Below the pieces are notes generated by a model, which was not told where the DNA came from, did no database searches, and saw only the letters and a program-made list of their open reading frames with translations. Position numbers and translations under genes: made by a program. Shown piece after piece: positions 1-64,000 of a DNA stretch of 64,000 nucleotides. Origin of the DNA: an uncultured Acidobacteriota bacterium (GTDB lineage Bacteria > Acidobacteriota > Terriglobia > UBA7540); NCBI GenBank assembly GCA_963831905.1, contig CAWHRX010000002.1, forward strand, positions 140,150 to 204,149. Reading direction: 5' to 3'. Every line of letters starts with the position of its first letter. The first letter of the stretch is position 1.

Positions 1-32
1 CGCGCGAGGCGACAAGGCGCTCCCAACAGGCG

Positions 33-401
33 CTACCGCTTCCAATCCAGGGCACCCTTCTTCCAAACGTAGACATACCCTGCCAATAAAACGGCAATGT
101 ACAAGAGCATTTCGACGAAGCCGAACCACTTTAAACTCTTGAAAACAACTGCCCAGGGATAAAGAAACACTGCTTCCACGTCGAAAAGGATAAAGAGCAT
201 CGCCACGAGGTAAAAGCTGACCGAAAAACGCTCCCGGGCGTCCCCTACGGGGGGACTTCCGCACTCGTAAGGGCTCAGTTTGGCTTGTGAAGTGCGCTTA
301 ACTCCCACCCATGCTGACAGGCTCAGGATGGCCGCGCTCACCGCCACGACGACCAGGAAATAGATCAGCAAAGGCAAATAAGGGCTTGTCATTGCAATCA
401 C
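33..401 (-). CDS. nuoA: NADH-quinone oxidoreductase subunit A
   Basis: 122-aa ORF with about three hydrophobic segments. The SPYECG...FDVEAVFLYPWAV core is typical of NuoA/ND3. GTG start. Confidence 0.85.
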   Translation of the reverse strand: MIAMTSPYLPLLIYFLVVVAVSAAILSLSAWVGVKRTSQAKLSPYECGSPPVGDARERFSVSFYLVAMLFILFDVEAVFLYPWAVVFKSLKWFGFVEMLLYIAVLLAGYVYVWKKGALDWKR

Positions 402-436
402 TTACAGTGAATGTCCTGAACCCTGCTTAACATTCA

Positions 437-466
437 ACTATACGAAGCGCGAATCAAAAGTGTCAA
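437..466 (-). promoter_or_regulatory. candidate sigma70-type promoter for nuoA
   Basis: Minus strand reads TTGACA (466..461), an 18-nt spacer, then TATAGT (442..437), about 35 nt upstream of the nuoA start. Confidence 0.4.
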
Positions 467-700
467 GTTTTTTCTATGCAGTCGCTCATACCCGTCCGCC
501 GACGGGCGCCCAGAAAGCATGAAATACCCCGGAGCGCGGGCACCCTGCCCGCAGCGTGAGTGGCATTGCGGCGAGAAATGCGGGTAGGATGCACGTGCTC
601 CAGGGTGTTTTCAGAGCACTGGAGAACTGCGTTCCACGGTCTGCGGCTCCTGGGATGACTGTTACTCCAACTAACCCGCCACCTTTTCTCTTGCCTGTCG

Positions 701-997
701 GTGGCTCGCATCGTTACCATATTTTCTACGAGGCTGCGTAACTTGCCCGCCAATACAAGGGCTGAGATCGATAGCGTGGAGACGCAAGTGGTAACAGTGC
801 AACTGAATGGTGAACTGCGCGACGTGCCGGAGGGCCTGACGCTTGCGGCGCTGCTGGAATGGCTGGACCTGCCCCGAGACCGCGTCGCGGTGGAGCGGAA
901 TCTTGAGATCGTGCCCAGAACCGGTTGGGATGTGACTCGGATCCAACCTGGAGACCGGCTGGAAGTGGTACACTTGGTAGGTGGCGGCCTGGAGTAG
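701..997 (+). CDS. ThiS/MoaD-type sulfur-carrier (beta-grasp) protein
   Basis: VTVQLNGE...IVPR..W....IQPGDRLEVVHLVGGG matches the ThiS pattern. The true start is probably GTG at 776, giving about 73 aa. The protein ends GGG-LE rather than GG. Confidence 0.6.
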   Translation: MARIVTIFSTRLRNLPANTRAEIDSVETQVVTVQLNGELRDVPEGLTLAALLEWLDLPRDRVAVERNLEIVPRTGWDVTRIQPGDRLEVVHLVGGGLE

Positions 998-1106
998 CAG
1001 GCGTAGCGCCTGCACTCACCAGACAGGCACCGGCAGCGCGTCGGGGCAGGGTTCTTAGCTGCCCTCGTGAGAAGCAGGCGGCCTCGAGTGGTGCCTGCCA
1101 AAGCCC

Positions 1107-2489
1107 ATGAATCCTTATCTCACCAGTTCCCCCGCAGCCACCTTCGTGGCTCTGCTGATCAAGTTGGCGGTGATCTCTCTGCTGGCAGGTTTCATTGCCC
1201 GCTTCGGAAGATTCAGGCAATTGATCTTCATCGAGCAGCGTTCTCCAAGAGAGAAGCTTGAATTCGCCGTCTTTCTCGGCATACCGTTCACGTTGGGTGT
1301 TTTGGCGCGCTTATTCTCCGGCTATCCGAATCTCGGCAAACCGATCGGGCCGTTCCCGACCACCGATCTCAGCTTGGAGGTAACGGTCCTCGCGGGGTTG
1401 CTGGGCGGGACCATCGCTAGCCTCGTCGTAGGTATGATGGTCGCCATGCCGGCGGTTCTGATTGGACACGAATTATTGGCGGCGCCCATGGCGGTGCTCT
1501 ACGCGGTCGTTGCCGGGACAGCCCGGTGGGTTTGTCCGGATAAGGAAGTAATCTGGCAGTTCTCCGGATTTATCGACCTTAGCCTTTACCGTTCCATCAA
1601 GCAACGATTCCAGCACCCGGCGGTGGATTGGCAGGTACTGTTTTCTTTTCTCTGCGTCATGCTCGAAGTCGCGCGCATGACCTTCGGCGGCTGGGTAGGG
1701 CATGGCAAGTATCTTTACTACATGGATTCTCCGCATTTGTGGGTCCGAGGCTTGATTGTGTTCGCCACGCTCATCGCCGTCGGCCTTCCGGTGCGAATCT
1801 GGAACAACACCCGGATCGAGCGCAAGCTCGCGGAACAGGAAAAAGCCCTTATGCAGGCCCGCGTGGATGCGCTCATCAGCCAGATCAACCCCCACTTCCT
1901 GTTTAATACCCTTAATACCGTCTCCTCTCTGATCCGTTTTGACCCGGACACGGCGCGGACGGTGCTCTTGAAGCTGTCCAACATTCTGCGCCGCCGCCTG
2001 AAACGCCAATTGCATTTTGTGCCCTTGAAGCAGGAATTGGAATTCATCGACGACTACCTGGATATTGAGGTGGTGCGATTCGGGAAGGACAAGCTCCGGA
2101 TCCGCAAAGAAATTGAAGCCGGAATCCTGGACGTGATGATCCCCAGCATGATCCTCCAACCCTTGCTCGAGAACTCCATCCGGCATGGAATAGGACCGAA
2201 GATCGAGGGAGGGACGATAACACTTCGTGTGACCCGCGACAAAGGACAATTGCGCATCGAGGTTGCTGACGACGGAGTGGGTATTTCCGAGCAGCGCCGG
2301 CCCGGCATCCTTGAGTCCGGCATCGGCATCAGTAATGTCCATGAACGGTTGAAAGTGCTTTATGGCCAGGATTATACGATGAGGATTGAGAGCCAACCCG
2401 GAAACGGGACCGCAATTCGCATCGAGATTCCGGAGTTGGTAAACTTCGGTCAGCCTGCTGCCGTCGAAACGGCGCAGGTGGCGACGTGA
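1107..2489 (+). CDS. LytS/YehU-type sensor histidine kinase
   Basis: Multi-TM N-terminus, then the NPHFLFNTLN His_kinase motif and a C-terminal HATPase_c region (DDGVGI, GIGISNV). Confidence 0.8.
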   Translation: MNPYLTSSPAATFVALLIKLAVISLLAGFIARFGRFRQLIFIEQRSPREKLEFAVFLGIPFTLGVLARLFSGYPNLGKPIGPFPTTDLSLEVTVLAGLLGGTIASLVVGMMVAMPAVLIGHELLAAPMAVLYAVVAGTARWVCPDKEVIWQFSGFIDLSLYRSIKQRFQHPAVDWQVLFSFLCVMLEVARMTFGGWVGHGKYLYYMDSPHLWVRGLIVFATLIAVGLPVRIWNNTRIERKLAEQEKALMQARVDALISQINPHFLFNTLNTVSSLIRFDPDTARTVLLKLSNILRRRLKRQLHFVPLKQELEFIDDYLDIEVVRFGKDKLRIRKEIEAGILDVMIPSMILQPLLENSIRHGIGPKIEGGTITLRVTRDKGQLRIEVADDGVGISEQRRPGILESGIGISNVHERLKVLYGQDYTMRIESQPGNGTAIRIEIPELVNFGQPAAVETAQVAT

Positions 2490-2497
2490 TGAAAAAA

Positions 2498-2570
2498 GCA
2501 GTCGACAGTTGACAGTTTACAGTCAACAGTTGAAACTCCCGATCCTGTCAACTGTCGACTGTCGACTGCT
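2498..2570. repeat. heptamer-periodic inverted repeat (GTYGACA units) forming a long hairpin
   Basis: Left arm is GCAGTCGACAGTTGACAGTTTACAGTCAACAGTTGA. Right arm is TGTCAACTGTCGACTGTCGACTGC. It starts 9 nt after the kinase stop codon. Confidence 0.85.
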
Positions 2571-2601
2571 CGTTAAAACTCGAATACGTGAGGATTCTGC
2601 T

Positions 2602-2937
2602 ATGGCGAATGACGCACCAACAGTGGTCGCACCCCCGAAATCGATGAGTATGATCGAGTCGCGATTTCGTAACATCTATTTGACGTTTTACAAGGAAAGC
2701 TATTTCACTCCCACAGCCCTTGACCTTAAAACAAAGGAACTGATTGCCATCGGGTGCTCCCTGGTAGCCAAGTGCGAGGGCTGTTTGGAAGGACACATCA
2801 AGAAAGCGCTTGAAGTGGGGGCGACCAAGCAAGAAATCAGCGACGCCATTGTGGTCGCGGTCGGCATCGCCGCCGCGGGCGTCGTGGATATGTCCGATAG
2901 GGCGGCCATCAAACTCGACCTCCATCACTTTGAATAG
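2602..2937 (+). CDS. carboxymuconolactone decarboxylase / AhpD-like family protein
   Basis: About 111 aa from ATG 2602. It has the CEGCLEGH CxxC motif in a helical AhpD-like context. The upstream part of ORF 2509.. lies inside the repeat. Confidence 0.65.
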   Translation: MANDAPTVVAPPKSMSMIESRFRNIYLTFYKESYFTPTALDLKTKELIAIGCSLVAKCEGCLEGHIKKALEVGATKQEISDAIVVAVGIAAAGVVDMSDRAAIKLDLHHFE

Positions 2938-2954
2938 CGAACTCTGAGGCGCGC

Positions 2955-4133
2955 TTGGACTCATTTGTCATCGCGGGCTTATTTCTTCTGCTGTTCCTCG
3001 GTCTGGCTGACAATCAGATGATCGCCGCTCTTCTCCCCTCGCTGCTGGGCTCGCTGCGTGTCAGCGTCGGAATGGCGGGCCTGCTGGTTGCGGTTTACTC
3101 CCTTGCGGCGGCACTGTCCTCGTTCGTCTCGGGCACTCTTTCCGACCACTATGGCCGCCGCCGTTTCTTGTTCCTGGGCGTGCTGTTGTTTGCGGCGTCG
3201 TCTTGGGTCGCCTCGCGCGCCGGCAGTTTCCAGGCGCTCTTGCTGGCAAGAGGCCTGACGGGCTTTGCGGCTGGAATGCTCTCCACGTGTTCCATCACCT
3301 ACGCGGCGGACTGGTTCGAGTACCGGGTCCGGGGCCGGGCGCTGGGATTGATCTCTTCGGCTTACTTCGCCGCGCCAATTCTGGGCGTGCCGCTGGCGGC
3401 GCAGATAGCAGACCGCTATGGCTGGCGCCGCGCATTCCTCTTTTTCGCTATTCTGGCTCTGGCGGTAGGTGCCGTGTCACTTGGCTTGCCAAAGGATAAG
3501 CTAAGCTCCGAGCCTTCCTCCGATAAGCTGCGAGCGGCCGGCCGCGCCTTCCGCTCCTTTCTCGTCCGGCGGGATACCGCCGCTGCCCTGGGCATAGCGT
3601 TCCTTGTGTCGGGGGGACTAGTGGGATTCCTCACATACGTGGGCCAATGGTTGAGCAGTGCATTTGGCACCTCCACGCGGACGATCGGATGGGTCTTCAT
3701 GCTCGGCGGTGTGATGGCGCTGGGAAGCGCGCCGGCGGGCGGCATCATTTCGGACCGCCTCGGCAAACGCTCGGTGGCAATCGTCAGCAACGTCATTCTG
3801 GCATTGGCTGTAGCGGCGATCCCCTTGTTCTCCTGGGGATTCTGGCTCCTCGCCGTGTTTTCCGTCGCCAGCATGGGCGCCGCGTTCCGGCAAGGTCCCT
3901 TGACGGCGCTGATCACTGAACTGGTGCCTTCGACTCAGCGCGGCGCGTTTATTGCGCTCCGGAATATCTTCTCGCAGACCGGCATCGGCACAGCGGCCGT
4001 GGTCGGCGGATTCCTCTTTGAGCGGCACGGTTACGCAGCGGTGACAACGCTCTGCGCGGCTATGACGGGCGTAGTAGCGCTGCTGTTGTTTACCCACATC
4101 GTGGAACCGCAGCCGGTGGCAGAACGGGCTTAG
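2955..4133 (+). CDS. MFS transporter
   Basis: 392 aa with about 12 hydrophobic segments. It has the SDHYGRRR loop motif between TM2 and TM3 and a second DRLGKR motif. TTG start. Confidence 0.8.
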
Positions 4134-4201
4134 GGCAGAAGGCAGAAGGCAGAAGGCAGAAGGCAGAAGGCAGAAGGCAGAAGGCAGAAGGCAGAAGGCA
4201 G
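4134..4201 (+). repeat. tandem heptamer (GGCAGAA), 9 full units plus a partial unit
   Basis: Perfect 7-bp periodicity that begins directly after the MFS stop codon TAG (4131..4133). Confidence 0.95.
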
Positions 4202-4257
4202 CTCTCTCCTCGTTGGCGCTTTTATCACATCGAGTTTTTTGAGGAACTGGCGACCTA

Positions 4258-4347
4258 GTCATCCTGAGCGAAGCGAAGGATCCCTGCAGTTGCTCCTCAG
4301 TCGCCAGGACACCAACTGCGGCGATCCTTCGCTTCGCTCAGGATGAC
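4258..4347. repeat. palindromic element GTCATCCTGAGCGAAGCGAAGGATC ... GATCCTTCGCTTCGCTCAGGATGAC
   Basis: Perfect 25-nt arms at 4258..4282 and 4323..4347. Related copies occur at 11824, 13411 and 21246. Confidence 0.9.
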
Positions 4348-4394
4348 AGGCAGTGTTCACTGCCCACCTGCCGACCTGCCCACTGCCTACTGCC
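4348..4394 (-). repeat. degenerate GGCAGNN heptamer tract (inverse orientation)
   Basis: The reverse complement reads GGCAGTA GGCAGTG GGCAGGT CGGCAGG TGGGCAG. It mirrors the 4134..4201 tract across the palindrome. Confidence 0.7.
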
Positions 4395-4415
4395 GAGTTC
4401 CAGGAGGCTCGCTAA

Positions 4416-5345
4416 ATGACGAAACGACGAATCTGGCACATCATTAGAAACGTGATTCTCATTCTTGCTGCGCTGGTCGCCGGTTTCTTTTTTCTCTTCG
4501 TTCCTTGGTTCTTTTCAAGCCTTGGGACCAGAGGCCGTTATCATTATCCCGACCCCAACGACGGGAAGACGCCCATATCGTATGGCATGAAGTTCGACTG
4601 GGTGGAGTTTCGCTCCAGCGATGGCATTCCCCTTAAAGGTTGGTATGTTCCGGCGCAGGGCGAAGCGCGCGGCACGATTGTTTACTGCCACGGACTGAAC
4701 CGCACCCGCATTGAGATGCTACCCATGGCAACTTTCGGACACCAACTCGGTTACGACGGGCTGCTGTTTGATCTACGACATCAGGGTTCGAGCGGGGGCA
4801 GCGTGACGACTTTGGGATACAAGGAGCGGTTCGATGTGATCGGGGCCGTTCATTATGCTCTGGAGCAACAGCATGCGGCGCGCCCCGTGATCGTGTGGGG
4901 TGTCTCGATGGGCGCGGCGGCGGCGCTGATGGCCACGGCGGAGTCACCGGACATTGCCGCCGTGATCTCCGACAGTTCATTCTTGTCTTTAAGCGACACT
5001 GTGAGGCACCACTGGCGGCTGTTTTTTCACCTTCCCAGCTTTCCCATCGCCGATGAAGTCCTCTACTTGCTCGCCTGGCGCGGTGGCTTTTGGCCGTCCG
5101 ATTTTGACCTCGTCAAGGCTGTGACCCGCATCGGCGACCGTCCCACCCTGTTCGTGGCACTCGAGAATGACCGCCGGATGCCACCTTCGATTGCTCGCGA
5201 CCTTTACTCGCACGCAATCAGCCCACGAAAGGCCGTCATCGTTCTGCCCGGGCAGCGTCACGGCGAGGGGTTCAATCTGGACACGGAACCCTACGAGACA
5301 GCAGTGAGACAATTCCTTACCGGCTTGCCCGCGGGCCACCCCTGA
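4416..5345 (+). CDS. alpha/beta hydrolase with N-terminal membrane anchor
   Basis: 309 aa with a hydrophobic N-terminus, a GVSMGA nucleophile elbow and a later HG motif. Confidence 0.7.
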   Translation: MTKRRIWHIIRNVILILAALVAGFFFLFVPWFFSSLGTRGRYHYPDPNDGKTPISYGMKFDWVEFRSSDGIPLKGWYVPAQGEARGTIVYCHGLNRTRIEMLPMATFGHQLGYDGLLFDLRHQGSSGGSVTTLGYKERFDVIGAVHYALEQQHAARPVIVWGVSMGAAAALMATAESPDIAAVISDSSFLSLSDTVRHHWRLFFHLPSFPIADEVLYLLAWRGGFWPSDFDLVKAVTRIGDRPTLFVALENDRRMPPSIARDLYSHAISPRKAVIVLPGQRHGEGFNLDTEPYETAVRQFLTGLPAGHP

Positions 5346-5631
5346 GCCGTGTCGGTTCGTCCGGTTCTTGAAGACGGCACCGCCAAGCCTTGCGACCCAG
5401 ACATAAAGTCAGATGTCCGGAACACCCCTCTTCCGAAACGGGGCGGCTGCGTAGAAGGGGCTGCCAGGCCCCCTGCCAGCCAGAATAACGCGTCTTCGGG
5501 GCTGGGGTTGGGCTCCGATGGCCTCCCAATTGAGAAAGGCGCGTTTTCAGCGGGTTTCGTGAGGAGGCTCTCCGGATTTGCCCTTTGCGGGGCCGGAGAG
5601 GGGCCTAGCGTAGTTTTCGGGCATTTTGGCC

Positions 5632-6429
5632 CTACGTCCGCCGGCCCTCGCGCAGGCGCGCGTGGAGTTCTGCAAATTGCTGAAGCGGCAGTTGTTCGGC
5701 GCGGATCGAGAAGGGCAGTTGGAGAGCTGCCAACTCGGCTTCCACTCGCCGGCGCGCATAAACTGACTGGAGGTTGTTGAGCAGATTCTTGCGCTTGTGC
5801 GCAAAGCACAGTTTCACGAATTCCAGCAAAGCCTTCCGATCCTCGGCCGGAAGGCGGTTGCTCCTCATCTCGAACGTGACCAGGGCAGAATCGACTTTGG
5901 GGGGAGGTGAGAAGGCGCCGGGAGGAATACCGAACTCAAAGCGTGGTTGCGTCGCGAGTTGCGTCAAGACGGTGAGGTAACCATAAGAGCGCGAGCCGGG
6001 CAGGGCAGTGAGGCGCTCCACGACTTCGCGCTGCATCACGAATCCCATGCCTTTGATCCACGCGGCTTCATCGAGGAGATGGTGGAGGATTGGGGAAGTA
6101 ATGTAATACGGCAAATTCCCAAAAACGTAGCACCGGTCTTGCCGGAAACGCTGGCACAGGCGGGCTAGGCAGGTCTCTAAAATGTCAGCTTGCACGACTT
6201 CGATATTTGGTCTCTTGGCGCACTCTTGTTGTACCCTTGAAACGAGGTTAGCGTCGATTTCAAGCGCGACTACCTGCCGGGCTCGTTCCGCGAGCAATCC
6301 GGTCATCGCGCCCCGGCCAGCGCCGATCTCGCAGACAAGGTCATCTTTCTGAATCGCCAGGGCCGCGACAATGCGCTGCTGGAACCGCCGGTCGTGGAGA
6401 AAATGTTGTCCAAGCTTTGGGCGAATCAC
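5632..6429 (-). CDS. rsmA: 16S rRNA (adenine1518/1519-N6)-dimethyltransferase
   Basis: It starts LGQHFLHD, carries the EIGAGRGAMT SAM motif and has NLPYYITSPI. Confidence 0.9.
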   Translation of the reverse strand: MIRPKLGQHFLHDRRFQQRIVAALAIQKDDLVCEIGAGRGAMTGLLAERARQVVALEIDANLVSRVQQECAKRPNIEVVQADILETCLARLCQRFRQDRCYVFGNLPYYITSPILHHLLDEAAWIKGMGFVMQREVVERLTALPGSRSYGYLTVLTQLATQPRFEFGIPPGAFSPPPKVDSALVTFEMRSNRLPAEDRKALLEFVKLCFAHKRKNLLNNLQSVYARRRVEAELAALQLPFSIRAEQLPLQQFAELHARLREGRRT

Positions 6430-6486
6430 GGGTGTGATTGTACCCCAAATCGCGCGCCGGTTTGTGTCCGCGGCCCACTAACTGAG

Positions 6487-6525
6487 CCCCGAAGGGGCGG
6501 ACTATGGTAGTCCGCCCCTTCGGGG
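6487..6525. repeat. perfect palindrome (18-bp stem, 3-nt loop)
   Basis: CCCCGAAGGGGCGGACTA tgg TAGTCCGCCCCTTCGGGG, located in the divergent rsmA/rimP spacer. Confidence 0.85.
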
Positions 6526-6611
6526 TTGTGAGTTGCAGGCGAAGTCCAGCTTTGAGTTTAGGACACCGGGCAGTACACATTTAGGACGCTGCCGGGAATT
6601 CCGACACCGCC

Positions 6612-6641
6612 TTGCATTTTGCCCGGCGACAAGGCTATACT
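6612..6641 (+). promoter_or_regulatory. candidate sigma70-type promoter of the rimP-nusA-infB operon
   Basis: TTGCAT (6612..6617), an 18-nt spacer, then TATACT (6636..6641). Confidence 0.45.
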
Positions 6642-6660
6642 TAACTTGGCGAACGCACTA

Positions 6661-6683
6661 AGTGGGCGAAAGCCCACTTTTTT
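6661..6683 (+). terminator. intrinsic-terminator-like hairpin in the rimP leader
   Basis: AGTGGGC gaaa GCCCACT followed by a T run (6678..6683). It lies about 15 nt after the predicted transcription start and 34 nt before the rimP start. Confidence 0.55.
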
Positions 6684-6716
6684 GTTAGTCGTGAGTCTTG
6701 TCGGGGTGTTCCCCCG

Positions 6717-7214
6717 GTGGATTCGCAACAGGAGAGGACTGCAAAGAGTTCGGCGATGCAGGTAGACCTGGAGATAATCACGGAGATGGCGCGGCGAGTT
6801 GCGGTCTCTGAAGGGCTGTCGCTGGTTGATGTGGAGCTCAAAGGCGGTGGGGGAACGCGCCTGCTGAGAGTGTACATCGACAAGCCGGAAGGAGTCTCTC
6901 ACGCTGACTGCGAGCTGGTGAGCGAACAGTTGAGCGCCATCCTGGACGTTGAGGACCCGTTCCCCGGCAGCTACACTTTGGAGGTGTCATCGCCCGGCCT
7001 CGACCGGCAACTGGTTAAACTGAGCGAGTTTGAGCATTTCACGGGGCGGAAGGCGCGGGTGGTGGTGCGCGAGCCCGTGAACGATCAGAAGGTTTTGGAA
7101 GGGCGCCTGGCGGGTATTGAAGCGGGTCGTGTTCGGCTGGACTTGGGAGACGCTGGCCTCAAGGAACTCGAACTCTCCAACATTCAAAAAGCTCGGCTCG
7201 TGGTGGAAATCTGA
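6717..7214 (+). CDS. rimP: ribosome maturation factor RimP
   Basis: It has YTLEVSSPGLDRQL and lies immediately upstream of nusA. An alternative start is ATG 6756. Confidence 0.85.
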   Translation: MDSQQERTAKSSAMQVDLEIITEMARRVAVSEGLSLVDVELKGGGGTRLLRVYIDKPEGVSHADCELVSEQLSAILDVEDPFPGSYTLEVSSPGLDRQLVKLSEFEHFTGRKARVVVREPVNDQKVLEGRLAGIEAGRVRLDLGDAGLKELELSNIQKARLVVEI

Positions 7215-7216
7215 AG

Positions 7217-7296
7217 GGCAGTCCAGAGTCGAGAGTTGAAAGTCGAAAGTCGCAGGCGGGTTACTTTCGACTTTTAACTCTCGCCTCTCGACACTG
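7217..7296. repeat. heptamer-periodic hairpin unit 1 (AGTYGAR units)
   Basis: The arm CAGTCCA GAGTCGA GAGTTGA AAGTCGA AAGTCGC is followed by a loop and the complementary arm TTTCGAC TTTTAAC TCTCGCC TCTCGAC. Confidence 0.85.
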
Positions 7297-7300
7297 AAAA

Positions 7301-7380
7301 GGCAGTCAAGAGTCGGAAGTTGAAAGTCGAAAGAAGAACGCACTTAACTTTCGACTTTTGACTCTCGACTCTCGACTCTG
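7301..7380. repeat. heptamer-periodic hairpin unit 2 (AGTYGAR units)
   Basis: Near-duplicate of unit 1. Its 3' arm ends 1 nt before the AAGGA Shine-Dalgarno of nusA (GTG 7392). Confidence 0.85.
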
Positions 7381-7391
7381 AAAGGACTCCG

Positions 7392-8888
7392 GTGACGACA
7401 AGTCTTTTGTTCCAGACCATTGACCAATTAAGCCGCGAGAAAGGTATCGACTCGCAGATTATCGTGGCGGCGGTGGAGGATGCCGTCCTGGTGGCGACGC
7501 GCAAGTATTACAAGTCCGCAGAAGATCTTCAGTCGCATTTCAACAAGGTGACCGGACAGGTTGAGGTGTACGCCGTCAAGAAGGTTGTGGCGGAAGTCCA
7601 GGATGCAGATCATGAGATCAGCGTGGAGCAGGCGCAGAAAATAGATCCCCAGGCGGCCGTGGATGGCGAGGTGCGAATTCCGAAGGCCACGGATGTTCTG
7701 GGCAGGATTGCCGCGCAGGCCGCGAAGCAGGTGATTTTTCAGAAAGTACGCGAAGCGGAGCGCGACACGGTTTACGCGGAGTACAACCAGCGCGTGGGCG
7801 AGTTGGTAAATTGTACGGTGAAGCGGGTGGAGGGTCCTGACGTCATCGTGGATCTGGGCCGAACGGAAGCGCGCATGCCGCGCAAGGAGCAGTCGCGCCT
7901 GGAGAATTACCAGATCGGCGACCGCATCCGGGCGGTCATCACGCAAGTGGACCGCGCGGCGCGGGGGCCGCAGGTGGTGGTGTCGCGGGCCGACGCGATG
8001 CTGGTGCAGAAGCTCTTCGAAATGGAAGTTCCGGAGATCTACGACGGCACCGTAGTGATCAAAGCCATTGCGCGGGAGGCGGGCGACAGGACGAAAGTCG
8101 CGGTCTTCTCGAAGGACGCGGACGTGGATTGCGTGGGCGCCTGCGTGGGTATGAAAGGCATGCGCGTGCAGTCGATCATCCGGGAGTTGCGCGGGGAGAA
8201 GATCGACATCATCGAATACAATGACGACCCGCTGGTTTTCGCGGCCAACTCACTGAGCCCCGCCAAGATCAACCACGTCTCGATTCTGGAACTGGAGCAG
8301 AAGCACCTGGAAGTGATTGTTGACGACACGCAATTGTCCCTGGCGATCGGGAAGAAAGGGCAGAACGTGCGGCTGGCCGCGAAGCTTCTCGACTGGCATA
8401 TCGATATTAAGAGCGAAGAAGAGAAACGCCAGGAGATCGAATCGCAGATGGCGGCGATGGCATTGCGCGGCGCCTCGATTTCGGAGTTGCAAGGCCTGGG
8501 CGAAAAGACACTCGAGCGATTGAGGGAGAAAGGCATTGAGACCGTCGAGCAACTGGCCCAGATGACTCCCGATGATCTAACGCAGATCCCTGGCATCGGG
8601 GAAAAGACGGTCGAGAAGATTCGGCGCGTGGTGACGGACTACTTTGAACAGGACCGGGGTGAACCCCCGGCCGAGGAAGTTGCCCCTGCGGAAGCGGAAG
8701 GCGTGCCGGTTGAAGAGCCGCCTGCGGAGCCTGCCGCCGATGTGAAAGAGCCGGGCGAAGAGGGGGCGAGCACCGAGGATTCTGCCCAGCCGGAAGCTGC
8801 AGAGGAAGCTGCCGAGGCGCCTGTAGAGGAAGCTGCCTCCAGCGGAGATAAGACCTCCGCCGGAGAGGAAGGGGGGAAGGAAGAATGA
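7392..8888 (+). CDS. nusA: transcription termination/antitermination factor NusA
   Basis: N-terminal domain, then S1, two KH regions and one HhH repeat (IPGIGEKTVEKI). It ends in a long acidic low-complexity tail. Confidence 0.9.
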   Translation: MTTSLLFQTIDQLSREKGIDSQIIVAAVEDAVLVATRKYYKSAEDLQSHFNKVTGQVEVYAVKKVVAEVQDADHEISVEQAQKIDPQAAVDGEVRIPKATDVLGRIAAQAAKQVIFQKVREAERDTVYAEYNQRVGELVNCTVKRVEGPDVIVDLGRTEARMPRKEQSRLENYQIGDRIRAVITQVDRAARGPQVVVSRADAMLVQKLFEMEVPEIYDGTVVIKAIAREAGDRTKVAVFSKDADVDCVGACVGMKGMRVQSIIRELRGEKIDIIEYNDDPLVFAANSLSPAKINHVSILELEQKHLEVIVDDTQLSLAIGKKGQNVRLAAKLLDWHIDIKSEEEKRQEIESQMAAMALRGASISELQGLGEKTLERLREKGIETVEQLAQMTPDDLTQIPGIGEKTVEKIRRVVTDYFEQDRGEPPAEEVAPAEAEGVPVEEPPAEPAADVKEPGEEGASTEDSAQPEAAEEAAEAPVEEAASSGDKTSAGEEGGKEE

Positions 8889-9032
8889 AATAAGACTATT
8901 TGGGCGTTGCCCTTCCAGAAGGCCGGGGCTTTGCAAGTCCTGCCGTCGGCCTCGAAGGCGCCTCGGCCCCAGATTTCACCCAATCCTCTTGTGAGGGGCG
9001 GGAAGCGAGGGAGAGTAAGAACAGAAGACCGA

Positions 9033-11789
9033 ATGGGCAACATACGAATTAACGTTTTGGCGCGCGAGCTGGAAGTCAAGAGTCACCTGATCCTGGAGTA
9101 CCTGAACGTACTCGGGGTGGAGAAGAAGTCTCACTCCAGTGCGCTTGACGACGACATCGCCGACAAGGTTCGAGAACATTTCCGTGCTTTGAGCGAAGCG
9201 GGCGCAACTTTTGAGGCAGCACCCATAGCGCCTCCGCCTGCACCCGTTGCGGTGAAAGAACCGCCGCATGTGTTTCTCGAGCCCAAGCGGCTGCCGGATA
9301 TCATCAAGGCCGAATTGAACACTCCGCTGACGCGGACCCTTGAAGAAATTAAGAATGCCGCACGCAGAGCGATGGCGCCCCCACCTCCGAGGGTGGTACA
9401 TGTTCCGGAGACGCCGGCAGCGGCCTTGAAGCCGACGAGTGCGGTGCACAAGCCTGCGCCCACTCCACCCCCGCCTGTCCGCCCGGTAATCCCGGTAGCG
9501 CCAGCGGCCGCAGCCATTGGCGGCCAGATTGCCCCCACCCCGCCGCCCGAGCCTTCTGTGCGGCCGGTGGTCAGCCCGGCGACTCCTCCGCCCGCGCCGC
9601 CCGTCGCCAGGATCGAAGTCCCACCTGCGCCGGTGGCGCGCGCAAGTGGCATGACGGAAGCTCCGCCGTCGGCGGCGAGGGTGCCCGACGTGCCGAACCT
9701 GGTGGCCCGCGCGATTGCGGAGGGCAAGTCGGCGCGCGCCACGCGCGTGGTGCGGCGAGACCCCTCGTCCAGCCAACCGATCTACCCCCACGCGGCCAAG
9801 GCCAAAGTCGCGCCCCCGCGCCCGCCGGTGGCTCGCCGGCCCGGCGAGCCGCGGCCCATGCATCCCACTTCGGCACGCTCGATGCCGAGTGCCGGGGCCG
9901 GCGCCGTGGCCACGGGCGGCGTACCCGCAACACGGCCACCGGCGGGGCGCCCCGTCTCGGCGCCGCCGCGTCCTATGAGTTATCCCGCACCGCCGCCGCC
10001 CAAGCCGGTGGTGCCGGAAGAAGTTCCGCTTACGCGCAAGATCACGATTACCGAAGGCATCGCCATCAAAGAGCTTTCCGAGAAGTTGCAGGTACGCGCT
10101 AAAGACGTCATCAAGCGGCTGTTGGATAAAGGCATCTTTGCAACCATCAACCAGACGCTGGATGGCCAGACGGCAACCGAAGTGGCGCGGGGATTTGGAG
10201 CGGAAGCCAATGTGGTGAGCTACGAAGAGGAAATCCTCCAGGAAGAACAAGTGACGGATCGCCGCGAAGACCTGGAAGGGCGTGCGCCGGTGGTGACGGT
10301 CATGGGACACGTCGATCACGGCAAGACCTCGCTGCTGGACGCCATCCGGCGGACGAATGTCGCGGCGCACGAAGCGGGCGGCATCACCCAGAGCATCGGC
10401 GCCTACCAGGTGGAAGCCCAAGGGCGCAAATTGACTTTCATCGACACGCCCGGCCACGAAGCCTTCACGATGATGCGGGCGCGCGGGGCGCGAGTGACCG
10501 ATGTGGTTGTGCTGGTGGTGGCGGCCGACGACGGCGTGATGCCGCAGACGCTGGAAGCTATTAACCACGCCCGCGCGGCCAACGTTCCCATCGTGGTGGC
10601 GATCAATAAGATTGATAAAGCGGATGCCCAACCGGAACGCGTCAAGCGGCAACTGACGGAGCATGGCTTGATGCCGGAAGAGTGGGGCGGACAAACCGTG
10701 ACCGTCGAGGTCTCCGCCAAGCAGAAGAAGAATCTCGATTTGCTTCTGGAGATGACTCTCCTGGTGTCGGATCTCCAACAACTGAAGGCCAATCCCAAGC
10801 GCCTTGCGACGGGAACGGTGCTGGAAGCGAAACTGGACCGCGGCCGGGGCCCGGTGGCGACGCTCCTGGTGCAGAATGGAACTCTGCGAGTCGGCGATTC
10901 TTTCATCATCGGCCCGATTTACGGCAAAGTGCGAGCCATGTTCGATTACCGCGGCCAGCCGGTGATCGAAGCCCTGCCCTCCTCGCCGGTGGAAGTGCTG
11001 GGCTTGGAAGATGTTCCTCAGGCCGGCGACAGGCTGCAGGTGATCGACGATACCTTGAAGGCCCGGCAAATTGCGCTGCATCGCCAGGCCAAGCAGCGTG
11101 AAGCCGCCTTGGCCAAGAGCGCCCGGCTGACACTCGAGCAGTTGCACGCACAGCTTGCGGCGGGCGACGTCAAGGAATTACCGCTCATCATCAAGGCGGA
11201 TGTGCAGGGGTCGGTGGAAGTCCTTTCCGACACGCTGAACAAATTGAGCACCGACAGGGTCAAGGTGAAGGTGATTCACGCCGGCGTGGGCGCCATCACC
11301 GAGACCGACGTGCTGCTGGCTTCGGCGTCCAATGCGGTGGTGATCGGCTTCAACGTTCGGCCGGAGCGCAAGGCTACAGATCTTGCCCAGTTGGAGCAGG
11401 TCGACATCCGCATGCACACCATCATTTACAACGTCACCGACGAAATCAAGAAGGCCATGACGGGACTCCTGGCCGTGGTTTTCAAGGAAACGATCTTGGG
11501 CCGCGCGGAGGTGCGGGAGGTTTTCCGGATCTCCAACGTCGGAATGGTGGCGGGCTGTTACCTTCAGGACGGCAAGATCACCCGGGAGGCGCTCGTCCGC
11601 CTGCTCCGTGATAGCGTGGTGGTCCACCAGGGCAAACTCAAATCCTTGCGGCGATTTAAAGACGACGTCACGGAAGTGAGGACCGGGATGGAATGCGGCA
11701 TCGCGCTTGAGAATTTCAGCGACGTCAAGATCGGCGACCTGATCGAGGCCTTCGTGAAGGAGAGAGTTCCCGAGCCTGTGATGGCGTGA
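9033..11789 (+). CDS. infB: translation initiation factor IF-2
   Basis: ATG 9033 ([13 protein letters not shown]) lies in frame within ORF 8907... It has a Pro/Ala-rich N-terminal region and G motifs [13 protein letters not shown] and NKID. Confidence 0.9.
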
Positions 11790-11823
11790 TGCCCTCAGGC
11801 TGGTCATTCTGAATCCTTCCCTT

Positions 11824-11938
11824 GTCATTCTGAGCGAAGCGAAGAATCCCGGCAGTGGGCTCAGAGCAAACTCAGCGAAGTTACTCGGCGATGCCGAGCG
11901 TCGCAACTGCAGAGATTCTTCGCTCCGCTCAGAATGAC
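11824..11938. repeat. palindromic element GTCATTCTGAGCGAAGCGAAGAATC ... GATTCTTCGCTCCGCTCAGAATGAC
   Basis: Arms at 11824..11848 and 11914..11938. An extra half-site GGTCATTCTGAATCC lies at 11802. Confidence 0.85.
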
Positions 11939-11994
11939 AAGGCGCCGTCGCCCCCGCGAAAGTGGGGGCCCATTGTCGGGCCTGAGCGCAATGG

Positions 11995-12014
11995 ATTCCC
12001 GCTTGCGCGGGAAT
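11995..12014. repeat. short hairpin ATTCCCGC ttgc GCGGGAAT
   Basis: 8-bp inverted repeat. It is a second small-palindrome type in the infB-DUF503 spacer, and its antisense translation gives VIPAQAGIH. Confidence 0.6.
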
Positions 12015-12040
12015 GACGTGATTCGCCGGGTGCGAACGCA

Positions 12041-12322
12041 ATGCCCGTTGGTCTGCTTACCCTGGAGATCCAGCTACCCTACGCTCACTCCCTCAAGGAA
12101 AAGCGGGCCGTGCTGCGCAAGATGCGCGATCGGCTGCGCTCGCGCTTTAACGTCGCCGTCGCCGAGTTGAGTCACGAGGACGTTTGGCAGCACGCCACGC
12201 TGGGAGTGGCCTCGGTCTCCGATAGCCAGCCGTTGCTGGAATCCGTGTTCCGGCAGGTCTTGGCCGAGACCGAAAAAATCCTGGGCGACGACGTGGCGAA
12301 TTATTTTGTGGAGTTTTATTGA
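12041..12322 (+). CDS. DUF503 (YlxP-like) protein
   Basis: 93 aa with LEIQLPYAHSLKEKRAVLRKMRDRL, typical of DUF503. It sits downstream of infB, as ylxP does in Bacillus. Confidence 0.75.
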   Translation: MPVGLLTLEIQLPYAHSLKEKRAVLRKMRDRLRSRFNVAVAELSHEDVWQHATLGVASVSDSQPLLESVFRQVLAETEKILGDDVANYFVEFY

Positions 12323-12420
12323 GAGTCGACAGTTGACAGTCGACAGTTGACTGTCAGAAAGAGGGAACATTAGGGCTCTCGACTTTTGACTGTCGACTGT
12401 AAACTGTCGACTGTCAACTC
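12323..12420. repeat. heptamer-periodic inverted repeat (GTYGACA units)
   Basis: Left arm is GAGTCGACAGTTGACAGTCGACAGTTGACTGTC. Right arm is CTCGACTTTTGACTGTCGACTGTAAACTGTCGACTGTCAACTC. It starts 1 nt after the DUF503 stop. Confidence 0.85.
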
Positions 12421-12427
12421 GTGTCTC

Positions 12428-13357
12428 ATGACTGATGCCGCTGTGGAAATCTCGGGAGTCCTCGTCATTGACAAACCGCCGGGGCTCACCTCGCATGATG
12501 TCGTGGCGCAGGTGCGCCGCATTCTGGGCATTCGCCAGGTTGGGCACTTCGGCACACTGGACCCCTTCGCTACCGGCGTGCTGCCTGTTTCCGTGGGTAA
12601 GGCGACGCGCTTTGCGCAATTCTATCTGAAGTCGCGAAAGTCCTATTCGGGTGTCATCCGCTTCGGCCATTCAACCGACACCTACGACTCGACCGGCCGA
12701 GCGACCTCAGAAGATCAGCCCGTAACACTCGAGACGGCGAGTCTGGAGAAGCTCTTCCAAGAGTTTACCGGCCGATTAATGCAGACCCCGCCGCCTTTTT
12801 CGGCGAAACACGTGGGCGGGGTGCGCGCCTATGAATTGGCCCGGCAGCATAAACCTGTTTCGCTCGCGCCGGTGGAAGTGGAGATTTATGCGCTCGAGTT
12901 GCTGGAAATCGCGGGGCCGGACGTGCGGTTTGCCGTCGAGTGTTCCGGCGGGACGTACGTGCGGTCGCTCGCGCACGACTTCGGCCAGCGACTTCGTTCG
13001 GGAGCTTATCTCGCCGATTTGCGGCGCACGGCTGTGGCGGAGTTCAAGGAGAGCCAAGCCGTCACACTGGAGCGGCTCGCCGACGCGTGCGGGCAGAAGA
13101 AGGTAGAAAGCTGCCTGGTGCCGCTGGAAGCGCTGCTGCCGGAATTCCCGGAACTGATCGTTCGCGGACGCCAGGAGGTGGGCGTACGCCACGGACACGC
13201 TTTCGAATTGGCGCAATCCATGCGCGCCGGGCGCGGCGGCACGGCCCTTTCGCCTGTCGCCGCTTTGTTGAAGATCCTGAATCCCGAGCGGCGGCTCATC
13301 GCCGTGGCCCGGCATGTTCAGGGAAGCGTTTACCATCCGCATCTGGTGCTGGTGTAG
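12428..13357 (+). CDS. truB: tRNA pseudouridine(55) synthase
   Basis: ATG 12428. It has GVLVIDKPPGLTSHDVV and GHFGTLDPFATGVL (catalytic Asp). Confidence 0.9.
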   Translation: MTDAAVEISGVLVIDKPPGLTSHDVVAQVRRILGIRQVGHFGTLDPFATGVLPVSVGKATRFAQFYLKSRKSYSGVIRFGHSTDTYDSTGRATSEDQPVTLETASLEKLFQEFTGRLMQTPPPFSAKHVGGVRAYELARQHKPVSLAPVEVEIYALELLEIAGPDVRFAVECSGGTYVRSLAHDFGQRLRSGAYLADLRRTAVAEFKESQAVTLERLADACGQKKVESCLVPLEALLPEFPELIVRGRQEVGVRHGHAFELAQSMRAGRGGTALSPVAALLKILNPERRLIAVARHVQGSVYHPHLVLV

Positions 13358-13365
13358 CGGACGAA

Positions 13366-13399
13366 GGCAGTGGGCAGTAGGCAGTCGGCAGTAGGCAGT
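13366..13399 (+). repeat. tandem heptamer tract GGCAGTN, about 5 units
   Basis: GGCAGTG GGCAGTA GGCAGTC GGCAGTA GGCAGT, starting 9 nt after the truB stop. Confidence 0.85.
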
Positions 13400-13410
13400 T
13401 AGGGACGGCT

Positions 13411-13507
13411 GTCATTCTGAGCGAAGCGAAGAATCTGGCCCGGCCGCTTCGCTGCCAACTCGGCCCCAGAGCGAGATTCCTCGTCGCCTGCGGCTCCTCG
13501 GAATGAC
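13411..13507. repeat. GTCATTCTGAGCGAAGCGAAGAATC-family palindromic element (degenerate right arm)
   Basis: Left arm at 13411..13435. The right arm GATTCCTCG...CTCGGAATGAC is at 13475..13507. Confidence 0.75.
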
Positions 13508-13558
13508 GCCCCAAGACGGTGTTTCATCAACCGGCGTAGGCTAATGTAAGGACTCGAA

Positions 13559-14275
13559 TTGATTCACATCTGGATCATCGCAATCTGCGCAATTCTCTTG
13601 GGCGGTGTATTCGGCCTGTATGTCTACGCGTGGAGCATTCCCACCTTGCAATTGTTCACGCCAGCCATTTTGCGCGGCCCTGCCGACGGCAAGCGTATCG
13701 CCCTGACCTTCGACGACGGTCCCTGCGCCGGCTACACGGAGCCCATTCTCGAAATACTTCGCGAGCGGGGAGTGAAGGCCACGTTTTTCGTTTGCGGCCG
13801 GAACATCGAGCGCAGTCCGGAGCTTCTGCGGCGTATTCACTCTGACGGGCACACCATCGGGAACCACGGTTATTCGCACCCCTTTCCTTTCTTTCACAGG
13901 CGCAAGTTCTTTGCGCGCGAGGTCGACCGCACGCAGGAGGCGATCGAGAAAGTGACGGGGAAGCGTGCGAAGTTTTTTCGGCCTCCGTTCGGGGCGCGAT
14001 GGCTGGGGCTTCGGCCCGTGCTCGAGGCGCGCGGCCTGAGATTGGTGAACTGGTCGGACACGGGCTACGATTGGAAGCTCGACCGGGACGGGATTGTGCG
14101 TGAAACCCTCAAGTCCCTGGGCCCTGGCTCCATCGTTCTGCTTCACGACGGCGGCAGGGCCTATGCGCGGGAACGAGTCGACCGTTCGGCGACCGTGCAG
14201 GCCTTGCCTGCGATTCTTGACGGCGCCGCGAAAGCCGGTCTCGCTTTTGTCAGCTTGGACGAATTGTTGGCGTAG
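13559..14275 (+). CDS. polysaccharide deacetylase (NodB-homology) family protein
   Basis: TM anchor, then ALTFDDGP and HTIGNHGYSH motifs. TTG start. Confidence 0.8.
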   Translation: MIHIWIIAICAILLGGVFGLYVYAWSIPTLQLFTPAILRGPADGKRIALTFDDGPCAGYTEPILEILRERGVKATFFVCGRNIERSPELLRRIHSDGHTIGNHGYSHPFPFFHRRKFFAREVDRTQEAIEKVTGKRAKFFRPPFGARWLGLRPVLEARGLRLVNWSDTGYDWKLDRDGIVRETLKSLGPGSIVLLHDGGRAYARERVDRSATVQALPAILDGAAKAGLAFVSLDELLA

Positions 14276-14289
14276 GGCAGGTACTGACC

Positions 14290-15258
14290 ATGACTGAGAA
14301 TGTGTGGGTCGGATTAGACGTGGGTGGAACTAAGACAGCGATCGTGATATCCGCGGAGCCGCCCGCAGTTCTGGGGCGAACGGAATTCGCCACGCTTCCG
14401 GCGAAGGGAGCGGACCGCGCTCTCGAGCTTGCCAAGGAAGGGATTCGTGAGCTGCTGGCGCAGCGGGGGCTTGATGCAAGCGCTATCCAGCGGATTGGCG
14501 TCAGTTGCGGCGGTCCCTTGGACCGAATCGCGGGGATGATCCAGTCACCGCCCAATCTTCCCACCTGGGATAACGTTCCCATCAAGGCAATCATGGAGAA
14601 GGAATTCGGGGTGGAGTGCCAGGTGGAGAATGACGCCAACGCCGGAGCGGTCGCGGAGCACCGATTTGGCGCCGGCCAGGGGACGCAAAACATGGTCTTC
14701 CTGACCATGGGCACAGGCCTCGGCGCGGGCATCATCACGGACGGCCGCCTTTATCACGGCACGAATGATCTGGCGGGCGAGGTCGGACACATCCGGCTGA
14801 CGCCGATCGGACCGGTGGGCCATAACAAGGCGGGCTCAGCGGAAGGATGGGCGAGCGGCGGCGGTATGGCCCAGGTGGCGGTCCAAGCCGTCTTGAGGGC
14901 CGGCAAGAACAAACAGAAGACAGTCCTCCGTAAAATCCTGCAATCCGGCAAGACATTAACCGCCAAAGACGTTGGCTTGGCGGCCAGAAATGGCGACGCC
15001 GTGGCTATCCGGATTCTGGAATCGACAGGCCGGCGGCTGGGCGCGGTGCTTGCCATTCTCGTGGACTTACTGAACCCGGAACGAATCGTGATCGGGGGTC
15101 TGGCCATGCGGCTGGGCGATTTGCTGCTCGACCCGGCGCGTTCAGTCATGCAGCGGGAAGCGCTGGCTCCTGCGGTCGCACGCTGCGAGGTGGTGCCCGC
15201 GGCGCTCGACGAACGCATCGGCGATGTCGCGGCGCTTTGCGTAGCAGTGGGTTTCTGA
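14290..15258 (+). CDS. ROK family sugar kinase/regulator-like protein
   Basis: GLDVGGTKTA ATP-binding motif and the EVGH...G region typical of ROK proteins. Confidence 0.75.
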   Translation: MTENVWVGLDVGGTKTAIVISAEPPAVLGRTEFATLPAKGADRALELAKEGIRELLAQRGLDASAIQRIGVSCGGPLDRIAGMIQSPPNLPTWDNVPIKAIMEKEFGVECQVENDANAGAVAEHRFGAGQGTQNMVFLTMGTGLGAGIITDGRLYHGTNDLAGEVGHIRLTPIGPVGHNKAGSAEGWASGGGMAQVAVQAVLRAGKNKQKTVLRKILQSGKTLTAKDVGLAARNGDAVAIRILESTGRRLGAVLAILVDLLNPERIVIGGLAMRLGDLLLDPARSVMQREALAPAVARCEVVPAALDERIGDVAALCVAVGF

Positions 15259-15294
15259 GCTTGGTTTCAGATGTAGGGCTGAATTGCTGGACTT

Positions 15295-15681
15295 CTAAAT
15301 GGTCGGGATATCCGTTTGCGCGAAGTCGTTGCCTTTGGCGAGCAACGGTTCCCCTGAAGCCTTTGCGAGCGCATACGCGAAACAATCGCCAAAATTGAGA
15401 GCTGCCGGGTGGCGACCCTTGCCGTACTTGCGCCATGCCAGGCGGGCAATTTCAACTTGGTCCGCGTCTACGGGAACCACGTCTATCTTCGCTTGACGTA
15501 AGAACAGATCGAACTCCCGCCCGGCAGATTCTCCTCGGCGCGCCTCCAGCACAATGCCGGTCTCGAGGCTGTTGGCCGCCGAGATCGAACGCGTTTCAGC
15601 CTGGATCATCGCATCCAGAAACCTCCGGCGTTCCGGTTCGCCGAGAAAAATAGCGAGCAAAGCGGATGTGTCGATGATCAT
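15295..15681 (-). CDS. vapC: type II toxin VapC (PIN domain)
   Basis: 128 aa. It starts MIIDTSALLA, has acidic PIN residues, and its start overlaps the stop of the upstream small antitoxin gene. Confidence 0.8.
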   Translation of the reverse strand: MIIDTSALLAIFLGEPERRRFLDAMIQAETRSISAANSLETGIVLEARRGESAGREFDLFLRQAKIDVVPVDADQVEIARLAWRKYGKGRHPAALNFGDCFAYALAKASGEPLLAKGNDFAQTDIPTI

Positions 15682-15935
15682 CAGTCAGGGAGCCCCCGTT
15701 CATCATAGCCTAGAATTTCGTCGAGGGGCCGTGTGTCCAAGGTGGGAAGGGCATCCACACGCCGCAGTAAGTCCTCGAGTCTTGCGGACATGATACGGCC
15801 GCGCCGGCGATCAGGCAGGCGCTGCAGGCTTTCTTTGAGAGAGTGCTGAATCGCTAGGGTAATGGATTGGCCTGTTTCCTTCGCGAGTTGCCTCGCCAGG
15901 CGTTCAGTCACAGGGTTCTTTATACTCAGGGGCAT
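15681..15935 (-). CDS. vapB: type II antitoxin (VapB-type, Rv0623/PSK-like)
   Basis: 84 aa. It has MPLSIKNPVTERLARQLAKETGQS and is translationally coupled to vapC. Confidence 0.65.
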   Translation of the reverse strand: MPLSIKNPVTERLARQLAKETGQSITLAIQHSLKESLQRLPDRRRGRIMSARLEDLLRRVDALPTLDTRPLDEILGYDERGLPD

Positions 15936-16269
15936 TGTCTCCGACCCTTCGCCGTTTCTATACAGCAGTATAGAATTATATAATCGGCAACCTGAGATTG
16001 CAAACGCTGGCCTGGACCATGCCCGATCTCCAAATCACATCGAGGTGGAAGCGGCCCGGACTGCGGCCTCCGGACCCGTGCCTGAATTCGGCCATTGGAT
16101 GGCCGAGATCGGCCATGGACCCGCCCGGTTTCTCGTCCATCCGCTGTCAATCGTCCTAACCTGCACAAAATACACGTGATAGATTTCCGAATGAGAGTCC
16201 TGATTGGCAACTGACTTGCCCTACAGATTGGCGAGTCGTTCGAAGCGCTCGGTTTAACAGTCGCGAACC

Positions 16270-17052
16270 ATGAAGAGACGACGCCAATTGAAATCCGCTG
16301 TTCACTGCCGATGGGCGGCTTGTTTGGTTGGAATTTTAGGAGCCGCAGCTTTTGCTTTTGCCGTTCCTCAGGCGCAGACGAACACCACGCCCGAGGAGGC
16401 GAAGCCGACGAACACGACCCACGGAACCCCGAGCGCGCCGAAGCGCGAATTCCCGACCGGGGGCGTGTGGCATCATTTCGGCGAGAAGGGCAATGCCGCA
16501 ACTTCGCGGGGCAGTCAAACCGGCGGTGCTTACTCGACCGGGGCTGACCGTACCGTGCAGAAGGCGAGTCCCGGGGCAACATGGCAAGGCTCTGGTGCTG
16601 GGCGTACAGGCGGATTGGAGAAGCAGATGTGGGCGCTCGTCAACCAGGACCGGTTGAGACCCGAGGCACTCGCTGAAACGGGCGGGCAAGCGCGTCCGCT
16701 GAAGTGGAACGAGCGTCTGGCCGCGGTGGCGCGAGCGCATTCGCTCAACATGCTCAAGCAGCAGTCCTTCTCGCATAACGACCCCGACGGCACGACGTTC
16801 GCGGTGCGCATCAAGAGGGCGGGGATTCCCTGGGAGGCTTCAGGAGAGAACATCGCCATCTACGATACGGTGCAGAGAGCGGAATCCGCCTTCATGAACG
16901 AGCCGCGCTTTCAAAGCAATCATCGAGGCAACATCTTGAACGCGAGTTATACCGACGTGGGAATCGGAGTCGTGCAAGGCCCAGACGGCAGTCTTTACAT
17001 CACGCAAGACTTTATAGCGAGTCCACCCGAGGGCGCCCGAAGCGATGAGTAG
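16270..17052 (+). CDS. secreted CAP/SCP (YkwD-like) domain protein
   Basis: Signal peptide and a low-complexity linker. The C-terminal part has W...LA..A..HS..M......FSH and GENIA motifs. Confidence 0.7.
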   Translation: MKRRRQLKSAVHCRWAACLVGILGAAAFAFAVPQAQTNTTPEEAKPTNTTHGTPSAPKREFPTGGVWHHFGEKGNAATSRGSQTGGAYSTGADRTVQKASPGATWQGSGAGRTGGLEKQMWALVNQDRLRPEALAETGGQARPLKWNERLAAVARAHSLNMLKQQSFSHNDPDGTTFAVRIKRAGIPWEASGENIAIYDTVQRAESAFMNEPRFQSNHRGNILNASYTDVGIGVVQGPDGSLYITQDFIASPPEGARSDE

Positions 17053-17123
17053 GCTACGCAGGCGCGAGGGCAAGCTGAGAAGTGTAACCCCTGGGCCCAA
17101 AAGCTCAGAAAAGGAGATTTAAA

Positions 17124-18125
17124 ATGCCGAACCTAAGAATCAAAGAAGCCAGAGTCGTCACGCGATTAATGGCCGCCTTGTTGGGGCTTGTGTTTGCATC
17201 GCAACTGTTCAGCAGCACCTTGTTTGCGCAGGCGCCGCTCCCGCAGCCTCCGCCTGATCAAGGGCCGCCGCCGGAACAAGGACCGCCGCCGGAAGCGCCG
17301 CCCTCCTTCCCGCCGGAGGAGTTGCAGAGGATCGTGTCTCCCATTGCTCTGTATCCGGACCCTCTGCTGGCGCAGGTTCTCACCGCTGCGACTTTTTCTA
17401 ACGACATCCCCGCCGCCGCGCAGTGGGCGGACCAGCACCACTATCTGAGCGGAGACGCGCTGGCGCAAGCCATCACCGCCGACCAGCTACCCTGGGATCC
17501 AAGCGTGCAGGCGCTGCTACCCTTTCCCTCGGTTCTCGATATGATGGCCTCTGCCATGCAATGGACAGAGGAACTGGGCAACGCCGTCCTGGCGCAGCGG
17601 CCGGACGTGATGGATGCGGTGCAGGTGATGCGCCAGCGAGCCTACAACTACGGCTATCTTAGGACCAATCAGGCGGTCGTGGTGGCGCCTGGGCCGTATA
17701 TCACGATCATGCCCGTGAACCCGGGATTCATTGTGGTTCCCGCGTACAGCCCGGGGATCGTGTTTGCGGCTCCGCGCCTCGGCTTCGTCGTGGGCGCCGC
17801 CATCCGCTTTGGCTTTGGCGTAGCCATTGGCCTGGCGTTTCGTCCTTGGGGATGGGGCTTCGGCTGGACCCACTTCGATTGGGGCCATCACGCCATGATC
17901 GTCAACAACCATCCGTGGGGCAGGACTTGGGCGAATCGCGCAACCTACGTCCACCCGTATGCGGTTCAGCGCTATGCGCGCTCGGCGCCGCGCCCGGCGG
18001 AACACCATGAACTGGAACGCCGCTCGCAGCAGGAACGGTCAGATGCCAAGGCCGGACGGGCGGTCAAGGAAGAACACCGTAACGAGGCCAAGCACGCAGA
18101 GAAACACGACGAGCATCACCGGTAA
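17124..18125 (+). CDS. DUF3300 domain protein
   Basis: Signal peptide and a Pro-rich tract, followed by SPIALYPDPLLAQVLTAATF, which is characteristic of DUF3300. Confidence 0.7.
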   Translation: MPNLRIKEARVVTRLMAALLGLVFASQLFSSTLFAQAPLPQPPPDQGPPPEQGPPPEAPPSFPPEELQRIVSPIALYPDPLLAQVLTAATFSNDIPAAAQWADQHHYLSGDALAQAITADQLPWDPSVQALLPFPSVLDMMASAMQWTEELGNAVLAQRPDVMDAVQVMRQRAYNYGYLRTNQAVVVAPGPYITIMPVNPGFIVVPAYSPGIVFAAPRLGFVVGAAIRFGFGVAIGLAFRPWGWGFGWTHFDWGHHAMIVNNHPWGRTWANRATYVHPYAVQRYARSAPRPAEHHELERRSQQERSDAKAGRAVKEEHRNEAKHAEKHDEHHR

Positions 18126-18148
18126 GAACAAATGGCCGGAGCGTCTTG

Positions 18149-18198
18149 ACCCTCTCCCCGTACGAAATATCCGCGCACTCAGCATGCGGGGAGAGGGT
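18149..18198. repeat. 12-bp-stem hairpin ACCCTCTCCCCG ... CGGGGAGAGGGT
   Basis: Perfect inverted repeat 24 nt after the DUF3300 stop. It has no T tract. Confidence 0.6.
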
Positions 18199-18466
18199 GG
18201 TCCGCCGCCGGCGCCTTGAGTCGCCGGCATGGGCCGGGCGAGGAGGTCTTCAGCACCGCATCCTACCTTTACATGAAGCGCAGACGGTTCCGTCCTTCCT
18301 CCTTCCCAGCATCAGGTGTCCCAATTTGAGTTGTAGCGCTGGCCTTCAGGCCAGCATCTGCCGACCCGTCGCTTCGCTCAGGGCAGTCTCTAAAGGTCGG
18401 CGCTGCTTTCGAACTGGGATCCTACACGCCATCATGTGAGTTTGCCTTATCACTCCAACTTCACGT

Positions 18467-18970
18467 ATGCTCTCCGCCAGCTATGGTAGAGCCCCTGAAT
18501 TGAGCGGAGGTGGAAACTTGAAGAATACACTTTGCATTTTCGCCTGCGCGGTATTCTTGTGGAGCCCGCCCGCTTGGGCAGGCTCCGATGCTGACACCGT
18601 GCGCGAACTCCTGGCACTCGAGAAGCAGGCGATGGACGGATGGCTCAAAGGAGATCCCGAACCACAGTTGGCCATCTCCGATCCCGAAATCACTTACATT
18701 CATGAGGCGGTGGGGAAGCGCCTGGACGGGCTCGCAGCGGTGAAAGAACTCTACGCCGCGTATCGTGGTGTGCCGTTGTTTGACAGTTATGAGATTCTGA
18801 GTCCCAAGGTTCGAGTAAGCGGCGACATGGCCGTACTGACCTACCAACTAGCGCAGCACCGGGGTTCCGCGACGAAATACTGGAATGGAACTCTAGTTTA
18901 TTGGAAGAAGCCGGAAGGATGGCGGATCATCCACGCCCATTGGTCTGGCGCTGCACAGCCGCAGCCTTGA
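18467..18970 (+). CDS. NTF2-like (DUF4440/SnoaL-type) secreted protein
   Basis: Signal-like N-terminus. The size and the pattern (LLALEKQAMDGWLKGD ... W) are typical of DUF4440. Confidence 0.55.
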   Translation: MLSASYGRAPELSGGGNLKNTLCIFACAVFLWSPPAWAGSDADTVRELLALEKQAMDGWLKGDPEPQLAISDPEITYIHEAVGKRLDGLAAVKELYAAYRGVPLFDSYEILSPKVRVSGDMAVLTYQLAQHRGSATKYWNGTLVYWKKPEGWRIIHAHWSGAAQPQP

Positions 18971-19004
18971 CCGGCAAGGACGCGAACGCGTTCAGGCCGC
19001 GGAA

Positions 19005-20720
19005 CTACTCGTGAGACCGCAGCGCGTCGCGCCCCTCGTCCTTGGCGCGGAAGAGGGCGTTATCGGAGGCACGCAGAAGGTCTTTCAGACTTCTGCCGTT
19101 GTCGGGAAAGGTGGCGACGCCAAACGACAGAACCATGGGTTCCAGAGGGCGTCCCTGGTATTGAATGTCCGTGCGGGCAACGGCCTTGCTTAATTCCTCC
19201 GCCCGTTGCGTGGCAAGCGCCGCCGTAGTGTCGGGAAGCACCAGCACAAATTCGTCTCCTCCCAAACGGCAGGCAACATCTTCGCTTCGGATGTGGCTCT
19301 TCAGCGTCTCGCACAAATTCTGCAGGGCCAGGTCGCCGGCCTCGTGCCCATAGGTGTCATTGAACTGCTTGAAATTGTCCACGTCGAGCATGATGACTGC
19401 CAGGGGCCGGCGGTTTCGAGCCGCGCGGGAAATCTCCCGCTCCAGCGTCTCTTCCATGTAACGGCGATTAAACCAGCCGGTGAGCGGGTCACGAATGGAC
19501 TGCGCACGCAGGGCCTCGCTCAAGTTCATGTTGGCCACAGCCAATGCCAACTGCTCCGCGATGGAGGTGGCGGGCCAGGGGAGTTCCACGGACCCTGCGG
19601 ACGGTTCCCCGGCTGAGCCTTGCGGTGCTTGGCCCAGCCGCAGGTGAAGAAGTCCATAGGTTTCACCGTGAGCAATCATGGGGACGCAGAGGTAACAGGC
19701 CGGCGGAGGATTCGGCAAGTGGCGGCACAGTAGGCTAGTCTGAGAGTCTTCCACGAAATGCACCCGCCCGGTTCGAAGTCCCCAGCACTGATCGAGAGTC
19801 AGGAACTCGGGATCGTCCGGCTGCAATTCTCCCCACCGGCTGACAATCTCCAGATCCTTGGTCTGAGGGGAATAGACGTACAGGGCGCCGGCGGTGGCGG
19901 GAATGAGCGTCTGGGTAAATCGGGCGGTGACTGCATAAGCATCCGCGGGAGTCGAGCTAGCCTGCAGGAGGTGGCCCATCTCCGTGAGCAGCCGGAGTTG
20001 ATGAGTTCGGCGCTCCAGCTTGTCGAGCGACTCGCGCAAAGCCTCATCGGCCTGCTTGCGTTGAGTGATGTCTCTGGAGATGGTGGACATGGCGACGATT
20101 TTTCCGGAACGATCCTGAACCGGTGAAATCGTCAGGGAGACGTCAAGGCGCGTGCCGTCCTTTCTAACCCGGACCGTTTCAAAGTCCTGGACGGCGCCCC
20201 CTTGCAGCACGCGCTCCGCCAGGCGCTGCCGTTCCTCCTTGCGATCGGGCGGGACTATCAGTGAGATGGACTGGCCTATCGCCTCTTTGACAGTGTATCC
20301 ATAAGCATGTTCCGCCGCTTTGTTCCAGCTCAAGATGGTTCCGTCCAGACTGGCTCGAATGATGCTGTCGGCTGAAGATTCAATGACCGCGGCCTCGGCG
20401 CGAGCCTCCTCTTCGGACCGGGATAAGCGATGCGTAACCCAAGTGATCACAACGCCCACGCCGCAGAATGCCAACATGGGGATGAAGATTGCGGGGTTGG
20501 AAGTGTCGAAGAGACGGTCCATCAGGAAGTAATAGGTCAGGGCCATGCTCAACAGCGTAGCGAAAATCCCGGGCCAGAATCCCCCTGAGGCGCTGACGAA
20601 GACGGCGAGAATGAAGAGCAGAAACCTGAACTGCTCCCGGATGGGAGGGATGACCAACGTGAGGAGCAAAGCGATAGTGACGCTTAGGACTGCGAGTGCA
20701 TAGGCTTTGAGGGCTCTCAT
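19005..20720 (-). CDS. membrane diguanylate cyclase (DUF4118-like TM region, PAS, GAF, GGDEF)
   Basis: GGDEF active site in RLGGDEFVLV, with an RxxD I-site (RSED) five residues upstream. PAS segment SSADSIIRASLDGTILSWNKAAE. Confidence 0.85.
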   Translation of the reverse strand: MRALKAYALAVLSVTIALLLTLVIPPIREQFRFLLFILAVFVSASGGFWPGIFATLLSMALTYYFLMDRLFDTSNPAIFIPMLAFCGVGVVITWVTHRLSRSEEEARAEAAVIESSADSIIRASLDGTILSWNKAAEHAYGYTVKEAIGQSISLIVPPDRKEERQRLAERVLQGGAVQDFETVRVRKDGTRLDVSLTISPVQDRSGKIVAMSTISRDITQRKQADEALRESLDKLERRTHQLRLLTEMGHLLQASSTPADAYAVTARFTQTLIPATAGALYVYSPQTKDLEIVSRWGELQPDDPEFLTLDQCWGLRTGRVHFVEDSQTSLLCRHLPNPPPACYLCVPMIAHGETYGLLHLRLGQAPQGSAGEPSAGSVELPWPATSIAEQLALAVANMNLSEALRAQSIRDPLTGWFNRRYMEETLEREISRAARNRRPLAVIMLDVDNFKQFNDTYGHEAGDLALQNLCETLKSHIRSEDVACRLGGDEFVLVLPDTTAALATQRAEELSKAVARTDIQYQGRPLEPMVLSFGVATFPDNGRSLKDLLRASDNALFRAKDEGRDALRSHE

Positions 20721-21245
20721 CTCGCTCCCCCCACTCTATGGCTGCCGGTGAGTGGCTTCAACCCAACCTCACTCCAACTTACTCCAAAAGGGGTGCGGAA
20801 TCAACGTAGTGTGCCAAAAGGCCACCATCCGTCGATAAGATGCGGCGACCCGACCGGAGATCAGATCGGCGCCGATGGATTTCCCGAGTTTGTCTAGCCG
20901 ACTACTTGAAAGCTCGAATTCTACACGTGAGGCGCGTATTTCGGCACTCAATTGCGGCTCATTTGGGGTTCGTTTTAGCTTCGTTTTGCACACGCCTTCG
21001 TTTGTTTTCAATAACATACTGGCTTCGATCGTATTGTTTTTGTTGTTTCGAACCCCAGTTTCCCCGGCTCGCCCGGACGACCCCGCTTTTCCTTCCCTTC
21101 CGAGCATGCCGGCGCTCCCTTAGCGACAAAACGTCAAGAACTAGACAACCACAGTAGGCTATCATAGGCGGGCGAGTTTGTCAAGCGAAAAGTGCAAACC
21201 TGGGGCGGTCGTTCCTGACCAGGCTGCTGAAAAATCCTTCTGGTG

Positions 21246-21416
21246 GTCATTTTGTCATTCCGGGTCAGAGATGGTGTCCCTGATCCGGCGGTAACGGCGG
21301 GCGAGTGTGGTAAGGAAGCCAGGGCGAGATTCTTCGCTGCGCTCAGAATGATAGTGGGCGGGGCCGAGTTGGCAGCGAAGGGGCAGAGCGAGATTCTTCG
21401 CTGCGCTCAGAATGAC
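21246..21416. repeat. compound GTCATTC.../GATTCTTCGCTGCGCTCAGAATGA(C) element with duplicated right arm
   Basis: Right arms at 21328..21351 and 21392..21416. Degenerate left half-sites lie at 21246..21260. Confidence 0.75.
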
Positions 21417-21424
21417 AAGCATTC

Positions 21425-21466
21425 CTGACTGCCGATTGCTGACTACCCACTGCCGATTGCCTACTG
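21425..21466 (-). repeat. degenerate GGCARTN heptamer tract
   Basis: The reverse complement reads GGCAATC GGCAGTG GGTAGTC AGCAATC GGCAGTC. It overlaps the stop codon of the 21461..22882 gene. Confidence 0.65.
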
Positions 21467-22882
21467 TCCGAAGTGGTCCTTCAGGGCTGCCTGGGCAGCG
21501 AAGTAGCCACACATGCCATGGACTCCTCCGCCGGGCGGTGTGGAAGCGGAACACAAATAGAGCTGCGGCGATGAAGTGCGATAGAGCCGGAGAGTGGGTC
21601 TGGTGAACAGTTGTGCCAAGTCATTTGCGCCGCCGCTGATGTCCCCGCCCACCAGATTGGGATTACGTCGCTCCAGGTCGGCGGGGCTCAGGACGCTGCG
21701 GGCGAGCACGAGTTCTTGGAAGCCCGGCGCGAAGCGCTCCACCTGAGCTTCGATTCGCGGCGTCATATCCTCGTTGGAACCATTCGCGACGTGACAGTAT
21801 GCCCACGCCGTATGCTTTCCCGCGGGAGCCCGCGTGGCATCGAACAAGCTTGGCTGCACCACCAGGACAAAGGGCCGCTCCACCGAGCGCCCTTCCCACG
21901 CGGCGCGCTCCGAGGCGGCGATTTCCTCGAGCGTGCCTCCGAGGTGAAGCGTAGCCGCGCGACGGCACCCCGGGGCCTGCCAGGGAATCGGGCCGCTTAA
22001 GGCCCAGTCAACCTTGAAAACACCGGGACCGTACCGATATCGCTCGAGCCTATGACGGTAGTCCCGCGTAAGTTGATTTCCCGCCAGGCGGAGAAACTGG
22101 CGGGGAGTGAGGTCGCACAGAACCACGCGGCTGGCGGGAAGTTGACCGAGCGCCGTCACGGCGAAGTTCGTCACCACCTCGCCGCCCGCCGAATGCAAGC
22201 AGGCCACCAGGCTATCGGCGATCTTCTGCGCACCTCCTCGCGGGAGGGGCCAGCCCACCGCATGAGCGGTGATTCCGAGAACAAGTCCGAAGGCCGCACT
22301 CGCCAAACTGTCGAGCGGCAGCACGGAATGGGCTGCCATTCCCGCGAAAAGGGCTCGAGCGGGTCCCTGCTTAAAGAGGGAACGCGCCAGTCCGCGCGCG
22401 GAACGAAAAGCGTGAAGGCCAAAGCGAGCCAGTTTCAGCGGATGGGACGGAAACCTCAGAGGGCCCAGCAGTGATTCACTTAAGTCATTCCAATTCGCCA
22501 CCAGCGGTTCCATTAAGGCGCGATAGGCGCGGCCGTCATGACCCAGGCCGTCCGCTGTCTGTTGCACGGAGCGCTCGGCCATTACGACCTGGCCGCCATC
22601 GAGAGGATGGGCGAGCGGCGCCGGCGGCTGCGCCCAGCTAAGACCGTGATCGGCAAGAGGCAGTGAGGCAAAGAAGGGTGAGGCAAGGGCGAGCGGGTGA
22701 ACCGCGGAGCAGACATCGTGCATGAACCCCGGTAAGGTCAGCGCCGCTGAACGCGTTCCACCGCCCGCTGTCTCTGCCGCCTCGAACACCACGACCGAAC
22801 ACCCCGCCCGCGCCAGGGTGATCGCGGCGGCCAGCCCGTTAGGTCCTGAGCCGACAATTATCGCGTCATACTTCGTGCGCAA
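21461..22882 (-). CDS. FAD-dependent oxidoreductase, phytoene-desaturase (CrtI-like) family
   Basis: N-terminal DAIIVGSGPNGLAAA dinucleotide motif. 473 aa with a CrtI-like C-terminus (GGGVHG). Confidence 0.7.
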   Translation of the reverse strand: MRTKYDAIIVGSGPNGLAAAITLARAGCSVVVFEAAETAGGGTRSAALTLPGFMHDVCSAVHPLALASPFFASLPLADHGLSWAQPPAPLAHPLDGGQVVMAERSVQQTADGLGHDGRAYRALMEPLVANWNDLSESLLGPLRFPSHPLKLARFGLHAFRSARGLARSLFKQGPARALFAGMAAHSVLPLDSLASAAFGLVLGITAHAVGWPLPRGGAQKIADSLVACLHSAGGEVVTNFAVTALGQLPASRVVLCDLTPRQFLRLAGNQLTRDYRHRLERYRYGPGVFKVDWALSGPIPWQAPGCRRAATLHLGGTLEEIAASERAAWEGRSVERPFVLVVQPSLFDATRAPAGKHTAWAYCHVANGSNEDMTPRIEAQVERFAPGFQELVLARSVLSPADLERRNPNLVGGDISGGANDLAQLFTRPTLRLYRTSSPQLYLCSASTPPGGGVHGMCGYFAAQAALKDHFGQ

Positions 22883-23076
22883 AGCGAAGCGATCCCTTCC
22901 CCACAGTCCTTAGATGTTGGCGCACGCGTTCCGGAACATTTTCGGCATAGGCGTAATCCTCCACCCTCAAGGTGCCGATAGAGAGATGAAGACTTCCGGA
23001 AGGTCGCCGAGGGCGAATACGTGGCGGCGTTGGGCTGCGCTCCGAGTGAGTAACGAACCCGTTCGATGGGTGGCTT

Positions 23077-27420
<4,344 letters not shown>

Positions 27421-27446
27421 GGCAGATTGCCCAGGGGGTTGTGGAG

Positions 27447-27842
27447 ATGCGCACACTGATTGTGGAAGACGATTTCACCTGCCGCTTGCTGTTGCAGACG
27501 CTGCTCAGCCGTTACGGTGATTGCCACATTGCCGTAAACGGCCGCGAAGCAGTCGACGCGTTCCACCATGCCTTGGACGGCGGGCAGCCTTACGATTTGA
27601 TCTGCATGGATATCATGCTGCCGGAGATGGATGGACAGTCGGCCGTCAAGGAGATCCGCGCTTGCGAAGAGGCTCGGGGCACGTTGTCCACGGAGGGTGT
27701 GAAGATCATCATGACGACCGCGCTGGACGATGTGAAGAACGTGGTCGAGTCGTTCAAGTTGTTGTGTGATGCTTACGTGTTCAAGCCGATCGATACGGGG
27801 AATCTGATCAACCACCTCAAGTACCTGCGGCTGATTGGGTGA
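27447..27842 (+). CDS. CheY-like single-domain response regulator
   Basis: Starts at ATG 27447 (MRTLIVEDDF), with MDIMLPEMDG and a later KP. Confidence 0.8.
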   Translation: MRTLIVEDDFTCRLLLQTLLSRYGDCHIAVNGREAVDAFHHALDGGQPYDLICMDIMLPEMDGQSAVKEIRACEEARGTLSTEGVKIIMTTALDDVKNVVESFKLLCDAYVFKPIDTGNLINHLKYLRLIG

Positions 27843-28057
27843 GCGTCGCTTGCCACGGATGCGCGAGGTTTCATTGCCGTGGCGGCGGGTAGCCCGGGCC
27901 GCAGGGCCTCCGCCCAATCCCATCAAAACTCTTCAAGTTTCCTGTTCAACCCTCCGATTAGCTATAAGGTGGCAAGGCGTATGATCCGCCAAGCCTTACG
28001 GAAGTGTTCCAGCGAGCAGACCCCCGCCGGAAGAGTGCTCTCCCGGAGTGAAAAAGG

Positions 28058-28369
28058 ATGCCCGTGTTCTGCGATCAAGGCGAAGCGTTGTCTCTTATCC
28101 GCTTGCAGGGCAACGTGAACATCTGCTCGGCCGCAGAATTGAAGCGGATGCTGCTGGCAGTGCTAGCGCGTCGAATGGACATCCGTGTCGATCTCGGCTC
28201 TGTCACTGAACTCGATGTAAGCGCGGTCCAACTTCTCCGGGCCGCGGAGCGCCAAGCAAAAGGAGCGGGGGTCGGATTCAGCTATGCGGGGCAATGCCCT
28301 CAGGATGTCGCCCTCGCCCTGGCTGCGGCAGGCTTTGAGGAATTTCCGCTCCCCGCAAAACCAATTTGA
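28058..28369 (+). CDS. STAS-domain (anti-sigma-antagonist-like) protein
   Basis: 103 aa with LQGNVNICSAAELKRML...VDLGSVTELDVSAVQLL, typical of the STAS fold. Confidence 0.6.
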   Translation: MPVFCDQGEALSLIRLQGNVNICSAAELKRMLLAVLARRMDIRVDLGSVTELDVSAVQLLRAAERQAKGAGVGFSYAGQCPQDVALALAAAGFEEFPLPAKPI

Positions 28370-28378
28370 GCCAATCCC

Positions 28379-30367
28379 GTGCCTGAATTACCCAACGACC
28401 AAGCGCTCGAAAAGTACCGGCAAGCCTTCCAGGAAGAGGCGCGCGAGGTTCTGGTCGAACTGGAATCGGCTCTGCTGGAACTGAACGAGAATCAGAACGA
28501 TCAGGGTTTGGTGGGCCGCGTTTTCCGGGCTTTGCATACGATCAAGGGCTCCGGGTCGATGTTCGGTTTCGACGAGCTGGCCGCCTTCGCGCATGACCTG
28601 GAAACAGCCTTCGATGAAGTCCGCGCCGGGCGCCTCAATGTCACCTCAGGGCTACTGGATGTGGCCTTAATGGCGCTTGACCAGATTAAGGCCATGCTGG
28701 AGGAAACGGCCGGCGGGCCGCCCGCGGACCGGGTGGTCTCTGGCGAAATCCTGGTAAAGCTCCATGCGTTGACCGGATTGTCGGAATCATCAGCCGCCCG
28801 GGAAGCCGCCCCTGCGCCGCAGGCTCCCCTGAGGGCTGCCGGTGCGCTGAGCACCTGGAAAATCCACTTTTGCCCCGGCCCTGATCTGCTGCGAAACGGC
28901 GCCAATCCAATGCTGCTGTTGGGCGAGTTGAAGCCGTTGGGGGAATTGCACGTTACCGCCAGCATGGCGGCGATCCCGCGTCTGGAGGAGTTGGACCCCG
29001 AGCGTTGTTACATAAGTTGGGACATGCTGCTGACGACCGCTGCCGGTCGCGAGGCGATCCGGGATGTCTTCATCTTCGTGGAAGATTCCTGTGAGCTGAG
29101 CATCGAGCCGGATTTGGCCCCCCGCGAGCACGCTGCGGAAGCGCTTCCGAGCACCCCGCAAGAGCGACGTGGCGGCTACGGACGCCGCGCCTATGACAGC
29201 CCTGACAATGCTTCGAGTATTCGCGTGCCGGCCGCCCGGCTCGACCAGTTCGTCAACCTGGTGGGTGAACTGGTCACGGTGCAAGCGCGCTTGGGAGAGG
29301 TGGCAGCCCGGCGCGATGACGCTGAGGTGACGGCAGTCTCTGAGGAGATCGAGCGCTTGACAGCGGCGCTACGCGAGAACTCCATGAGCATTCGCATGTT
29401 GCCGATCCGCGCTACCTTCGAACGTTTCCGGCGCCTGGTTCACGACTTAGCGCGAGACTTGCACAAGGAAGTGGATCTGACCATTGAGGGCGGCGATACC
29501 GAGTTAGACAAAACCGTGATCGATCAGTTGAACGACCCGCTGATGCATCTCATTCGCAACAGCATGGATCACGGCATCGAGCCGCCTGCGGACCGCATCG
29601 CCGCCGGCAAGCCGGCCACCGCAACCCTCTGCCTTTCAGCGAAACACTCGGGCGCCACCGTCCTGATCGGCGTCTCTGACGACGGGGCAGGCATCAATGC
29701 GGAAGCGGTTCGCGCCCGGGCAGTCGAAAAAGGCCTCATGGCAAGCGATTCCCAACTGACAGAGAGCGAGATCCTGTCTCTGATTCTGGCGCCCGGGTTT
29801 TCCACTGCCCAGCAGGTCACGGATGTCTCCGGAAGAGGAGTCGGCATGGACGTGGTGCGGCGCAACGTGGAGGCGCTCCGCGGAACTGTTGAGATCGCGA
29901 GCAGACCCGGCGCCGGGACCAACGTCACCTTGCGCTTGCCCCTTACCATGGCGATTATCGACGGATTGCTGGTGCGCATCGGGCCGTCCTATTTCGTGAT
30001 GCCGCTTGCGACCACCCTCGAATGCATCGAATTGACCCATCAGGATGTCGAGAAGGCCAACGGCAAGCACCTGGCGGACATCCGAGGCGAACTGGTTCCC
30101 TATATTCATCTCAGGGAGTACTTCAACATCCACACGGAACGCCCTGAGCGGGAACAGATTATGCTGACCGAAACCGAGGAGGGGCGCTACGGCTTCGTGG
30201 TGGATCAGGTGCTTGGGGACCATCAAACCGTGATCAAGAACCTGGGGCGGGTGTACCGGCACGTTCAAGTCATCTCCGGCGCGACCATCCTCGGCGATGG
30301 ATCCGTGGCGTTGATTCTGGATCCCCATCGGCTGGCCCAGGAGGCCATCCGCGCCACAGCGGAGTGA
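28379..30367 (+). CDS. cheA: chemotaxis histidine kinase CheA
   Basis: Hpt motif LHTIKGSGSMFG, HATPase motifs (DDGAGI, GRGVGMDVV) and a C-terminal CheW-like domain. GTG start. Confidence 0.9.
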   Translation: MPELPNDQALEKYRQAFQEEAREVLVELESALLELNENQNDQGLVGRVFRALHTIKGSGSMFGFDELAAFAHDLETAFDEVRAGRLNVTSGLLDVALMALDQIKAMLEETAGGPPADRVVSGEILVKLHALTGLSESSAAREAAPAPQAPLRAAGALSTWKIHFCPGPDLLRNGANPMLLLGELKPLGELHVTASMAAIPRLEELDPERCYISWDMLLTTAAGREAIRDVFIFVEDSCELSIEPDLAPREHAAEALPSTPQERRGGYGRRAYDSPDNASSIRVPAARLDQFVNLVGELVTVQARLGEVAARRDDAEVTAVSEEIERLTAALRENSMSIRMLPIRATFERFRRLVHDLARDLHKEVDLTIEGGDTELDKTVIDQLNDPLMHLIRNSMDHGIEPPADRIAAGKPATATLCLSAKHSGATVLIGVSDDGAGINAEAVRARAVEKGLMASDSQLTESEILSLILAPGFSTAQQVTDVSGRGVGMDVVRRNVEALRGTVEIASRPGAGTNVTLRLPLTMAIIDGLLVRIGPSYFVMPLATTLECIELTHQDVEKANGKHLADIRGELVPYIHLREYFNIHTERPEREQIMLTETEEGRYGFVVDQVLGDHQTVIKNLGRVYRHVQVISGATILGDGSVALILDPHRLAQEAIRATAE

Positions 30368-30545
30368 GGCAGCGCGGAGGGGCGTGGTCCGCGCATTGGC
30401 CCAGAAGGTTTGAGGAAGGTTGCGGATTGACTGCGCTGAATGAGATTTCTCGGAGACCCAATTGCTCGCTCGGCGTGCCTGAAAACGCCGTTGAGCCACG
30501 ATCGAATTAACACGGAATGAATTCAATCTGAAAGGAGAAGGAATT

Positions 30546-33059
30546 ATGGCCACGAAAGTTCTGACTGAAAACCGAAAGTTCCAGAGCGCTGATGCGGGCA
30601 ACGGTGGAAGCGGACGAGCCGCGCGCGGCCGCATCGGCAGCTCGCAGAAAGCGCAAGACACCGACTTGCTGCTGGTGTCTCAGGAAATTATGCGCCTGGT
30701 TGATGCGTCAAAAGAAGGCCGTCTTACCGAGCGCGGCAGGGCTGACCAGTTCGACGGCGTTCACCGCGAAATCGTACAAGGCATCAACGAAATGCTGGAT
30801 GCCATCCTGTTACCGATTGGCGAAGGCAACCGCGTACTGGCGCAAATCTCCAGCGGCAAGATCGACGAACTGATTGCCCAGACTTACCGGGGCGATCACG
30901 AGAAGATGAAGCAGGCGGTGAATAACGTTGCGGCGGTGCTGCAAGGGCTGCAGAAGGAATTGGTGCGCCTTATCGAGGCGTCGAAGGACGGGCAGCTCAG
31001 CGAGCGCGGCAAGCCGGAGCAGTTCCAGGGGGCGTTCGCGGAGATTGTGCGGGGCGTCAACACGATGCTGGATGCCATCCTGCTTCCCATTGGCGAAGGC
31101 AACCGCATACTGGCGCAAATCTCCAGCGGCAAGATCGACGAACTGATTGCTCAGACTTACCGGGGCGATCACGAAAAGATGAAGCAGGCGGTGAATAACG
31201 TTGCGGTGGTGCTGCAAGCGCTGCAAAAGGAATTGGGGCATCTCATCGAGGCCTCGAAGGACGGGCAGCTCAGCGAGCGCGGTAAGCCGGAGCAGTTCCG
31301 GGGAGCGTTCGCGGAGATTGTGCGAGGCGTGAACACGATGCTGGATGCCATCCTACTTCCCATTGGCGAAGGCAACCGCATACTGGCGCAAATCTCCAGC
31401 GGCAAGATCGACGAACTGATTGCCCAGACTTACCGGGGCGATCACGAGAAGATGAAGCAGGCGGTGAATAACGTTGCGGCGGTGCTGCAAGGGCTGCAAA
31501 AGGAATTGGGTCGTCTCATCGAGGCCTCGAAGGACGGGCAGCTCAGCGAGCGCGGCAAGCCGGAGCAGTTCCAGGGGGCGTTCGCGGAGATTGTGCGGGG
31601 CGTCAACACGATGCTGGATGCCATCCTGCTTCCCATTGGCGAAGGCAACCGCATACTGGCGCAAATCTCCAGCGGCAAGATCGACGAACTGATTGCCCAG
31701 ACTTACCGGGGCGATCACGAAAAGATGAAGCAGGCGGTGAATAACGTTGCGGTGGTGCTGCAAGGGCTGCAAAAGGAGTTGGTACGCCTCACCGACGCTT
31801 CCAAAGAGGGGCGGCTCGCCGAGCGGGGAAAGTTCGAGCTCTTCCAAGGCGCCTACGCTATCATCGTGCGCGGCGTCAACGGTATTCTGGATGCCGTCAT
31901 AACTCCGCTCAACGTGGCGGCCCAGTATGTGGACCGGATCAGTAAGGGCGACGTACCGCCGCAGATCACTGACACCTACCACGGCGACTTCAACAACATC
32001 AAAAACAACCTGAACACGCTGATCGTGGCGATGAACGACGTAACCAAGGCGGCGGAGGAGATTGCGAATGGCAATCTGACCGTAACCATCAAGGAGCGGT
32101 CGGCGGGGGACAAGCTGATGCAGGCGCTCAGTTCCATGGTGGCGGGCCTGACGCGCACGGTCTCAGACGTTCGCACCATCGCCGGCGAGGTGGCGTCGGC
32201 GAGCCAGGCCATCAGCACGGCTTCGGTGCAAGTGTCGAACGGAGCCAGCGCGCAGGCGGCCTCGGCGGAGGAAGCTTCCTCCTCGATGGAGCAGATGGTG
32301 TCCAACATCAAGCAGAACGCGGATAACGCCCAGCAGACCGATAAGATCGCGAACAAGTCGGCGAAGGACGCGCAGGAAAGCGGCAAGTCAGTGGCGGAGG
32401 CGGTAGCGGCGATGAAAGAGATTGCCAGCAAGATCTCGATCATTGAGGAAATCGCCCGGCAGACGAACCTCCTGGCGCTGAACGCCGCCATTGAAGCGGC
32501 ACGCGCCGGAGAACACGGGAAGGGATTTGCCGTGGTGGCGGCGGAAGTCCGCAAGCTCGCCGAACGCAGTCAGAAGGCGGCGGGCGAGATCAACCAACTC
32601 TCGGGCACGACGGTGAAGGTCTCGGAGAAGGCCGGGGAAATGCTCGAGAAGCTGGTGCCCGATATCCAGAAGACGGCGGAACTGGTGCAGGAAATCAGCG
32701 CCGCCAGCAAGGAACAGGATACGGGCGCCGAGCAGATCAACAAGGCGCTCCAGCAGCTTGAGAAGGTCATTCAACAAAACGCGTCAGCGTCGGAAGAGAT
32801 GGCTTCGACCACCGAGGAGTTGACCGGCCAGTCCGACCAGCTTGTCAGCGCCCTTGGATTCTTCCACATCGGCGACGAGAGGCAGGCTGCGTCGGCGCGG
32901 CCCGCCGGCCCCAAGCCCGCCAAGCGGGCCGAAGGCGCACCGGGAAAGCCTCCGAAGCCCAATGGCCAAGCCGCATTGAAAGCCGCCGCCAAGGCCGGAG
33001 TGAATGTCGCTCTCAGTGAAAAGGGCGATGACCTTGACAAGGAATTCGAGCGCTACTGA
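30546..33059 (+). CDS. soluble methyl-accepting chemotaxis protein with repeated helical modules
   Basis: Canonical tip [34 protein letters not shown]. No hydrophobic TM-length segment. The N-terminal half is built from 91-aa repeats. Confidence 0.9.
30696..31787 (+). repeat. four in-frame tandem 273-bp units inside the MCP gene
   Basis: The marker CGAAGGCAAC recurs at 30821, 31094, 31367 and 31640, a period of exactly 273. Antisense shadow ORFs repeat with the same period. Confidence 0.95.
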
Positions 33060-33120
33060 CGGGATGGGCGCGCACTGCCGCCGGTCCGCGCCCGCCGACA
33101 GAATGCGAAAGGAGCTGATT

Positions 33121-33633
33121 ATGAGCGTGAGTGAAATAACTGAGACACGGCAGTATCTGACCTTCAAGCTGGGCAACGAGGTTTTCGCCACCGACGTCGC
33201 GAAGGTGAGGGAGGTGCTTGATTTCACGACCATCACGGCTATTCCCAGGACGCCCGAGTTCATGAGCGGGGTCATCAACCTGCGGGGCAGCGTGGTTCCC
33301 GTGGTGGATTTCCGCCTCTGTTTCGGAATGTCGAAGACCGAGCGGACCCGGAATACGTGCATCGTCGTTGTGGAAGTGGTGCTGGACAACGAATCAACCG
33401 TGATCGGCGCGCTGGCCGATTCCGTCGAGGAGGTGATCGATCTCGAACCGGAACAGATTCAACCGGCGCCCAGGATCGGGACCCAGATTCGGACCGATTT
33501 CATCAAGGGGATGGGAAAGCGAGACACGCAGTTCATCATGATCTTGGATATCGATCGGGTCTTCTCGACCGAGGAGTTGGCAGCGGTGCGGGCGCCGGAC
33601 GGCGGCAAAGCGCTTGCTGAAGTAGCCGCTTGA
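33121..33633 (+). CDS. cheW: chemotaxis coupling protein CheW
   Basis: ATG 33121 is preceded by AGGAG. It has QYLTFKLGNEVFATDVAKVREVL. Confidence 0.9.
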   Translation: MSVSEITETRQYLTFKLGNEVFATDVAKVREVLDFTTITAIPRTPEFMSGVINLRGSVVPVVDFRLCFGMSKTERTRNTCIVVVEVVLDNESTVIGALADSVEEVIDLEPEQIQPAPRIGTQIRTDFIKGMGKRDTQFIMILDIDRVFSTEELAAVRAPDGGKALAEVAA

Positions 33634-33670
33634 CGGAGGGGGGTGGAGAGGGGGCCGCCCTGTCCCTTGC

Positions 33671-34528
33671 ATGAGCCATCATGAGGCAACGATCTCGAAC
33701 GCGGACTTTGGCCGGCTTCGCCGCTTGATCTACGAAGAGTCGGGCATCAACCTGAATTCCGATAAGAAGACGATGCTCGAGCTTCGCATCAAGCGGCGAA
33801 TGCGGACCCTCAATTTGAATTCGTACGCGGAGTATTGTGAGTATCTGTTCGGGAGCCGTGGGCAAAAAGAGGAGGTCGTACACCTAATTGACGTTGTCAC
33901 CACGAATAAGACCGATTTCTTTCGCGAGCCGGCGCACTTCGAGCTTTTGGTGCAACGAGTTATTCCGGATGTCTGGACGGGGAGCCAGAGCGGCGGGGAA
34001 CTGTCGGTCTGGAGCGCGGCCTGCTCGACCGGCGAGGAGCCTTACACGCTGGCGATGGTGCTCAGTGAGTACGCGTCAGCGCATCCCGGGTTTCGCTTCC
34101 GAATTCTGGCGACGGATGTCTCCATGACCGTGCTGGCAAAGGCAAAGCTGGGAGTTTACAGCCTGGAAGCGGCGGGCCCCGTCTCGCGCAACCTGCAGCG
34201 AAAGTACTTCATGCGTAGCCGCGATCCAGAATCCGAATCGGTGCGGGTGGTTCCGGAACTGCGGCGACTCGTGGAGTTTCGGCGGCTGAACTTCATGGAT
34301 GAAGACTTCTGCCTGGCGCAGAAGGCCGAAGTCATCTTCTGCCGGAACGTGCTGATCTATTTCGATCGGCCAACCCAGGAGAAGTTCCTGCAAAAGCTGA
34401 CACGGTACCTTCTGCCTGGGGGCTATGTTTTTGTCGGCCACGCGGAGACCTTGCACGAAATGAATATCCCGCTCGTGGCCGTTGCGCCGACCCTTTATAG
34501 GAAAGTCGATGTTCGACACCGAAATTGA
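33671..34528 (+). CDS. cheR: chemotaxis protein methyltransferase CheR
   Basis: It has TNKTDFFRE and VWSAACSTGEEPYTLAM. Confidence 0.9.
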   Translation: MSHHEATISNADFGRLRRLIYEESGINLNSDKKTMLELRIKRRMRTLNLNSYAEYCEYLFGSRGQKEEVVHLIDVVTTNKTDFFREPAHFELLVQRVIPDVWTGSQSGGELSVWSAACSTGEEPYTLAMVLSEYASAHPGFRFRILATDVSMTVLAKAKLGVYSLEAAGPVSRNLQRKYFMRSRDPESESVRVVPELRRLVEFRRLNFMDEDFCLAQKAEVIFCRNVLIYFDRPTQEKFLQKLTRYLLPGGYVFVGHAETLHEMNIPLVAVAPTLYRKVDVRHRN

Positions 34529-35036
34529 ACTGGCGGAGGTATACCTGCAACCTGGGGAAGCCTATCTGGCCCGGAAGCCGACCATTATCCGAACGCTTCT
34601 AGGTTCCTGCGTGGGGGTCACCTTCTGGAGTCCCAGGCTCGGCTGTGGAGCCCTTTGCCACGCTCTGCTGCCGAGATGCCCCAAGAACCCGCGCCACGGC
34701 ATTACACTTGCGGACGGCTATCGCTTCGTCGATTTCTCGATTCGTGAACTGGGGCGGAAGTTCGACAAACTCGGGGCGTTGCGCGGAGAGGTGGAAGTCA
34801 AGCTGTTCGGCGGCTCTGACGTTCTTCCCGTCAGCCATGCAGTGACACGGCCGGCGACGGTAGGCAAGCAGAATTGTGAGGTTGCGATGGAAGCAGTGGA
34901 AGCCGAAGGGTTCCAGTTGGTGGCCTCGAGCCTGGGCGGCACGCGCGGCCGCAACATTCAATTCAACACCGGAACCGGTGAAGTGCGCCTCCGCTGGTTG
35001 TCGCGTGCGGTTTTGGAACGGAGTTTCGAGCGATGA
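34509..35036 (+). CDS. cheD: chemoreceptor glutamine deamidase CheD
   Basis: ATG 34509 overlaps the end of cheR. It has LGSCVGVTFW...GALCHALLP with the catalytic Cys/His pattern. Confidence 0.85.
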   Translation: MFDTEIELAEVYLQPGEAYLARKPTIIRTLLGSCVGVTFWSPRLGCGALCHALLPRCPKNPRHGITLADGYRFVDFSIRELGRKFDKLGALRGEVEVKLFGGSDVLPVSHAVTRPATVGKQNCEVAMEAVEAEGFQLVASSLGGTRGRNIQFNTGTGEVRLRWLSRAVLERSFER

Positions 35037-35184
35037 CGACGTCGGGTGCTTCGAAACGAGATGGCCGGCGCCCGGTGCGGCGCGGCGGAAGCCTCTCGAC
35101 TGGGGTCGCGCGAGCATTCTGGTTCCCCGGCGGTCGGAGGGTGGCTGCCCTCCGCGAGCGCGCCGCGGCGGCGCGCGTTCATGA

Positions 35185-36270
<1,086 letters not shown>

Positions 36271-36349
36271 GGTGGGACGTCAGGAGTGGAATCGTTCCTA
36301 GGATGGGTCGCCGAACGGAAGTTCGAAATGAGAAGCGGAACCAGTCGCG

Positions 36350-38089
36350 ATGAATGGGGATCGTAGAACCGAGGTCATCGAAGTGCTGAGGCGCGCCAAA
36401 GATGAGCTTGCGACGCTGGGGCGCACGGCTGCAACTGAGATCGAGTCGGTGGTGAGAGCCTTCGAAAACATTGCGGGTCACGCGGAGACCATTCTGAGTT
36501 TAGCCGGCGCGATTGTGGGCTGCGTGGAGGGCGAAAGCGTAAACTCGGTCTTGCCCAAGGTGCAAACCCTGGGAGCGACTGCCAAGCAGTGCATTGGAGA
36601 GCGTGTGCAGGCGACAGCCAGGATTCTGGAGGCGGTGTCGATGGAAGGACGAGTTCTGAGGCAACTCTCGGAGGTCACTCGCGGCCAGGAGGCGATCGCT
36701 CTCGAGACCAGGGCTCTGAGCATTCTCACCAACGTCGAGGTGGCTCGATTGGGAGCGGAAGGCGAAGGTTTCGAGTATCTGGCGCGCGAGTTGGCCGGCT
36801 TCTCGAAATCGGTGGCCGAGGATACACACGAAATCGCCTGCCACAGGGACGCCCACGCGGTGGCCGTCGAGGAAACCCGTCGTGTCCTGACCAGCGAACT
36901 TCCCCGCCTGCGCAAGGAGTTTGCCCGTATGGAAGAGGCTTTGGGCGAGGCGTTATCGGCGGTCACCTCCGCCCTGGAACGGCTTTCCAGGACGCCGCTG
37001 CGTTTTCGGGAGTGTGTGAAGGACGTCGCCCGCGAGATCGCCGGGGTGGTGACGGCCATTCAGGCTCACGACATCACACGCCAGCAAATCGAGCATGTGC
37101 AGGAGGCACTTACGCTGATCGCAGCGAGAGTGAGCGGGGCCGGAGACCAGGAGGACGGGCCGGCCAATGAGCTGGGAACTGCCTACGCCGGGCTAACCAT
37201 CCAGGCTTATCAGTTGCGATCGAGCAGAGAAACCGTGGCCGGTTGGGCGGCGCAGATCCGCACTTGCATCGAGGGAATCCTGAAGGTGAGCGCTTCCGAG
37301 GTAGTGGGGATCGGGCCCGCGGTGCTGGAAGGGGAACGGAACATCTCCGCGGAGCTTGCGCACATCGAAAAGCTGGAACGCGACAGTCTGGCTTACAGTG
37401 AAAACATCCAGCGCACCTTTGGCGGGCTCGCCAGCCTCGTGCAACTGGTGAGCGACCACCTGAAAAGGTCAACGTCCATCCGCGATCACTTGCAACTTCT
37501 CACCTTCAACTCGATTATCGAGGCCAACCGGTTGGGCAGGCGGGCCGCGGCGATATTGGCGATCGCCAACAGCATTAAAGATATCTCGGCCGGATGGGCC
37601 CAGGTTACCTCGCAGTCCGAACACTCCATGCAGGAGGTCAAAAGCCTGGAGCAGGGGACAGGTGAATTGATGGGGGTGTTTTCCGCGGCCCGGAACGCAC
37701 AACTGAGGGAAGCGCAGAAGGAAACGGGCTCGGGCCTGGAAGCCTTACGAGCCGCCGCCGACTTCGCGGCCAGGCAGGCGCAGGAGACACAAGGCTCCAC
37801 GGAGAAAATGCAGGCCGAGACCTCGGAGGTCGAGCGGAGTGTCGGTCTTTTTGACTCGTGTTTCAGCCGCATCGATGCAGTCGTGAACGAAATAGAAGGC
37901 TTAAGGCGGGAGTGGGAGACGAACAAACCCGATGTGAAAACGTGTTACAACGTCGGACAAGTGGAAGAGTTGTTCGGGTCATCGTACACCACGGAAACGG
38001 AGCGCGCCGTGCTGCGCGCTGCCCTGGCCGGCGAACCCCTGCCGGTGGCGAAGTCATCGTTTGAAGGGAACAGTGTCGAACTTTTTTAA
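36350..38089 (+). CDS. soluble MCP-signalling-domain-like protein with two degenerate hairpin-tip motifs
   Basis: aa 120-154 (TRALSILTNVEVARLGAEGEGFEYLARELAGFSKS) and aa 381-413 (LQLLTFNSIIEANRLGRRAAAILAIANSIKDIS) both align without gaps to the MCP tip signature. No TM segment. Confidence 0.6.
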   Translation: MNGDRRTEVIEVLRRAKDELATLGRTAATEIESVVRAFENIAGHAETILSLAGAIVGCVEGESVNSVLPKVQTLGATAKQCIGERVQATARILEAVSMEGRVLRQLSEVTRGQEAIALETRALSILTNVEVARLGAEGEGFEYLARELAGFSKSVAEDTHEIACHRDAHAVAVEETRRVLTSELPRLRKEFARMEEALGEALSAVTSALERLSRTPLRFRECVKDVAREIAGVVTAIQAHDITRQQIEHVQEALTLIAARVSGAGDQEDGPANELGTAYAGLTIQAYQLRSSRETVAGWAAQIRTCIEGILKVSASEVVGIGPAVLEGERNISAELAHIEKLERDSLAYSENIQRTFGGLASLVQLVSDHLKRSTSIRDHLQLLTFNSIIEANRLGRRAAAILAIANSIKDISAGWAQVTSQSEHSMQEVKSLEQGTGELMGVFSAARNAQLREAQKETGSGLEALRAAADFAARQAQETQGSTEKMQAETSEVERSVGLFDSCFSRIDAVVNEIEGLRREWETNKPDVKTCYNVGQVEELFGSSYTTETERAVLRAALAGEPLPVAKSSFEGNSVELF

Positions 38090-38196
38090 ACCGTGCCTGG
38101 CCTTCGTCAGAAGGGTTTTACGCCGCCCTGGCCGCGCAAGGGAACGTATTCGGCTAGCGCAGCCCGCCAGTCGGGCCCTGAGGGTTGAAGGTCACG

Positions 38197-38559
38197 ATGA
38201 AACGAATCTTAGCCGTGGATGATTCCGCCAGCATCCGGCAGATGGTCGGCTTCACCCTGCGCCAAGCCGGGTACGACGTGGCCGGTGCGGTCGACGGTCA
38301 GGACGCCCTTGGCCAGGTCGGGAAAGAGAAGTTTGATCTGATCATTACCGATCTTAATATGCCCAATGTAGATGGCATTCAACTGATTACGGCCGTCCGT
38401 AAACTTCCGGGGTGCTCGTTTGTGCCTATCCTTATGTTGACCACAGAGTCGCAAGCGGAAAAAAAGGACGCAGGACGGAAGGCCGGCGCCACCGGATGGA
38501 TCGTGAAGCCGTTTAATGCCGATCAGTTGATTGCCGTGGTGAAGAAACTGGTGAAATAG
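38197..38559 (+). CDS. cheY: CheY-like response regulator
   Basis: ATG 38197 (MKRILAVDDS). It has ITDLNMPNVDG, LMLTTES and KP. Confidence 0.85.
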   Translation: MKRILAVDDSASIRQMVGFTLRQAGYDVAGAVDGQDALGQVGKEKFDLIITDLNMPNVDGIQLITAVRKLPGCSFVPILMLTTESQAEKKDAGRKAGATGWIVKPFNADQLIAVVKKLVK

Positions 38560-38599
38560 GGAGGGAGTAAACGCCGCGAAGGAACGTGCGGGAGAAAGG

Positions 38600-38989
38600 T
38601 CATTGACCCTCTGGCCCCGTCTTTCGGCGCTTCGGCGAGGGCGGACGGCTTGGTGAGCCGGCCGTCACAAATTTGTAGGCCATTCCGAGCAAGTCCCGCA
38701 GCACCTCCCGGTCCACGCGCGAGAGGCGAACCAGAACCGCGTTGTAGCCAACGTAATGGTCCGTCAGGTAGTAAACATCGGGCGCCTCAGCAAGCAACCC
38801 GGCGCGGTCGTCGAAACCCACGCGAACGACAATCGAATCAGGCTCTGCCGAGCGGTTTGCCGGCAGGCAAGCCAGGAGCTTTCCACGGACCTTGAGCGCC
38901 GGAAGCCCGTAGGCGGTGCTCGCTTCTACGCCGGGCAACTCCAGCCCTATTTGACGAACGGTTTCGAAATCGATACTGCGTCTGGGCAT
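38600..38989 (-). CDS. MmcQ/YjbR-family protein
   Basis: From ATG 38989 (MPRRSIDFETV...LPGVEAST.YG.PALKVRGKLLA). The longer ORF reaching 39358 overlaps the peroxiredoxin gene start on the opposite strand. Confidence 0.5.
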   Translation of the reverse strand: MPRRSIDFETVRQIGLELPGVEASTAYGLPALKVRGKLLACLPANRSAEPDSIVVRVGFDDRAGLLAEAPDVYYLTDHYVGYNAVLVRLSRVDREVLRDLLGMAYKFVTAGSPSRPPSPKRRKTGPEGQ

Positions 38990-39218
38990 TGGTCTGCGCG
39001 TTTTCCCCGGAACCCGCTGGTCCTCTCTGTAAGTCGATAGGACTGCCATTATCCGCGAGAATCGGAATCCGTTCAACACAAGCTGCAAAAAGCGGAGGCG
39101 GGCCTGCTCTCTCGGACAACTGCCAGTCGGGAATAGCGGTTGACAGGACGAAAAGTCCGCGCCTAGAATGCCCTGAAGGGTTAAGCCTGAAAATTCAATT
39201 CCCTGCGAGGAGGTCACT

Positions 39219-39878
39219 ATGTCACTCCGTATCAATGACACGGCCCCGGATTTTGTGGCTGAAACAACCCAGGGCCCCATCCGGTTCCACGAATGGATCG
39301 GTGACGGCTGGGCTATCCTGTTCTCCCATCCCAAGGACTTCACTCCGGTGTGCACCACCGAATTAGGCTATATGGCGGGCTTAGAGCCGGAATTCCAGAA
39401 GCGCAACTGCAAGATTATCGGGCTCAGCGTTGACCCGGTCTCGAGCCACGGCAAGTGGGCCGTGGACATCGAAGAGACTCAGGGTCACAAGGTAAATTAT
39501 CCGATGATCGGCGACCCGCAGCTCAAAATTGCCAGGCTTTATGACATGCTGCCGGCGGAGGCGGGCGAAACCTGCGAGGGACGCACGCCGGCGGACAACG
39601 CCACGGTGCGTACCGTGTTCGTGATCGGTCCGGACAAGAAAATCAAGTTGATGCTCGTTTATCCGATGAGCACGGGCCGCAACTTCGACGAAGTCGTGCG
39701 CGTCCTCGATTCCATTCAGCTCACGTCCAAGCACAAAGTCTCTACCCCTGTGAACTGGAAACAAGGCGAAGAGGTCATCATCTCGGGTGCGGTCTCGAAC
39801 GACGAAGCCAAACGGATCTACCCCGGGGGTTGGAAGGCGCCCAGGCCCTATCTGCGAATCGTCCCCCAGCCGAAATAG
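39219..39878 (+). CDS. 1-Cys peroxiredoxin (Prx6-like)
   Basis: It has DFTPVCTTELG and is 219 aa. Confidence 0.85.
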   Translation: MSLRINDTAPDFVAETTQGPIRFHEWIGDGWAILFSHPKDFTPVCTTELGYMAGLEPEFQKRNCKIIGLSVDPVSSHGKWAVDIEETQGHKVNYPMIGDPQLKIARLYDMLPAEAGETCEGRTPADNATVRTVFVIGPDKKIKLMLVYPMSTGRNFDEVVRVLDSIQLTSKHKVSTPVNWKQGEEVIISGAVSNDEAKRIYPGGWKAPRPYLRIVPQPK

Positions 39879-40024
39879 AATCAAAACCGGGTCTTTGCCG
39901 GGGTCAGATGTCGGAAACGCTGAAGGGGTAGGCGGTCTTCGAGCGGGGTGCCGCGTCCGGAGACGCCGTTGCGATCGAATTAGCCTTTGCCTTTGTAGCT
40001 CCGGACAAACGTGGAATTCTGTCT

Positions 40025-41425
40025 ATGATTCTGAAGCAGTACTACCTTGGCTGCCTGGCCCACGCTTCCTATCTGCTGGGAGACGAGGCTAGCTCGACGG
40101 CCATCATCGTGGATCCTCAGCGCGACGTCCAGCGGTACCTCGACGAAGCCGAGAGATGTCATCTTCAGATCCGCCACGTCTTCCTCAGCCACTTCCACGC
40201 CGACTTTGTCGCGGGCCACCTGGAGTTGCGCGACCGTTGCGGCGCAACCATCCATCTTGGCTCCCGCGCCGAGGCGGAATACGCCTTTACGCGGATGAAC
40301 GACGGCGACACGCTGGAGTTCCCTGGGCTGCGCCTGCAAGTGGTGGCGACTCCCGGCCACACCATCGAGTCAATCTCCATCCTGGTGTTCGATCTTGAGA
40401 AGGATGGGACAAAGCCGTTCGCCGTCCTCACGGGTGATACGCTGTTTATCGGGGACGTTGGCCGCCCTGATCTCCGGGCGTCGCTCGGGTGGAGCGCCAA
40501 CGAACTCGGCGCTCACCTTTACGACTCGCTGCACAACAAACTCCTGGCACTTCCAGATGAGACGCTCGTCTACCCCGCTCACGGTTCGGGCTCGCTGTGC
40601 GGAAAAAATCTTTCCTCGGACACCGTTTCCACGCTGGGAGTCCAAAGGCGCATGAACTACGCGCTCCAGCCCATGACGAAAGAGGAATTCATTCGCCTAG
40701 TCACGGCGGATCAGCCGGACGCTCCCCCGTATTTCAGCTTCGACGCTGTTCTCAACACTCGCGAGCGTGCCCAGCTAGATAAGAATCTCGAGCAAGTCCT
40801 CCGCCCCATTGAGCTGGACGAAGTCGTGCGACTGGGAGATACCGGGGCTCAGATTCTCGACGTCCGCGATCCCCTCGAGTACGCCAAGAATCATCTTGCC
40901 GGCAGTATCAACATCGGCCTCGGCGGCCAGTACGCCACGTGGGCAGGCACAGTCCTCGACCGAGCCAAGCTCATCGTGATCATCGCCGCGCCCGGACGCG
41001 AGCATGAGGCCGCGCTGCGCTTGGGCCGCATCGGTTTCGATCACGTCGGAGGCTACCTCAAGGGAGGGATGGAAGCGCTGGCCGGCCGGCCGGACCTGGT
41101 GTGGCAAACGGAGCAAGTGAGCCCGCTCGTGGCGGCAGAGGAACTGGCGAGTGCCGAGGCTCCCCTGGTGCTGGATATCAGAACTCCCCGTGAGTGGTCA
41201 ACCAAGCACATTGCCGGAAGCGTGAACATCCCGCTCAACCACCTGCAGGAGCGCATCGCCGAAATCCCCCGCGACCGCCGCATCGCAGTGCATTGCGCGG
41301 GAGGTTATCGCTCCTCGATTGCGGCCAGCATCCTGCACCAGTACGGGATCACGAGTCTGATTGAGATGGCAGGCGGCCTCGCCGCCTGGGAGGCCGCTAA
41401 ACTTCCCCTGGCTTCCGAAAGATAG
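40025..41425 (+). CDS. MBL-fold hydrolase fused to two rhodanese domains (persulfide dioxygenase-sulfurtransferase-like)
   Basis: HFHADFVAGH metal motif. The C-terminal rhodanese domains include the active-site loop CAGGYRS. Confidence 0.75.
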   Translation: MILKQYYLGCLAHASYLLGDEASSTAIIVDPQRDVQRYLDEAERCHLQIRHVFLSHFHADFVAGHLELRDRCGATIHLGSRAEAEYAFTRMNDGDTLEFPGLRLQVVATPGHTIESISILVFDLEKDGTKPFAVLTGDTLFIGDVGRPDLRASLGWSANELGAHLYDSLHNKLLALPDETLVYPAHGSGSLCGKNLSSDTVSTLGVQRRMNYALQPMTKEEFIRLVTADQPDAPPYFSFDAVLNTRERAQLDKNLEQVLRPIELDEVVRLGDTGAQILDVRDPLEYAKNHLAGSINIGLGGQYATWAGTVLDRAKLIVIIAAPGREHEAALRLGRIGFDHVGGYLKGGMEALAGRPDLVWQTEQVSPLVAAEELASAEAPLVLDIRTPREWSTKHIAGSVNIPLNHLQERIAEIPRDRRIAVHCAGGYRSSIAASILHQYGITSLIEMAGGLAAWEAAKLPLASER

Positions 41426-41514
41426 CCGGGCCAACTCTCCAACCCCACCGCAAAAGGGCGACCCAGACACTTTCACCGAACGGAAAATTCGCGATGGAGA
41501 GACGCTAGAGTCCT

Positions 41515-42651
41515 CTACTGGTTGACGTGAACGACGGTGGCAGGCGGAAATCCGTTGAACCAGGTCGAAGAAGCATTGCTGTAGGCGCCGATGTTTTCCG
41601 AATAGACCAGATCATCGATTTGGAGGTCAGGCAATTGCTCGGATTGCGAGATGGTGTCCAGACCATCACAGGTTTGCCCGTAGACCGCGCAGACTTCGGT
41701 CGGGCCTTTTTTGAACGCCTTGAGATGATATTGGCAATGGTCAAAAATGATGCCGGAAAACGTGTGATAGACGCTGTCGTCAATGAAGTAGCAGAGCTTT
41801 CCATCGCGCACCGCTTTGCCCAGGATCCGGGCGACGAGGGTCGCGGCCGTGGCAACGAAAAATCTGCCCGGCTCCGCGAGGATTTGCATGTCTTGCGGGA
41901 ACAGTCTGTCGATCTCGGCGTTGATCATTCTGGCGAGCAGGCTGAAGGGCTTCACATGCCGATCGTAGGCGACGGGAAAGCCGCCCCCGATGTCGAGGAT
42001 CTTGATGGCATGGCCGCGCGTGTTCGCCTCTCGCAAAACCGCGGCTGCAATATTCAGAGCCTGAACGAAGTTCTCGAAGTTGGCGCACTGGCTGCCCACG
42101 TGAAAGCTCAGTCCCTCGACCTCCAATCCCATTTCGAAGGCAGCGCAGATCAGGTCCACCGCTTCTCCCGCGTCACAGCCGAATTTGGACGACAACTCCA
42201 CCATTGACCCGGTGTTGGGAACTCGCAAGCGAAGCACAACGCCCGCGTGTGGGGCGTATTGTTTGATTTTCAGCAGCTCGTTGCGGTTGTCATAGGTGAC
42301 GAGGGGCTTGTAGCGGTCAAGCGCCTGGAGGGTCTCCTTGGGTTTAGTCGGATTGGCGAAAATGATTTTGTCCCAGATAAAGTCTTGCTGTTCCTTGGGG
42401 GGAAGGTGTTTTATGTTTTCATAAACCAGCATGAACTCCGGAAGCGAGGCGACGTCGAAACTGGCCCCCGCGTCGAACAAAGTGCGCACTATCTCCCGCG
42501 CCGGATTCGCTTTTACAGCGTAATACGCCTGAACTCGAGGAAGGCGCCTCTTGTATTTGGCATAGTTGCGGCGGATGATCTCGTGATCGATCACCACCAC
42601 GGGCGTCCCGTGCTGCGCGGCGATTGCTTGAAGCTGGCGGGTTGTAGCCAT
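41515..42651 (-). CDS. PLP-dependent Orn/Lys/Arg decarboxylase (group IV, ODC-like)
   Basis: ATG 42651. It has YAVKAN (PLP lysine), GGGFP and a conserved Cys in the C-terminal beta-barrel region. Confidence 0.8.
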   Translation of the reverse strand: MATTRQLQAIAAQHGTPVVVIDHEIIRRNYAKYKRRLPRVQAYYAVKANPAREIVRTLFDAGASFDVASLPEFMLVYENIKHLPPKEQQDFIWDKIIFANPTKPKETLQALDRYKPLVTYDNRNELLKIKQYAPHAGVVLRLRVPNTGSMVELSSKFGCDAGEAVDLICAAFEMGLEVEGLSFHVGSQCANFENFVQALNIAAAVLREANTRGHAIKILDIGGGFPVAYDRHVKPFSLLARMINAEIDRLFPQDMQILAEPGRFFVATAATLVARILGKAVRDGKLCYFIDDSVYHTFSGIIFDHCQYHLKAFKKGPTEVCAVYGQTCDGLDTISQSEQLPDLQIDDLVYSENIGAYSNASSTWFNGFPPATVVHVNQ

Positions 42652-42719
42652 AAGCGCCTCTCTTCGTCCAGCACCTGTAGGGCCCAGCAACGCTGGGCTT
42701 GGCCGAACGCTGTTCGGCC

Positions 42720-44036
42720 CTACTCGTCAACGACGGGATCCGTGCCGTCGAGCATTTTCACTTTGTTGTGCGTGAAGTATTCTTTGGTCAGCGCCTTCAT
42801 CATCTGACCGCGCTGGTCGTAAAGCCTTCGCAATTCCCGCCGTGGGTGCCTGGCAAGCGCATAATGCGTGAGGATCGGCATGGCGATGGTCGTATCCGTG
42901 TAGCAAACCACCGCATCGGGCAGGCGGTCGGGATCCACTTTGCCCCAGCTTACCGCTTCGCTGGGAGTAGCTCCGCTCAGTCCGCCCGTGTCCGGACGCG
43001 CATCGGTGACCTGCAAGAAATAATCCATCCCAAACTCCTTGATGCGCAGCACCTCCTGAATCTGAGGTTCCGTCTGGAGCATGAAGTTTTTGGGGCTGCC
43101 TCCGCCCCATAGAACTACGGCGCTCTTGCCTCCGGACCGTTTCGCAGCAAGAACGTAAGCGGTTGACTCATTCACGTCGATCGACGGATTCACACGCAGC
43201 TTATTGCCGCGCAATTCTACGCCGGCCACGTTCATCCCAATGGTTGAGTCGCCGGGCGACGAGGTGAAGCAGGGCACGCCGGCGCGATAGGCAGCGGCCA
43301 ATACGGAAACGTCCTTGAGGCCCGCCTTGCGCTCCCACTCGGCGGCATACTTGCCCAGCAGATGGTGCAGTTCGCCGGTGCCCATTTCCTTCTGGAATTC
43401 GGGTTGAGTAAGAATGTTGCGCAGAATTTCATCCGTCGCCATCAGGCAATCGCTGTAACCGAGCAGAACGTCGTACACGCGCACGATATCGTTGTCGCGC
43501 AACTCCGTGTCGTCCATGGTGAAGTTTCCTGCACGCACTGGATAGTTCAAGGCAAAATGCATGTCGTGATATAAATTGGCGCCGGTCGAGACAATCCAGT
43601 CCACAAATCCGGCTTTGATCAGGGGAACGATGCAAGAGCACCCCAACCCGGCCGGTGTGAGCGCCCCCGATAGCGTCATGCCGATCGTGACGTCCGGCTC
43701 CAGCATCCTTTCCACGAACAGCTTGCAACCCTCTTTGAGGCGGGCCGAGTTGTAGGCAAGAAACACCTCGTCCACGATGTCAGGAAGCTTCTCTTTGCCG
43801 GTCAGATTCTTGGGGAGAATGCGCTTTCCGGCGAGGAAGCGGTCGCGGTTCGGGCACTTCTTCTTTTTCATCCAATCGGGCATTTCCGACATGTCTTCGC
43901 GATAACGATGGTGTGACTTTTGGGCTTTAGCCATGATCTGATCGAATTCCTCCATTGAATATAGCGCGACTTTCGGCCGCGGCCACAAGGGCTTCTCCGT
44001 GGACTCTGTGCCTGTAGAAGCACCAACACAGAGCAT
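42720..44036 (-). CDS. deoxyhypusine synthase-like protein (possible homospermidine-type aminobutyl transferase)
   Basis: It has [26 protein letters not shown] and WGGGSPKNF, typical of the DHS family. The start is uncertain (44036, 43955 or 43934). Confidence 0.7.
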
Positions 44037-44257
44037 ACGGAGACGCTCAGTGTGCTCTGTGTTTTATCTTTCGTTTGGCACAAAGAGAACGGAGACAAAT
44101 CTTCGCGGCTCGCGACGAAACTCCGTATTTGTAACACAACGAAACGCTCGAATTGAATTTGGGCATCGAGTCCATTAGACTAGCACAGCGAGCCGACCGG
44201 GGAAAAGCGTGCAACGCGATTCGGCAGGAACTGGTAGCGAACTCCAGCGGGAAAGTA

Positions 44258-45331
44258 ATGAATAATTCAAAAAACACGCCGTCTGCAAAGGGCTTCTCGA
44301 TGCCCGCGGAGTGGGAGCGACACGAAGCGACGTGGCTCGCTTGGCCTCATAATCCCACCGACTGGCCGGACAAGCTCGATACGATTTGCTGGGTCTACGG
44401 CGAAATCGTGCGCAAAATTTCGCCCGGTGAGCGCATCAGGATGCTGGTCAATTCAGCGGCTGCCGAGAAGACCGCGCAGCGCTACCTGAAGCGCGCCGGA
44501 ACTGACCCGACGCGTGTCGAGTTCATCAGGCACCCAACCAATCGCGGCTGGATGCGGGACAGCGGGCCCATCTTTGTTCGGCGCCAGCGGAAACGAAGTA
44601 TCGAAACCGCCATCGTGCATTTCCATTTCAACGCCTGGGCCAAGTATTCCGACTGGAAGAAAGATCGACAGGTGCCTGAAGTTGCGGCCAGACACCTCTC
44701 CAAGCGTCTCTTCGACGCGCAGATCGGCAACCGTAGTTTCGTCCTCGAAGGGGGTGGAATCGAAGTCAATGGGCGCGGGACCTTGTTGACGACTGAAGAG
44801 TGCTATTTGCAATCGGAAATCCAGGTCAGGAATCCTGGCTTGGACCGGAAAGGCTTTGAAAAAGCACTCGACGATTATCTCGGTGCGACCAACGTCTTCT
44901 GGCTTGCGGGTGGCGTCGCCGGGGATGATACCCACGGCCACGTTGATGACATCTGCCGTTTCGTCGATCGAAAGACCCTTGTCCTCATTAAGGAGGAGAA
45001 TGCCGCGGACGTTAATTATGGCTCGCTCGCGGAAAACTGGGACCTCATTCAGGATCTGCGACTTGAGGATGGTTCCAGGCCGGAGGTCATCGCGCTGCCT
45101 ATGCCCGGCCCGATCTATTTCGACGGTGACAGACTCCCGGCGAGTTATGCAAATTTCTATATCGCCAATCAGGCTGTGCTGGTGCCCACCTTCAACGATC
45201 CCAAAGACCGCCTGGCGCTTGGACTCCTTGGCGAACTATTCAAGGATCGTACCGTAGTGGGTGTCCATGCCGTTGATTTGGTGCTGGGTTTCGGGACGCT
45301 GCATTGCCTGACACAGCAACAGCCCGCTTGA
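44258..45331 (+). CDS. aguA: agmatine deiminase
   Basis: ATG 44258. It has MPAEWERHEATWLAWPH near the start and GTLHCLTQQQP (catalytic Cys) at the end. Confidence 0.85.
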   Translation: MNNSKNTPSAKGFSMPAEWERHEATWLAWPHNPTDWPDKLDTICWVYGEIVRKISPGERIRMLVNSAAAEKTAQRYLKRAGTDPTRVEFIRHPTNRGWMRDSGPIFVRRQRKRSIETAIVHFHFNAWAKYSDWKKDRQVPEVAARHLSKRLFDAQIGNRSFVLEGGGIEVNGRGTLLTTEECYLQSEIQVRNPGLDRKGFEKALDDYLGATNVFWLAGGVAGDDTHGHVDDICRFVDRKTLVLIKEENAADVNYGSLAENWDLIQDLRLEDGSRPEVIALPMPGPIYFDGDRLPASYANFYIANQAVLVPTFNDPKDRLALGLLGELFKDRTVVGVHAVDLVLGFGTLHCLTQQQPA

Positions 45332-45455
45332 GCGCTAGGCGAGGTGTGGCGCGGGGCAGGCTTGGACCCTAAGCGCGGCAGCAACGGCCCTGAATCTGAT
45401 CAAGGTGTGTGTCTTTGAGCCCTCTCTTCTGAGACCCGTTCCACTCGTCCGGCGG

Positions 45456-48356
45456 CTAGGAGCTGCCGGCGGTTGACCCGCAATTCATGCAGCGATACGA
45501 GGTGCCGTTGCGCGGCATGATAGCGCCGCACTCGGAGCAACAGAGAGCGTCGTCGGACAACTCCACACCCGCAAGGCTGGGCTGTATGGAACCATCAGGA
45601 TATACCGTGGCGCGCTCCCCAGTCGAGGGCGTGAACTGCGTGGCCAGCCCGTTGGCCTCCTCGGTGGGCTGGGCGTGGCCCGAGAGGAACTTGATCGCCA
45701 GCCAGCGGAAGATGTAGTCCATCACCGACTTCGCCATGCGGATGTCGGGATTGGGTGTCCAGCCGCTGGGCTCGAAACGAGAATGGCTGAACTTGTCACA
45801 GAGCACTTTGAGCGGCACGCCGTACTGGAGTGCCAGTGAGACGGCGGTGGCGAAGGAATCCATCAGACCCGAAACCGTCGAGCCTTCCTTCGCCATGGTT
45901 ATGAAAATCTCGCCCGGAAGCCCCTCTTCGTACAAGCCCACCGTGAGATAGCCTTCGTGGGCGCCGATCGAAAACTTGTGGGTGATGGCGCGGCGTTCAT
46001 CGGCCAGCTTCCGGCGGTAAGGCTTAGCAGGGGCTAGGGGCTGGGGAGCGCGGGCTTCCAGCCCGCCTGCGGCCAAGATGGCCGCGCTCCCAGGTGCTGG
46101 GGCTTCTGAATCCTGAATCCTGGATCCTGACTCCTGTTTTTTCGTGTTGAGCGGTTGGGTGCGCTTCGACCCGTCGCGGTAGATCGCGATGGCCTTCAAC
46201 CCCAGGCGCCACGCCTCGATGTAAGCGTTAGCAACGTCCTCGACCGTCGCTTCTTCCGGCATGTTGACGGTCTTGGAAATCGCGCCGGAGAGGAACGGCT
46301 GCACCGCCGCCATCATGCGCACGTGGCCCATATAAGGGATGGCGCGCTTTCCGTTCGCTGGCTTAAGCGAGCAATCGAAAACCGGTAGGTGTTCCGGCTT
46401 CAAGTGGGGGGCGCCTTCGATGGTGCTTTGCTGGTCGATGTAGTTGACGATCTCCGCGGCCTGCTCCTCACTGTAGCCCAGCTTGAGCAGCGCCGTGGGC
46501 ACGACATTGTTCACGAGCTTGATCACCCCTCCGCCCACCAGCTTCTTGTATTTCACCAGTGCCAGGTCGGGCTCGACGCCGGTGGTGTCGCAATCCATCA
46601 TGAAGCCGATCGTGCCCGTGGGCGCAAGCACCGTGACCTGCGCGTTGCGGTAGCCATACTTCATGCCGCTGGCCAGGCAATCGTCCCAGGCTTGCTTCGC
46701 CGCGTCCCAGAGGCTGGGCGGCACGTAGCGCGGGTTGATGTTCTCAAGCGACTGGCGGTGCATGGAAATAACGCCCAGGAAGGGATCGCGGTTGACGGCG
46801 TAGCCGGCGAAGGGGCCAATCTCCTCCGCGATACGCGACGATTGGAGATAGGCTTCGCCGTGCATCACCGCGGTAATGGCAGCAGCCGCGTCGCGCCCCG
46901 CGTCGGAATCATAGGGAAGGCCGCTGGCCATCAGCACCGCGCCGAGGTTGGCATAACCCAAGCCCAGCGGGCGGAAATCGTGGGAGTTGCGCGCGATTTT
47001 CGCCGTAGGATAACTCGCGTTGTCGATCAGAATTTCCTGCGCGGTGATCATTACGTCCACGGCGTGCCGGAAGCCCTCGGTGTCGAACTTGCCGTCGGGC
47101 GCGAGGAACTTCATCAGGTTAAGGGACGCCAGGTTGCATGCTGAATCATCCAGGAACATGTACTCGCTGCAGGGGTTCGAGGCGTTGATGGGCGCGGTAG
47201 CTTTCGAAGTGTGCCACTTGTTGACCGTGGTGTGGAATTGCACGCCCGGGTCGCCGCACTGCCAAGCGGCTTCCGCGATTTTCTTCATCAGGTCGCGTGC
47301 GCGATGGGACGTGTCGGGCTCGCCCGTGGTGATCCGGTGTGTGACCCAATCCTTATCCTCGATGACGGCCCTCATGAAATCGTCGGTGACGCGCACGCTG
47401 TTGTTGGCGTTCTGGAAAAAGATGGAGCTATACGCCTCTCCTCCCAGCGATGGGTCATAGCCGGCATCCACCAGCGCCCATGCCTTGCGCTCTTCCTTGA
47501 CCTTGCACTGGATGAACTCCTCGATGTCGGGGTGATCGATGTTGAGGATCACCATTTTGGCGGCGCGTCGCAATTTGCCGCCCGATCTGATCACCCCCGC
47601 AAACGCGTCGTAGCCTTTCATAAACGAAAGGGGACCGGAGGCCATGCCGCCGCCTGACAGCGACTCGGCCGAGGAACGGAGGGCCGAGAAATTCGTACCG
47701 CTGCCCGAGCCATACCGGAAGAGCATCCCCTCGGTTTTCGCCAGCTCGAGAATGCTTTCGAGGTTATCCTGGACGGAGTTGATAAAGCAGGCCGAGCACT
47801 GCGGATGCCGGTAGGCTTCAGTCTCCTTTTTGATCTCGCGCGCGGCGGGGTCCCAATAGAACGCTCCTCCCGCACCGCTGCGGCGGTACTTGTGCCACAA
47901 CCCGCAATTAAACCAAACCGGAGAATTGAACGAAGCTTTCTGGCGAACCAGCAGGTGGAGCAACTCGTCGTGGAACGCCCGGGCGTCTTCTTCGCTGCGA
48001 AAGTATCCGTCATCGACGCCCCACTGGGCGATGGTGTCCGCCACGCGGCTGAGGAGCTGCTTGAGGCTCGACTCGCGCTCGGCCGTTCCCAACTTGCCGT
48101 GAAAATACTTGGAGGCCACGATGTTCGTAGCGGTCTGCGACCAGTCTCTCGGCACTTCCACGTTGCGCTGCTCGAAGATTACCTTGCCTTTTTCGTTCTG
48201 AATGGTGGTGGTCCGCAATTCCCACTCGATTTCGTCGAAGGGATGAAAGCCGGGTTTGGTAAAAAGGCGTTTGATCCTCAAGCCGTGTTCAACCTGCGTT
48301 TGCATCTCGGAAGTAGCAGATTCTGAGGCTGTGGAGACAGCCCGCTCTTCAGACAT
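45456..48356 (-). CDS. nrdJ: class II (adenosylcobalamin-dependent) ribonucleotide reductase
   Basis: 966 aa. It has NPCSEYMFLDDSACNLASLNL and a C-terminal Cys-rich tail (CCSECG...CMNCG). Confidence 0.85.
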   Translation of the reverse strand: MSEERAVSTASESATSEMQTQVEHGLRIKRLFTKPGFHPFDEIEWELRTTTIQNEKGKVIFEQRNVEVPRDWSQTATNIVASKYFHGKLGTAERESSLKQLLSRVADTIAQWGVDDGYFRSEEDARAFHDELLHLLVRQKASFNSPVWFNCGLWHKYRRSGAGGAFYWDPAAREIKKETEAYRHPQCSACFINSVQDNLESILELAKTEGMLFRYGSGSGTNFSALRSSAESLSGGGMASGPLSFMKGYDAFAGVIRSGGKLRRAAKMVILNIDHPDIEEFIQCKVKEERKAWALVDAGYDPSLGGEAYSSIFFQNANNSVRVTDDFMRAVIEDKDWVTHRITTGEPDTSHRARDLMKKIAEAAWQCGDPGVQFHTTVNKWHTSKATAPINASNPCSEYMFLDDSACNLASLNLMKFLAPDGKFDTEGFRHAVDVMITAQEILIDNASYPTAKIARNSHDFRPLGLGYANLGAVLMASGLPYDSDAGRDAAAAITAVMHGEAYLQSSRIAEEIGPFAGYAVNRDPFLGVISMHRQSLENINPRYVPPSLWDAAKQAWDDCLASGMKYGYRNAQVTVLAPTGTIGFMMDCDTTGVEPDLALVKYKKLVGGGVIKLVNNVVPTALLKLGYSEEQAAEIVNYIDQQSTIEGAPHLKPEHLPVFDCSLKPANGKRAIPYMGHVRMMAAVQPFLSGAISKTVNMPEEATVEDVANAYIEAWRLGLKAIAIYRDGSKRTQPLNTKKQESGSRIQDSEAPAPGSAAILAAGGLEARAPQPLAPAKPYRRKLADERRAITHKFSIGAHEGYLTVGLYEEGLPGEIFITMAKEGSTVSGLMDSFATAVSLALQYGVPLKVLCDKFSHSRFEPSGWTPNPDIRMAKSVMDYIFRWLAIKFLSGHAQPTEEANGLATQFTPSTGERATVYPDGSIQPSLAGVELSDDALCCSECGAIMPRNGTSYRCMNCGSTAGSS
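46044..46136. repeat. palindrome plus heptamer tract embedded in-frame in nrdJ
   Basis: The 10-bp inverted repeat is GGGAGCGCGG (46044..46053) and CCGCGCTCCC (46082..46091). CTGAATC CTGAATC CTGGATC CTGACTC follows at 46106..46133. Confidence 0.8.
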
Positions 48357-48500
48357 TTTGATCCTCCACGGGGTCAGTCGCGCCGTTGGCTATTGGATTC
48401 CTGTGCTGAAACAAGAATTTGGCGACACCGCGCAACGAGTGCTCAACTCCGGTCGGCTTGCCTCCTCGAGGCAGGTCCGGCTCTGGACAAGCTGTAGGGG

Positions 48501-48529
48501 AACTTATCTCTAGGCTGGGCCTTTGTCAA
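48501..48529 (-). promoter_or_regulatory. candidate promoter for nrdJ
   Basis: Minus strand reads TTGACA (48529..48524), a 17-nt spacer, then TAAGTT (48506..48501). The implied 5' UTR is about 140 nt. Confidence 0.35.
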
Positions 48530-48647
48530 GCCTTAAAGTGCAACCTATAGGGGTATTCGGCAACGCGGGCCCTACAGATCGTATATCCTCTGAAGCGAGG
48601 GAGCGCCGCTTTCAAACTCAAGCCCCGCGGTCGAAAGCAGGGCAGCG

Positions 48648-49703
48648 TTACAAATCTTCCCCGACGCAACGGAAACCGACGTTGACGCACCCGATGTCCT
48701 GACTATTATCTCCGCGCCGCCTCGATACGCGAATGTAGGGAGGAGGAAATTCCCAAGCCCCGCCCCGCGTAACATGGCATTGGCCCCGAGACGGCCCCTG
48801 AGGATCTTGCGTTGGGCTTTTCTCGTAGTAATTCACTTCGTACCAGTCGTTTACCCACTCCAACACATTTCCCAACATGTCGTATAGCCCGAAACTATTG
48901 GCGCGCTTCTCTGCTACATCGTGCGTTTGGTCCAAGCTGTTTTGCCGGTACCATGCGATCTCGTCAATCAGCCCATACAGTGGCTCCGTGCTGCCGCCTC
49001 GCGCTGCGTACTCCCACTCTGCTTCCGTGGGCAGCCGCCCGCCCATCCATTCGCAGTAGTCGCGGGCATTCTCCCAGCTCACCATAACAATCGGCATTTC
49101 CTCATGGATCCAACTACTGTTTGAACTGGGAGCACGAGGAATCTGGAGTTTTGTTGCCTGAGTAAAGCGCTTGTAGGCACCCACCGTAACCGGCGTCTGG
49201 CCAATCCAAAAGCCCCTGGTAATCGTCACTTGGTGCGCCGGTTTTTCATTGTCGAAGCACGCATCGTCCTCTGGGGAGCAGCCCATCATAGAATTACCCG
49301 GCGGTATCCAAACGTACATCAAGCCGTCCTCCGAGTTCCTACGCGTCTCAACCGGAGACGGCGGCGCATTGCTCTCCAGCAGGACTTCGATTCTGGTTTC
49401 CTGCCCCGCTACAATCGTTACGTTTTGCCGCGACTCTCTCTTTCCTGCCAGGGAAACCCTCAGTGCGTGCTCGCGAGGTTGGGGATTGTCGATCACCAAA
49501 CGCCCCTCTGAGCTCGCTTTGCCTCTAAAGATGTCGTCTAGGTAGACCTCGGCGCTGGAAGATGTCTGGATGACGAGTTGCGCAGGCTTGGCAGCCTCCG
49601 CCTTCAATCGTACCACCCAGGGATGAAGTTGCCCATTCGCCAACAAGCTTATGAGGAAGATCAAACTGCAAAACAGGAATCGACGTGGGACGTGGGCTAA
49701 CAT
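48648..49703 (-). CDS. secreted FGE-sulfatase (SUMF1/PvdO-like) domain protein with PEGA-like N-terminal domain
   Basis: ATG 49703. It has TEAEWEYAARGG, NVLEWVNDW, RGGAW and GFRCV motifs. Confidence 0.75.
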   Translation of the reverse strand: MLAHVPRRFLFCSLIFLISLLANGQLHPWVVRLKAEAAKPAQLVIQTSSSAEVYLDDIFRGKASSEGRLVIDNPQPREHALRVSLAGKRESRQNVTIVAGQETRIEVLLESNAPPSPVETRRNSEDGLMYVWIPPGNSMMGCSPEDDACFDNEKPAHQVTITRGFWIGQTPVTVGAYKRFTQATKLQIPRAPSSNSSWIHEEMPIVMVSWENARDYCEWMGGRLPTEAEWEYAARGGSTEPLYGLIDEIAWYRQNSLDQTHDVAEKRANSFGLYDMLGNVLEWVNDWYEVNYYEKSPTQDPQGPSRGQCHVTRGGAWEFPPPYIRVSRRRGDNSQDIGCVNVGFRCVGEDL

Positions 49704-49893
49704 ATCGGGACTCCTTGAGCGGGGTAATCCCAACACGCGAATTATAGCACTCTTGAACCAAGCCGGACGCCCGCGAAGCGCGTGGCTGTCCCGGACTTCC
49801 GCCTCGTGAAGTCCGCCATCCCGACGGGACCAGCGGGCGAGTCAGAGGCACAGCATCTCGCCAGGAATTAGGTGCCCACTGACTGGAGGTGAG

Positions 49894-50526
49894 TCATTCC
49901 TGCCATACGGCACTTTCGCGCGACAGGAAGTCAACGAGCAGTTGCGACCAGGTCTCCAGCGTGTCGCGCATGGAGATGAGCTCCGGAAGAGTGCGGAAGC
50001 TGAGCTTGCCGATGCCCCGCTCGCCTCGTATGGCGACGCTCGGTTTGGCCAGTTCCATGGCAAAAACCACACCGAAGTGCACCTTTCCCACGTCGTTGGA
50101 ATCATCGTTGACAAAGCAGATGAGTCTGGGCTCCTGGGCGTTCACTCCCTCGATTTGGACCTCTTCGCTGACCTCTCGCCGGACGGCTTTAAGAACGAAG
50201 TCTTTCCAGGCCGCCTCCTGGGTGCCGAATAGAGTTGGCTGAATTTGGTCATCCACGTTGACGTGCCCCCCGATGCCGATCGAATACAAGGCTTTGAGGC
50301 GGGTCTCGGTGGTCTTGGGTGTGCGTTGATAGCTCAGGAAGGTCTGTTCATGATTGATGAGGACGTAAACGACAAGCTGTTTGGTGTCGTAGTCGTGTTC
50401 CGCGACGGATCGCGCCTTGGGTTCGAGGTGGGCCAGGATCTGGCGCCAGAGACCCTCGTCGTAGAACGTCTTGGCGGGATAAGCCCGCAGGATTTCCCGT
50501 TTGAAGCAGAGTATTTGCTCTTCCAC
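49894..50526 (-). CDS. hypothetical protein, Nudix-fold-like
   Basis: Partial Nudix-box resemblance (GIGGH...AVRREVSEEVQIEG). No other recognisable motif. Confidence 0.35.
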   Translation of the reverse strand: MEEQILCFKREILRAYPAKTFYDEGLWRQILAHLEPKARSVAEHDYDTKQLVVYVLINHEQTFLSYQRTPKTTETRLKALYSIGIGGHVNVDDQIQPTLFGTQEAAWKDFVLKAVRREVSEEVQIEGVNAQEPRLICFVNDDSNDVGKVHFGVVFAMELAKPSVAIRGERGIGKLSFRTLPELISMRDTLETWSQLLVDFLSRESAVWQE

Positions 50527-50752
50527 TCGTTACCCCCCTGGGCGTGTGGCCCATGCTTTCCGACTGTTTCATTTTACAGACCCGCGATGATACCACCGGC
50601 CCAGCCTCACCCGCCCGAGTTTTTCTCCCCCGGGAAGGGAGACAGTCCACACCACCCGTGTCGGCCAGAGCTTGGAGGGGCGAAGAAAGTTCGCGACTGG
50701 AAAATCGCACCTGGGGTTAAGCTCTCAACCTGTTGTTGAAAAGTACTTAGCT

Positions 50753-50829
50753 TGGTGGAGGCGGGGGGAGTCGAACCAACCGCCCAGCCGTTTACGTAAC
50801 TCTTTGATACGACAGAGTGCTACGCCTAC
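50753..50829 (-). pseudogene. decayed tRNA(Ala)/tmRNA-like 3' end remnant
   Basis: The minus strand ends GGTTCGACTCCCCCCGCCTCCACCA. The 5' GTAGGCG pairs 6/7 with the 3' acceptor strand. The T stem has 2 mismatches and the D and anticodon arms are non-canonical. Confidence 0.5.
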
Positions 50830-51086
50830 TGAGTTGGGCATCCGGGAGTTTTGGCGTTTTAACTGATAACAAACAGAATGTCTTGGATTTACTCATTTTG
50901 AAACACGCCGGCTGTAGCCCGCGTGTTTGGTAAGCTCAGCGTCCAGTTTCCTGCCACGCCCTGGCCCAGGATGGGCAGCCAGGCGGCCGCATTGTCGCGT
51001 CGCGAACAATCTCGCCGAGGTCTTCGGTCCCGACGAGATCCAGTTCTGCGAAATTCAGCCCGCCGGACCTGAAGTCTCGGCCCTAG

Positions 51087-51383
51087 TCAGCGCTTTATTG
51101 GAGGGTTGCTTCGACAACAAGTTCGAAATCCGATTCAGAACTCACCGTCCTTTCGGGCGGGCAGTTCGTCTTAGTCAACGAAGCCGTGAACCTAGGCATC
51201 GCCATCTACAACATTCGCCAGGGCGAGGGCATTCGATACGAGACACTATTCCGGGACGAAACGGTGGGAGCTCTGGATGCCGCCAATGCCAAGGAATACG
51301 TGCGCATGCTGCGTCGGGCGGTGAATTTAGGTGGATTCCGTCAAGTAATCTTTATCTGCCACGCGCTGCTCGTTTGGGAATAG
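51087..51383 (+). pseudogene. C-terminal fragment of an SMC/SbcC/ABC-type ATPase
   Basis: Only about 98 codons remain: LSGGQ signature, Walker B-like TLFRDETVGALD and an H-loop-like ICH. There is no upstream Walker A and the fragment follows an in-frame stop. Confidence 0.6.
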
Positions 51384-51890
51384 GCAGATGGGATCCTTTC
51401 GATCCGTGAGGGAGGGGTCGTTGTGGGAAACTCAGGCGAAGTTGTTACTGACTTCCGACCAGTGTCACCCTTTCAAGACCAGCACAAATAACAATTTCCG
51501 CGACGATTCGTGTGCCAATCGTGTGCCAGGTTAGATTCTAAGACCGGAAGGCGCGCAAATAGATTCTATAGGTGATTGGCTTTTTGACCTGTTACTCTCG
51601 TTACAGGTACAGGATCAGAGGGAACTTAATATAAGCAGGAAATCACGCTGTACCAAGAATGGGATAGCGTTCTGCATGCCGAGGTGGTTAAGAGCCGTGA
51701 GTTTGAACTGATCGAACGAAGCGGGCGTCAACTTGAATCAAAGAAACTCAGCAAGTCCGGGTTCAGAGAGACATTGTGAACAAAGGGGCAGGCACATTTA
51801 GGCGAGGTTGTTACCTGGAGCTCTCGAATACTGCGGTCGTCTTTAGAGCGATCGCGTCGCGCCTACTGGACCCCTAGCCCCGCATCCGGT

Positions 51891-52385
51891 TTAGGGACGG
51901 ACGCGGTTCCAGAACTCATCGAAGTCCCTCGTATCGAAGAACGCAGTTGCGTGGATGACTTTCCCGTCCTTCATCTGGAAGTACCACGTATATGTGTTGT
52001 GGTAGGGCTTGCCGTCTTTGGCGATTGCAGCTGCGTCAAAGAAGATGATCACCATGTCCCCATCAGCGTAGATACCGCGCACGCTCGGAACCAGCGGCTT
52101 GGACATCCGGGCGTTAAAAGGTCCAATCACCTCGTCCAGGAACTGTTGGCGACTATGATAAGTCTTCGAAAGCGGCGAGGATCCCACGATTGTCCAGTCT
52201 GCGTCTGCAGCAAGCAGCTCAAAAGGACCGCCCGTGCCGGCTTTCCAGTGATTAAAGCTCGTGAGCACAATTTCCTTGTTTTTCTCCTGAAGAGTAGGAC
52301 CTTGTCCCATACTGGTGCCTCCTAGAATTGTCCACAACAGCCCAATCGTGGATACCGCGGTCAGATATTTCGTCGTGGTGCTCAT
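51891..52385 (-). CDS. secreted NTF2-like (SnoaL/ketosteroid-isomerase-like) protein
   Basis: Signal peptide. The size and the pattern (FNHWKAG ... DGDMVIIFF ... YTWYFQMKDGKV) fit the family. Confidence 0.6.
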   Translation of the reverse strand: MSTTTKYLTAVSTIGLLWTILGGTSMGQGPTLQEKNKEIVLTSFNHWKAGTGGPFELLAADADWTIVGSSPLSKTYHSRQQFLDEVIGPFNARMSKPLVPSVRGIYADGDMVIIFFDAAAIAKDGKPYHNTYTWYFQMKDGKVIHATAFFDTRDFDEFWNRVRP

Positions 52386-52506
52386 GTCGATGTTCCTCTG
52401 GTAATCCTGCTAGGAATTGCTCAGCGGTTGCCTTCTTTTCTGCGTCGTTCAAGGGATGACTCCTCGAGGGTTCTAGATGGCTTCCCAGTTACATCCGACT
52501 CGAACA

Positions 52507-53262
52507 TTAGTTTTTCGAGAGCCACTTCTCCGCAGTCATTACGGAAAGGGTCTGTTCCGCAACGAGTTTTCCCATGCGCACAGCGTCTACCTCTACGGTT
52601 GCCGATCTGTTGTCCCCGAGGGTTCCGACGACCGTTCCAGCCGCAATACCAACGCCACTTGTGCTTGCCAGAGCGCCAGGCTCCTTGCCACTCTGAGAGT
52701 TGATGTTGTAGTCGAGCAGGACCGTGCACCGCCCGTTTGCAACGAGCGTGAGAACTACGTGCGTTTTGATATCGCTCGCTCCACGTCCGAAACCGATCAT
52801 GATCCGTTTCCTCGCGTTTCCCTGGTTGACGCCGATGAACTCTCCGCGAACGATTAGCTCAGGAGCGTTTTCCGTGCTCGCATCCAGAACTCTCTCCGTT
52901 TTCACATTCTCTTTCTCAAGACGCTCGATTACGGCCTTCGCAAAGGTGTCCCGAACATGTTGCATGAGTTCTTCCGGCGAAGCATCTTCGTCCGATTCGT
53001 GATGCAGAAGATGATGATGGTGGTGAAACCGAGATTTCTTCATAACGACTTCGCCTTCCGTTGGGAAATCCTGGATGAGCACTCGATCAGGTCTGGGAAG
53101 AGCGATTGAACCGTCGTAGCGGTAAAGCAATTGCACCTTGGCTCGGCCGGTCACGATGTTACCAACACGGTTCTGCGCAATCGCTGCATGTGCTGCAAAC
53201 GCCACAAGGCAAATCGTCTTCAGGGCCTTTCGGTTCACAATTACCTCCTTCTCCGCAATCAT
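52507..53262 (-). CDS. putative lipoprotein (DUF4410-like) with His-rich tract
   Basis: ATG 53262 and a signal-like LKTICLVAFAAHAAIA. It has an RFHHHHHLLHHESDED tract and an IGFGRGASD motif reminiscent of DUF4410. Confidence 0.35.
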   Translation of the reverse strand: MIAEKEVIVNRKALKTICLVAFAAHAAIAQNRVGNIVTGRAKVQLLYRYDGSIALPRPDRVLIQDFPTEGEVVMKKSRFHHHHHLLHHESDEDASPEELMQHVRDTFAKAVIERLEKENVKTERVLDASTENAPELIVRGEFIGVNQGNARKRIMIGFGRGASDIKTHVVLTLVANGRCTVLLDYNINSQSGKEPGALASTSGVGIAAGTVVGTLGDNRSATVEVDAVRMGKLVAEQTLSVMTAEKWLSKN

Positions 53263-53278
53263 CCCGCAGAGATTGCGA

Positions 53279-54259
53279 TCACCGGTGGATTGATGATTGT
53301 GTCGCGTGTTCATCCTCCTCCGGAAGATTCGGAATAAACTTGTTGTCGGTAACGTACCTTCTTGAGACCCAGTGAAGAATTGCTTTCGACAAAGCGATTC
53401 GCTTGTCCGAGTACGAATGGTCGGTCGATAGATGAAGGGTGGTTGTTTGTCGATCTCCCGCTGCGTGCAGTGCCGCTGCCAGCGCATCACTCCCGGGGGC
53501 AAAACCGTCGTCTGAAGTGACGATAAGCAACCGCTTAGCAGTCAAAGTGCTGGCTTTCGTTAAAAAGCTCCACTGTCGCGCATGGGTGAGTGTTTCAAGT
53601 GCCAATCCTTCTGGAGTACAACCGGAAAGCGGCGCCAATCCTTGGCTTGCGTACCCCTCGCTTAACGCCTTTACGAGTTTGTCCGTATTTTGAGGAAGAT
53701 TTTGTGGGACTAGTCCGCCGAGATCAACGGCGGAGATGAGTACAACTGCTGCGATTTCGGAATCTTCCGAGGCCGCCTCAACCGCTACAAAACCTCCCAT
53801 GCTGTGGCCGACCAGAACGATGCGAGAGGAATCCGCGCGCAAGCCCTTGGCGATGGACGGACGACGGAAATAGGCAATAGCGGCTGCAGCATCCTCGATG
53901 CAATGCGAGAGCGAAAAGGTCCCCGGCGATCCCCAAGAGCCGCGATAGTCAAAGTAGAGAACGTCCCAACCCGCTCGGCGAAGATCCTGTGCGAGATCCA
54001 GATTGCGTTCGTAGCCAGGCAATCCATGCAGCAGTAGCACAACCGGATGCGGGCCCTCGCCGGCGGCTACATAAACAAATCCGTTCAGGAGCGCTTCATG
54101 GCTTGGAATTTGTACGGGCTGCAACGACGCGGAATTCGGCTTGATTTTGGAAATGTCTGTTTGGGCGAGTCCAGGATGCATGTAGCAAACGCAGATGCAC
54201 AACCTGGCCGCAATCTGACGTAGGAACTGCGCCGTGTCGTTCTTATTGAGCGCGCGCAT
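53279..54259 (-). CDS. alpha/beta hydrolase
   Basis: GHSMGG nucleophile elbow and an HG oxyanion-like LLLHGLPG. It has a signal-like N-terminus. Confidence 0.7.
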   Translation of the reverse strand: MRALNKNDTAQFLRQIAARLCICVCYMHPGLAQTDISKIKPNSASLQPVQIPSHEALLNGFVYVAAGEGPHPVVLLLHGLPGYERNLDLAQDLRRAGWDVLYFDYRGSWGSPGTFSLSHCIEDAAAAIAYFRRPSIAKGLRADSSRIVLVGHSMGGFVAVEAASEDSEIAAVVLISAVDLGGLVPQNLPQNTDKLVKALSEGYASQGLAPLSGCTPEGLALETLTHARQWSFLTKASTLTAKRLLIVTSDDGFAPGSDALAAALHAAGDRQTTTLHLSTDHSYSDKRIALSKAILHWVSRRYVTDNKFIPNLPEEDEHATQSSIHR

Positions 54260-54286
54260 TGAAAGAACCTGCCTTTTCTGCGGTAG

Positions 54287-54400
54287 TTATTCCCCGGCCT
54301 TGGCTGCCAGTGTTTTCACCACGGCAATGTTTTGCATGAGGTCCGGCGGCACGCCATGCCCCTTCTGCTTCTGCTCACCGAGAGCATCTCCGCAGGACTG
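54287..54400 (-). pseudogene. 3' fragment of a DUF302 gene (paralogous to the end of 58817..59257)
   Basis: It translates to ...GEQKQKGHGVPPDLMQNIAVVKTLAAKAGE*, compared with ...KDRHGLPQDLLKNIAVVGTLAAKAGE* in the intact gene. The nucleotide similarity is visible by eye. Confidence 0.6.
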
Positions 54401-54410
54401 CCCATAAAAA

Positions 54411-54839
54411 TCAATCTTCTATGCGCCGCGCGGCGCGAATCAGCCCGACCCCGAGGCTTAGAACGGCAGCGGCAAGAAACAAGGCGCCGAGGTAAGCGAG
54501 GTTGATCAGGCCGTTTGGCACCGTCGCTTTTGGAGAGACGACCGACAGGAAGAACGCAGCGGGGATCAGAATGGCCGCGATCGGCGCGCCGGTTCGGGCC
54601 AGCCACTTCCAAAAGGGCGAAAGCACCGCCTCGTCAACATAGCGAAGCATGACCAGCGACAGGACAAGGTAAACACCCGCATGCGCATGTCCGGCACGCC
54701 AGAGATCGTGTCGCAGCGGGTTGTCGTTATACCCGGGCACATTTCTCGTTAGAAAACTGAGAAGCGAGAGGCCTCCGTACATCACCGAAGGAAGAACTAC
54801 AAGTAGGATCCCCGCAGACATTCGCGATGCTCGTGACAT
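54411..54839 (-). CDS. four-TM membrane protein of unknown function
   Basis: ATG 54839 is preceded by GGAGGAAAT. There are four hydrophobic segments. Confidence 0.55.
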   Translation of the reverse strand: MSRASRMSAGILLVVLPSVMYGGLSLLSFLTRNVPGYNDNPLRHDLWRAGHAHAGVYLVLSLVMLRYVDEAVLSPFWKWLARTGAPIAAILIPAAFFLSVVSPKATVPNGLINLAYLGALFLAAAVLSLGVGLIRAARRIED

Positions 54840-54894
54840 AATTTCCTCCGTCAACTCATCTCCTGACGATTTCAAACCTGGTCGGCCTCGCTCG

Positions 54895-55158
54895 TCATGG
54901 CCTCTTGCCATCTGCATTTTCGGGCAGCTTGAGCGAGTCACTGACGGTCACCTCGGCGGCATGAATCCGCATCACGGTGAGGTCCTGTATCTCTAAAGAT
55001 TTGAATCTGGCGCTCTGCACCGAGAGGCGGCGGATCGCCAACCTGCCAATGGCTAACGCGCCGATCGCAACTGCTCCCACTGCGACCGCCCCGACGGCAG
55101 TGGCTATTATTGCCACCCCGCGGAAGCCCAGAGGTTTTGAGCTGAGGAGTTCCTTCAT
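54895..55158 (-). CDS. small single-TM protein (Gly/Ala-zipper TM plus amphipathic tail)
   Basis: ATG 55158 is preceded by AAGGAGG. The TM segment is VAIIATAVGAVAVGAVAIGALAIGRLAI. Confidence 0.5.
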   Translation of the reverse strand: MKELLSSKPLGFRGVAIIATAVGAVAVGAVAIGALAIGRLAIRRLSVQSARFKSLEIQDLTVMRIHAAEVTVSDSLKLPENADGKRP

Positions 55159-55170
55159 ACGACAGCCTCC

Positions 55171-55587
55171 TTAGGGATCATAATAGCGTCCATTGACCTC
55201 TTCACCCACGATCGCGAAATCGCATTTCGAGGTCTCGAGCGGATCAGACTGCCACGAGAATCCGATGGATGGAACCTCGACTCTGGCTTCCATCTGGCAG
55301 ATAGCGTGGGTGCCGGTGAAGCGGAAGTGCTTGCTCGCGTCTTCGTACGCCGCGAGCTCCCCATTGGATTTCCAGACCATCTTGAACGACATGCGCGCCG
55401 GCGTGGCAACGGAGTCGAGCGCGGGCCAGCGCGGCTGATCGATGATGGGAACGTTCTGCATTTCCAGCCTGACCACTTTCCCATCGGCGCTGATCGTCAG
55501 GCCATTCGCTGGCACGGGTACCACCCAGTACAGTCCCGAAGGTGCAATGGGAGGGTGCAAATCATGGATTTGGTTTGAGGGAACCAA
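55171..55587 (-). CDS. hypothetical protein (downstream part of a TGA-interrupted reading frame)
   Basis: It has only a TTG start. It is in the same frame as 55609..56004, separated by one TGA and 7 sense codons. Confidence 0.45.
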   Translation of the reverse strand: MVPSNQIHDLHPPIAPSGLYWVVPVPANGLTISADGKVVRLEMQNVPIIDQPRWPALDSVATPARMSFKMVWKSNGELAAYEDASKHFRFTGTHAICQMEARVEVPSIGFSWQSDPLETSKCDFAIVGEEVNGRYYDP

Positions 55588-55608
55588 CGGTCCCCGAAAC
55601 AGCGTCAG

Positions 55609-56004
55609 TCATATGTGCGTGAACACGCCTTGTTGGGGCGCTCTCGCCGCCCAGTATTCGCCCTGCATTACGCCGTAATCGGTGGTCGGCGTGCCAAAAC
55701 CGATGCGGTTTCCTTTGTTGTCCGTCCCCATTCCGGTGAACGTGCTGCATCGCGCGATTTTGCCTTTGAAATGATAGATGTGAGAAGGCTCGAGATTCGG
55801 ACCCGCCGGTTGATTGTGGCTACCGTTTTTGTCCAGCCAAGGAATCGGATATGGATCGGCGCCACCGTTGGAGGTCATGACCCGCTCTTCCGGGTTCGCA
55901 AAAGAAGCCAGAGGAATAGCCCATCCGGCTCCGGCCGCACCGGCGGTCTTCAATAGAACTCTTCGACTAAGAGTCGAAATGTTTGAAACGTTACGCATTT
56001 TCAT
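55609..56004 (-). CDS. hypothetical Tat-signal protein (upstream part of a TGA-interrupted reading frame)
   Basis: Twin-arginine motif SRRVLLKTAGAAGAG. The ORF ends at TGA 55611..55609. Confidence 0.5.
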   Translation of the reverse strand: MKMRNVSNISTLSRRVLLKTAGAAGAGWAIPLASFANPEERVMTSNGGADPYPIPWLDKNGSHNQPAGPNLEPSHIYHFKGKIARCSTFTGMGTDNKGNRIGFGTPTTDYGVMQGEYWAARAPQQGVFTHI

Positions 56005-56185
56005 GCTACCTCCGGAACCAACGCCACCAGGGTCATCATTCGCCCGGCGCCTATCTGATATCGGCGTACAGGCTGGACCTAAGCGCCAGTTGTCGCTGAA
56101 TTACCTTACCCCATGTCCGCCTCGCGGGTCTGATATACCCCTAGCCCGCAGTCTTCACCACCAGAGATCCCGCTCCGTCACGGAT

Positions 56186-56572
56186 TCAAACAAAGAACGC
56201 GTTTACCATTTCGACGTCCGACAGGTACGTATTGATTTCACAAATCTTTCCATCCCGTAGAGTGCAAACTGTGGCCAAATGCTCGTCGAGACTCTGGGTT
56301 CCCTTCCTCGCGGTGTTATGCAGTGACAGGGCGAGACCAGACTGACCAATCAGAATGTGGTTCAGTTCAAATGTGAGCCCATAGCTCACGATGCGCTGGG
56401 CACGGCCGATTACCGCGTCCACGCCGCTTGCCTCCCCGGAGATCAGGCTTGTTCCCGGCAAAGTCCAGACAATGTCGTCTGTCATAATGGATCGAAGCAA
56501 ACCCCAGTCCCGGCTTCGCAATGCTTCGAGAAACTGCCGAGCGATCGCTTTCTTATGTTCGTCAATGGCCAT
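56186..56572 (-). CDS. NTF2-like (SnoaL-type) protein
   Basis: ATG 56572 (MAIDEHKKAIARQFLEAL...DDIVW..PG). About 128 aa. Confidence 0.55.
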   Translation of the reverse strand: MAIDEHKKAIARQFLEALRSRDWGLLRSIMTDDIVWTLPGTSLISGEASGVDAVIGRAQRIVSYGLTFELNHILIGQSGLALSLHNTARKGTQSLDEHLATVCTLRDGKICEINTYLSDVEMVNAFFV

Positions 56573-56642
56573 GAGAGCTCCTGTACACAGTTTATTTAGC
56601 GAGCGTGGGACTCGGGCCGGCACCTCTGTCTATCAGGCGAAT

Positions 56643-58055
56643 CTATCGGTCGGCGATCCAGCTGCCATGGAAGCCCAGCGGGACCCGAGCCGGCAGGTGC
56701 ACGCTCGCAACCGGCTCGCCAGTGAAATCCTGCGCCGCGAGGACCACCAAGTCCGTGGCACCGCGGTCGAGAGAGTGGACAAAAGCCATAACGTAGCCGT
56801 CGTCCTCGGCGGCATCGGGAGAAGCCGGCGCGAAAACTGCCTCTCCTGCGGCGGCACCGCGCCCGAAGTTGTGCGCCTCGACGGTGCCGGCTGCCAGATC
56901 GTGTTTGTACAGAACATTCGCACCTGCAGTGTGGGCGAAGTGGCCGCTGGGAGAGATGACGTCCTGCCTGACTTCTTCGATCACGGTGCTGTAACCATAT
57001 CGGTGCTGGCGGCCGACGACCCTTTCGTCGACGCGCGGAAACTCCTGGAAGCGCTCGTCCAGGCGCTTTTGAATTACCTTGCCTGCGGTCGGGTCAATGG
57101 TCCAGCGGTCAAGCGTCACTGGCCCCGGACCCTTCAAAAGGGAGACGTTGTAGGAACCTTCGTAGTGGCACATGTCAACCACGACGCGGTCGCCGTCGTC
57201 ATAGGCATTTAGTGTATGAAAAATGAAGCACGGATCGACCGCAAACCAACGCACATCGACGGAGCTCGCGTCGCGCCGCAGCAAGCCAACACGAGCCTCG
57301 TGCTTCGGATTCCACACATAAGGCATCTCGCGGCCCGCGGACACCGCGTCCATGCTGAACGTGATGGGCAGGTCATAGAGAACCACATATTGTTCCGTGA
57401 GCGCGAAGTCGTGCATCATGGGTTTGTCGGCAACCACAATTTCCGTCACGCGACTCACTTTACCGGTGCTGTCGATGACGATGTGCTGAACGTTTTCTCG
57501 ACGAAAAGAATACGCGATAGCGTGCAGCTCACCCCTGCGCCGATCGGCCTTTGTGTGGGCGGCGAAACCGGCAGGTAAGGTGCCAGCGAAGTCGCACGGG
57601 CCGACGGTGTCAAGCTCATCGGTGAGCTCATACGGCAGCGAACCGGCCTCGACCAGGGCTAGTGTATGGCCGGCATAAGAAATGATGTGCGTATTGGGAG
57701 CGGAGTCCATGCCGTTGTGGATCGGTCCAGACTTCCATTGTTCCCCCAATGACTCCGCGACAGCTTTGGAACGAACCCAGCGGTTGCGGTACCACTCCGC
57801 CCGCCCGTTCCGCAGCCGTACACCGTGCACCATGCCGGGCCCCACAAACCAGTGGTAATTGGGGTCGGCCAAACTCATCGGGTTGGGTCCGTTGCGCAGG
57901 TAGCGTCCGTTCAATTCCGCAGGCAAGCGACCGGTAACGGGTAAGTCGAAGGCCGTAATCTCCTCTGTGACCGGGGCGAATAGGCCCGAGAGAAAGCGAT
58001 TTTCGGTAGGCATGCCGGTTGTGGCTAGTCCATTCATTTCGTCCTCCTTCTTCAT
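56643..58055 (-). CDS. carotenoid/stilbene cleavage oxygenase (RPE65 family)
   Basis: 470 aa. It has GRYLRNGPNP, MMHDFALTE and FHGSW motifs, with the conserved His positions. Confidence 0.8.
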   Translation of the reverse strand: MKKEDEMNGLATTGMPTENRFLSGLFAPVTEEITAFDLPVTGRLPAELNGRYLRNGPNPMSLADPNYHWFVGPGMVHGVRLRNGRAEWYRNRWVRSKAVAESLGEQWKSGPIHNGMDSAPNTHIISYAGHTLALVEAGSLPYELTDELDTVGPCDFAGTLPAGFAAHTKADRRRGELHAIAYSFRRENVQHIVIDSTGKVSRVTEIVVADKPMMHDFALTEQYVVLYDLPITFSMDAVSAGREMPYVWNPKHEARVGLLRRDASSVDVRWFAVDPCFIFHTLNAYDDGDRVVVDMCHYEGSYNVSLLKGPGPVTLDRWTIDPTAGKVIQKRLDERFQEFPRVDERVVGRQHRYGYSTVIEEVRQDVISPSGHFAHTAGANVLYKHDLAAGTVEAHNFGRGAAAGEAVFAPASPDAAEDDGYVMAFVHSLDRGATDLVVLAAQDFTGEPVASVHLPARVPLGFHGSWIADR

Positions 58056-58087
58056 TTTCTAGACGCCTTTTCTTTAAGCAATCTAGT

Positions 58088-58804
58088 TCACCGAATCCTC
58101 AGATCAACCAGCACGGCGATCGTATTGATATGCGGTGGCTGGCTTCCGGCGTTGTTATCTTCGCGCTGGTAGTAAAGGTTGGCAGTGAGGCGCTCACCGA
58201 TCTCTTTGCGTCCACCGGCGGCGACTCGGTTCCTGGTCCAGCCGCTATACTTCGAGAAGTAGAAAATCTCATCCCATGCGAAGAGCGATGTCCCCCAATG
58301 CGAGGCGCCGATCCGGTAATCGATGCTCGGGCGATTTCGATAGAACCACGATGGCTCATTGGCTTTCGTATCAAACCTGCCGCCGAAACGATTCCGATCT
58401 GACAGGGTCACCCTTCCGCGCGCGAATATCGGCGTGACCGCAAAGATCGGTACCTGCCGATGCCCGGTAGCGCCCGACGCGGTGCGGTAGGTGCCATAGT
58501 AGTAGGAAGGCGTAAGCACCAGATATTTGCCCACACTAAAGTTCCAGTCCGTTCCGAAGACATAATGCTGCGGGTTCGGCAGATTCGTGCTGAGCCTGAG
58601 TCGCGCAATCCAAGTAACGTCAAGGTAAGATCTCAAACGAGTCAAGGCATCCAGTTCATCCCAGCTCTGACAATCCGTACCGCGGAAACCCGTCGGCGGG
58701 GTTTGTGCTGCAAGCGGTGCCGAGGCGATGGCCACACAGAAAAGAATCGTCCAGAGTCGCATTCCCGCACCGAGTCCGCCATCGGATTTCGTCTGCAACA
58801 GCAT
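58088..58804 (-). CDS. putative outer-membrane beta-barrel protein (DUF2490-like)
   Basis: Signal peptide. It has alternating aromatic-rich strands and is about 238 aa. Confidence 0.35.
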
Positions 58805-58816
58805 GACGTATCCGAA

Positions 58817-59257
58817 TCACTCCCCAGCCTTGGCCGCCAGCGTTCCTACAACAGCGATATTCTTAAGTAGATCCTGCGGCAAACCGTGCCGGTCCTTCAA
58901 GTACTCGGGGCTGTTGTACGAAAGCCAGACCTTTCCCTGCGCGTCTTGCCAAATCAAAATCTTCAGAGGGAGGTCGATGGCGATGCCGGGAGCAGCCAGC
59001 ATGAGAGGTGTGCCACCTTTGGGATTGCCGAAGATCAATAGCTTGGTGGGGGGCATTTTCATTCCCACCTTTTCCGCTTCTCCACTGTGGTCGATGAGCG
59101 CAAACAGGGTAATGCCTTTGGATTGCAAAATGCTCTTGAGCCGATCCACCGTCTCATCTACCGAGTGATTGCTCGGAACGGTGACGATTCCTTTATCTGC
59201 CGCCAATCCTGGCGGAACAAAACCCATGAACAGCAGAGCCAACGCCCAAAAGTTCAT
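58817..59257 (-). CDS. DUF302 domain protein (secreted)
   Basis: ATG 59257 is preceded by AAGGAGG. It has TLFALIDHSGEA...KLLIFGNPKGGTPLM, typical of DUF302. Confidence 0.7.
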   Translation of the reverse strand: MNFWALALLFMGFVPPGLAADKGIVTVPSNHSVDETVDRLKSILQSKGITLFALIDHSGEAEKVGMKMPPTKLLIFGNPKGGTPLMLAAPGIAIDLPLKILIWQDAQGKVWLSYNSPEYLKDRHGLPQDLLKNIAVVGTLAAKAGE

Positions 59258-59322
59258 GACAAGCCTCCTTTCATTCCGGATCATCCTTTTGTCGTATGAA
59301 ACGGTCAGATTGTGTGGCCGCT

Positions 59323-59823
59323 TTACTGGTAAATCATCGTGTAGCCTTCCTGCTCCAACTGAGTCAACCTGACCATCGCATTGACATTGACCTTGATCCC
59401 GGGGAGAAGGTCCGCATTGCCCCAGTGATTTCCTTTTGCAGTGGCGCCGCACAGTTCCAGGTGCACGCCCTTTTCCATTAGCCCGTTCAGAATGTTTTTG
59501 TAACGATTCCCGGTAGTCACATGCCGATTCAGGTTGTACGAATCATCATTCAATACGAGAAATGCAGCATCACCGTGAAATATGACGACGACCTCGCCCT
59601 TGGCGTTCCATTCGCGAAGGTCAGTCGCGAGCAGATTGATGTCACCGAGCGCGAAAGGCATATCGCCCCCAAACACCAGGTGGCCGTAGTCGATCACGAC
59701 ATTCGCTTTCTCCAGCCGGGTGGGAATGTCGATGTGAAGCGCCGGGTCGGCCTGTGCATTGGCGCTGCCTCCCCTGTACGCTGTGCCGAGACCAATGAAG
59801 CAACAGGTCACAAACAGAACCAC
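59323..59823 (-). CDS. DsrE/DsrF-like family protein (secreted)
   Basis: It has VVVIFHGDAAF and LELCGATAKGNHW, reminiscent of DsrE-like proteins. Confidence 0.45.
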   Translation of the reverse strand: MVLFVTCCFIGLGTAYRGGSANAQADPALHIDIPTRLEKANVVIDYGHLVFGGDMPFALGDINLLATDLREWNAKGEVVVIFHGDAAFLVLNDDSYNLNRHVTTGNRYKNILNGLMEKGVHLELCGATAKGNHWGNADLLPGIKVNVNAMVRLTQLEQEGYTMIYQ

Positions 59824-59838
59824 TAGAGCGGTTTCGAT

Positions 59839-60405
59839 TTAAGTATTTACATATCCACAGGAGGCGAAGTAATTTGTGCATTCGCTTGGGGAGACCGTAT
59901 TGAGCAACTCCCCGATTTCCTTCCAGAGGGTATCGATATCGCGCCTGGCGGCTTTGCGAAGCAGCGCCTTGAGTTTGGAAAAGAACTTTTCGATCGGGTT
60001 CAGGTCCGGAGAGTAAGGGGGCAGATAGAGTAGGGTAGCTCCGGACGCGGTGATCGCTTTCGCGACTCCGGTCACCTTGTGACTGCTGAGGTTGTCGAGA
60101 ATCACGGTGTCTCCCGATTGGAGTGTTGGGCACAGGAATTGATGCACATAAGCCAGAAACGTCTCGCCGTCCATGGGCCCGTCGGTAACCATCGGTGCGG
60201 TCAACCGGCGGCGGCGCAGAGCGCCCACAAAGGTGGTCGTCTCCCAATGTCCGTGCGGTGCCGAGTCGAGGCAACGCTGACCTCGGGGGGCGCGTCCGTA
60301 GCGTCGCGTCATGCTCGTAGATATCCAGGTTTCATCGATAAAGACGAGCTTTTCGACTTCCATCGTGGGCAGCGCTTGCTGCCAGGCTTTTCTTGCCTGC
60401 TGCAC
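59839..60405 (-). CDS. IS630 transposase, DDE catalytic part (orfB)
   Basis: It has LVFIDETW, ILDNLSSHK and PPYSPDLNPIEKFF. This frame stays open upstream as far as the A8 run. Confidence 0.8.
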   Translation of the reverse strand: MQQARKAWQQALPTMEVEKLVFIDETWISTSMTRRYGRAPRGQRCLDSAPHGHWETTTFVGALRRRRLTAPMVTDGPMDGETFLAYVHQFLCPTLQSGDTVILDNLSSHKVTGVAKAITASGATLLYLPPYSPDLNPIEKFFSKLKALLRKAARRDIDTLWKEIGELLNTVSPSECTNYFASCGYVNT

Positions 60406-60808
60406 GTCCTCGCGTTCTTGCTCGCTGGCGTGCAGGGTTTTTTTTGAAGGTAAGGTTCCATTTGTTCAACTGGTGCCACAAGGCACCGATCTTGATCGAT
60501 ATGCCCTGCTCGGCGAGACGTTCACCTAACTCGGCCAGGCTCAGACCCGGCGCTTGTTCGATCCAGGCGCGCAGCACGGGCTCCATCTCCGCGATCCGCG
60601 AACGGCGATGGCCTCCAATCTGAAAGCTGGTGCGTTGTCCGGTCTTCTGCTCCCGACCCCGCACCTGGTAAACCCAGACGCGACTGACTTCCAGCCGCTG
60701 CGCAATCGCCGTCGGACGTTCTCCGCGATCCAATGCCCATAACACCCGATCCCGCAAATCTTGTGAATAGGATTGCATCCTCCGCCTCCCCTCAACCGGA
60801 AGAGGCAT
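60332..60808 (-). CDS. IS630 transposase, N-terminal HTH part (orfA)
   Basis: It has YSQDLRDRVL and RVWVYQ HTH-like segments. It leaves the orfB frame at the A8 run (60438..60445). Confidence 0.8.
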   Translation of the reverse strand: MPLPVEGRRRMQSYSQDLRDRVLWALDRGERPTAIAQRLEVSRVWVYQVRGREQKTGQRTSFQIGGHRRSRIAEMEPVLRAWIEQAPGLSLAELGERLAEQGISIKIGALWHQLNKWNLTFKKNPARQRARTRGRAAGKKSLAASAAHDGSRKARLYR

Positions 60809-60860
60809 TATCGCACATAAATGTATATACTTAAATTAAAAATGCTCTAACCATCCCTTC

Positions 60861-61655
60861 TTACGCATGTGCAGCCTCCTGAGCATTGTTTTTCGGTCGC
60901 GCTTCATCCGCTGCTCCTCCAACCGTCGAACCCCGGCTGCACGAGAGCCTTGTTGTGTCCAAGCTGGAACTCTGCGCCACATCAGGCCTCGCAGTCCGGC
61001 CATTCGATCTCGCCCAGACACGGATTCCAAGCACCACCGCAAAGAGTGACAGCCCCAAGGGAAGGGCAACCCCCGTCATTTCCACGCCCATCAGCTCGGC
61101 TCCGCCAAGACCGAACGCAAAGATTACAACCACGATCGCGAGCGCTCGCGAGGCGGCTTTCGCGTTTGCCTGACCAAACGCCGCAAGGCGTTGCGTCGAT
61201 GCCGCGAGGTAGCCGTCGAATCCGTCAACCAAAACCATTCCGGCCGAAAACATGGCTCCCAGTACGAGTGCGTTGGTCTGTCCGGCAAGAATCAGCGCCG
61301 AAAGCTGTGACGCGGTTTCGAATCCGGCCGCCAGCAACATGCCCAACAAGAAGGGTTGACCAATGACGGGGTGTGTACTGACCGGCAGTTGCGAAGACCC
61401 CCTAAGCAGCCGCCACAAATTGACTGCGCCGATCAGGATCAGACTCCAGGGACCGACGAATGCGAAGCGCTGGGCAACAATGTGCCCGATCCCTACAGCC
61501 AGCAGAATCACCACAAGCCCGTGGCCGAGTGCGAAATAGACGCCATTGGTTGCTCGAGGACGAAGACGCGTGAGACCGTCAATCGCCGCAAGGTGGTCGG
61601 GATCCGTCCCGTGGCGCATTCCCAGCGCCAAACCGACGAGCGCTATGGCATTCAC
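60861..61655 (-). CDS. NiCoT-family nickel/cobalt transporter
   Basis: The RHGTDPDHLAAID signature (HxxDxDH) is in the first TM region. There are multiple TM segments. Confidence 0.75.
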   Translation of the reverse strand: MNAIALVGLALGMRHGTDPDHLAAIDGLTRLRPRATNGVYFALGHGLVVILLAVGIGHIVAQRFAFVGPWSLILIGAVNLWRLLRGSSQLPVSTHPVIGQPFLLGMLLAAGFETASQLSALILAGQTNALVLGAMFSAGMVLVDGFDGYLAASTQRLAAFGQANAKAASRALAIVVVIFAFGLGGAELMGVEMTGVALPLGLSLFAVVLGIRVWARSNGRTARPDVAQSSSLDTTRLSCSRGSTVGGAADEARPKNNAQEAAHA

Positions 61656-61758
61656 GAGTTACTCCCGGCTTCTTTTTCACGAAGACGACACACATACGAA
61701 AGGGTGGCAGAATCCATTAGCCAACCGGCCCCACGCAAACCGTTCACCCCGTTTGAAC

Positions 61759-62208
61759 CTATCCAGCGATGGAGGATTCCCCCGCGCGAAGCTTGAATTC
61801 ATCCTGCCGTTCGGCTTCCGATCCGACTCGGCGAAAGGGATCGAATCGACGGTCGGCGAACTCCTCGGGTAGCGGCAGAAGCCTTCCGGCAACCTTGCTC
61901 TGAAAGGCCCAATCGACCAGGGCCTGGTACTGATACAAATGCCGGATATTGCCCAGCCAAATAGAACCCGAGAAATCCGAAATGGTGACGACATTGGAAA
62001 GATCGCACGGCCCAAGGCATCCACTGATCGTTAGTTGAACATTCTTCAAGAGCCCCATCCTCCGCCACTCCGCCTTTAGCCACTCGACGGGAACCTCCGG
62101 TTTGCCGCGATCGGTATTTCCGCAACAACACCCACGGCACATCGAGATCTGGCCGATCACCAGGCGCTTGGTTTTGAGGGTATCCCCATCCGACCCCAAC
62201 GTTTGCAC
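61759..62208 (-). CDS. thioredoxin-like [2Fe-2S] ferredoxin-domain protein
   Basis: GTG 62208 is preceded by AAGGGAG. Cys cluster CRGCCCG ... SGCLGPC. Confidence 0.5.
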   Translation of the reverse strand: MQTLGSDGDTLKTKRLVIGQISMCRGCCCGNTDRGKPEVPVEWLKAEWRRMGLLKNVQLTISGCLGPCDLSNVVTISDFSGSIWLGNIRHLYQYQALVDWAFQSKVAGRLLPLPEEFADRRFDPFRRVGSEAERQDEFKLRAGESSIAG

Positions 62209-62225
62209 ACCGGCTCCCTTGTTTC

Positions 62226-62570
62226 CTAACAGCCCGATGGCGCAGCCCCAGAAAACCGAGCCTCGACCTCTTGCATTTTTCGCGCCAGCTCCTCGGGAGT
62301 AAGAATCTGCTTTTGGAACAGGATGTTGGCGAAGGCAACGATCCACCTCTCGTAATACGTCAGCTTTCCAACGAGTTCGCTCCCCAGGCTCGCAATGCCG
62401 CGGCGCTTCTCTTCGGTGTTGACGATCTTGTGGATATCGAGAACGTTGGCCAGCGCATGGCAACGCTTTTCCCACGGCGCGTATTCGTGCTCGACGCGTT
62501 GGATAGGGCCGGCCTCAAGCCCACCAAGCTCCGTGGACAGGTGCTTTATGAGGTCTTCTATTTGACTCAT
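62226..62570 (-). CDS. nitrile hydratase beta-subunit N-terminal-half homologue
   Basis: It has PWEKR...N.EE.R..I......YYERWIVAF..L....ILT.EEL, which parallels the N-terminal domain of NHase beta. Its ATG overlaps the alpha stop (ATGA). Confidence 0.65.
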   Translation of the reverse strand: MSQIEDLIKHLSTELGGLEAGPIQRVEHEYAPWEKRCHALANVLDIHKIVNTEEKRRGIASLGSELVGKLTYYERWIVAFANILFQKQILTPEELARKMQEVEARFSGAAPSGC

Positions 62571-63211
62571 TGGGATCTCTCCTTCGCATTCGGAATGTTC
62601 GGCTTCACCACGCCGATCATGGCGTCACGCGTGACCAGAGCAGCGAGCTGTTCCTCGGTAAAGTTCTCAGTGCCCGGCGGCCGTTGGGGTAAAACCAGGA
62701 ATCGAATCATGGCCGTCGAATCACTGACGCGAATTTCCACATCATCCGGAATCGTCGTGCCGAACTCGGCCAGAACCGCCCGCGGTTCCTTCACCGCCCG
62801 CGCACGATAGGGCTTCAATTTGTACCAGTCGGGCGGCAGCCCGAGGATCTCGCGCGGGTAGCACGAACAGAGCGTGCAAACAATGAGGTTGTGCACCTTA
62901 TCGGTATTCTCGAGGACGATGAGCTGGGTGTCCTCGAAGAAGTCGATGCCGAGCTCTTCCAGGGTGGCGCGGCCGTTGGCGAGGAGCCGGGCTCGGAACT
63001 CGGGATCAACCCAGGCGCGTGCGACTATTTTGGAACCTAGAGCAGGCGTGCGAGTGTCCATCACTTCCAGCATTTGCCGGATCTCGACGGCGCCAATTAC
63101 CTTCTTTTCAACGAGCAGCTCGCGGACTGCAGTCTCCATGATCTCGTAATAGCCCGGCTTCTGCTCGGGCAGGTCGGGCGCGGGCGTGTGTGCTTTTACC
63201 TGTGATCCCAT
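62567..63211 (-). CDS. nitrile hydratase alpha subunit, Co-type metal site
   Basis: VCTLCSCYP metal-binding motif. Thr after the first Cys is characteristic of Co-type enzymes. Confidence 0.85.
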   Translation of the reverse strand: MGSQVKAHTPAPDLPEQKPGYYEIMETAVRELLVEKKVIGAVEIRQMLEVMDTRTPALGSKIVARAWVDPEFRARLLANGRATLEELGIDFFEDTQLIVLENTDKVHNLIVCTLCSCYPREILGLPPDWYKLKPYRARAVKEPRAVLAEFGTTIPDDVEIRVSDSTAMIRFLVLPQRPPGTENFTEEQLAALVTRDAMIGVVKPNIPNAKERSQ

Positions 63212-63214
63212 TTT

Positions 63215-63562
63215 TCAGCTCCTTTCCAGCCAAGTTTCGTAGACTTCGATTCGTAATCCATCATTCTTGGAACCTGCATACTTCGGCCACAGTTCCGTTA
63301 GCGGAATGGCGATGCGATAGTAGTGACGCTTGACTCCTGCATTCCGGCCGAACCCTTCGTCCTCGTTGTTGATGGCAGGCGGTTCGATCACCGCTTCTAT
63401 GAGGCCACGCTTTCCGCGGATGTAATTCGGCGTGCGGAAATGACCGATGGGAAACCGCATAGAAATCTTGATTTCGTCACCTGTTTTGAAGAGGGGTTCA
63501 GCGCCTTCTGCCTTCACGACGTTCGGCAGGGGCTTCAGCGTACGTCCAAGTCCGTCTGACAT
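63215..63562 (-). CDS. nitrile hydratase beta-subunit C-terminal-half homologue
   Basis: It has FKTGDEIKI....P.GH.R.P.Y.RGK.G.I ... YRI......LW ... IEVYE.WLE, which parallels the SH3-like C-terminal domain of NHase beta. Confidence 0.7.
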   Translation of the reverse strand: MSDGLGRTLKPLPNVVKAEGAEPLFKTGDEIKISMRFPIGHFRTPNYIRGKRGLIEAVIEPPAINNEDEGFGRNAGVKRHYYRIAIPLTELWPKYAGSKNDGLRIEVYETWLERS

Positions 63563-63574
63563 GAGTCCTCCTTT

Positions 63575-63904
63575 TCAAGGGTCTTTGCCGTCTTCTGGTT
63601 CGTTGCTTGCTTCTGACTCTGCGTTTAGAGTCTCCGCGGCTATACCCAGCTGTTGTCTGTTAATCCATTCACGCAAAAAGGGCGGACAATTCAGGAATTC
63701 GACGCCTTTGAGCTCGCAAGTTGCCAGGAACGTCACTGCTTCGCGCGCGACGAGCGTCACTTCGGTGAGGTCAAGGGCCACTGCGCCGCTTTGCCGCTCG
63801 ATCAGGTCTTTCACAACGCTCACATGTTCCTCGCGCATTCTGCCAGACACGCGCAACACGACCGCCTCCTCGCCAGTGGCGAGCAGTTGGATCTTGCAGG
63901 TCAT
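63575..63904 (-). CDS. small STAS-like domain protein
   Basis: 109 aa. Weak STAS-like pattern (LRVSGRM...VALDLTEVTLVAREAVTFL). Confidence 0.3.
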   Translation of the reverse strand: MTCKIQLLATGEEAVVLRVSGRMREEHVSVVKDLIERQSGAVALDLTEVTLVAREAVTFLATCELKGVEFLNCPPFLREWINRQQLGIAAETLNAESEASNEPEDGKDP

Positions 63905-64000
63905 CGGTTTCTCGAGAGCTGCCCCTGGTGCAGCGTTATATTTCTTTCAGCGTGCACTGTCGCTCAATGCAAATCGAGAGCCATTCGTAAGAGCTTGAGA

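Follow-up and report, generated by a model that had tools for sequence, protein, structure and literature searches.

A tandem MCP-signalling-domain protein with a CheZ-like motif, encoded beside cheY: a candidate receptor-derived CheY~P phosphatase

Results

The locus and its chemotaxis cluster

The window, that is, the whole stretch of 64,000 nt of DNA analysed here, carries a che cluster in which an open reading frame coding for 579 aa, hereafter X, lies between cheB, ending at 36270, and cheY, where the original prediction had placed it. The genes of the region are the following.

28058..36270, + strand: rest of the conserved che cluster (STAS gene to cheB)
28058-28369, + strand: STAS (CheS-like)
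28379-30367, + strand: cheA
30546-33059, + strand: soluble poly-HAMP MCP, the sole MCP of the cluster
33004-33633, + strand: cheW, single-domain (209 aa, one CheW domain)
33671-34528, + strand: cheR
34482-35036, + strand: cheD
35203-36270, + strand: cheB
36350..38089, + strand: X, 579 aa, tandem MCP-signalling-domain protein with CheZ-like motif
38185..38559, + strand: cheY, single-domain receiver

The ORF is real, with an ATG at 36350 and a stop codon at 38087-38089, and it has full-length homologues, with which the alignment runs from M1 to the C-terminal F. A degenerating pseudogene was also considered and was ruled out, since length and motifs are kept across phyla. The downstream cheY encodes a complete phospho-acceptor set (DD12/13, D57, T87, K109) and a 'DLNMPN' loop similar to the corresponding loop of E. 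coli CheY. The gene order of the window, STAS-A-M-W-R-D-B-X-Y, is the same in homologues with 51-53 % identity and, with its CheD, resembles F7/F8, as does the order of the wider family. Linked to the cluster there is also a large hybrid histidine kinase that contains an Hpt domain.

Family, spread and gene linkage

X had been described as an orphan, which turned out to be wrong: it belongs to a multi-phylum family with hundreds of homologues, precisely 990 representative clusters at E<=1e-10 and at least 444 loci among GTDB species genomes, distributed over Acidobacteriota, Desulfobacterota, Nitrospirota, Planctomycetota, Ignavibacteria and Alphaproteobacteria and usually annotated as 'methyl-accepting chemotaxis protein' or 'hypothetical'. 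Two further expectations of the original prediction held up, namely that the orthologues would be che-linked, which is true of every homologue examined, and that the sequence type may be undescribed, as neither a paper nor a curated family model was found for it. In this respect, literature searches covering the motif strings FQDITRQ, DITRQQ and NVELF and receptor-like phosphatases gave nothing relevant, and no dedicated NCBIfam model exists.

The X gene adjoins cheY in the window, and the same is true of 55 of the 61 evaluable loci from other phyla, in which the order is X-(STAS)-Y-A-M-W-R-D-B and cheD is present. In the wider family it stands apart from cheR, cheD and cheB, beside cheY and cheA. 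The CheW matches in related loci measure ~450-600 nt, corresponding to a single domain. All the conservation counts given below refer to 289 sequences of the family, and a set of 78 diverse members was used for domain scans and profiles.

X consists of two MCP signalling hairpins

The features relative to the two halves of the protein are listed here.

36362..37138, + strand: hairpin 1, aa ~5-263 (helix h1 aa ~8-137, turn ~137-138, helix h2 aa 138-263)
36707..36811, + strand: tip-1 motif, aa 120-154, which keeps E130, R133, G135, G138, G140 and F141
37139..37159, + strand: variable Gly/Asp/Pro-rich inter-hairpin linker, aa 264-270, a predicted loop
37160..37924, + strand: hairpin 2, aa 271-525 (helix h3 aa 271-398, turn ~398-400, helix h4 aa 400-525)
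37490..37588, + strand: tip-2 motif, aa 381-413, which keeps N387, E391, R394 and G396

The two tip segments are located exactly where the original prediction had found them. We aligned X without gaps to the tip of the cluster MCP (MCP aa 640-675) using BLOSUM62, with 1000 shuffles of X as a control: tip 1 scored 50 with 11/36 identical residues, a score reached by 0/1000 shuffles, and tip 2 scored 38 with 9/36 identical residues (1/1000 shuffles), the next best position in X having a score of 11. The residues kept in tip 1 correspond to Tsr E385, R388, G390, G393, G395 and F396, respectively, and there is no equivalent of Tsr N381, L126 being in its place. In tip 2 it is N387, present in 289/289 family members, that is the equivalent of Tsr N381, and the reported loss of GxGF was confirmed.

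For profile comparisons we divided X into aa 1-266 and aa 267-530. Using the 78-member alignment, hhalign matched each half to the signalling domain of the window MCP over 245 columns with Prob 97.6-97.7% (E 2.6e-12 for hairpin 1 and 3.6e-12 for hairpin 2), and the two halves to each other with E 7.6e-17 over 254 columns; with a shallow alignment limited to Terriglobia the half-versus-half match was weak (E~0.01-0.02), and it became decisive once distant relatives were added. Both halves of the family profile also match the solved MCPs 2ch7 (TM1143) and 3g67. In the HMMER comparison with MCPsignal proposed in the original prediction, X alone stayed below the threshold, with 21.7 bits against Pfam PF00015 (gathering score 34.6) in the first half and E 0.2 in the second half, whereas the family profiles of both halves match the window MCP as given above. 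Pfam MCPsignal matches are present in 70 of the 78 diverse relatives (best E 1.7e-22, up to 76 bits), and the seven distant members that were scanned singly contain two MCPsignal stretches each (P0258, P0271-P0274, P0310, P0326).

X is thus solidly a tandem duplication of a complete MCP signalling hairpin, and its two hairpins together cover aa 1-530 wholly. The double tip of the original prediction stands in this wider form, and the tips are not the most conserved features of the family. No input module (sensor, TM, HAMP or PAS) was found in X, in which Pfam shows no other domain. The predicted lack of a TM segment and of methylation sites was borne out: the highest Kyte-Doolittle value in a 19-residue window is 1.57, and the consensus [ASTG]2-x2-[EQ]2-x2-[ASTG]2 occurs at 0 sites versus 3 in the cluster MCP, with no conserved methylation site in the family (any position in at most 3/78 members). 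As X has neither a sensor, nor a TM segment, nor a methylation site, it is therefore not an ordinary receptor.

Topology and predicted structure

Covariation was analysed by mfDCA on the 289 sequences, with an independent scan for each of the six helix-pair registers. The resulting registers (s12=273-276, s34=796-799, s23=532, s14=531, d13=263, d24=259) are mutually consistent within one heptad and place the turns at ~137, ~266 (centre 264-269) and ~399, hence four in-register helices of ~126 residues each. The signals are modest, with z values of 5.5-6.6 and wrong-orientation controls up to 4.9. The couplings h2-h3, h1-h4 and h1-h3 are as strong as those within the hairpins, and the pairs 237-303 and 220-310 are in the top 20. 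Because these couplings are present, a parallel extended rod of the DosM type is disfavoured. The data favour either a 'single-chain receptor dimer' that folds back on itself, with both tips at one end, or a dimer swapped in antiparallel orientation. The fold-back monomer and the swapped dimer have an identical contact map, the latter being a double-ended rod. It can also be observed that equivalent positions of the two repeats could be coupled through partners that they share and not through contact.

The AF2 prediction of X has a pLDDT of ~87-90 and a pTM of 0.65, and its sole long break is at aa 264-270, the linker, where the helix is interrupted, pLDDT is low and length differs between homologues. 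In DSSP of both AF2 models there is no break at aa 136-138 or 396-400, a result that neither confirms nor excludes U-turns at these positions. In a helix running straight through 197 residues, ~100 of them would have nothing to pack against, which is ill-suited to a pLDDT of ~90 and a pTM of 0.65. Foldseek with both AF2 models against the PDB returned nothing at E<=1e-3, but generic long-helix proteins only, and MCP chains at high 'prob' that were poorly superposed.

Conservation peaks outside the tips

Four further conserved features were delimited in X.

37043..37099, + strand: invariant block G232-V250, GVVTAIQAHDITRQQIEHV, with DxxxQ (D241, Q245)
37190..37267, + strand: conserved h3 patch, aa 281-306 (G281, Q285, Q288, L289, W299, Q302, C306)
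37985..38029, + strand: conserved C-terminal helix YTTETERAVLRAAL, consensus YT[TM]ExER
38066..38086, + strand: invariant tail 'GNSVELF', consensus G[ND][SN]V[ED]LF, a putative CheY-capture peptide

The first block, with the pattern QxHD241ITRQ245QxEHV, is on h2 at ~100-112 residues from tip 1; D241 is kept in 288/289 members and Q245 in all 289. Height mapping in the fold-back model puts the h3 patch, in which Q285 is present in 288/289 members, level with this block. In the C-terminal region, where AF2 predicts a helix at aa 549-560, the YTxExER residues Y546, E551 and R552 are kept in 286, 286 and 287 of the 289 sequences, respectively. The tail (F579 in 287/289, L578 in 279/289, G573 in 277/289) is preceded by a low-confidence linker, and aa 570-579 have pLDDT <50.

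CheZ bears AXXFQ and DXXXQ on a four-helix bundle and has a C-terminal CheY-binding helix (PMC7750401). D241 and Q245 of X align with CheZ D143 and Q147 in Pfam and NCBIfam matches and in hhalign, with the same hydrophobic register. Precisely, Pfam CheZ (PF04344) matches 16 of the 78 members at E<=0.1, the best one with E 1.3e-6 and 28.9 bits versus a gathering score of 30.7, which no family member reaches, and X itself has no match; eight separate matches place the invariant Asp at profile position 129-130, corresponding to E. coli D143. Two NCBIfam CheZ models match the family. The CheZ signal is partly compositional, because the generic coiled-coil models DUF1664 and Baculo_PEP_C match as many members. 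The hhalign comparison with CheZ was weak (P~0.01-0.03) because the CheZ alignment was shallow, its sequences being 71-100 % identical to E. coli CheZ and nearly all enterobacterial among the matches listed.

As judged from the alignment, the AXXFQ half of the CheZ signature appears to be only partly kept: A or S stands at position 236 (A236 in X) in 288/289 members, F is found at position 239 in 60/289 (A in X itself), and position 240 has H in 248/289 members and Q in 22/289. ALQFQDITRQ is read in some distant members. The X tail and the CheZ tail 'DDLLDSLGF' have no sequence similarity except for the terminal F. Taken as sequence features, the DxxxQ block, YTxExER and VELF, which are the most conserved in the family and had gone unmentioned in the original prediction, point to a catalytic role, probably that of a phosphatase, and not to a purely structural one.

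Discussion

A proposed function for X

On the basis of these results, we consider the chances about evenly balanced that X is an array-docked, receptor-derived CheY~P phosphatase. The architecture is solid, and the duplication, conservation, gene linkage and motif register are established by the data, whereas docking to the array, binding of CheY by the tail and catalysis are inferred. The two hairpins would most likely pack as one four-helix bundle imitating a receptor homodimer, in which the two differently degenerated tips would stand side by side, and X may use them to dock in the array of its own cluster, amid poly-HAMP receptors, CheW and CheA. At ~100-115 residues from the tips, helix 2 would expose DxxxQ, the catalytic signature that CheZ bears on its own four-helix bundle, flanked by the invariant Q285 and Q288 of helix 3. 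The flexible C-terminal arm with the tail GN(S/D)VELF could capture CheY~P made by the adjacent CheA, so that D241 and Q245 would enter the CheY active site and position the hydrolytic water, like CheZ D143/Q147. X would then end signalling where signalling starts, and CheB~P may be a substrate too.

A broader claim is more tentative, and we regard it as possible with somewhat less than even confidence. According to it, the X family would be an unrecognised class of CheY~P phosphatases, each a single-chain pseudo-dimer of MCP hairpins with tips specialised for array docking and with a tip-distal DxxxQ and a C-terminal capture peptide acting inside the array. This class would provide the phosphatase that is 'missing' from systems with CheD, F7/F8-like and related ones, in Acidobacteriota, Desulfobacterota, Nitrospirota, Planctomycetota and others. 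As an intermediate still alive today, it would also suggest descent of the CheZ four-helix bundle from an MCP signalling domain.

Alternative explanations

X could instead be a purely structural, non-catalytic array scaffold, a DosM-like staple whose tips would bring in CheW and CheA and start or stabilise the array that the soluble poly-HAMP receptor forms in the cytoplasm, the distal conserved block being an interaction surface, e.g. for the STAS/CheS-like protein, CheD, CheR or CheB. We consider this rather unlikely, in spite of several points in its favour: X shares the DosM architecture of two signalling domains and no sensor, its helix length is close to that of the signalling domain of the partner MCP, the only MCP in the cluster is soluble, and an antiparallel swapped dimer, which does not differ from the fold-back monomer in its contact map, would be a double-ended rod. 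On the other hand, conservation peaks outside the tips, in DxxxQ, Q285, YTxExER and VELF, and the tips themselves are degenerate, tip 1 being without the N381 equivalent and tip 2 without GxGF. A parallel rod predicts no h2-h3, h1-h4 or h1-h3 couplings, all of which are seen in the family; the triple-domain CheW, partner in F9, is missing and the gene order is unlike F9; and a scaffold leaves the near-universal adjacency to cheY unexplained. A role as receptor decoy or regulator of adaptation enzymes appears more improbable. In it the bundle would imitate the substrate helix of a receptor and bind CheD, CheR or CheB, much as CheC presents CheD with a mimic of receptor helices, and the VELF tail would tether CheR/CheB in the manner of the pentapeptide, and not CheY. 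The presence of cheD, cheR and cheB in the cluster, the last directly before X, agrees with it, as does a tail that is aromatic-ended on a flexible linker like the NWETF sequences that serve as C-terminal tethers, and the invariant pair Q245/Q246 could be a substrate of CheD/CheB. However, the surroundings of this pair misfit the methylation/deamidation consensus, of which the family has no conserved site, the tail is without the Trp of xWxxF, and the neighbours of X in the wider family are cheY and cheA, with cheR, cheD and cheB lying apart.

The pattern H-D-x-x-x-Q on a four-helix bundle is that of the HisKA_3 H-box, and X matches it literally with H240-D241-x-x-x-Q245. It might therefore be a phosphotransfer or kinase-like DHp module in which H240 would receive phosphate or pass it on among CheA, CheY and the hybrid kinase nearby, which has an Hpt domain and is linked to the cluster. 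This is very improbable in our view: in 39/289 members Q, N, E or D stands in place of H240, whereas D241 and Q245 are invariant, and Pfam found no HisKA_3 or HATPase matches in the family. As H240 is not invariant, its role as phospho-His was ruled out. The phosphatase reaction of HisKA_3 kinases itself makes use of the DxxxQ residues, and therefore the DHp explanation converges on the phosphatase one.

Significance

Many non-enteric chemosensory systems have no recognised CheY~P off-switch, and Geobacter clusters and ancestral F7 systems are noted in the literature as being without CheZ. If X is a receptor-shaped phosphatase, it would fill this gap for a large share of bacterial diversity, represent a new wiring of signal termination into the receptor lattice and tie the origin of CheZ to receptor signalling domains. 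If X is only structural, proteins with a double signalling domain would come in a second kind besides DosM, far commoner and apparently of different topology. Even then X would offer a 'single-chain receptor dimer' made by nature, and its asymmetric tips could help to tell the protomer that contacts the trimer axis in a receptor dimer from the one that contacts CheW/CheA.

Comparison with known systems

Like X, DosM (V. cholerae VC1403, F9) is a sensor-less cytoplasmic protein with two tandem MCP signalling domains encoded inside a che cluster. F9 is defined in the literature by DosM together with a triple-domain CheW (CheW3), the order M-W3-B...R-Y-A, 44H receptors and no CheD, whereas the X cluster has a single-domain CheW, the order STAS-A-M-W-R-D-B-X-Y, a CheD and arms of ~126 residues each in X. 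Moreover, X carries DxxxQ, YTxExER and VELF, none of which is reported for DosM, which we compared by its description. The analogy with DosM drawn in the original prediction is thus valid for domain architecture and fails for CheW3 and the F9 gene order, with the covariation being against a parallel rod. Membership of X in F9 was rejected, as CheW3 is absent and the gene order is different.

Each half of X is homologous, in both arms and tip, to canonical cytoplasmic MCPs (Aer2-type poly-HAMP, T. maritima TM1143, Tm14), from which X differs by having no input or HAMP module, no methylation consensus, degenerate tips, two hairpins per chain and extra conserved motifs beyond the MCP consensus. 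IcpA/MCP514 (Atu0514), a soluble alphaproteobacterial receptor, has the same operon position as X, that is, first and followed by the STAS-only CheS, cheY1 and cheA. We excluded X as its equivalent because MCP514 consists of a protoglobin and a single signalling domain.

CheT of Sinorhizobium meliloti (Agrobacterium orf10) is, like X, a protein encoded in a che operon; it has DXXXQ and dephosphorylates CheY without significant homology to known chemotaxis proteins, and it was recognised through DXXXQ and a CheZ-like predicted structure, acting on one CheY (PMC12654446). CheT is a direct precedent for a motif-based inference of function. Compared with X by its description, CheT binds CheR and has no reported MCP signalling domains or receptor tips (PMC12654446).

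CheZ (PF04344; E. coli, PDB 1KMI) shares with X long helical hairpins in a four-helix bundle, the probable packing of X, a DxxxQ on the C-terminal hairpin helix that would be at the surface in X too, a preceding A-x-x-(F)-(Q/H) element that appears to be partly kept in the X family, a linker that is flexible or, in X, predicted to be so, a conserved C-terminal peptide with a terminal Phe and a gene beside cheY. It is a homodimer of single hairpins of ~214 aa, while X joins two MCP-type hairpins with receptor tips in one chain of 579 aa. CheZ of E. coli has access to the array via CheA-short, and receptor-like tips play no part there, unlike what we propose for X. A CheW:CheZ fusion is listed for class F17, and with it, as with E. 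coli CheA-short, a CheY phosphatase is placed physically in the receptor array, as X would be; the tether is CheW or CheA in F17 and E. coli, whereas in X it would be a receptor-like bundle.

Gene and tip motifs

The protein under study, X, is encoded by an intact ORF in a chemotaxis cluster with the order STAS, CheA, soluble MCP (five HAMP_2 repeats), single-domain CheW, CheR, CheD, CheB, X, CheY.

Features of the window around X
19005-20720 (-): diguanylate cyclase (DUF4118-PAS-GAF-GGDEF), close to the che cluster
23077-27420 (+): hybrid histidine kinase, 1447 aa (3 REC, 4 PAS, HisKA, HATPase, Hpt), directly upstream of the cluster
28058-28369 (+): STAS-only protein, directly upstream of cheA
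30546-33059 (+): soluble 837-aa MCP, Aer2-like poly-HAMP with five HAMP_2, sole conventional receptor of the cluster
33004-33633 (+): cheW, mechanical ORF
34482-35036 (+): cheD, mechanical ORF
35203-36270 (+): cheB, before X
36350-38089 (+): X, 579 aa
38185-38559 (+): cheY, after X
40025-41425 (+): metallo-beta-lactamase/rhodanese fusion, ordinary housekeeping
41515-42690 (-): Orn/Arg/DAP decarboxylase, polyamine-type set (41515-45331)
42720-44036 (-): deoxyhypusine-synthase-like protein, probably homospermidine synthase-like, same set
44153-45331 (+): agmatine-deiminase-type PAD_porph protein, same set
45456-48356 (-): class II (B12-dependent) ribonucleotide reductase with TSCPD domain, ordinary housekeeping

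For cheW and cheD the mechanical ORFs run into the preceding genes, by 56 nt and 47 nt respectively; since the recognised domains begin late, at aa 50 (CheW) and aa 77 (CheD), translation of both probably starts further downstream. In the 837-aa MCP no PAS or other sensor domain was detected, and its C-terminus (...DKEFERY) is a possible variant of the CheR/CheB-tethering pentapeptide, with F/Y replacing W/F.

The original prediction claimed two MCP-tip-like segments in X, and both lie where it placed them, at aa 120-154 (tip 1) and 381-413 (tip 2). Their gapless BLOSUM62 scores against the tip of the cluster MCP (aa 640-675) were 50 and 38, values equalled 0 times and once, respectively, in 1000 shuffles of X, and the third-best gapless position scored 11; therefore, the resemblance is real and specific. 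The tips are asymmetric in the MCP residues that they retain. Using the Tsr residue numbers that we take to correspond to these positions, tip 1 keeps equivalents of E385, R388, G390, G393, G395 and F396 and lacks N381, and tip 2 keeps N381, E385, R388 and G390 and has lost GxGF, as had been predicted.

Tandem-hairpin architecture

A match to the MCPsignal profile had been proposed as a check. X alone remained sub-threshold against Pfam MCPsignal (21.7 bits over aa 83-238, gathering score 34.6), as did its second half (E 0.2) and the comparison of X with T. maritima Tm14 (3g6b; E 4e-4), but with a profile of the family (A5, an alignment of 78 sequences spanning it) both halves matched the MCP signalling domain and each other.

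Profile comparisons made with A5
aa 1-266 of X, window MCP signalling domain: Prob 97.7 %, E 2.6e-12, 245 columns
aa 267-530 of X, window MCP signalling domain: Prob 97.6 %, E 3.6e-12, 245 columns
aa 1-266, aa 267-530 of X: Prob 98.8 %, E 7.6e-17, 254 columns, almost gapless

A Terriglobia-only profile matched solved MCP structures (2ch7 with aa 349-529, 3g67 with aa 54-215), Pfam MCPsignal matches 70 of the 78 members, and distant members have two MCPsignal stretches above threshold. The two signalling tips are thus borne out as a tandem duplication of the whole MCP signalling hairpin. X has neither a TM segment nor a methylation consensus (0 matches, versus three in the cluster MCP), both as first read from the sequence; no conserved methylation-consensus site was found in the family, and the scan of X against Pfam gave no domain besides MCPsignal. 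We conclude that X, with its tandem MCP signalling domains, belongs to a large che-linked family that is uncharacterised, and that it is not a methyl-accepting sensor.

Family size and distribution

X had been considered an orphan, and in this respect the prediction failed: a word-indexed search with X returned 468 relatives, and an exhaustive HMM search covering 1.84 billion cluster representatives gave 3455 proteins at E <= 1e-3, of which 990 reached E <= 1e-10, with full-length relatives down to just 17-25 % identity. The best 120 of the 468 were nearly all about 579 aa long (a few truncated), shared 51 % identity or more with X and, if their source was given, came from Terriglobia/Acidobacteriota MAGs. 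Scanning the GTDB species genomes for a sequence pattern gave at least 444 confirmed loci, and among the matches listed were Desulfobacterota (Geobacter, Desulfovibrio, Syntrophobacter, others), Nitrospirota (Thermodesulfovibrio, Magnetominusculus), Planctomycetota (Kuenenia), Ignavibacteria/Melioribacteraceae, Acidobacteriota and others.

One more member (574 aa) is carried by a Shinella (Alphaproteobacteria) chromid, at 8776-10500 of locus L086 (S. sumterensis plasmid/chromid CP132317.1), divergently transcribed relative to a STAS-response regulator-CheA-CheW set and to three MCP genes. It contains ...MQIGDITRQRIEH..., ...YTMVSERDVH... and the C-terminus ...EDALF; its GenBank label, 'type VII secretion target', is almost certainly wrong and a product of similarity between helical hairpins. 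Family members are otherwise labelled 'methyl-accepting chemotaxis protein' or 'hypothetical'. NCBIfam holds no model for the family and the literature searched gave no paper describing it, so that, as far as searched, the suggestion of an undescribed sequence type held.

Genomic context

The expected che linkage of the relatives was confirmed, with cheY at most 2.5 kb downstream of X on the same strand in 55 of 61 evaluable loci and cheA within 3.5 kb in 56 of them. The gene order of the window, STAS-CheA-MCP-CheW-CheR-CheD-CheB-X-CheY, is unchanged around Terriglobia homologues with 51-53 % identity, and other phyla have X-(STAS)-CheY-CheA-MCP-CheW-CheR-CheD-CheB. In the Terriglobia homologue loci (L001, L003, L004) a PAS-rich hybrid kinase and a receiver lie directly downstream of cheY; the kinase is tied to the che cluster in both this arrangement and that of the window, and might serve the cluster as either an output or an input branch. 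L002 (ERZ25039548 contig_20643, 5.05 Mb) is the L001 locus in another assembly, in which cheA, MCP, cheW and cheR are each broken into short ORFs and X, cheB, cheD and cheY are intact; the split genes are most likely indel errors of long-read assembly, not biology.

In 16 of the 61 related loci X and cheY are separated by a STAS gene, and by domain and position the window STAS protein is the counterpart of CheS of S. meliloti/Agrobacterium. Alphaproteobacterial CheS binds CheA and accelerates CheY1 dephosphorylation (PMC12654446). The correspondence suggests that CheS-type modules extend far beyond the Alphaproteobacteria. The window CheY has a complete set of phospho-acceptor residues. In the window a diguanylate cyclase is encoded close to the che cluster and flagellar genes are absent nearby, a hint that the output is not flagellar but of the c-di-GMP or biofilm type.

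Topology

Both AF2 models of X are confident and all-helical (pLDDT 87.3 and pTM 0.65 for the second), with the sole long helix break at aa 264-270. The predicted hairpins were recovered in helical content only, the DSSP string having no break at either tip, and Foldseek with these models was uninformative; therefore, we turned to covariation, by mean-field DCA over 289 full-length members (Neff 199). With the local C-terminal region set aside, the strongest antidiagonals were centred at 138 (p 2e-6), 399.5 (p 2e-5) and 264-269. An independent scan was made for each pair of the predicted helices (h1 aa 8-137, h2 aa 138-263, h3 aa 271-398, h4 aa 400-525).

DCA registers of helix pairs
h1-h2: antiparallel, s=273
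h3-h4: antiparallel, s=796-799
h2-h3: antiparallel, s=532
h1-h4: antiparallel, s=531
h1-h3: parallel, d=263
h2-h4: parallel, d=259

Register z values were 4.1-6.6, versus <=4.9 in wrong-orientation scans, a modest signal in which repeat-equivalent couplings could partly mean shared partners instead of contact. The h2-h4 register (z 4.1) was the second-best offset in its own scan and the other five were the best in theirs. All six agree to within one heptad, and from this closure we infer four helices of ~126 residues in register, which would therefore place both tips at the same end, as a single-chain imitation of a receptor homodimer.

The contact map of a parallel DosM-type rod does not match these couplings, and that of an antiparallel domain-swapped dimer is identical to the fold-back form. 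The fold-back form is favoured by the 264-270 linker, variable in length and composition and predicted disordered, by helix irregularities at one height (AF2 breaks at aa 60-66 in h1 and 312-320 in h3, level with conserved P216 in h2) and by the equal height of the conserved patches of h2 and h3. X is therefore probably either a fold-back pseudo-dimer or a swapped dimer of antiparallel chains, a topology that these couplings do not prove; its two specialised tips would dock it in the array.

Conserved motifs and possible function

Over the 289 full-length members, the counts were 289 for Q245 and N387, 288 for D241 and Q285, 287 for R552 and F579, 286 for Y546 and E551, 284 for Q238, 280 for R244, 275 for Q246 and 271 for H249. 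The family signatures are [AS]xQx[HQ]D[IM]TRQQxEHV on h2, ~100-112 residues off the tip; Q285/Q288 on h3, level with the h2 block; a YT[TM]ExER helix; and G[ND]xV[ED]LF at the extreme C-terminus, behind a low-confidence linker.

E. coli CheZ (annotated K-12 genome) reads ...MMAQDFQD143LTGQ147VIKRMMDVI... and ends in ...DDLLDSLGF. Using a shallow CheZ alignment, hhalign pairs D241/Q245 with CheZ D143/Q147 and also brings the hydrophobic positions into line, I242, I247, V250 and L254 with L144, I149, M152 and I156. Pfam CheZ matches 16 of the 78 members, as many as coiled-coil 'noise' families do (best match E 1.3e-6, 28.9 bits; gathering score 30.7), and does not match X itself. In eight separate matches the profile places the invariant Asp at position 129-130 (and E. 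coli D143 at 129-132), and two NCBIfam CheZ models match weakly at the same place. In CheZ two helical hairpins dimerise into a four-helix bundle, with AXXFQ ahead of the DXXXQ active site and, after a linker, a helix at the C-terminus that binds CheY (PMC7750401); the X family appears to share this layout on an MCP-derived bundle, with AXXFQ only partly conserved and a C-terminal tail that may bind CheY.

The DxxxQ block and C-terminal tail would make X an array-resident CheY~P phosphatase, a function to which, judging from motifs and alignments, we give about an even chance. A purely structural scaffold resembling DosM, the double-signalling-domain receptor of V. cholerae, seems unlikely: the analogy holds for two signalling domains in tandem and fails for the F9 gene order and probably for the parallel rod. 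It is improbable that X acts on CheD, CheR or CheB, whose genes share its cluster, as a decoy or a tether, and a HisKA_3-like phosphotransfer module is very improbable and disfavoured by H240, which is not invariant.

Comparison with known systems

In gene order and CheD the X clusters resemble the F7/F8 chemosensory classes, and in both they are unlike F9, which is defined by DosM with a CheW of three domains, by 44H receptors and by the gene order M-W3-B...R-Y-A. In outline, receptor-like proteins with a double signalling domain and DxxxQ phosphatases are each known; their combination, the likely topology, the family-wide motifs and the very wide distribution seem not to have been described before, as far as the resources searched show. 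A direct precedent for the phosphatase reading is S. meliloti CheT, which lacks significant sequence homology to known chemotaxis proteins, was recognised via DXXXQ and a CheZ-like predicted structure, and dephosphorylates one CheY (PMC12654446).
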